Assembly (NCBI GenBank): GCA_031459625.1
Contig: JAVKIH010000001.1
Coordinates: 288,394 to 316,311, forward strand
Length of the DNA stretch: 27,918 bases
Origin: Candidatus Geohabitans tengchongensis
GTDB lineage: Bacteria; Sysuimicrobiota; Sysuimicrobiia; Sysuimicrobiales; Humicultoraceae
Direction: 5' to 3'
Shown: positions 1 through 27,918 of the stretch, in pieces
How the letters are laid out: each line of letters opens with the position of its first letter
Numbering within the stretch: position 1 is the first letter of the stretch
Position numbers and translations under genes: made by a program
The notes under the pieces: model-generated
What the model was told of the DNA's origin: nothing
Database searches by the model: none
What the model saw: only the letters and a program-made list of their open reading frames with translations

Positions 1-22
1 CGGTAAGATCCAGCGGAAGTGA
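1..22 (+). CDS. 3' end of an upstream gene, probably the BMP-family substrate-binding protein of the ABC transporter (partial)
   Basis: Frame 2 reads G-K-I-Q-R-K-stop (TGA 20-22). It sits directly before a CUT2 ATPase and two permeases and is followed by a strong hairpin. Only 6 codons are visible. Confidence 0.4.
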
Positions 23-32
23 GACCGGGACG

Positions 33-56
33 GGGGGGCCTCGGCGGAGGCCCCCC
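33..56 (+). terminator. Intercistronic GC-rich stem-loop (mRNA stabiliser or partial terminator)
   Basis: GGGGGGCCTC-ggcg-GAGGCCCCCC is a perfect 10-bp stem with a 4-nt loop. There is no U-tract. Its position after the presumed binding-protein gene is typical of ABC operons. Confidence 0.55.
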
Positions 57-72
57 GGGCGTACGGTGCGCC

Positions 73-1602
73 ATGGACACTGCCGCCGTCCTGCGGATGG
101 AGGAGATCACCAAGCGGTTCGGGCCGATTGTGGCCAACGACCGCGTCACGCTGGACGTCCGCGCAGGGACCGTACACGCGCTCCTCGGCGAGAACGGCGC
201 GGGCAAGACGACGCTGATGAACGTCCTCTACGGGTTGTACCAGCCGGACTCGGGCCGCATCTACCTGCGGGGCGTCCCGGTCCGCTTCTCCTCGCCACGC
301 GACGCCATCCGGCAGGGGATCGGAATGATCCACCAGCAGTTCATGCTCGTCCCCCAGCTGACGGTGGCCGAAAACGTCATGCTCGGTCTGCCGCCCCGGC
401 GGGGTCCGTTCCTGGCCCGGGGGGCGGTGGAGACGGAGATCGCCACCCTGGCGCGGACGTACGGACTGGACGTCGACCCCCGGGCCGCTGTCTGGCAGCT
501 CCCGGTAGGAGCACAGCAGAGGGTGGAGATCCTCAAGGCCATCTACCGTGGAGCAGACCTCCTCATCCTGGACGAGCCCACCTCGGTGCTCACCCCGGCG
601 GAGGCCGAGGCCCTCTTCGCCATCCTCCGGCAGTTCGTCCGGGAAGGGCGGTCCGTCATCTTTATCACCCACAAGCTCGAGGAAGTCATGCGTGTCAGCG
701 ACGAGGTGACCGTCCTCCGTCAGGGGCGGGTCGTCGGTACGGTTGCCACCCGCGAGACTAGCGCGGAGAGCCTGGCGCGGATGATGGTTGGGCGCGAGGT
801 GGTCCTGCGACTGCAGAAGGACCCCGTCGTCATCGGGGAGGCCGTGCTGGAGGTCCGGTCCCTCCAGGCGCTGAACGACCGGGGCGTGGCGGCGCTCCGG
901 GGAGTTTCCTTCCAGGTGCGGCGGGGCGAGATCTTCGGTGTCGCCGGGGTCGACGGGAACGGACAGACGGAGCTCGCGGAGGCGGTCGTGGGCCTGCGCC
1001 CCGTCCAGGGCGGGCGCATCCTCCTGCGGGGGCGGGACATCACCGCTGTTCCCGTTCGCGAGCGTATCGCCTGCGGTATGACGTACATCCCCGCAGACCG
1101 GGCGCGCTTCGGGGTCATCGGCGACATGGCCGTCGCGGACAATCTCGTCCTCAAGGTCGTACACCGACCTCCCTACTCCCGACGGACACTCCTCGACCGC
1201 GTTGCCATCGCCGCGCACGCCCGGGGACTTGTGAGCCGATTCGACATTCGCCTCGCCCATGTCTTCCAGCCGGTCCGCCACCTCTCGGGGGGGAATCAGC
1301 AGAAGGTGGTGCTCGCCCGGGAGGTGGGCGCGGACCCGGACGTCCTTGTGGCCGTCCAGCCGACGCGCGGGCTGGACGTGGGGGCCGCGGAGTACGTCTT
1401 GCGAACGATTCTCGCGCAGCGGGCGCGGGGGACGGCGATCCTGTATATCTCCACAGAGCTGGACGAGTTGCTGACCGTGAGCGACCGGCTTGCGGTGCTC
1501 TTCAACGGGGAGATCATGGGCGTCGTCGATCCGCGGCTGGTCTCACTGAGGGAGATCAGCCTCATGATGACGGGGGCGTTGCGCCAGGCGGCGGCAGGAT
1601 GA
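73..1602 (+). CDS. ABC transporter ATP-binding protein, CUT2 nucleoside/sugar type (two fused ABC domains, YufO/NupO-like)
   Basis: Walker A GENGAGKT, Walker B LILDEPT, FITHKL H-loop, second domain GVDGNGQTEL, LSGGNQQK and QPTRGLDVG. The ATG at 73 is preferred over the GTG at 19, which overlaps the hairpin. Confidence 0.95.
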   Translation: MDTAAVLRMEEITKRFGPIVANDRVTLDVRAGTVHALLGENGAGKTTLMNVLYGLYQPDSGRIYLRGVPVRFSSPRDAIRQGIGMIHQQFMLVPQLTVAENVMLGLPPRRGPFLARGAVETEIATLARTYGLDVDPRAAVWQLPVGAQQRVEILKAIYRGADLLILDEPTSVLTPAEAEALFAILRQFVREGRSVIFITHKLEEVMRVSDEVTVLRQGRVVGTVATRETSAESLARMMVGREVVLRLQKDPVVIGEAVLEVRSLQALNDRGVAALRGVSFQVRRGEIFGVAGVDGNGQTELAEAVVGLRPVQGGRILLRGRDITAVPVRERIACGMTYIPADRARFGVIGDMAVADNLVLKVVHRPPYSRRTLLDRVAIAAHARGLVSRFDIRLAHVFQPVRHLSGGNQQKVVLAREVGADPDVLVAVQPTRGLDVGAAEYVLRTILAQRARGTAILYISTELDELLTVSDRLAVLFNGEIMGVVDPRLVSLREISLMMTGALRQAAAG

Positions 1603-2696
1603 GGGCGCGGGGCTGGGTGGCCAGCTCCCTCCCCCTCTGGGCAGTCTTCGGGGCCCTTCTGCTCGGCATGGTCCTCGTGGGGGTGGCCGGTGCGCACCCC
1701 CTGCGCGCCTACGGGGAACTGCTCCGGGGCGCGGTGGCCGATGTCTTCGGGCTGTCCACGACCCTGGTGAAGGCGACCCCCCTGCTGTTTGCCGGCTTGG
1801 GTGTGGGCATCGCTCTGAGAGCGGGCCTCTTCAACATCGGGGCAGAGGGGCAAATCTACCTCGGCGGGCTCGCCGCCGCCCTGGTGGGCCTCTACCTCCA
1901 AGGCCTTCCCTCCCTCCTCCACGTCCTGCTGGCCCTCGCGGCCGGATTCCTGGCGGGAGCGGCGTGGGGGCTCGTGCCGGGGCTGCTGAAGGTCTTCCGT
2001 GGGGTCAACGAGGTCATCACCACCCTGCTCATGAACTATGTGGGGATCTTGCTGATCAGCCTCATAGTCAGCGGCCCCCTCATCGAACCGGGGGCCCCCT
2101 ATCCGTATACGCGTCCCCTCGCCGACTCCGCACTCCTGCCGGTGATCATCCCCGGGACTGACGCGCACGCCGGGATCGTCCTCGCACTGGTGACGGCCCT
2201 GCTCCTGCACGCGCTTCTGGCGCGGACGACACTGGGATTCTATCTGCGCAGTGTGGGGCTCAACCCGTCCGCCTCCGCCGCGGCGGGCATCAACGTTCGC
2301 GCTGTGCTCCTCGTGGCTATGGCGGGTGCGGGGGGGTTGGCCGGTGTGGCCGGTGCGGTCGAGGTGATTGGCCTGAAGCACCGCCTCTTCGAGAATTTCT
2401 CCCCCGGCTACGGGTACGATGCCGTGGTGGTCGCCTTCCTCAGCAACGGGCAGCCGCTGGGGGTCGTGGCTATGGGGGTCTTCTTTGGGGCCCTTCGGAG
2501 TGGGGCGAATATCATGCAGCGGAGCGTGGGAGTCCCCGTCGCCATCGTCTTCGCCATCCAGGGCCTCGCCGTGCTCTTCCTCGCTGCCAGCCTGGCGGTG
2601 CAGCGACGGTGGACCCTGCCCACCCTCGTGGCCGCTCCGCGGTCAGAGGCTCCCCGCCTCGCCGCGTCCATCGGTGCCAAGCATGAGTCCTCTTGA
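1599..2696 (+). CDS. ABC transporter permease (nucleoside-type, YufP/NupP-like)
   Basis: Hydrophobic, with motifs GLFNIGAEGQ, VNEVITTLLMNY and GYGYDAVVVAFL. ATGA overlap with the ATPase stop. Confidence 0.93.
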   Translation: MRARGWVASSLPLWAVFGALLLGMVLVGVAGAHPLRAYGELLRGAVADVFGLSTTLVKATPLLFAGLGVGIALRAGLFNIGAEGQIYLGGLAAALVGLYLQGLPSLLHVLLALAAGFLAGAAWGLVPGLLKVFRGVNEVITTLLMNYVGILLISLIVSGPLIEPGAPYPYTRPLADSALLPVIIPGTDAHAGIVLALVTALLLHALLARTTLGFYLRSVGLNPSASAAAGINVRAVLLVAMAGAGGLAGVAGAVEVIGLKHRLFENFSPGYGYDAVVVAFLSNGQPLGVVAMGVFFGALRSGANIMQRSVGVPVAIVFAIQGLAVLFLAASLAVQRRWTLPTLVAAPRSEAPRLAASIGAKHESS

Positions 2697-3615
2697 GTAC
2701 GTCCTCGTCCTCTCCTACCTCACGGCGACGGTCCGCCTGACCACTCCCATCGGCCTGGCGGCCATGGGGGGCGTCCTTTCCGAGCGGTCGGGTGTCTTCA
2801 ACATCGCCCTGGAAGGGATGATGCTCTTCGGGGCGCTGACGGGAGTCCTGGGTTCCCACTACTGGGGGAGTCCCTGGGCAGGGACTGCCGCCGCTGCGGG
2901 AGTCGGCGCGGTCCTCGGCCTCCTCCTCGCGTACCTGAGCGTCACCCTGGGGGCCAACCAGATCGTCTCCGGCGTGGCCCTTAACCTGTTCGCCTTCGGG
3001 TGTACGACTTTCCTGGCGCGGGTCCTGCTGCGCCCCGCCGGGATCGAACAGGTCCCGGCTTTCCAGCCCCTGGTGGTGCCCTACCTTGCCGACCTGCCCC
3101 TGATCGGACCCGTGCTCTTCCGGCAGACGCCCCTGGTCTACGCGGCCCTGGTGTTGGCCCCCGCACTCACCCTCTTCCTCTTCCGGACCCCCTGGGGGCT
3201 GGGCCTTCGGGCGGTCGGGGAGCACCCACGGGCCGCCGACACGGCGGGGCTGAAGGTGGCCCAGATGCGCTACGGTGCGGTCGTCGCCAGCGGGATGCTG
3301 GCCGGGACGGCGGGAGCCTTCCTCTCCCTGGGGCACCTCAACCTGTTCACGGAGAACATGAGCGCAGGCCGGGGGTTCATCGCTCTGGCGGCGGTGATCT
3401 TCGGGAAGTGGCACCCACTGGGGGCCTTGGGTGCGGCCCTGCTCTTCGGCGCCGCCGACGCCTTTCAGCTCCTCATCCAGACCTACAACCTCGGGGTCCC
3501 CTACCAGGTGCCCGTTATGCTGCCGTACCTCTTGGCCCTCCTGGCCCTCACGGGTCTGGTGGGCCGTATGGCGCCGCCGGCGGCGGCAGGGACTCCCTAC
3601 CGCGCCGAGGAGTGA
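2683..3615 (+). CDS. ABC transporter permease (nucleoside-type, YufQ/NupQ-like)
   Basis: Motifs SERSGVFNIALEGMML, LRAVGEHPRAADTAG and GRGFIALAAVIFGKW. The ATG at 2683 (MSPLEY) overlaps the end of the previous gene. Confidence 0.93.
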   Translation: MSPLEYVLVLSYLTATVRLTTPIGLAAMGGVLSERSGVFNIALEGMMLFGALTGVLGSHYWGSPWAGTAAAAGVGAVLGLLLAYLSVTLGANQIVSGVALNLFAFGCTTFLARVLLRPAGIEQVPAFQPLVVPYLADLPLIGPVLFRQTPLVYAALVLAPALTLFLFRTPWGLGLRAVGEHPRAADTAGLKVAQMRYGAVVASGMLAGTAGAFLSLGHLNLFTENMSAGRGFIALAAVIFGKWHPLGALGAALLFGAADAFQLLIQTYNLGVPYQVPVMLPYLLALLALTGLVGRMAPPAAAGTPYRAEE

Positions 3616-3618
3616 GCC

Positions 3619-4653
3619 GTGGTCCCGGGAGCCACCACCGCGGACCGGATCGTGGCCCCCACCGATGCCGGACGCTCGCGGATGGGGTTGGGGTTCCTGG
3701 GCACACCCCCCGTACCCCGCATGGTGGAGCTGGCGCAGGCGGCGGAGGCCGCCGGATTCGCGTCCGTGTGGGTGGCCGAGACTCGGCTGCGCCGGGACGG
3801 CATCACCGCGGTCGCCGCCATCGCCGTGGCCACCCGCCGGGTATCGGTGGCGACGGGCCTGGTGAATGTCTACACGCGGGGGCCCGTTCTCCTGGCCCAG
3901 ACGGCCGCCACCCTCGCTGAGCTCTCGGGCGGCCGGTTCGCCCTTGGGGTGGGAGCGGGATCTGCGGAGATCCTGCGGGCTCAGGGCATCGCCCCGGATC
4001 GGCCCTTCACCCGTTTGCGCGAGTACGTGGACGTCCTGCGGCCGCTGCTAGTGGGGCAGACCGTCGAGTACGAGGGACGGGTGGTCCGGGTGCGCGGGGC
4101 GCGACTGGAGGTGGTCCCGCCGGTGCCGCCTCCCCTGTACCTGGGCGTCACGGGGCCCCGCGGCCTGCGGCTGGCGGGACGGGTGGCGGACGGGGTGCTG
4201 CTGGACGCGTTCGTACCGATGGCGTACATCCAGCGGGCGGCGGAGGTCGTGCAGGCCGCGGCTGGCGAAACTGGGCGGGGGCGGGTAGACATCGCGGGGA
4301 TCGTGATGACAGCCATCGCCGAGAATGGGGCCACCGCGCGGGAGAGGATGCGGGCCGCCATCGCCCGATACTACACGCTCTTCCCCACGATCGCGGCGGT
4401 CAGTGGGCTGAGCCCCGACGAGGTGGAGCGCCTCCAGCGTGTCACGCGGCAGGAGGGGCCTCGGGCCGGTGGCCGTTACCTCAGTGACGCGCTGGTGGAT
4501 GCGGTCTGCCTGGCGGGGACGCCAGAGGAATGCCGACGGGGCCTCCAGCGCTTCCGGGCGGCTGGCCTGGACCTGCCTGTCCTCATGACGCCGGACGACC
4601 CCGCGGATCTGCTGGAGGCCTTTGGCCAGAATGCCACGTCCGGTGAGGGGTGA
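3619..4653 (+). CDS. LLM-class (luciferase-like) flavin- or F420-dependent oxidoreductase, Mer-like
   Basis: AEAAGFASVWVAE, LAELSGGRFALGVGAG, PLYLGVTGPRGLRLAGRVADGVLL and AGTPEEC. The start may be the later ATG (MGLGFLG). Confidence 0.88.
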   Translation: MVPGATTADRIVAPTDAGRSRMGLGFLGTPPVPRMVELAQAAEAAGFASVWVAETRLRRDGITAVAAIAVATRRVSVATGLVNVYTRGPVLLAQTAATLAELSGGRFALGVGAGSAEILRAQGIAPDRPFTRLREYVDVLRPLLVGQTVEYEGRVVRVRGARLEVVPPVPPPLYLGVTGPRGLRLAGRVADGVLLDAFVPMAYIQRAAEVVQAAAGETGRGRVDIAGIVMTAIAENGATARERMRAAIARYYTLFPTIAAVSGLSPDEVERLQRVTRQEGPRAGGRYLSDALVDAVCLAGTPEECRRGLQRFRAAGLDLPVLMTPDDPADLLEAFGQNATSGEG

Positions 4654-4657
4654 GCGC

Positions 4658-6067
4658 ATGAACCGACCCGAACGGCTCGATCTGCTCCTCGCGGGGGGGA
4701 CGGTCATCACCATGGACCCGGATCGCCGCATCCTGGAGCGCGGGGCTGTAGGCGTTCGGGGCTCCCGGATCGCCGTGGTGGGCCCGGCCGAGGATCTGGA
4801 GGGGGTCCCGGCGGCCCGTCGCCTCGACGTCTCCGGGAAGGTCGTCTTCCCCGGCTTGGTGAACACCCACACCCACCTCTTCCAGACACTGCTCAAGGGG
4901 CCGGCGGACGACCGCGTGCTGGAGGAGTGGTTCCGCGAGGTCGTGGCCCCCGCCGCCAGCGAGCTCACGGAAGAGGACTGCTATGTGGCCGCGGCGTTGG
5001 GGTGCGTCGAGGCCCTGCGCTCGGGCACGACGACGCTCAAGGACTTCATGTACGTGCACCCCCGCCCCCATCTTTCCGACGCGGTGATCCGCGCCATGGT
5101 GGAGACGGGGATCCGGGGAGTGTTCGTGCGCGGTTACATCGATATGGGCGACGAGTACGGCATTCCGCGCGCCCTCATCCAGTCCACCGAGGACGTCCTG
5201 GCCGACTGTGAGCGGGTGGCCAAGCGTTACCACGGGGCCGCCGACGGGCGGATCACCGTGCGCTTCGGTCCGTGCATGATCTGGTCGTGCACCGCAGAGG
5301 GGTTGCGGGCCACGCAGCACCTGGCGGCCCACCTCGGCCTGGGACTGACGATGCACGTGGCGGAGACCCCCTTCTCCGTGCAGAACGCCATGGCCCGTTT
5401 CGGTGTGGGCGACCTCGCGGCCCTGGAGCGGTTGGGCGTGTTGGAGACCCCTACCCTGGCGGTGCACTGCGTCCACCTCACCCCCCGTGACCTGCGCATC
5501 CTCAAGGCGCGGGGTACTGCGGTCTCCCACAACCCCACGAGCAACATGTACCTGGCGGCCGGTGTGGCCCCGGTCCCTCAGATGCTCCTCGCCGGCATCC
5601 CCGTGGGTCTGGCCACCGATGGCCCGGCGAGCAACAACAACCAGAACATGATCGAGGCTCTCAAGTTCGCGGCCCTCCTGCACAAGGTGCACACGGGCGA
5701 CCCCACCGCGATCACCGTGGAGCAGGTCTTCGAGATGGCCACACTGGGTGCGGCTCGTGCCCTGGGCCTGGAGGGCGAGGTGGGGTCCTTGGAGGTTGGC
5801 AAGCGGGCGGACATCGCCGTGGCCGACCTCTGCACGGCCACGGCCTCCCCTGTCCACCACCCCGTCTCATCGCTGGTGTACTCCGCGATCGGTTCGGAAG
5901 TGGAGACGGTCATCATCGATGGCCGCCTAGTCATGGAGGGTGGTCGGATCCTCACCGTGGATGAGGGGGGCCTCCTCCGGGAGGCGCAGCGCGCCGCCCA
6001 CGCCCTCCTGCAGCGTGCCCGCATTGCGCCGCCTGCGGCCCGCGCCTGGCGCGCCCTGGCCTTCTAG
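4658..6067 (+). CDS. Amidohydrolase-family deaminase (MtaD/SsnA/Atz-Trz-like)
   Basis: PGLVNTHTHLFQ (HxH), MHVAET, AVHCVHL, SHNPTSN, GLATDG and GSLEVGKRADI. ATG at 4658 after GAGGGG. Confidence 0.92.
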   Translation: MNRPERLDLLLAGGTVITMDPDRRILERGAVGVRGSRIAVVGPAEDLEGVPAARRLDVSGKVVFPGLVNTHTHLFQTLLKGPADDRVLEEWFREVVAPAASELTEEDCYVAAALGCVEALRSGTTTLKDFMYVHPRPHLSDAVIRAMVETGIRGVFVRGYIDMGDEYGIPRALIQSTEDVLADCERVAKRYHGAADGRITVRFGPCMIWSCTAEGLRATQHLAAHLGLGLTMHVAETPFSVQNAMARFGVGDLAALERLGVLETPTLAVHCVHLTPRDLRILKARGTAVSHNPTSNMYLAAGVAPVPQMLLAGIPVGLATDGPASNNNQNMIEALKFAALLHKVHTGDPTAITVEQVFEMATLGAARALGLEGEVGSLEVGKRADIAVADLCTATASPVHHPVSSLVYSAIGSEVETVIIDGRLVMEGGRILTVDEGGLLREAQRAAHALLQRARIAPPAARAWRALAF

Positions 6068-6070
6068 GAC

Positions 6071-7027
6071 GTGGGCGCCGACCGCGACCTGCGCCCCCCG
6101 GACGCGCTGGAGAGCCCGCGCTTCGCAGGAATCCGCACCTTCATGCGCCTCCCCCACCGACCTGCGGCGGCAGGGGCTGACGTCGTCGTCCTGGGGATCC
6201 CCTTCGACACGGGCGCCACCTTCCGCGTGGGGGCGCGCTTTGGTCCTGTCGCGATCCGGGCCGCCTCAGTCCTCCTCAAGCCGTACTCGGTGGAGCAGGG
6301 GGTGGACGTCTTCGCCGCCTGCAGCGCCGTGGACCTCGGCGACGTGGACGTCGTCCCGGGCTACCTGGACGACTCCTACGCGCGCATCCGGGAGGCGGTG
6401 GCCGCGGTGGTGGCCGCGGGCGCCGTCCCCCTGGCGCTGGGCGGGGATCACTCCATCACCCTTCCGGAGTTGCGCGCCCTGGCGGGGCACTGGGGCCCGC
6501 TGGCCCTGGTGCAGTTCGATGCCCACACCGACACCTGGGACTCGTACTTTGGGCGAAAGTACACGCACGGCACGGTGGTACGGCGCGCGGTGGAGGAGGG
6601 CCTCATCCTCCCCCAACGCTCCACCCAGGTGGGGATTCGTGGACCTCTCTACCGCGCGGACGATGTCGAGGAGGCGCGCCGTCTGGGATTGGAGGTCATC
6701 CCGATGACCACCGTGCGGCGCCAGGGCGCGGAGGCGGTGGCTGAGGCGATCCGTCGGCGGACGGCGGATGCCCCGGCCTTCCTGTCGTTCGACGTCGACT
6801 TCCTGGATCCGGCTTTCGCCCCCGGGACGGGGACACCCCAGGTGGGCGGGGCTACCTCGGCGGAGGCGCTGCAGATCCTCCAGGGGTGCGCCGGCCTGAC
6901 CATGGCCGGCGCTGACGTGGTGGAGGTCGTCCCTGCCTACGACGTGGGGGAGATTACCGCTCTGCTGGCGGCGCAAGTTGTCTTCGAGTATCTGGCACTG
7001 GTTGGCCGGCAGCGGGTCGGGGGCTGA
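6071..7027 (+). CDS. speB: Agmatinase-family ureohydrolase
   Basis: PRFAGIRTFMRLP, GARFGP, GGDHS, DAHTD, HGT, SFDVDFLDP and APGTGTP. The binuclear metal ligand motifs are present. The exact substrate is uncertain. Confidence 0.88.
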   Translation: MGADRDLRPPDALESPRFAGIRTFMRLPHRPAAAGADVVVLGIPFDTGATFRVGARFGPVAIRAASVLLKPYSVEQGVDVFAACSAVDLGDVDVVPGYLDDSYARIREAVAAVVAAGAVPLALGGDHSITLPELRALAGHWGPLALVQFDAHTDTWDSYFGRKYTHGTVVRRAVEEGLILPQRSTQVGIRGPLYRADDVEEARRLGLEVIPMTTVRRQGAEAVAEAIRRRTADAPAFLSFDVDFLDPAFAPGTGTPQVGGATSAEALQILQGCAGLTMAGADVVEVVPAYDVGEITALLAAQVVFEYLALVGRQRVGG

Positions 7028-7028
7028 G

Positions 7029-7342
7029 GTGGTCCCGACCCACGACCTCGTCATCCCGTCCTTCGTCAATGCTCACCTCCACCTGGACAAGGTGTGCACG
7101 CGGGATCTCGTGGCCGACGGAGCACAGGAGCAGAACGCCAGCGGGGCGATGGGGGGCGCCATGAGGCGATCGAGTGGGCCGCCGCCATCAAGGATCGCTA
7201 CGCGGGAGAGTGCGTCTACGGAATGCGCGCCGGGCAGTGCGGGAGGAGTTGCGCCACGGCGTCACCCACGTCCTGGCGTTCGCCGATACAGACACCCGGC
7301 CGCGACTGGAAGCCGCGGCAGCGCTGGACAGAGTCAGAGGGA
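7029..7342 (+). pseudogene. Remnant of a cytosine/creatinine deaminase-like amidohydrolase
   Basis: Three frames join into LVIPSFVNAHLHLDKV...AMGGAM / EAIEWAAAIKDRY / NARRAVREELRHGVTHVLAFADTDTRPRLE, with frameshifts near 7163 and 7221. It is truncated at both ends. Confidence 0.8.
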
Positions 7343-7440
7343 GCAGGAAGAAAGACCCAATACCTGTGCAGCTCGGTTGGCAAAATCCCAGTTCTTACCC
7401 TGTGCGGCGGCTGGGCGGACAGGTGGGCGTGGGGACCGGT

Positions 7441-7469
7441 GGGCTCAGGGCGCCCAGCACCCTGAGCCC
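7441..7469 (-). terminator. Strong hairpin downstream of the minus-strand cassette
   Basis: GGGCTCAGGG (7441-7450) and CCCTGAGCCC (7460-7469) are a perfect inverted repeat, extending to 13 bp with one G-U pair on the minus-strand RNA. There is no U-tract. Confidence 0.4.
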
Positions 7470-7697
7470 GCTTCCCGCCTCCGCGTACGCCCTGCTGATC
7501 TCCCGGCCAGCCCGTGCCCACCATGCGTACCCGTACGAGCCCATGTCCTCCTTCACGAACCGGGTCACGACCGGGTCGTCCACATGCTCCAGCCACTGCT
7601 CCCGAACCGTGTAGAGCTCCAGGGCCAAAGGCCACCGCCATGCTGCAGGGGGCAACGCTGCGCTATGGGTGGACGGTCTGGGGGCGATGCCGCGGCC

Positions 7698-8105
7698 CTA
7701 TCTCCCGCAGCGGAATCCGGCAGGGCGGAGCCGATGATCCTCCGGGCGGGCTGGGTTGTAGCAGACCTTCACCGCATCACCGGGCTTGTAGGTCTCGTCC
7801 TGGGTGCGGAGGCCTTCGTACACGCGCCCGGCGACCCGATAGCGGTAGGTGATGTCGTACCCCTCGTGGACCTCCATGCTCTCCTCATCCTGTGTCGTCC
7901 AGGTGACTTTGCGCACCTCGACGACTTCCGCCAGGGCCTCCGCCGAGCGGCTCCGGTCAGCCTGCACCTCCGCCAGGACGATCCAGAGTGCTGCGCCCAG
8001 GAAGAGCCCCACACCGGCCAGAGGCATCCACTTCCACCGCTCCCGCTGCGAGCTGCGGGGAGCGGGACGGTCAGACGTGTGCGTCGACGTCGGCACGATC
8101 GACAC
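7698..8105 (-). CDS. DUF3592-like membrane-anchored protein
   Basis: One TM helix (LAGVGLFLGAALWIVLA) followed by a beta-rich domain ITYRYRVAGRVYEG...YKPGDAVKVCYNPARPED. GTG start at 8105 with GGGGAG upstream. Confidence 0.7.
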   Translation of the reverse strand: MSIVPTSTHTSDRPAPRSSQRERWKWMPLAGVGLFLGAALWIVLAEVQADRSRSAEALAEVVEVRKVTWTTQDEESMEVHEGYDITYRYRVAGRVYEGLRTQDETYKPGDAVKVCYNPARPEDHRLRPAGFRCGR

Positions 8106-8124
8106 CTCGGCACTCCCCCTTCGG

Positions 8125-8659
8125 CTAGGATCGGCTAAAGCGAAGGCTCTGGAGCATCTGCTTGAAGAGCGGTTCCACGCGCTGCCACTCGCGGGTCGGT
8201 GATTCGTACATGACAAAACCGGCGGCGGTGTGCTGGGCGCCGGGAACGGGTTGTGCGCCGATGAGGATCCAGGCGCGTTTGGGGGTCCGGCTCTCCGGGT
8301 ACGTCCACTCCCACGTGGCCTCGATGCTGCTCGCGCCTGACGCATCGCTGGCCGGTCGGACCCGCCGGCTGAGTACCCGGTAGCCCGGGAGCGTGCCGAA
8401 CTCGTCCACCACCAGGGACTGGAACCGGGTCTCCACCACTACCCGGCCCTCCAGCTTGATGGTGGGCAGGATCGAGAAGAAGGTCAGCCCGTCGCCGGGT
8501 GTGAACGCCGTGACCCCGCTGCGCTTCTCGACCCCATCCCTTGGGGTAGAAGATCGAGAACAGCCCGGCGGCATCCCGGTAGGGTTGCAGGGTCTCCGCC
8601 CGGATGGCGGAGACCGCGACCAGGACGACCAGAGCCGTGATCCCCAGCACCTTCCACAT
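8125..8659 (-). pseudogene. Exported PsbP/DcrB(Mog1p)-like protein interrupted by a single-base frameshift
   Basis: RBS GGAGG, signal peptide MWKVLGITALVVLVAVSAIRA, then YRDAAGLFSIFYPKGW. Removing one base from the run at 8532-8535 continues VEKRSGVTAF...EWQRVEPLFKQMLQSLRF, the typical ending of this fold. Confidence 0.72.
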
Positions 8660-8701
8660 GACACCATCCCTCCCATGCCCCACACGGGCCGCCCCGGCAC
8701 G

Positions 8702-9763
8702 CTACCGGGTCGCCGGCAGGGCAGCGTACCAGCCCTCGGCCAAGGTGCGGGCGGCACCGCGCAAACCGCGGTCGTCTGGCCGAAGGGGGCGTGGCACAGG
8801 ACGTCGCCGACAGCTTGCCCCTTGGCGAATTGCAGCTCGTACCCCCCGTCGGGGTACCGCGTGAAGGCGGCGGAACGGCCCACCGCGCCGGGATGGAGGG
8901 AGTGCTGTTGCCGGACCTCGGTACGAAAGGCCTCCACCCACTCGGCGGTGTGTTCGGGTGTGGCAAAAAACATGTAGGTGGCCTCCACCACGTGCGTGGG
9001 GTCGACGCGCAGGCCGTACCGACGCATCGTGACCTCGTCCACTCCGCCCCGCTGCAACGCGGCCAGCACCCTCACGGGATCCTTGGCGGTGTCGGCCAGG
9101 GCCCAGGCGTGTGGCGGGAGGACTGCGGTGCCGCGGACGGGCCCGACGCCGGCTGCCACCGGGGTCGGGGGGAGCATCGAGGCGAGACGCGCGGGGAGGG
9201 CCGGACCGTTCGTCGCGCGCGTGTCCCACGTTACCGCTGGTGAGCAGGAGGCGCTGAGCGCGCGAGTGACGCAGTTGCACCGCCACAAACCGCAGGGTGG
9301 TCTCGGCCCGCAGGTCCCCGGAGGTGCGCCGGCGGGTGAAGTACCGGGCGGCGGCGCCGAGGGATGGTCCCTGCACCATGTCCGCGCCGCGGTCATTCTG
9401 TTCCAGCAGTCGGCGCCGGAAGTCGTCGCGGGCCGCCCGGGCGTCCGCGTACAGGAGCGCGGTCGCCTCCAGGCGCTGCGGGGTGGAGGCAGCCACGCGG
9501 ACCAGCGTCTGCACGACGTAGAAGCGCAGGCCCGGAGCGCGGTCGCCGACGCCCACGTTGAACTGCGGGAAGTCCGGCCACCACGCGGGACCGCCCGCCA
9601 GTTCCTGCAGCGTCCGCCAGTCCACCGCCGCCAGGAGGTCGTCCGGTGTCAGTGCGGCCGCTGTGGACGCCGCGGGAGGCTGAGCCGTGGCGGCGCCGGC
9701 CAGCGCGACGATGACGAGGATGCTGGGGACGAGCGTGAGCGTTCCGCGGCGTGAGAGGGACAT
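8702..9763 (-). pseudogene. Exported protein with two internally similar domains and multiple frameshifts
   Basis: RBS GGAGG, ATG at 9763 and a signal peptide (MSLSRRGTLTLVPSILVIVALAGAATA). The coding frame switches near 9200-9280 (to LPARLASMLPP...YELQFAKG...VLCHAPFGQTTAVC) and again near 8760 (to GAARTLAEGWYAALPATR-stop). Confidence 0.65.
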
Positions 9764-9913
9764 GGCGAACCTCCGAGCACAGGCCTGGTGTGGCTCGGGC
9801 AGCGGTGCACAGTCCTGTTGACCCAAGTCACCAGAAGGGTGTGCCCAACTCGTCGCAGGTCAGTCTCCCCTGCGACCCTGCCTGGGCTGGCGTCCGCCAC
9901 CGCCGGGGGAGCG

Positions 9914-10456
9914 ATGCCCGGGAGCGGCACCTGGGGGAAGGCCGGCGCGGGGGAAGCGAGCGGCGTCGGGTGGAAACCCTCCGGCGTGCCGGAGATCCTG
10001 GCAGCAGCGTCCCTCGATCCGGAGCCGTACGTGGTCGTCGCGGTGCCCAGGCTGCTCGAGGCCAGCCTGCGCCTGGCCGTGGCCGGGCTGCACCAGCCCT
10101 GGTTCCTGGAGGTGGAAGAGGGAGAGGCGCGCCTCACGGTCCGCGCCGGGGAGTGGGCGCTCGTGGCGTCGCGCTTCCCGGGGGCCGCGACCGCCGGACC
10201 CTACCGCCTCCTCTCCTTCCCGGCCACGGCCCCAGCCGCGGGGACGGCGGAGAGCCCCGCCACAGGGCCGGCGGAGGGCCATGGCAGCGCCCGTGACCTG
10301 GCCCGCCGGCTGCAGCAGCAGGGCGTGGCGGTGCGCCTCCTCACCTCCTTCTTCCGGGACCACCTCCTGCTCCCCGCCGAGGCCCTGAGCGTGCTCGCTG
10401 CAGACGAGGCCGGCATCCCGCGGGCAGGAGGGGAGGGTGCCGGCGGCGAACCCTGA
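9914..10456 (+). CDS. ACT-domain protein (CASTOR/ACT_7-like amino-acid-binding fold)
   Basis: EPYVVVAVP, LTVRAGEW, GPYRLLSF and LARRLQQQGVAVRLLTSFFRDHLLLP match the pattern of small bacterial double-ACT proteins. The start is uncertain; the ATG at 9914 has GGGGAG upstream. Confidence 0.6.
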   Translation: MPGSGTWGKAGAGEASGVGWKPSGVPEILAAASLDPEPYVVVAVPRLLEASLRLAVAGLHQPWFLEVEEGEARLTVRAGEWALVASRFPGAATAGPYRLLSFPATAPAAGTAESPATGPAEGHGSARDLARRLQQQGVAVRLLTSFFRDHLLLPAEALSVLAADEAGIPRAGGEGAGGEP

Positions 10457-10465
10457 CCCGGAGGG

Positions 10466-10490
10466 ATTGTCCTAGAAAAGATATGTCAAT
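10466..10490. promoter_or_regulatory. AT-rich imperfect palindrome, candidate GntR operator
   Basis: ATTGTCCTAG-AAAAG-ATATGTCAAT pairs at 7 of the outer 9 positions. It is the only AT-rich patch in the area and overlaps the gntR start. Confidence 0.45.
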
Positions 10491-11538
10491 TCAACTGGCC
10501 GCCGCCGCACCGCCTTCTGCCCCGCCCCACCGCCGCCGTCCGGCCCGGTCCACACGCCCGGGGCATCCTCGGCCCGAAGTGCGCTCCGGGCTTGCCGTGC
10601 GGCCCGGCGTTCGGGCGCCGGGCGAGCAGCTGGCGGCGGAGATCCGCCACCGCATCCTCCTGGGGCGCCTGCGGCCCGGCGACCGCCTCCCGCCGGTGCG
10701 CCAGCTGGCCGCCTTCCTGCGGGTGAACCGCAACACCGTCGCCCAGGTCTACCGGCGCCTCGCCGCCCAGGGTTACCTCCGCACCGACGGCCGCCGGGGG
10801 ACGTTCGTCCGCCGGGCCTCACCCCTCACCCCCGAGGTGGTGGCGTTGGTGGACCGGCTGGCGCGGGCGGCGGCGCGGGCGGGCCTGACCCCTGCCGAGC
10901 TGCAGAGCCTGGTGACGGTGCGGGTCTCGTCGAGCGTGGGGAGTGCACGGTCGCTGCGGCCCTCGTCGCGCCTGGCCGCGCGGGTGGGCTTCGTCGAGTG
11001 CAACCCGGTGGACCTGGCCTACTTCCGGCGCCTGCTGGAGGCGCAGGTGGGCGGCGGCATCCGCCCCGTCCCGCTGGCGGAGCTGCCGCGCGCCGCGCGC
11101 GGGTGCGCGGTGCTGGTGACCACCTTCTTCCACCTGGAGGAGGTGCAGCGGCGCGTCCCGGACCGTCCGGTGCTGGGGCTGGCGGCGTTGCCGGACTTCG
11201 CCACCCTGGCCGAGGTGGCACGCCTGCCGCGACGGGCCCGCGTGGCCCTGGTGTGTGCGACGCGCGAAGGGGCGGAGGGCAAGGCCCGCTCCCTGCGCGC
11301 CGTCGGGTTGCGCCACCCGCGCCTGCGCACCGCCACGCTCGCCGACCCGCCCGACCGCCTGGCCGCCTGCCTGCGGGATGCCGACGTGCTGCTGGCCGCG
11401 CCGCGGGTGCTGGAGCGCCTGCGCACGGAGCTCCCCCTGCCCCGCCGCCTGCGGGTCATCCCCTTCGCCAGCGTGCTGAGCGAAGGGTCGCTGGCCGCGC
11501 TCCGGGCGCAGCTGACGGCGCTGGGAGCGGCGCCGTGA
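10483..11538 (+). CDS. GntR-family transcriptional regulator (YtrA-like HTH with a long C-terminal domain)
   Basis: LRPGDRLPPVRQLAAFLRVNRNTVAQVYRRLAAQGYL...GTFV, followed by an alpha/beta C-terminal region (VGFVECN, VLVTTFFH, RVALVC). The start may lie further downstream. Confidence 0.88.
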   Translation: MSIQLAAAAPPSAPPHRRRPARSTRPGHPRPEVRSGLAVRPGVRAPGEQLAAEIRHRILLGRLRPGDRLPPVRQLAAFLRVNRNTVAQVYRRLAAQGYLRTDGRRGTFVRRASPLTPEVVALVDRLARAAARAGLTPAELQSLVTVRVSSSVGSARSLRPSSRLAARVGFVECNPVDLAYFRRLLEAQVGGGIRPVPLAELPRAARGCAVLVTTFFHLEEVQRRVPDRPVLGLAALPDFATLAEVARLPRRARVALVCATREGAEGKARSLRAVGLRHPRLRTATLADPPDRLAACLRDADVLLAAPRVLERLRTELPLPRRLRVIPFASVLSEGSLAALRAQLTALGAAP

Positions 11539-12713
11539 ACGCGCGCGGGCGGGGGGCGCACCGGGGCCGGGCAGGGCGCCTGCGCGTGGCCGTCCTCATG
11601 GGCGGCCCCTCGCCCGAGCGGGAGATCTCGCTCGCCACCGGACGGCAGATCCTGGCCGCGCTCGACCCTGCCCGCTACGAGGCGGTGGCGGTCGAGGTCC
11701 TGCGCGACGGCCGGTGGACGCTGGCGCCGGGGGCGGGGGATCCGCCGCAGCTCTCGCCGCCCGCCGCGCCGCCCGAAAGCGTCGAGGCGCCCGCAGGCGC
11801 AGTGCCCGGCGCGGGAGGCGCATCCGCGGATGCGGGCGGACCGGCGCGAAGCCTGGCGCGTCGGGGTCCGCTCGGCATCGACCGGGTGATGGACCGCGGC
11901 GGCGTGGACGTGGTGATCCTGGCCATGCACGGCCCCTACGGCGAGGACGGCACGGTGCAGGGGCTGCTGGAACTGCTCGGCGTCCCCTACACGGGATCGG
12001 GGGTGCTCGCCAGCGCCCTGGCCATGGACAAGCTGCGCAGCCGCCAGCTCTTCGGCTTCAACGACATCCCCGTGCCGGCCTACCTGGTGGCCGAGCGCGG
12101 ACACGTGGCGGACCTGGAGGGCCTGGCGGCGCAGGTGGCCACGGTGCTCGGCTACCCCTGCGTGGTGAAGCCCAACGCGCTGGGCAGCAGCATCGGGGTG
12201 AGCATCGTGCGCGACCCCGGGCACCTGCGCCCCGCCCTGGAGGCGGCGTGGCGGTACGATGCCGTGGCCCTCGTCGAGGAGTTCATCGCCGGTACCGAGG
12301 TGACGTGCGCCGTCCTCGACGACCCGGTGTCGGGCGCCCCGCAGGCGCTGCCGCTCATCGAGATCGTCCCGCGGCGGGAGTTCTTCGACTACGAGGCCAA
12401 GTACACCCCGGGGGCGAGCGAGGAGATCTGCCCGGCCCGCTTGCCGCCGGCCCTGACGGCGCGGGCCGAGGAGGTGGCCCTGCGCGCCTACCGCGTCCTG
12501 GGCTGCCGCGACCTGGCCCGGGTGGACATGTTCGTGCGGGGCGAGCAGGTCATCGTGCTGGAGGTGAACACCATCCCCGGGATGACCGCCACGAGCCTTT
12601 TCCCCCAGGCGGCGCAGGTCGCGGGCATCGCCTTCCCCGCGTTGCTCGACCGCCTGGTGGCGCTGGCGCTGCGCCGCCGCACCGTGCCCGCATCCGCCGG
12701 GGCCGTCCCGTGA
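11535..12713 (+). CDS. ddl: D-alanine--D-alanine ligase
   Basis: VAVLMGGPSPEREISL, HGPYGEDGTVQGLLE, AMDK, VVKPNALGSSIG, FFDYEAKY, ARVDMF and LEVNTIPGMT. The GTG start overlaps the gntR stop. Confidence 0.95.
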   Translation: MNARGRGAHRGRAGRLRVAVLMGGPSPEREISLATGRQILAALDPARYEAVAVEVLRDGRWTLAPGAGDPPQLSPPAAPPESVEAPAGAVPGAGGASADAGGPARSLARRGPLGIDRVMDRGGVDVVILAMHGPYGEDGTVQGLLELLGVPYTGSGVLASALAMDKLRSRQLFGFNDIPVPAYLVAERGHVADLEGLAAQVATVLGYPCVVKPNALGSSIGVSIVRDPGHLRPALEAAWRYDAVALVEEFIAGTEVTCAVLDDPVSGAPQALPLIEIVPRREFFDYEAKYTPGASEEICPARLPPALTARAEEVALRAYRVLGCRDLARVDMFVRGEQVIVLEVNTIPGMTATSLFPQAAQVAGIAFPALLDRLVALALRRRTVPASAGAVP

Positions 12714-13708
12714 GCGCCTCCACCCCGCCGCTGCCGCGCGTGGCCGTGACCCTGGGCGATCCCGCCGGCATCGGCCCCGAGATCGTCCTGCGCGCGGTGG
12801 CCGACCCCCGGGTGCAGTCGCGCGTGGTCGCCGTGGTCGTGGGCGACGCCCGGGTGCTGCAGCGGGCCGCCCAGGTCACCGGCGTGCATGTGCCGTTCGC
12901 GGAAGACGGGCCGGTCCGCCTGATCGACCTGGCCAACGTCGACCACCGGCTGCAGTGGGGGCGGGTGCAGGCCTCGGCGGGGGCGGCGGCGGGGCAGTTC
13001 GTCGAGCGCGCCGTGCAGGAGGCGCTGGCCCGCCGCGTCGACGCGCTGGCCACGGCCCCGATCAACAAGGAAGCGCTGTGGCGCGCGGGCTACCGCTATC
13101 CCGGCCACACCGAGATGCTCGGCGCGCTCACCGGGCGTCCCGACCCGCTGACGATGTTCCTGGTGCGCGTGCCCGGCGGGGAGAGGCGGGTGCTACGCAT
13201 CTTCTTCCTCACGCGACACCTCGCGCTGCGCGAGGCCCTCGACCGGATCACGCGGGAGCGGATCGAGGCGATCCTGCCCCGCATGGACGCGGCGCTGCGC
13301 CGGATCGGGGTGGCGGCGCCGCGCCTGGCCGTGGCCGCCCTCAACCCGCACGCCGGGGAAGGCGGAGCGCTGGGGCGGGAAGAACAGGAGCAGATCGCGC
13401 CGGCGGTGGAGGCGGCGCGGCAGCGCGGGGTGCAGGTGGAGGGCCCCATCCCCGCGGACGCCGTCTTCGCCCAGGCCGCCGAGGGGCGGTACGACGCCGT
13501 CCTGGCCCTGTACCATGACCAGGGGCACATCGCCGCCAAGACCCTCGACTTCCACGGCACCGTGAGCGTGACCCTCGGCCTGCCCTTCATCCGCACCTCG
13601 GTGGACCACGGCACGGCCTTCGACATCGCCGGGCGAGGCGTCGCGCGCGCCGAGAGCATGATCGCCGCCATCCTGGCCGCCGGGGAGCTGGCCCGGGTGG
13701 CCGCGTGA
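12710..13708 (+). CDS. pdxA: PdxA-family dehydrogenase (4-hydroxythreonine-4-phosphate or D-threonate-4-phosphate dehydrogenase)
   Basis: TLGDPAGIGPE, TAPINK, GHTE, LNPHAGE, YHDQGH and IRTSVDHGTAFDIAG. GTGA overlap with ddl. Confidence 0.95.
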   Translation: MSASTPPLPRVAVTLGDPAGIGPEIVLRAVADPRVQSRVVAVVVGDARVLQRAAQVTGVHVPFAEDGPVRLIDLANVDHRLQWGRVQASAGAAAGQFVERAVQEALARRVDALATAPINKEALWRAGYRYPGHTEMLGALTGRPDPLTMFLVRVPGGERRVLRIFFLTRHLALREALDRITRERIEAILPRMDAALRRIGVAAPRLAVAALNPHAGEGGALGREEQEQIAPAVEAARQRGVQVEGPIPADAVFAQAAEGRYDAVLALYHDQGHIAAKTLDFHGTVSVTLGLPFIRTSVDHGTAFDIAGRGVARAESMIAAILAAGELARVAA

Positions 13709-14697
13709 GGAGGGTCGCACCGATGACCGTCAGCCCCGGCCCGCGAGGGGGGCGCATCCGCCTGCGCGGGACGCTCGACTGGTTCATCAAAGGGCACGGG
13801 CTGGGCAACGACTACCTGGTCGTCGACCCCGCCGCCCTCACCTTCCCGCTGACGCCGCCGGCGGTGCGGGCGATCTGCGACCGGCACACCGGGGTGGGCA
13901 GCGACGGGATCCTCGCCCTCGGCCCTTCGACCGCCGCCGACGTGGGGGTGCGCATCTTCAACCCCGACGGCAGCGAGGCGGAGAAGAGCGGCAACGGCCT
14001 GCGCATCCTGGCGCGGGTGCTCTACGACCATGGCTTCGTGCGCCGCCGGGCCTTCACCGTCGAAACCGCGGGCGGGGTGGCCCGCGCCCTGCTGGAGGGG
14101 CGGGCGGGCGCGGTCGAGGCGATCGCGGTGGACGTCGGCCGCGTGACCTTCGACAGCACGGCCGTGCCGGTGACGGGTCCGCCTCGCGAGGTCGTGGACG
14201 AGCCGCTGCCGGTCGAGGGCGAGCCCGAGCCGGTCCGCGTGACCGCCCTCTCGGTGGGCAACCCCCACTGCGTCGTCTTCGTGCCCGCCCTCGACCCCGC
14301 GGTGCTCCACCGGCTGGGGCCGCGCCTGGAGACCCACCCGGCCTTCCCCCGGCGCACGAACGTGCAGCTCGTCCAGGTGGTGGCGCGCGACCGGCTGGCC
14401 ATTCTCATCTGGGAGCGCGGCGTGGGCCCCACCCAGGCCTCGGGGACGAGCGCCTGTGCGGCCGCCGCCGCGGCGGTGCGGGGAGGCCTGACCGACCGGC
14501 ACGTCACCGTGGCGATGCCCGGGGGAGACCTCCAGGTGACGGTCGCTGAGGACTGGGCCCTGCAGTTGCGTGGGCCGGCCGAGGAGGTGTGCGTGGGGCG
14601 CTTCACCGGCGGGCTGCTGGCCCGGTTGCGTGGGGAGGCGACACGGGAAGGGGCCGCGGTGGGCGGCGGCGTGCGGCGCGGGGAGGCCGTGTCGTGA
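13705..14697 (+). CDS. dapF: Diaminopimelate epimerase-family protein with Ser at both catalytic positions
   Basis: KGHGLGNDY, CDRHTGVGSDG, IFNPDGSEAEKSGNGLR, SVGNPHCV, TNVQ, WERGVGPTQASGTSACA and MPGG. The start could be the ATG at 13723. Confidence 0.9.
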   Translation: MRRVAPMTVSPGPRGGRIRLRGTLDWFIKGHGLGNDYLVVDPAALTFPLTPPAVRAICDRHTGVGSDGILALGPSTAADVGVRIFNPDGSEAEKSGNGLRILARVLYDHGFVRRRAFTVETAGGVARALLEGRAGAVEAIAVDVGRVTFDSTAVPVTGPPREVVDEPLPVEGEPEPVRVTALSVGNPHCVVFVPALDPAVLHRLGPRLETHPAFPRRTNVQLVQVVARDRLAILIWERGVGPTQASGTSACAAAAAAVRGGLTDRHVTVAMPGGDLQVTVAEDWALQLRGPAEEVCVGRFTGGLLARLRGEATREGAAVGGGVRRGEAVS

Positions 14698-15194
14698 CCG
14701 CCCCGGATGCGCCGTTCGCTGGGTGGCTGGAGGCGTGGACGGAGACGCGCCGCCTCACCTACGACCTGCTAGCCGCCCTCCCCTATGCCGTGATGAACTT
14801 CTCCCCGCACCCCGACTTCGGGACCTTCATCCGCCAGATCCGGCACGTCGGGGACGTGCAGCGCGCGTTCGTCGTCGGGCTGGCCTCGGGCCAGATGCCG
14901 TCCTGGCGCGGCCCGCGGAGCCGGGAGCTGGAGCGTTCCCGCGAGGAGGTGGCGGCCTACCTGCGCCGGCTCGACGCGGAGCTCACCGAGACCCTCCGCA
15001 CGGCCGGAGGGAGCGGCGTGCGCGAGGTGCGGTGGGACGGGGAGGTCGTGACCGTGGCGCGTCACCTCGACCGCCTGCTGGCGCACGAAGTGCTGCACCA
15101 GGGGCTGTGGATCTTCTACGCCCACATCGCCGACCTGCCGCTGCCGACGAGCTGGACGCAGCGCTGGCCCGGGCTGGCAGCACCGAGCACCTGA
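14694..15194 (+). CDS. DinB/YfiT-family protein
   Basis: TRRLTYDLLAALP...FSP...IRHVGD and HEVLHQG give the three-His pattern of the DinB four-helix bundle. GTGA overlap with dapF. Confidence 0.85.
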   Translation: MTAPDAPFAGWLEAWTETRRLTYDLLAALPYAVMNFSPHPDFGTFIRQIRHVGDVQRAFVVGLASGQMPSWRGPRSRELERSREEVAAYLRRLDAELTETLRTAGGSGVREVRWDGEVVTVARHLDRLLAHEVLHQGLWIFYAHIADLPLPTSWTQRWPGLAAPST

Positions 15195-15245
15195 CCGGTC
15201 GGCTGCGGCCGCCGCGCCCGACCGGGTGGGCCGGAGCGGATCCGG

Positions 15246-15578
15246 TCAGACGGGGTAGCCGAGCGCCCGCAGCGTCTCGCGGCCTTCGGGGGTCAGGCGC
15301 GCGGGGGTCCACGGCGGGCTCCAGACGAAGTCGACACGCACCTGCCTGGCGCCCACGGCCTGGAGGCGGTTCTCGATCTCCCGCGCGATCGTCGGGCCGA
15401 TGGGGCAGCCGAGCGCCGTCAGCGTCATGCGGATGGCCACGTCGTTACCCGCGAGCGCCACGTCGTAGACGAGCCCCAGGTCCCAGATGTTCACCGGGAT
15501 TTCCGGATCGTAGACCGTCTGCAGGACCTGGATCACCTGCTCCCTGGTGAGGGTCTCCCCCATCGCCTCGCTTGACAT
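15246..15578 (-). CDS. Metal-sulfur cluster assembly factor (DUF59, SufT/PaaD-like)
   Basis: VYDPEIPVNIWDLGLVY, MTLTALGCP and VWSPPWTP. ATG at 15578 with GGAGGGAG upstream. Confidence 0.93.
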   Translation of the reverse strand: MSSEAMGETLTREQVIQVLQTVYDPEIPVNIWDLGLVYDVALAGNDVAIRMTLTALGCPIGPTIAREIENRLQAVGARQVRVDFVWSPPWTPARLTPEGRETLRALGYPV

Positions 15579-15605
15579 GCCGCTCCCTCCCGTGCGACGA
15601 TCGCG

Positions 15606-15631
15606 ATGGTCGGTCGTCAGACCATTAGACC
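15606..15631. promoter_or_regulatory. Candidate FadR-subfamily operator in the divergent sufT/fadR intergenic region
   Basis: TCGTCAGACCA (15614-15624) is one mismatch from the FadR/LldR-type TGGTCAGACCA box. It is nested in the inverted repeat ATGGTC-N8-GACCAT, with a further AGACC half-site just downstream. Confidence 0.55.
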
Positions 15632-15668
15632 TTTCTGGAGCCTCCAGGTCAAGAAGGTAGCGGAGCCG

Positions 15669-16409
15669 ATGGAGACCGTCCTCACCCCGCCCACCTTCCG
15701 TCCCGTCCGGCGCCAGCGTGTCTTCCAGGAGGTGGCCGCCCAGCTCCGGCAGCAGATCGCCGAAGGACGCTTCCGCCCGGGCGACCGGCTCCCCTCCGAG
15801 CGCGAGCTGGCCGAGGCCTTCGGCGTCAGCCGGGCCTCGGTGCGCGATGCCATCCGGGTGCTCGAGCTGGCCGGCCTGGTCGAGCCGCGGCAGGGCGAGG
15901 GGACGGTCGTGCGCGAGCTCACCCTCGACGCCTTGGTCTCTCCGCTGGCCGCGGTGCTGGCCCACGAGGGTCACTACCTGCCAGCCCTCCTGGACGCCCG
16001 GACCATCATCGAGCCGCCGGTGGCCTACCGGGCCGCCCGGCATGCCAGCGACGAGGACATCGCGGCGCTGGAGGAGATCCTCGCCCGTCAGGCCGCCCGC
16101 GTGGCGGCCGGCGAGCTGGCCATCGACGAGGACACCGCCTTCCACTACCGACTGGGCGTGGCGGCGGGGAACCCCGTCCTGTTGAGGCTGGTGGACGTGC
16201 TCATGGACCTGCTGCACGAGAGCCGGGTGCGGTCGCTGGGCGTCCCCGGGCGGCCGGAGCGGTCGCTGGCGGGCCACCGGCGCATCCTGGCCGCCGTCCG
16301 CGCGCACGATCCCGAGGGGGCCAGCGCGGCGATGCGCCAGCACCTGGAGGAGATCGGCGAGATGCTGGCCGCGGCCCGGCCGGAGCGGGCGGGGCGCAGC
16401 CGGGGCTGA
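15669..16409 (+). CDS. FadR/GntR-family regulator (LldR/GlcC/PdhR-like, FCD domain)
   Basis: GDRLPSERELAEAFGVSRASVRDAIRVLE...QGEGTVV; the FCD domain shows DTAFH, GNPVL, HRRI and MRQHL. Confidence 0.95.
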   Translation: METVLTPPTFRPVRRQRVFQEVAAQLRQQIAEGRFRPGDRLPSERELAEAFGVSRASVRDAIRVLELAGLVEPRQGEGTVVRELTLDALVSPLAAVLAHEGHYLPALLDARTIIEPPVAYRAARHASDEDIAALEEILARQAARVAAGELAIDEDTAFHYRLGVAAGNPVLLRLVDVLMDLLHESRVRSLGVPGRPERSLAGHRRILAAVRAHDPEGASAAMRQHLEEIGEMLAAARPERAGRSRG

Positions 16410-16440
16410 GGGGACCGAGCCGGAGAGCGGGAGGCGGGGC

Positions 16441-17694
16441 ATGGCTACCTACGCGGTCGAGGTCGTCTACCGGGGGATCTTCCAGAAGACCCTGGCCAAG
16501 AACATCACCCGCGGCATCGTGCTGGCCGCGGTGCAGGAGGGCAAGACCGGGATCGCCTTCGGGCGGTACGGGGACAGCCCCGAGCGAAACGGCATCCCGG
16601 CCAAGAACTTCGCCATCGTCGCCGACGACGCGGAGGAGCTCGAGGCCAGCATGGCCCAGTACGAGCCCAAGGCGGTGGACATCACCATCGCCGTGGACGA
16701 CACGCTCTGCAAGGGCGTGGAGTCGTGGGCCTGGTACGGGCTGCAGCCCATCAACCGGCTGACCAAGCCGGGCGGCTACGTCGTCGTCACCACCATGCTC
16801 CCCTTCGAGGAGCTGCTCACGATGACGCACGCCAAGGGCGACCCCTACCACCTGGCCGTGGTGCGCGGGCTGCCGTCGTTTTCGGGACTGTGGGTCTACA
16901 AAGACGACCACACCGACGTGCGCATGCTGGGCGCCATCGCCCGGCTCAAACCGGAACTGCTCTCCCTGGCGGCGGTGGAGGCGGCCATCCGCGAGGAGTG
17001 GGGGGACGAGCTGAAGGTCCTCTCCGCCCGCCGGGCGCACGAGCGGGTCGAGACACTGCTCGTCCCGCCGGGAACCGGGAACCCGGAGACCCCCTACGAG
17101 TTCGAGCTGCCCAGGTGGTGGGAGCTGCGGGAGGGGCTGACCATCCCAGCCATCCGGACCGCTGACGGGGCGGCGGGGGAGGCGTTGGTCGACCCGGCCA
17201 CGGGCACGGCCGGCGGGTGGCGGCCGGCGCGCAACCCGTACTTCAAGAAGTTCACCACCCGCACCATGCGCCCGGTGGTGGACTTCGACACCTGCGTGAA
17301 GTGCACGCTGTGCTGGCTGCAGTGCCCCGACTCCTGCTTCGACGTCACCCCCGACGGCTTCTACGACGCCAACCTGGAGGCGTGCTGCGGCTGCGGCGTG
17401 TGCGAGGCGGTCTGCCCGGTGGCCAACTGCATCACCATGGTCAACGAGGCCGCCTTCACCGACCACCGCAGCCAGTGGGAGATGTGGAAGGCCGACCCGG
17501 CCGCCTACAAGGTGTGGGTGCAGGAGAAAATCCGGCACCGCCCGGAGCGCTCCCACGGCTTCCGCTACCGCGGCCAGTACCAGGAGCAGATCCAGGCCAT
17601 GGTGGCATCCGGCGTGCCGGCCGGCCCGGGCCAGGAGGCGCTGACCGAGCAGGTGGCGCACGACACCGTCGAGCCGAGCGCGGGAGGGAACTGA
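16441..17694 (+). CDS. 2-oxoacid:ferredoxin oxidoreductase fused gamma/delta subunit (oxalate oxidoreductase delta-like)
   Basis: A gamma-type N-terminal domain (YRGIFQK...RYGDSPERNGIP) is fused to two [4Fe-4S] motifs, CVKCTLCWLQCP and CCGCGVCEAVCP. RBS GGAGG. Confidence 0.88.
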   Translation: MATYAVEVVYRGIFQKTLAKNITRGIVLAAVQEGKTGIAFGRYGDSPERNGIPAKNFAIVADDAEELEASMAQYEPKAVDITIAVDDTLCKGVESWAWYGLQPINRLTKPGGYVVVTTMLPFEELLTMTHAKGDPYHLAVVRGLPSFSGLWVYKDDHTDVRMLGAIARLKPELLSLAAVEAAIREEWGDELKVLSARRAHERVETLLVPPGTGNPETPYEFELPRWWELREGLTIPAIRTADGAAGEALVDPATGTAGGWRPARNPYFKKFTTRTMRPVVDFDTCVKCTLCWLQCPDSCFDVTPDGFYDANLEACCGCGVCEAVCPVANCITMVNEAAFTDHRSQWEMWKADPAAYKVWVQEKIRHRPERSHGFRYRGQYQEQIQAMVASGVPAGPGQEALTEQVAHDTVEPSAGGN

Positions 17695-17695
17695 G

Positions 17696-18931
17696 ATGGC
17701 CAGGGTGGTGGAGCCCCGGGTCGCCCCGGGGGTGGAGGAGCAGGAGCGCGAGGAGCTCATCAGCGGCAGCGAGGCCATCGCCGTGGCCTGCAAGCTGGCC
17801 GACGTCGACGTCATCACCGCCTACCCCATCCGCCCCTACGACACGGTGATGCAGTACGTGGCCAAGCTGGTGGCCAACGGCCAGCTCGACTGCGAGTACA
17901 TCGTCGCGGAGAGCGAGCACTCCCAGTTCGAGATCGTCAAGCACGCCTCCGCCGCCGGCGCGCGAGTCTTCTGCGGCAGCAGCGGGGTGGGCTGGATGTA
18001 CGCCTTCGAGGCCCTCACCGTCACCCCGGCGCTGCGCATCCCCATGGTGGCCATGGTGGGCAACCGGGCCCTCGACGACCCGGGCGCCTTCGGCGTCGAG
18101 CACAACGACGCGCTGGCCGTGCGTGACCTGGGGTGGATGCTGGTCTGGGTGGACACGGCCCAGGAGGCCCTGGACACCGCTCTCATCGCCTACCGGGTGG
18201 CCGAGGACCGCCGCGTCTTCCTCCCCTGCGCCATCGCCTGCGACGGGGCCTTCCTCACCCACTCCCAGGCCATCGTGAAGGTCCCCCCGCAGGCGTGGGT
18301 GGACCGCTTCCTCCCGCCCTACGACCGCGGCGACCTGCTCCTCCACCCCGACAACCCTATCACCGTGGCCCCGCAGGTGAACGAGGACTGGCTGATGGAG
18401 CTGCGCAAGCAGAACGACGAAGCGATGAAGCGGGCGCGCACGGTGATCGCCGAGGCCTACCGGGAGTTCGAGGCCATCTTCGGGCGGGCCTACGGCAACC
18501 CGTTCTTCGAGGAGTACCAGACCGCGGATGCCGACGTCGTCCTGGTGGGCATGGGCACCCTCTCCATGCCGGTGAAGGTGGCCATCCGCCGGCTGCGGCA
18601 GGAGGGGCACCGGGTCGGGCTGGTGCGGCTGCGCTGGTTCCGCCCCTTCCCCACCGAGGAGCTGCAGGCGACCCTCAGCCGCTTCCGGGCCGTGGGCGTG
18701 ATCGACCGCGACTACGCCTTCGGGTCCCCCTACACCAGCGGGGTGGTGGCCAACGAGGTGCGGGCGGCGCTCTACGACGCGCCGCAGCGCCCGCCCGTCG
18801 TCGGGTTCATCTCCGGACTGGGCGGCCGCGAGGTCACCGTGCCCGACGTCTACCGCATGGTGGCCCTGCTGGAGCAGGCGGCGGCGGGGACGCGCGTCGC
18901 CCCCACGCACTGGATCGGGATCCGCGAGTAG
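17696..18931 (+). CDS. 2-oxoacid:ferredoxin oxidoreductase alpha subunit (oxalate oxidoreductase alpha-like)
   Basis: DVITAYPIRPY, ESEHS, AGARVFCGSSGVG, NRALDDPGAFG, FRPFP and GLGGRE. Confidence 0.92.
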   Translation: MARVVEPRVAPGVEEQEREELISGSEAIAVACKLADVDVITAYPIRPYDTVMQYVAKLVANGQLDCEYIVAESEHSQFEIVKHASAAGARVFCGSSGVGWMYAFEALTVTPALRIPMVAMVGNRALDDPGAFGVEHNDALAVRDLGWMLVWVDTAQEALDTALIAYRVAEDRRVFLPCAIACDGAFLTHSQAIVKVPPQAWVDRFLPPYDRGDLLLHPDNPITVAPQVNEDWLMELRKQNDEAMKRARTVIAEAYREFEAIFGRAYGNPFFEEYQTADADVVLVGMGTLSMPVKVAIRRLRQEGHRVGLVRLRWFRPFPTEELQATLSRFRAVGVIDRDYAFGSPYTSGVVANEVRAALYDAPQRPPVVGFISGLGGREVTVPDVYRMVALLEQAAAGTRVAPTHWIGIRE

Positions 18932-18945
18932 AGGAGGGAGGAGAC

Positions 18946-19971
18946 ATGGCCGACGCCGTCCAGACGGTGCCGACGCCGACGCTGGAGCCCATCAAGGGCG
19001 TCAAGAAGGTCCCGCTGGAGGAGTACTTCACCTCCGGCCACCGGACCTGCCAGGGGTGTGAGTCGGCCCTGGTGATGAAGCTCATGGTCAAGGCCGCCGG
19101 GCCGCGCACCATCGTGCTGGGGAGCACGGGGTGTATGTACGTGGCCAACACCACCTACTACAGCACCTCCTGGGTGGTCCCCTGGATGCACACCCAGCTC
19201 GGCAGCAGCGGCTCGGCCGGGCTGGGGACGGCGGCGGCGCTGCGGGTCCTCATGCGCAAGGGCAAGCTCAAGCTCGAGCCGATCAACGTCATCGCCTTCT
19301 GCGGCGACGGCGGCGGGGCGGACATGGGACTGTCGGCCATCTCCGCCGCCTTGACCCACACCGACTACAACTTCCTCATCCTCCTCTACGACAACGAGTC
19401 CTACGCCAACACCGACATCCAGCTCTCCGGGCTGACCCCCTACGGGGCCCACACCACCTTCAGCCCGCCGGGGAAGATGAAGCGCATCCTGCACCACCGC
19501 TGGAAGAAGAACGTGGCCGGGATGCTGGCCGCTGGCCATCCGGAGTGCCGCTACGTGGCCACCGTCTGCGCCTCCTACGCCGTGGACATGATGAACAAGG
19601 TCCGCCGGGCGCTCAGCATCGGCGGCCCCACCTTCATCCACTCCCTGGACCCCTGCCCCAAGGGGTGGGACTACGACCCGATGCTCTCCCACGAGCTGGG
19701 GGAGCTGGCCGTGAACACGGGGATCTGGCCGCTCTACGAGGTGGAGGACCACAGGCTCAAGCTGTACGGCCGCACCCGGGCCATCGCCGAGAAGCGGGCC
19801 CGGCGGCTGCCCGTGCGCGACTACCTGCTCAAGCAGGGGCGCTTCGCCCACTTCACCGACGACGACATCGACTACTTCCAGGCGAAGGTGGACGAGATGT
19901 GGGAGCGGTGGATCATCCCCGGCGTCATCCCCTTCGCCAGCGACATCGTGAACGACCGGCCGCCCCAGTGA
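18946..19971 (+). CDS. 2-oxoacid:ferredoxin oxidoreductase beta subunit, TPP-binding (oxalate oxidoreductase beta-like)
   Basis: GHRTCQGC, TGCMYVANT, the TPP motif GDGG...YDNESYANT, and PCPKGW. ATG at 18946 with a strong GGAGG RBS. Confidence 0.93.
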   Translation: MADAVQTVPTPTLEPIKGVKKVPLEEYFTSGHRTCQGCESALVMKLMVKAAGPRTIVLGSTGCMYVANTTYYSTSWVVPWMHTQLGSSGSAGLGTAAALRVLMRKGKLKLEPINVIAFCGDGGGADMGLSAISAALTHTDYNFLILLYDNESYANTDIQLSGLTPYGAHTTFSPPGKMKRILHHRWKKNVAGMLAAGHPECRYVATVCASYAVDMMNKVRRALSIGGPTFIHSLDPCPKGWDYDPMLSHELGELAVNTGIWPLYEVEDHRLKLYGRTRAIAEKRARRLPVRDYLLKQGRFAHFTDDDIDYFQAKVDEMWERWIIPGVIPFASDIVNDRPPQ

Positions 19972-20063
19972 CGGGCGGCCGGTCGGCGCGAAGGGGGTGA
20001 GGCCCGTCGGGAGACCGTGATCTGACCGCGCACCGGGGCACGCGCAGACTCTCGTCAGGGGGG

Positions 20064-21048
20064 GTGAAACCCGTGCGCCAGGAGGACGTGCGGATCGGAA
20101 CCGTGACGCTCCTCGTCCTCGGCCTGCTCGTGGCATTACCGGTGACCGCCGCGCCGGCGTGGGCACCGCGCCGGCCCATCGAGTGGACCATCCCCGCCGG
20201 GACCGGCGGGGGCGCCGACCAGCAGGCGCGCTTCATGGCGCCGCTGATCGAGAAGTACCGCCTCTCCCCGCAGCCCTTCATCCCCGTGAACCGCCCGGCC
20301 GGGGCGGGGGCGCAGGCCTTCCTCTGGATGGTGGACAAGGCCGGGGACCCGCACACCATCCTCATCACCCTGGACAACCTCTTCGCCACCCCCATCGCCC
20401 AGGTGATCCGCAACCGGGACGGGTCCCGCTTCACCTGGCGCTCGCTCACGCCCATCGCCCGCCTCCTGCTCGACAACTTCGTCCTCACCGTGCACCACGA
20501 CGCGCCCTGGAAGACGGTGGCGGAGTTCGAGCGGGCGGCCAAGGCGGCCCCGCGCGGCAGCATCAAGATGGCCGGCACGGGGTCGAAGCAGGAGGACGAG
20601 ATCATCATGGTGATGCTCGAGCAGGCCTGGGGCGTCGACTTCACCTACGTCCCCTTCCCCGGCGGCGGGGCGGTGGCGGCGGCGCTCGTGGGCAAGCAGG
20701 TCGACTTCACCGTGAACAACCCCCTGGAGATGGTGGGGCACTGGGAGGCCGGGCGGGTGCGCCCGCTGGCCATCTTCGCCAGCGAGCGCGTGCCCGTCGC
20801 CCGCTGGCGGGAGATCCCCACCATGCGCGAGCTGGGCTTCCCCATCGAGTACCAGATGCTGCGCGGCATCTTCGGGACGCAGAACATGCCGGCCGAGGCG
20901 GTGGCCTTCTACCAGGAGGTCTTCCGCCGGCTGATGGACACGGAAGAGATGGCCGACTTCATCGAGCGGGGGGCCTTCCTGGCTGGAGAGCAAGGACCGC
21001 ACCGTCCGCGAGCTGATGGTCAAGGGCGGCCTGGCCACCGGCAGCTGA
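20064..21048 (+). pseudogene. tctC: Tripartite tricarboxylate transporter substrate-binding protein TctC with a 3' deletion/frameshift
   Basis: Signal peptide, PAGTGGGAD, VNRPAGAG, YVPFPGGG, PTMRELG and RGIFG. At about 20980 the frame runs into low-complexity sequence (to 21161), while another frame gives a plausible terminal helix WLESKDRTVRELMVKGGLATGS-stop (21048). Confidence 0.8.
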
Positions 21049-21054
21049 GGCGTG

Positions 21055-21086
21055 CCGCGGGGCGGGCCCGTGCGCCCGCCCCGCGG
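21055..21086 (+). terminator. Intercistronic hairpin after tctC
   Basis: CCGCGGGGCGGGC-ccgtgc-GCCCGCCCCGCGG is a perfect 13-bp stem starting 7 nt after the TGA ending at 21048. Confidence 0.6.
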
Positions 21087-21139
21087 GCCGTGACGCGGGC
21101 CGCCCGGGCCGGTGAGGCGGCGCGAGAGGGGGGAGCGAG

Positions 21140-21610
21140 GTGCGACGGGCGGAGGTCCTGATGGCCGCGGGGCTGCTCGCCTTCGCCGTGGTGATGCTCC
21201 GGCAGGCGCTGCACCTGCCGGTGGGCTGGACGGCCACGGGGCCGGGCGCGGGGTTCTTCCCCTTCTGGCTCGCCCTCGGCGTGGGCGTGGTGGCGGTGGT
21301 GCTCCTCTGGCAGGCCGTGCGCGTGCCCGCCGCCGAAGGGGCGCTCGTCCCCGTCGGCGCCTGGAAGCCGCTGCTCGTCGTCTTCCTCCCCATCGTCGCC
21401 ACCATCGCGCTGCTGGGCGTGCTGGGGCTCTACCTGGGCGGGGCGCTCTACCTGGCCGGGTACACGCGCCTGGTGGGACGGCACCGCTGGCCCTTCGTCG
21501 TCGCGGTCAGCGTGCTGGTGCCGCTCGGGCTCTTCCTGATCTTCGAGCGGTGGTTCCTCCTGCCCATGCCCAAGGGCGCAGTCCTGGAGTGGCTCCTCTA
21601 CGGGCGGTGA
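21140..21610 (+). CDS. tctB: Tripartite tricarboxylate transporter small membrane subunit TctB
   Basis: GWTATGPGAGFFPFWL, 4-5 TM helices and IFERWFLLPMPKG. It lies between tctC and tctA. Confidence 0.9.
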   Translation: MRRAEVLMAAGLLAFAVVMLRQALHLPVGWTATGPGAGFFPFWLALGVGVVAVVLLWQAVRVPAAEGALVPVGAWKPLLVVFLPIVATIALLGVLGLYLGGALYLAGYTRLVGRHRWPFVVAVSVLVPLGLFLIFERWFLLPMPKGAVLEWLLYGR

Positions 21611-21614
21611 GCCG

Positions 21615-23153
21615 GTGGCCCTGCTGAACGTCTTCGCCGATCTGCTCTACGGGCTGGGGGTGGCCGCCACCCCGTACAACCTGACCGTGGCCGTCATCGG
21701 CCTGCTGCTGGGCACCGCCATCGGGGTGCTGCCGGGCCTCGGGGGGACGAACGGGGTGGCGCTGTTGCTGCCGCTCACCTTCAACCTGACGCCCACCGCG
21801 GCGATCATCCTGCTGGCCTCGGTGTACTGGGGGGCGATCTTCGGGGGCGCCATCACCTCCATTCTCTTCAACATCCCCGGCGAGCCCTGGTCGGTGGCCA
21901 CCACCTTCGACGGCCACCCCCTGGCCAAGCAGGGGCGGGCAGGGATGGCCCTCACCGCGGCGTTCACCTCCTCCTTCATCGGCGCGCTGGTCGCCATCGT
22001 CCTCTTCACCTTCTTCGCGCCCCCGCTGGCGGAGTGGGCGCTGCGCTTCGGACCGCCGGAGAACTTCGCGGTGCTCATGCTCGCCTTCGCCACCTTCGCC
22101 GGGCTCGGGGGCGGGAAGCCCGCCAAGACCATCCTCATGACCCTGCTGGGGCTGCTCCTCAGCACCATGGGGTTCGACATCGTCACCGGCCAGCCGCGCA
22201 TGCACTTTGGGCTCGTCTCCCTGCAGAGCGGCATCAACTTCATCGTCATCGCCATCGGCCTCTTCGGCCTGGGGGAGATCTTCCTCACGGTGGAGGAGGG
22301 GCTGCGGCTGGAGGGGGTCCGGGGGCGCATCAGTTTCCGCGACCTGTGGGAGACCTGGGCCCGTTTCCCTCGGTACGTCGCCACCCTGGTGCGGGCCACG
22401 CTGCTCGGCTTCTGGATCGGCGTCCTCCCGGGGACGGGGGCCACCCCGGCGTCCTTCATGAGCTACGGCCTGGCCAAGCAGCTGAGCAAGGAGCCGGAGA
22501 AGTTCGGTAAAGGCTCGGTCGAGGGGGTGGTGGCGCCGGAGACGGCGGCGCACGCCGCGGGCATTGGGGCGCTGCTGCCCATGGTGACGCTGGGCATCCC
22601 CGGCTCGCCGACGGCGGCAGTGATGCTGGCGGGGTTCTTCATCTGGGGGCTCAACCCCGGGCCGCTGCTCTTCACCACCCAGCGGGAGTTCGTCTGGGGG
22701 CTCATCGGCTCGATGTACCTGGCCAACGTCATCGGCGTGCTCATCGTGCTCACGCTGGTGCCGGCCTTTGCCGCGATCAACCGCATCCCCTTCGCGCTGC
22801 TGGCCCCGCTCATCGTCATCCTCTCCAGCATCGGTGCCTACGCGGTGAACAACCAGACCCTGGACCTGTGGATCATGCTGGGGGCCGGGGTGGCCGGCTA
22901 CCTGTTCAGGAAGCTGGACTACCCGCTGGCGCCGCTGGTGGTCGCCCTGGTGCTGGGCGACATGACGGAGCAGGCGCTGCGCCAGTCGCTGATCATGGGG
23001 CAGGGATCCTTTGCCATCTTCGTCACACGGCCGATCGCCCTGGCCTTCCTGGCCGGGGCGGCGGTGCTGTTCCTGCTCCCCCTCTACCGCGCCCTGCGCA
23101 ACGGCCGGCGCCCGCGGCCGCTGCGGCCGGCCGAGGCCAAACTCGAAGCTTAA
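21615..23153 (+). CDS. tctA: Tripartite tricarboxylate transporter large membrane subunit TctA
   Basis: IGVLPGLG, SILFNIPGEP, TFDGHPLAKQG, GVVAPETA, TLGIPGS and PLVVALVLG. Confidence 0.95.
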   Translation: MALLNVFADLLYGLGVAATPYNLTVAVIGLLLGTAIGVLPGLGGTNGVALLLPLTFNLTPTAAIILLASVYWGAIFGGAITSILFNIPGEPWSVATTFDGHPLAKQGRAGMALTAAFTSSFIGALVAIVLFTFFAPPLAEWALRFGPPENFAVLMLAFATFAGLGGGKPAKTILMTLLGLLLSTMGFDIVTGQPRMHFGLVSLQSGINFIVIAIGLFGLGEIFLTVEEGLRLEGVRGRISFRDLWETWARFPRYVATLVRATLLGFWIGVLPGTGATPASFMSYGLAKQLSKEPEKFGKGSVEGVVAPETAAHAAGIGALLPMVTLGIPGSPTAAVMLAGFFIWGLNPGPLLFTTQREFVWGLIGSMYLANVIGVLIVLTLVPAFAAINRIPFALLAPLIVILSSIGAYAVNNQTLDLWIMLGAGVAGYLFRKLDYPLAPLVVALVLGDMTEQALRQSLIMGQGSFAIFVTRPIALAFLAGAAVLFLLPLYRALRNGRRPRPLRPAEAKLEA

Positions 23154-23195
23154 CCCGCGCCCCGTCAGGACACGGCCTCCTGCTATCCTACTCTT

Positions 23196-23227
23196 CTGTC
23201 CGGCCCGACTATCCTGTCCGGCCCGAC
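23196..23227. repeat. Direct repeat, 2 x 14 bp (18-bp period), upstream of apgM
   Basis: CTGTCCGGCCCGAC occurs at 23196-23209 and 23214-23227. Confidence 0.8.
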
Positions 23228-23268
23228 CGCGGTGGCCAGCACTCTCCTCATGACCCGGAGGCGCGACG

Positions 23269-24552
23269 ATGGCAGCCGGTCCCGCCAGGAAGATCCTCTA
23301 CGTGGTCCTCGACGGCGCCGGGGACCGGCCCGCCGCCGCCCTGGGCGGCCGGACCCCGCTGGCCGCCGCCCAGACGCCCCACCTCGACCGGCTGGCCGCC
23401 CGGGGCCAGCTCGGGCTGGTCTACACCGTCGGCCCGGAGATCGCGCCGGAGTCGGACGTGGCCGTCACCGCCATCCTCGGCTACGACCCGCACACCGCCC
23501 ACGTCGGCCGCGGCCCGCTCGAAGCCCTGGGCGCAGGGGTCCGGTTTCGGGAAGGCGACCTGGCGCTGCGCGGCAACTTCGCCACGCTGGGCAGCGGGTG
23601 GCGGATCGTCGACCGCCGCGTCGGCCGCACCCTGACGGCGGAGGAGGCCCGGGCCCTGGCGGAGGCGGTGACGGCGGAGGTCCGGTTGGACGAGGTCCCG
23701 GCCGAGGTGGAGGTGCGCGCGTCCGTCGGACATCGGTGCGCGGTCGTCCTGCGACGCCGGGACGGCCGCTTTTCCGCTGCGGTGAGCAACACCGATCCGG
23801 CCTACGGGCGCGTCGGCGGGCTGGGCGTGGCGCGGGCGGCCGCGGGCGACGAGGTGGAGGAGGCCCGCCCGCTCGACGACACCCCCGAGGCCCGCGCCGC
23901 CGCCGTGGCGATGAACGAGTTCACGCGCCGCGTGCGCGAGCTCCTCGACCGCCACCCCGTGAATGCGCGCCGCCGCGCCGAAGGCCAGCTCCCTGCCAAC
24001 ATCATCCTCCTGCGGGATGCCGGCGACCGCCTGCCCGCCGTCCCCCCGATGGCGGAGCGCTTCGGGGTCCGGCTGGGGTGCGTCGTGGAGATGCCGGTGG
24101 AGCGCGGCATCGCCCGCATGCTGGGGATGGACGTGGTGGAGATCGCCCCGGGGGCCGGGTACCGCGCCTGGGCGACCACGGCGCGCGAGGCCCTTCGGGC
24201 CTGCGACGGGCTCTACCTCCACCTGAAGGGGCCCGACGAGCCCGGCCACGACGGGGACGCGGCGCGGAAGGTGGAGAGCCTAGAACGGATCGACGCGGAG
24301 TTCTTCGGGCCGCTGCTCGATCAGGCGGAGCGCGACTGGCTGTGGGCGGTGACCGCCGACCACGCCACGCCGGTGGAGGCCCGTGCCCACACCGCCGACC
24401 CGGTGCCGCTGCTGGTGGCGCCGCTCGATCCCCCCGACGGTGGGCGCTTCACCGAAGCGGACGCGGCGCGGGGGTCGCTCGGCACGCGGCGCGGCGTCGA
24501 CATCCTCCCGCTGCTGGTACGCCTGGCGCGGCAGAGCCCCGGCCCGGCGTGA
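23269..24552 (+). CDS. apgM: Cofactor-independent phosphoglycerate mutase, ApgM (archaeal-type) family
   Basis: LDGAGDRP, TPL..A.TPHLD, PESDVA (catalytic Ser), GRGPLEALG, HLKGPDEPGHDG, TADHATP and HTADPVP. Confidence 0.9.
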   Translation: MAAGPARKILYVVLDGAGDRPAAALGGRTPLAAAQTPHLDRLAARGQLGLVYTVGPEIAPESDVAVTAILGYDPHTAHVGRGPLEALGAGVRFREGDLALRGNFATLGSGWRIVDRRVGRTLTAEEARALAEAVTAEVRLDEVPAEVEVRASVGHRCAVVLRRRDGRFSAAVSNTDPAYGRVGGLGVARAAAGDEVEEARPLDDTPEARAAAVAMNEFTRRVRELLDRHPVNARRRAEGQLPANIILLRDAGDRLPAVPPMAERFGVRLGCVVEMPVERGIARMLGMDVVEIAPGAGYRAWATTAREALRACDGLYLHLKGPDEPGHDGDAARKVESLERIDAEFFGPLLDQAERDWLWAVTADHATPVEARAHTADPVPLLVAPLDPPDGGRFTEADAARGSLGTRRGVDILPLLVRLARQSPGPA

Positions 24553-24655
24553 GGGCGGCCGCGGCGGCGCACGGGCGGCCGCGGCGGTGTGACCGCCGGG
24601 CGCGGCGCTGTGACCGCCGGGCGCGGCGCTGTGACCGCCGGGCGCGGCGCTGTGA
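24553..24655. repeat. Compound tandem repeat (minisatellite) between convergent genes
   Basis: GGGCGGCCGCGGCGG occurs twice (24553 and 24573). TGTGACCGCCGGGCGCGGCGC then occurs as 3 exact copies (24588-24650) plus a partial TGTGA. Confidence 0.92.
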
Positions 24656-24667
24656 GGGTGCGCGCCG

Positions 24668-27600
24668 TCAGGTGTGGGGCTCGTCCGCCTCGGGGCCGTT
24701 GCCCCCGCCGGTGACCGGCAGCGGAGGCGCCGGGACCGGGGCGGGGACGGCGCGGCGGCTGCGCCACCGCTCGCGCAGCAGTTCCACGCTCACGTACGAG
24801 GTGGGGATGAGCACCAGCGTGACCAGCGTCGAGAGCAGCATCCCGCCCAGCACGCTGCGGGCCAGTGGGGCCTGGAGTTCGGCCCCCTCACCGAAGCCGA
24901 TGGCGATGGGCAGGAGGCCCAGCACCGTGGTCAGGGTCGTCATCAGCACCGGGCGCAGGCGGGCGGCCGAGGCCTCGACCACAGCCTCGAAGAGAGGCCG
25001 GCCCTCCCGGCGGTGGCGGGTGAGGATGAAGTCCATGAGCACGATGGCGTTGTTCACCACGATCCCCACCAGCACGATGAGCCCGGTGAGCGACTGGATG
25101 TTCAGCGTCGTGCCGGTGAGGAAGAGCGCCAGCAACGACCCGCCCAACGCAAACGGCACCGCCCCCATGATGAGGAGCGGCTCCAGCAGCGCCTCGAACT
25201 GGACGGCCATCACCGCGTAGACCAGCCCGACGGCGGCCAGGAAGCCGCCGACGAGCTGCCGGGTGGCGCGCTGCTGCTCCTCGTAGGCGTCGCCGAAGGT
25301 GAGGGCGAAACCCTCGGGGAGCGGCAGGCCGGCCAGGCGCGCGCGCACGTCCGCCATCACGCTGCCGTAGTCGCGGCCGCTGAGGCCGGCGGTGACCGTG
25401 GTCACCCGCTGGCGGCTCCGCCGGAAGATCGAGGCCGGGGCCAGGCCGCGTTCCAGGTGGGCCACCTGGGCCAGGGTGATCTGCTGCCCCGTGGGGGTGA
25501 GGATCGGCAGGGCCAGGACGTCGAGGGAGCTGCGCCGGTCCCCCTCGCGCAGGCGCACCACCACGTCGGTCTCGCGCCCGCCCCGGCGGAGGATGGTGGC
25601 CACCGCGCCCCCCACGGCGGTGCGCAGCGCCTCGGCCACGCGGCTCGGCGTCAGCCCGAAGGCGGCGGCGCGCTCGACGTCGATGCGCAGCACGGCCTCC
25701 GGGATCAACTCCTCCCGGGCCAGGCTGACGTCGGTCACCCCCGGGATCTGCTCGAGCGCCTGCTGCACCTGACGGGCCAGGGCGGTGGCCTGGTCCAGGT
25801 CGTGGCCGCGGATCTCCACGGCGATGGGGTCGTCCACCTGGCTGAAGCGCAGGATGTTCAGCGCCCCGGCACTCGGACGCACCACCACGCGGCCGCCGGG
25901 TAGCTGCAGCGTGCCGCGCAGGGCGGCCGCCACGGCCTCGGTGGTGCGCGCCCGCTCCCCTTTGGGTCGGAGGCGGATGCGCAGGATGCCGCGGTGCGAG
26001 CGCCCGCCGAAGCCCGCCGACCCCACCTGGCGCGTCACCGCCTCGATCTCGGGGGCCATCCGGCGGGCCTGCGCCTCCAGGCGGGCCAGGGCCTGCTCGG
26101 TCAGCTCCAGCCTGGTCCCCACCGGCAGCTCGCCGATGACCAGGATCTCCCCCTCGTCCGTGGGCGGGAGGACCTCCCGGCCGATCAGGGGGACGGTGGC
26201 CAGCGCCAGGACGAAGAGCGCGGCCGCCGCGCCCAGCACGAGCGGCCGGTGGCGCAGCGCCCAGCGGAGCACCGCACGGTAGCGCGCATTCAGCGCCGCC
26301 GTCCAGGGGCGCTCCTCCTGCCGGCGCAGCGGGGGCAGCCACGAGGCCAGCACGGGCGTGAGCGCCATCGCCACCAGCAGCGAGCACGCCAGGGCGAAGA
26401 CCACCACCACGGCGAACTGGTAGTAGAGCTGGGTCGTGACCGCCTCGCCCCGGATCACGATGATGGGGAGGAAGACCACCACGCTGGTCACCGTGGAGGC
26501 GACAATGGGCGAGACGACCTCTTCGGTCCCTGCCACGGCGGCCTGGCGGCGCGCCCGCCCCGCCTCGCGGTGCCGGAAGATGTTCTCCAACACCACGATG
26601 CTGGCGTCCACCAGCATCCCCACGGCCAGCGCCAGCGCCCCCAGCGTCATCAGGTTGAGAGAGTAGCCGGCGCCATACATCAGGGCGAACGAGGCCAGCA
26701 CGGCGATGGGGATGGTCACGCCGATGATGGCGACCGTCCGCAGGTCGCGCAGGAAGAGGAAGAGTACCGTCACCGCCAGCGCCCCGCCGATGACGGTGGC
26801 CTCCAGCACCGAGCGGACGCTGCGGCGGATGAAGCGCGCGTTGTCCCCGATGACGACGAGCGAGGCTCCGGGCAGGGTGGCGTTGAGGCGGTGCACCACG
26901 GCCAGCACCCCGTCGGAGACCGCTACCGTGTTCACCCCGGGCTGCCGCTGGATGGAGAGGAGCACGCCGGGGGCGCCGTTGACGCGCACGAGCCCCGTGG
27001 GTTCCTCCGTCCCCTCGGACACCGTGGCCAGGTCCGCCACGTAGACGGGGACGCGGTTCCGCGTGGTGACGACGGTGCGGCGGATCTGGTCGAGGTGCTC
27101 ATAGCGGCTCAAGGCCCGCAGGCCCAGCCGCCGGGTCCCTTCGGTGACCTCGCCGGCCGGCGCCGCCAGGTTGGCCGCCGCCAGGGTGTTCAGCACGTCC
27201 CGCTCCGAGAGGCCGAGCGCGCGCAGGCGCCCCTGGTCCAGCTCGACCAGGATGCGCCGGCGCACCCCGCCCGAGAGCGCCGCCTGTGCCACCCCCCGGA
27301 CCCGCTCCAGGCGGAAGAGGACCTGGTCCTCGGCCAGCTGCTGCAGGTCGGCCACCTGCAGCCGCGGGTCCCGGGCCACCAGGCCCAGTTGCACGATGGG
27401 GAACTGGGACGGGTCGAACTTGAAGACAACGGGCGCGTCGGCGCCATCGGGGAGCCGGCGGCGCACCCGCTCGATGGCCGCCCGCAGGTCGTTCGCTGCC
27501 GCGTCGATGTCGGTGCCGGCGGGGAAGACGGCGGTGACGCTCGATCGGCCCTCCGAGGAGGTGGAGAAGACGTCCTGGACCCCGGCGACGGTGCTCACCG

Positions 27601-27808
27601 CCTCCTCGATGATGCGCGTCACGAGGTTCTCGACCTCTTCGGGTCCTGCGCCGGGGTAGGTGGTGGAGACGGTGAGGCGGGCGAAGGAGATGTCGGGGAG
27701 CAGGTCGATGGGCAACCCCGCCAACGCGCTCAGCCCCACGAGGAGGATGACCGCAAAGACGATCACCGTCCCGATGGGGCGGTGGATGGCCAGGCGCGGC
27801 AGGTTCAC
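24668..27808 (-). CDS. RND efflux transporter permease subunit (AcrB/SwrC family)
   Basis: 1046 aa: LAIHRPIGT, LPIDLLPDI, YPGAGPEEVE, SLNLMTLGALALAVGMLVDASIVVLENI, GIVVNNAI and RLRPVLMTTLTT. Confidence 0.96.
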   Translation of the reverse strand: MNLPRLAIHRPIGTVIVFAVILLVGLSALAGLPIDLLPDISFARLTVSTTYPGAGPEEVENLVTRIIEEAVSTVAGVQDVFSTSSEGRSSVTAVFPAGTDIDAAANDLRAAIERVRRRLPDGADAPVVFKFDPSQFPIVQLGLVARDPRLQVADLQQLAEDQVLFRLERVRGVAQAALSGGVRRRILVELDQGRLRALGLSERDVLNTLAAANLAAPAGEVTEGTRRLGLRALSRYEHLDQIRRTVVTTRNRVPVYVADLATVSEGTEEPTGLVRVNGAPGVLLSIQRQPGVNTVAVSDGVLAVVHRLNATLPGASLVVIGDNARFIRRSVRSVLEATVIGGALAVTVLFLFLRDLRTVAIIGVTIPIAVLASFALMYGAGYSLNLMTLGALALAVGMLVDASIVVLENIFRHREAGRARRQAAVAGTEEVVSPIVASTVTSVVVFLPIIVIRGEAVTTQLYYQFAVVVVFALACSLLVAMALTPVLASWLPPLRRQEERPWTAALNARYRAVLRWALRHRPLVLGAAAALFVLALATVPLIGREVLPPTDEGEILVIGELPVGTRLELTEQALARLEAQARRMAPEIEAVTRQVGSAGFGGRSHRGILRIRLRPKGERARTTEAVAAALRGTLQLPGGRVVVRPSAGALNILRFSQVDDPIAVEIRGHDLDQATALARQVQQALEQIPGVTDVSLAREELIPEAVLRIDVERAAAFGLTPSRVAEALRTAVGGAVATILRRGGRETDVVVRLREGDRRSSLDVLALPILTPTGQQITLAQVAHLERGLAPASIFRRSRQRVTTVTAGLSGRDYGSVMADVRARLAGLPLPEGFALTFGDAYEEQQRATRQLVGGFLAAVGLVYAVMAVQFEALLEPLLIMGAVPFALGGSLLALFLTGTTLNIQSLTGLIVLVGIVVNNAIVLMDFILTRHRREGRPLFEAVVEASAARLRPVLMTTLTTVLGLLPIAIGFGEGAELQAPLARSVLGGMLLSTLVTLVLIPTSYVSVELLRERWRSRRAVPAPVPAPPLPVTGGGNGPEADEPHT

Positions 27809-27918
27809 GGCGACCTCCCCGGCTGCGGGCCGCCGGGCCCTCGGCCGCTCCCGCCTGGCCCGCGCCCGCCCGGCCCGCGCGCGCCTGGCAGGATCACCCG
27901 GCTGCCGTCCCGCAGGTT
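27805..27918 (-). CDS. C-terminus of a probable RND periplasmic adaptor (membrane fusion protein), partial
   Basis: Reads NLRDGSRVILPG followed by a Gly/Pro/Arg tail. The stop overlaps the RND GTG start (GTGA). LRDGxxV is a typical adaptor ending. Confidence 0.65.
   Translation of the reverse strand, partial: NLRDGSRVILPGARGPGGRGPGGSGRGPGGPQPGRSP

Follow-up and report, generated by a model that had tools for sequence, protein, structure and literature searches.

An operon for a relative of Moorella oxalate oxidoreductase, with exchangeable importers, in Candidatus Geohabitans tengchongensis

Introduction

What might a bacterium with no evident acetogenic metabolism do with an enzyme resembling the oxalate oxidoreductase (OOR) of Moorella thermoacetica (MtOOR), which is, to our knowledge, the only oxalate oxidoreductase known? 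The question arises from a stretch of 27,918 nucleotides from Candidatus Geohabitans tengchongensis, a member of the Sysuimicrobiota (contig JAVKIH010000001.1; the whole stretch is called the window here), for which the original prediction was a complete system to sense, import and oxidise oxalate or a related C2 carboxylate. We consider it likely (with a probability of roughly 0.7) that the operon serves to import oxalate and to oxidise it without CoA to two CO2, with release of two electrons of low potential.

The operon and its regulator

Seven genes (fadR, those for the gamma–delta, alpha and beta subunits, tctC, tctB and tctA) form a single run on one strand, in the order first proposed:

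15614..15631, + strand: FadR-type operator-like site (TGGTCnGACCA inverted repeat plus GACC), 38 nt 5' of the fadR start
15669..16409, + strand: FadR-subfamily regulator (Pfam GntR and FCD)
16441..17694, + strand: fused gamma (domain III) and 2x[4Fe-4S] ferredoxin (domain V) subunit (best matches to MtOOR delta; motifs)
17696..18931, + strand: alpha subunit, domains I-II (alignment to 5c4i_A; NF045791; conservation)
18946..19971, + strand: beta subunit, domain VI (alignment to 5c4i_C; NF045792)
20064..21161, + strand: TctC binding protein, with its GTGSKQED loop at 20574 (Pfam TctC; reading frames; homologue comparison; run contigs)
21140..21610, + strand: TctB small membrane subunit (Pfam PF07331)
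21615..23153, + strand: TctA permease (Pfam PF01970, E 2.5e-152)

Intergenic spacings from fadR through the three enzyme genes to tctC are 31, 1, 14 and 92 nt, and 4 nt separate tctB from tctA. No match to a sigma-70 promoter was found for the operon, and depth in a single RNA-labelled run is flat, flanks included, so that transcription is not apparent from it. A divergent SufT-like gene was excluded from the module because it had no match among the 88 related loci searched.

The regulator falls below the cut-offs of the NanR, LldR, PdhR and GlcC models. FadR-subfamily sites have a consensus of the TGGT-N3-ACCA type, and at sequence level both attributes of the subfamily are present (a GntR helix-turn-helix with FCD, and a site of this type), from which binding is predicted. 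The operator-like site has one mismatch to the consensus and the top position-weight-matrix score genome-wide; at up to three mismatches, and with a consensus derived from these same loci, it occurs in 47 of 59 homologous fadR upstream regions against 0 of 59 coding controls. The linkage of fadR to the enzyme genes is retained in 64 of 80 homologous loci (five lack it, and 11 are too short upstream to judge). FadR would act as a repressor, with oxalate as the inducer, and may also control its own gene through the site at 15614.

A sister clade of OOR

Subunit layout, cofactor motifs, equivalents of Arg31 and Arg109 of MtOOR, loss of the Gly-rich loop of domain III and position in trees can all be read from the sequence. 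The features of the OFOR superfamily are all present (domains I, II, III and VI, the TPP/Mg motif and the proximal cluster cysteines). Among MtOOR-type traits are three subunits with fused domains III–V (PMC5020499), and such a fusion of gamma and ferredoxin was correctly recognized in the window at the outset: two stretches match OOR delta, and MtOOR chains occupy ranks 1-8 of a fold search (E 1e-21). In place of the Gly-rich loop, which we take to be the CoA-binding element, the gamma–delta subunit has YRGIFQKT at 16468, with cluster motifs at 17293 and 17383. The loop reads RG(I/V)(F/Y)Q in 71/71 gamma–delta homologues, 69 of which retain both ferredoxin motifs; ARGVVM of MtOOR resembles this form, but HGRGGYG of the genome's own PorC does not. 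This agrees with the predicted CoA independence of the window enzyme.

The alpha subunit does have YPIRP (17822-17836) instead of YPITP, and YPIRPYD is found in all 77 locus alphas that cover this stretch. In alignment with OOR (5c4i_A), its Arg46, Arg124 and Gln227 correspond to Arg31, Arg109 and Gln211. The beta motifs are likewise where they had been seen (GHRTCQGC at 19036, GCMYVANT at 19129, YDNESYANT at 19387); they accompany a CxxC and further cluster cysteines, a TPP/Mg motif (GDGGGADMG...YDNESYANT) and Asn155, the equivalent of OOR Asn143. Arg31 binds oxalate in MtOOR, and Asp116 has been described as important for its bait-and-switch mechanism (PMC5020499). At the switch-loop position of Asp116, the window alpha subunit has Ala131, as do 79/79 locus homologues with their own Ala, and it has Asp128 where OOR has Pro113. 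The change from Asp116 to Ala had been overlooked in the first reading of the sequence. The clade-invariant Asp128 may substitute for the missing Asp116.

By HMM, PDB sequence and fold, the enzyme is nearest to Moorella OOR: against PDB sequences, alpha scores 354 bits with OOR and 226 with Methanosarcina POR, beta 288 and 202, and gamma–delta 72 and 46, and MtOOR takes the top Foldseek ranks. All three NCBIfam OOR cut-offs are missed, however (alpha, NF045791, 398.7 vs 500; beta, NF045792, 335.1 vs 590; gamma–delta, NF045790, 92.5 bits vs 230). In a quick tree of 75 alphas, made without bootstrap and with cut-off-passing proxies standing in for MtOOR itself, a YPIRP/FPIRP clade (SH-aLRT 100) contains a PGAFG clade (99) and a PGDFG clade (99), the latter including a protein (P0131) that passes the OOR cut-off (583/500); the window alpha groups with these OOR-type enzymes, apart from 41 of YPITP type that include the genome's own POR. 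The operon has no fifth gene (epsilon, as in the five-subunit Aquificae/Nitrospira POR/OGOR), and the tree holds no identified five-subunit sequence. Because of the missed cut-offs and the invariant Ala, we place the enzyme in a sister clade to OOR, and not within OOR proper. The proposed match to the Moorella enzyme stands as to YPIRP and fused subunit, with the correction that Asp116 is lacking.

Two importers, and a broken tctC

TctC, TctB and TctA occur together, as expected of a tripartite tricarboxylate transporter (TTT), whose ligand here would be oxalate. How constant is this association? Among 65 informative loci, which are mutually related and so no independent sample, the gene after beta is a TTT gene in 21, an OxlT-type antiporter gene in 29, both in one and neither in 14. 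The TTT linkage had been expected to be conserved; it is retained in 22/65, spread over several phyla, but as one of two interchangeable importers, a swap that is evident from gene order. Of the downstream OxlT-like ORFs scanned, 24/26 pass TIGR04259, and in the one compared with PDB OxlT by alignment, the Arg of RPFWG and the Lys of AK are conserved, residues that the lactate transporter lacks. Frc and Oxc are absent from all 80 homologous loci. Other neighbours are a downstream pair of acyl-CoA ligase and PanE-type reductase (5/80 loci; panE2 has been described as an oxalyl-CoA reductase: PMC12686821), a lactate/glycolate-permease-like gene after tctA (four loci) and a ferredoxin-NADP-reductase-like gene upstream (two loci).

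The module is not complete in the present strain, because tctC is 35 bp short near 20978 when set against those homologues whose alignment covers the site. The deletion puts the conserved C-terminal helix out of frame: the part corresponding to the C-terminus of homologues lies in a different frame, with its end at 21048, and the open frame continues to 21161. Contigs from three runs of one study cross the site with 0 differences, and an assembly artefact was rejected; in a related strain from another study, 36 letters replace one at this site, and tctC is full-length in most relatives. The deletion is thus real and strain-level, and since TctC is predicted to be impaired, oxalate uptake may be weak or lost.

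The expectation that TctCs with GTGSKQED would adjoin oxalate genes was borne out in other lineages. Among 58 loci no shorter than 3 kb, found with a Myxococcota TctC (not that of the window) as query and encoding TctCs 45-50% identical to the window TctC, frc is nearby in 16 and oxc in 14, and representative Frc and Oxc proteins pass their cut-offs. One frc/oxc-type TTT also lies near a gene for malonyl-CoA synthetase (above cut-off), whose ligase cluster spans 22 loci, and gcl/glxR lie near a GTGSKQED TTT in Skermanella. A TctC tree (FastTree, few outgroups) did not isolate an oxalate clade, and in it three TctCs without a visible oxalate gene nest, on long branches, inside the oxalate-linked TctCs; two GTGSKQED plasmid loci have no oxalate genes within 12 kb. 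Our literature searches found no report of oxalate as a ligand of TTT binding proteins.

Host and distribution

The lack of Frc, Oxc and OxlT in the window extends to the whole 94%-complete genome, in which none passes its cut-off. Neither acetyl-CoA synthase nor NiFe hydrogenase was found in the genome and a heme-copper oxidase is present, in keeping with the view that acetogenesis is not evident in this host; a separate YPITP POR is encoded on another contig (C44). The enzyme is found in 52/73 Sysuimicrobiota genomes (Oxc in 0/73), 49 of the 52 being without acetyl-CoA synthase. All six genomes with an OxlT above cut-off have the enzyme and none of them a window-type TctC; OxlT is on the enzyme contig in four and directly after beta in three. 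Window-type TctC is accompanied by the enzyme in 33/34 genomes, and 13/52 enzyme-bearing genomes have neither this TctC nor an OxlT above cut-off. Acidobacteriota are not broadly positive: when up to six candidates per genome were scored, 7/301 sampled genomes (the centre genome included) had the clade, and two had matches that reach the true-OOR level. One genome encodes a PGAFG enzyme alongside a true PGDFG OOR, and a separate FadR goes with either one, a hint that their functions differ.

Which substrate, and which chemistry?

The CoA-free oxalate reading rests on all three subunits matching OOR best, on the YPIRP clade and on the lost loop. Gene context supports oxalate as the substrate: OxlT follows beta in 30/65 loci, GTGSKQED TctCs are linked to frc/oxc, ligase/PanE pairs occur, and the enzyme co-occurs with OxlT or TctC in the phylum. 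The genome also has a separate YPITP POR. The reading is weakened by the loss of Asp116, the missed cut-offs, the 14/65 loci and 13/52 genomes with neither transporter, the two OOR types in one genome, the malonyl-CoA synthetase and lactate/glycolate-permease-like neighbours, the TctC tree, the plasmid loci and the flat RNA run.

Another small acid (oxamate, glyoxylate or mesoxalate) might be the preferred substrate of the same CoA-free chemistry and the cargo of the importer, the change of Asp116 to Ala having reshaped the site. The invariance of that change, the two OOR types within one genome, gcl/glxR in Skermanella and the permease-like neighbours at four loci would fit, but equivalents of both Arg31 and Arg109 are retained, and two separate transporter families (OxlT with its Arg/Lys pair, and the frc/oxc-linked TctCs) indicate oxalate, making this unlikely. 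It seems slightly less probable still that oxalate is the substrate of a chemistry unlike that of MtOOR, such as release of formate and CO2 (which could supply an oxalate:formate antiporter) or a step linked to CoA. Asp116 is indeed missing, OxlT-type antiporters adjoin the enzyme where Frc/Oxc are in 0/80 loci, and ligase/PanE genes are neighbours in five; against this are the ferredoxin motifs kept in 69/71 homologues, the two upstream ferredoxin-NADP-reductase-like genes, the missing Gly-rich loop and the many members with a TTT in place of an antiporter. An ordinary pyruvate:ferredoxin oxidoreductase, as database names would have it (and PorA_Arch, at 363 bits, is only slightly below the OOR model score), is very improbable given YPIRP, the gamma loop, the tree position, the separate POR and transporters of oxalate type. 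A reverse, CO2-fixing use (2 CO2 to oxalate to glyoxylate), suggested by the ligase/PanE neighbours, was rejected, importers being the most frequent neighbours.

On the preferred reading, the three-subunit TPP/[4Fe-4S] enzyme would split oxalate into two CO2 and pass the electrons to ferredoxin, and thence perhaps to respiration or biosynthesis, not acetogenesis. C2-carboxylate use as originally proposed is supported, with three corrections: a sister clade without Asp116, an interchangeable TTT and a broken TctC. Neither a grouping with ordinary pyruvate synthases nor a loss of the FadR and TTT linkage, both named at the outset as grounds for refutation, was borne out. More tentatively, and on balance leaning against, an Asp116-less, CoA-free oxalate:ferredoxin oxidoreductase might be the main oxalate route in a whole phylum that is abundant in soils and hot springs, as well as in Acidobacteriota, Myxococcota, Methylomirabilota and Nitrospinota of scattered occurrence, supplying low-potential ferredoxin in O2-respiring non-acetogens, unseen by oxc/frc surveys, and fed by the first oxalate-binding TTT, swapping with OxlT.

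Significance and comparison with known systems

OOR chemistry is a reversible coupling of CO2, and a natural Asp116-to-Ala variant offers a direct test of its mechanism. In surveys of oxalate use in the environment, which concede an undercount, the marker genes are oxc, frc, oxdC and oxlT (PMC13409138, PMC10192776); the word 'oxidoreductase' does not occur in the latter paper. If the reading is right, 52/73 Sysuimicrobiota genomes use an oxalate route mostly missed by such markers. The main text of two Sysuimicrobiota genome papers does not mention oxalate, which therefore becomes a concrete substrate for cultivation attempts. Database entries for the clade are named 'pyruvate ferredoxin oxidoreductase', and its scores lie below the cut-off that one autotrophy survey applied to exclude OOR, so it can inflate POR counts. 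Among the titles and abstract openings searched, we found none describing the clade.

With MtOOR (PDB 5C4I/5EXD/5EXE; NF045790-2), the window enzyme shares three subunits (I-II, VI and fused III-V), one tree clade, the YPIRP Arg31, Arg109, Gln211, beta Asn143 and the absence of a Gly-rich domain III loop, and the true OOR of a relative is likewise headed by FadR. It differs in having Ala for Asp116 and Asp for Pro113, in falling below three cut-offs, and in a gamma–delta subunit about 100 aa longer and about 24% identical. The operon has an importer (TTT, or OxlT elsewhere in the clade) and lacks the Cdc48-type ATPase gene that we take to neighbour OOR in Moorella; its hosts are mostly without acetyl-CoA synthase. 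Four-subunit PorCDAB pyruvate/2-ketoisovalerate oxidoreductases (PDB 9BT4, and the copy that the genome itself encodes) share TPP, three [4Fe-4S] motifs, the domain set and 37% alpha identity, but have YPITP, GRGG in gamma, a separate delta and a need for CoA. The TTT has the TctC, TctB and TctA Pfam families and the PAGTGGGAD loop of TctABC/Bug systems (PDB 4X9T, 6HKE, 2QPQ), although its TctC is distant from the solved binding proteins (best E 3e-26) and its GTGSKQED loop distinct. Finally, Frc/Oxc/OxlT oxalotrophy of the Oxalobacter type has in common with the clade OxlT-type transporters, GTGSKQED TTTs (in other lineages) and the presumptive substrate, whereas the route proposed here would be expected to need neither CoA activation nor a formate intermediate.

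Relationship of the enzyme to oxalate oxidoreductase

The seven genes of the module all lie on one strand with short gaps, and the motifs quoted in the original prediction are all where it placed them. The module is best explained as a FadR regulator, an enzyme sister to oxalate oxidoreductase (OOR) and a TctABC-type (TTT) importer, and its sequence suggests, with a probability of roughly 0.7, that oxalate is imported and oxidised without CoA. The surrounding genome (2.76 Mb, 94% complete, about 73% GC) has 91–99% of its words in sequencing runs labelled hot-spring metagenome. Elsewhere in the window are one run of nucleoside/B6-type ABC transporter, LLM-class oxidoreductase, amidohydrolase and agmatinase-like genes, unrelated to the module (19–7027), and about 3 kb nearly devoid of Pfam matches (7094–10456), the only one being DUF3592 (minus strand, 7698–8345).

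Moorella thermoacetica OOR (MtOOR) is the best match of all three subunits in NCBIfam and PDB, and a fold search with the structure predicted for gamma-delta (AlphaFold, mean pLDDT 75) placed MtOOR chains at ranks 1–8, with PorC next. Alignment to MtOOR (PDB 5c4i) shows Arg31, Arg109, Gln211 and beta Asn143 all retained, but in the window's alpha subunit Asp116 is replaced by Ala and Pro113 by Asp (Asp128), and none of the three subunits reaches its NCBIfam OOR cut-off (399/500, 335/590 and 92/230). In MtOOR, oxalate is bound by Arg31, which acts with Asp116 in a bait-and-switch mechanism (PMC5020499). The enzyme is not a member of the OOR equivalog, because two defining tests went against it; the likeness to OOR holds for best matches, arginines and position in the alpha tree, but not for Asp116 or the cut-offs.

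Of the 80 locus alphas, one aligned over fewer than 300 residues and was dropped; the loop R-x-LDDPGAF is present in all of the other 79, and YPIRPYD in all 77 that cover that stretch. Both occur together in 119 of the best 120 database matches, whose source name, where given, is pyruvate ferredoxin oxidoreductase (POR). The enzyme is not a POR. A quick IQ-TREE covered 75 alphas: those of the window and of the genome's own POR, 24 of the 79 locus alphas, and representatives with the Arg motif (nine) or the Thr motif (40, selected), with OOR represented by cut-off-passing sequences rather than MtOOR itself. One branch (SH-aLRT 100) sets all Arg-motif enzymes apart. They divide into the PGAFG clade, to which the window's enzyme belongs, and a PGDFG clade that includes OORs over the cut-off; the window's alpha falls with OORs and away from Thr-motif enzymes and the genome's own POR, as predicted. 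A third Arg-motif lineage (representative P0130; FPIRP, LDDPGNF) branches between these clades. A divergent subgroup (locus L189, G078:C27; alpha identity 62%, TctC 83% identical) has YPIRPYTE and yet keeps LDDPGAF, which shows that Asp128 varies less than the Asp following YPIRPY.

The Gly-rich loop of domain III has a role in CoA binding. It reads GRGGYG in the genome's own PorC and is absent from MtOOR, from a relative's true OOR and from all 71 of 71 PGAFG-clade homologues; domain III binds CoA in PFORs (PMC13768988). The genome also encodes a conventional four-subunit YPITP POR (G000:C44:27200–30130) with a GRGGYG gamma and a separate delta. We infer that the window's enzyme would work like Moorella OOR.

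Transport

Relative to its homologues, tctC lacks 35 bp near 20978, which shifts the frame ahead of its conserved final helix. The site is crossed unchanged by contigs of three sequencing runs, all from one study, and the missing letters are present in a related strain from another study; the deletion is a real strain-level lesion. This TctC occurs in 34 genomes of the phylum; the match ends at query residue 304 in the window's genome and at 333–336 in all the others. Given this lesion and the longer matches, the module, predicted to be complete, is so in relatives but is probably impaired in the window's strain.

Homologous loci were the best 80 of 569 relatives, from species genomes, 65 of them with at least 1.3 kb after beta. 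Among these 65, beta is followed by this TTT alone in 21, by TTT and OxlT in one and by neither in 14; OxlT follows on the same strand within about 200 nt in 26 and is convergent in three. TIGR04259 is passed by 24 of the 26 downstream OxlT-like ORFs scanned (the others being one frameshifted and one in the wrong frame), which are of at least three sequence types. One, compared with PDB OxlT, retains the Arg and Lys that serve as oxalate ligands; the Lys is absent from the lactate transporter. In the host phylum the enzyme occurs in 52 of 73 genomes and this TctC in 34 of 73 (33 of the 34 with the enzyme), while the six genomes with OxlT over cut-off all have the enzyme and all lack this TctC; the exchange of TTT and OxlT thus recurs within the phylum. 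Counting against the oxalate reading, 13 of the 52 carriers of the enzyme in the phylum have neither this TctC nor an over-cut-off OxlT; all but one of the 13 belong to a single family. A TerC-family membrane gene (L034:10351–11298; L181, L183) is a recurrent neighbour: it lies after beta or after tctA in several loci of the enzyme and 3' of GTGSKQED TTTs in Skermanella and Azospirillum.

Neighbouring genes and the substrate

A module TctC from Myxococcota with the GTGSKQED loop, 47% identical to the window's, retrieved 80 metagenome loci; neighbours were counted in the 58 TctC loci, 52 of these and six from plasmids, that span 3 kb or more. TctC of this type neighbours oxalate genes elsewhere, with frc in 16/58 and oxc in 14/58; representative Frc and Oxc exceed their cut-offs. 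An acyl-CoA ligase and a PanE-type reductase accompany the enzyme in five loci, an arrangement resembling an oxalyl-CoA synthetase–reductase pair; panE2 is an oxalyl-CoA reductase (PMC12686821). Because the loci are related, neither these counts nor those for the importers represent independent events. About 30 TctC loci (as at L109:1890–4016) carry a gene for a 709-aa ADP-forming acyl-CoA synthetase-like protein, perhaps a ligase, not yet described, that joins oxalate or formate to CoA; in most frc/oxc-type loci the gene sits between frc and TTT.

Other acids are possible substrates, since malonyl-CoA synthetase is another neighbour in TctC loci and lactate/glycolate-permease-like genes also occur (LctP family, below cut-off, after tctA in enzyme loci L024, L060, L061 and L062). 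Also against the reading, no oxalate clade stands apart in the TctC tree, and among plasmid loci whose TctC is a close match, gcl/glxR lies near one while two have no visible oxalate gene. Oxalate remains the substrate that we favour.

Regulation and host physiology

The expected linkage to FadR is conserved (64/80 loci). An operator-like site lies upstream in 47/59, against 0/59 coding controls, its consensus having been drawn from the same loci; the window's, at 15614, is the best-scoring in the genome. About 35 nt from it starts a SufT/DUF59-like Fe–S assembly gene (15246–15578, minus strand), divergent from fadR; none of the related loci that were searched has a counterpart.

That the host is not an evident acetogen agrees with the presence of a heme-copper oxidase and the lack of over-cut-off matches in its genome to ACS and NiFe hydrogenase (likewise Frc, Oxc and OxlT). 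Oxc was found in 0/73 phylum genomes and ACS in only 3/52 enzyme-carrying ones. Within the phylum ACS is limited to the window's own family, matching what PMC11604079 reports for Humicultoraceae; this, with the lineage carried by the nearest named loci, makes Sysuimicrobiota (CSP1-3) the probable phylum of the host. The PGAFG clade is rare in sampled Acidobacteriota (7/301 genomes), in two of whose loci an FNR-like gene lies upstream of the enzyme.

Comparison with known systems

The literature searched, which did not extend to the original OOR publications or their supplementary material, yielded no description of the PGAFG clade or of an oxalate-binding TTT. A further result against the oxalate reading is that one genome (G042) has, besides its PGAFG enzyme, a true OOR of the PGDFG type (alpha 575/500, beta 550/590), whose operon opens with a separate FadR and a Cdc48-type ATPase:

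L187:276–6270 (G042:C84), PGDFG-type OOR operon: FadR, Cdc48-family AAA ATPase, gamma-delta, alpha, beta

A PGAFG operon with TTT lies about 57 kb away on this contig, and the two make a natural pair for comparison.
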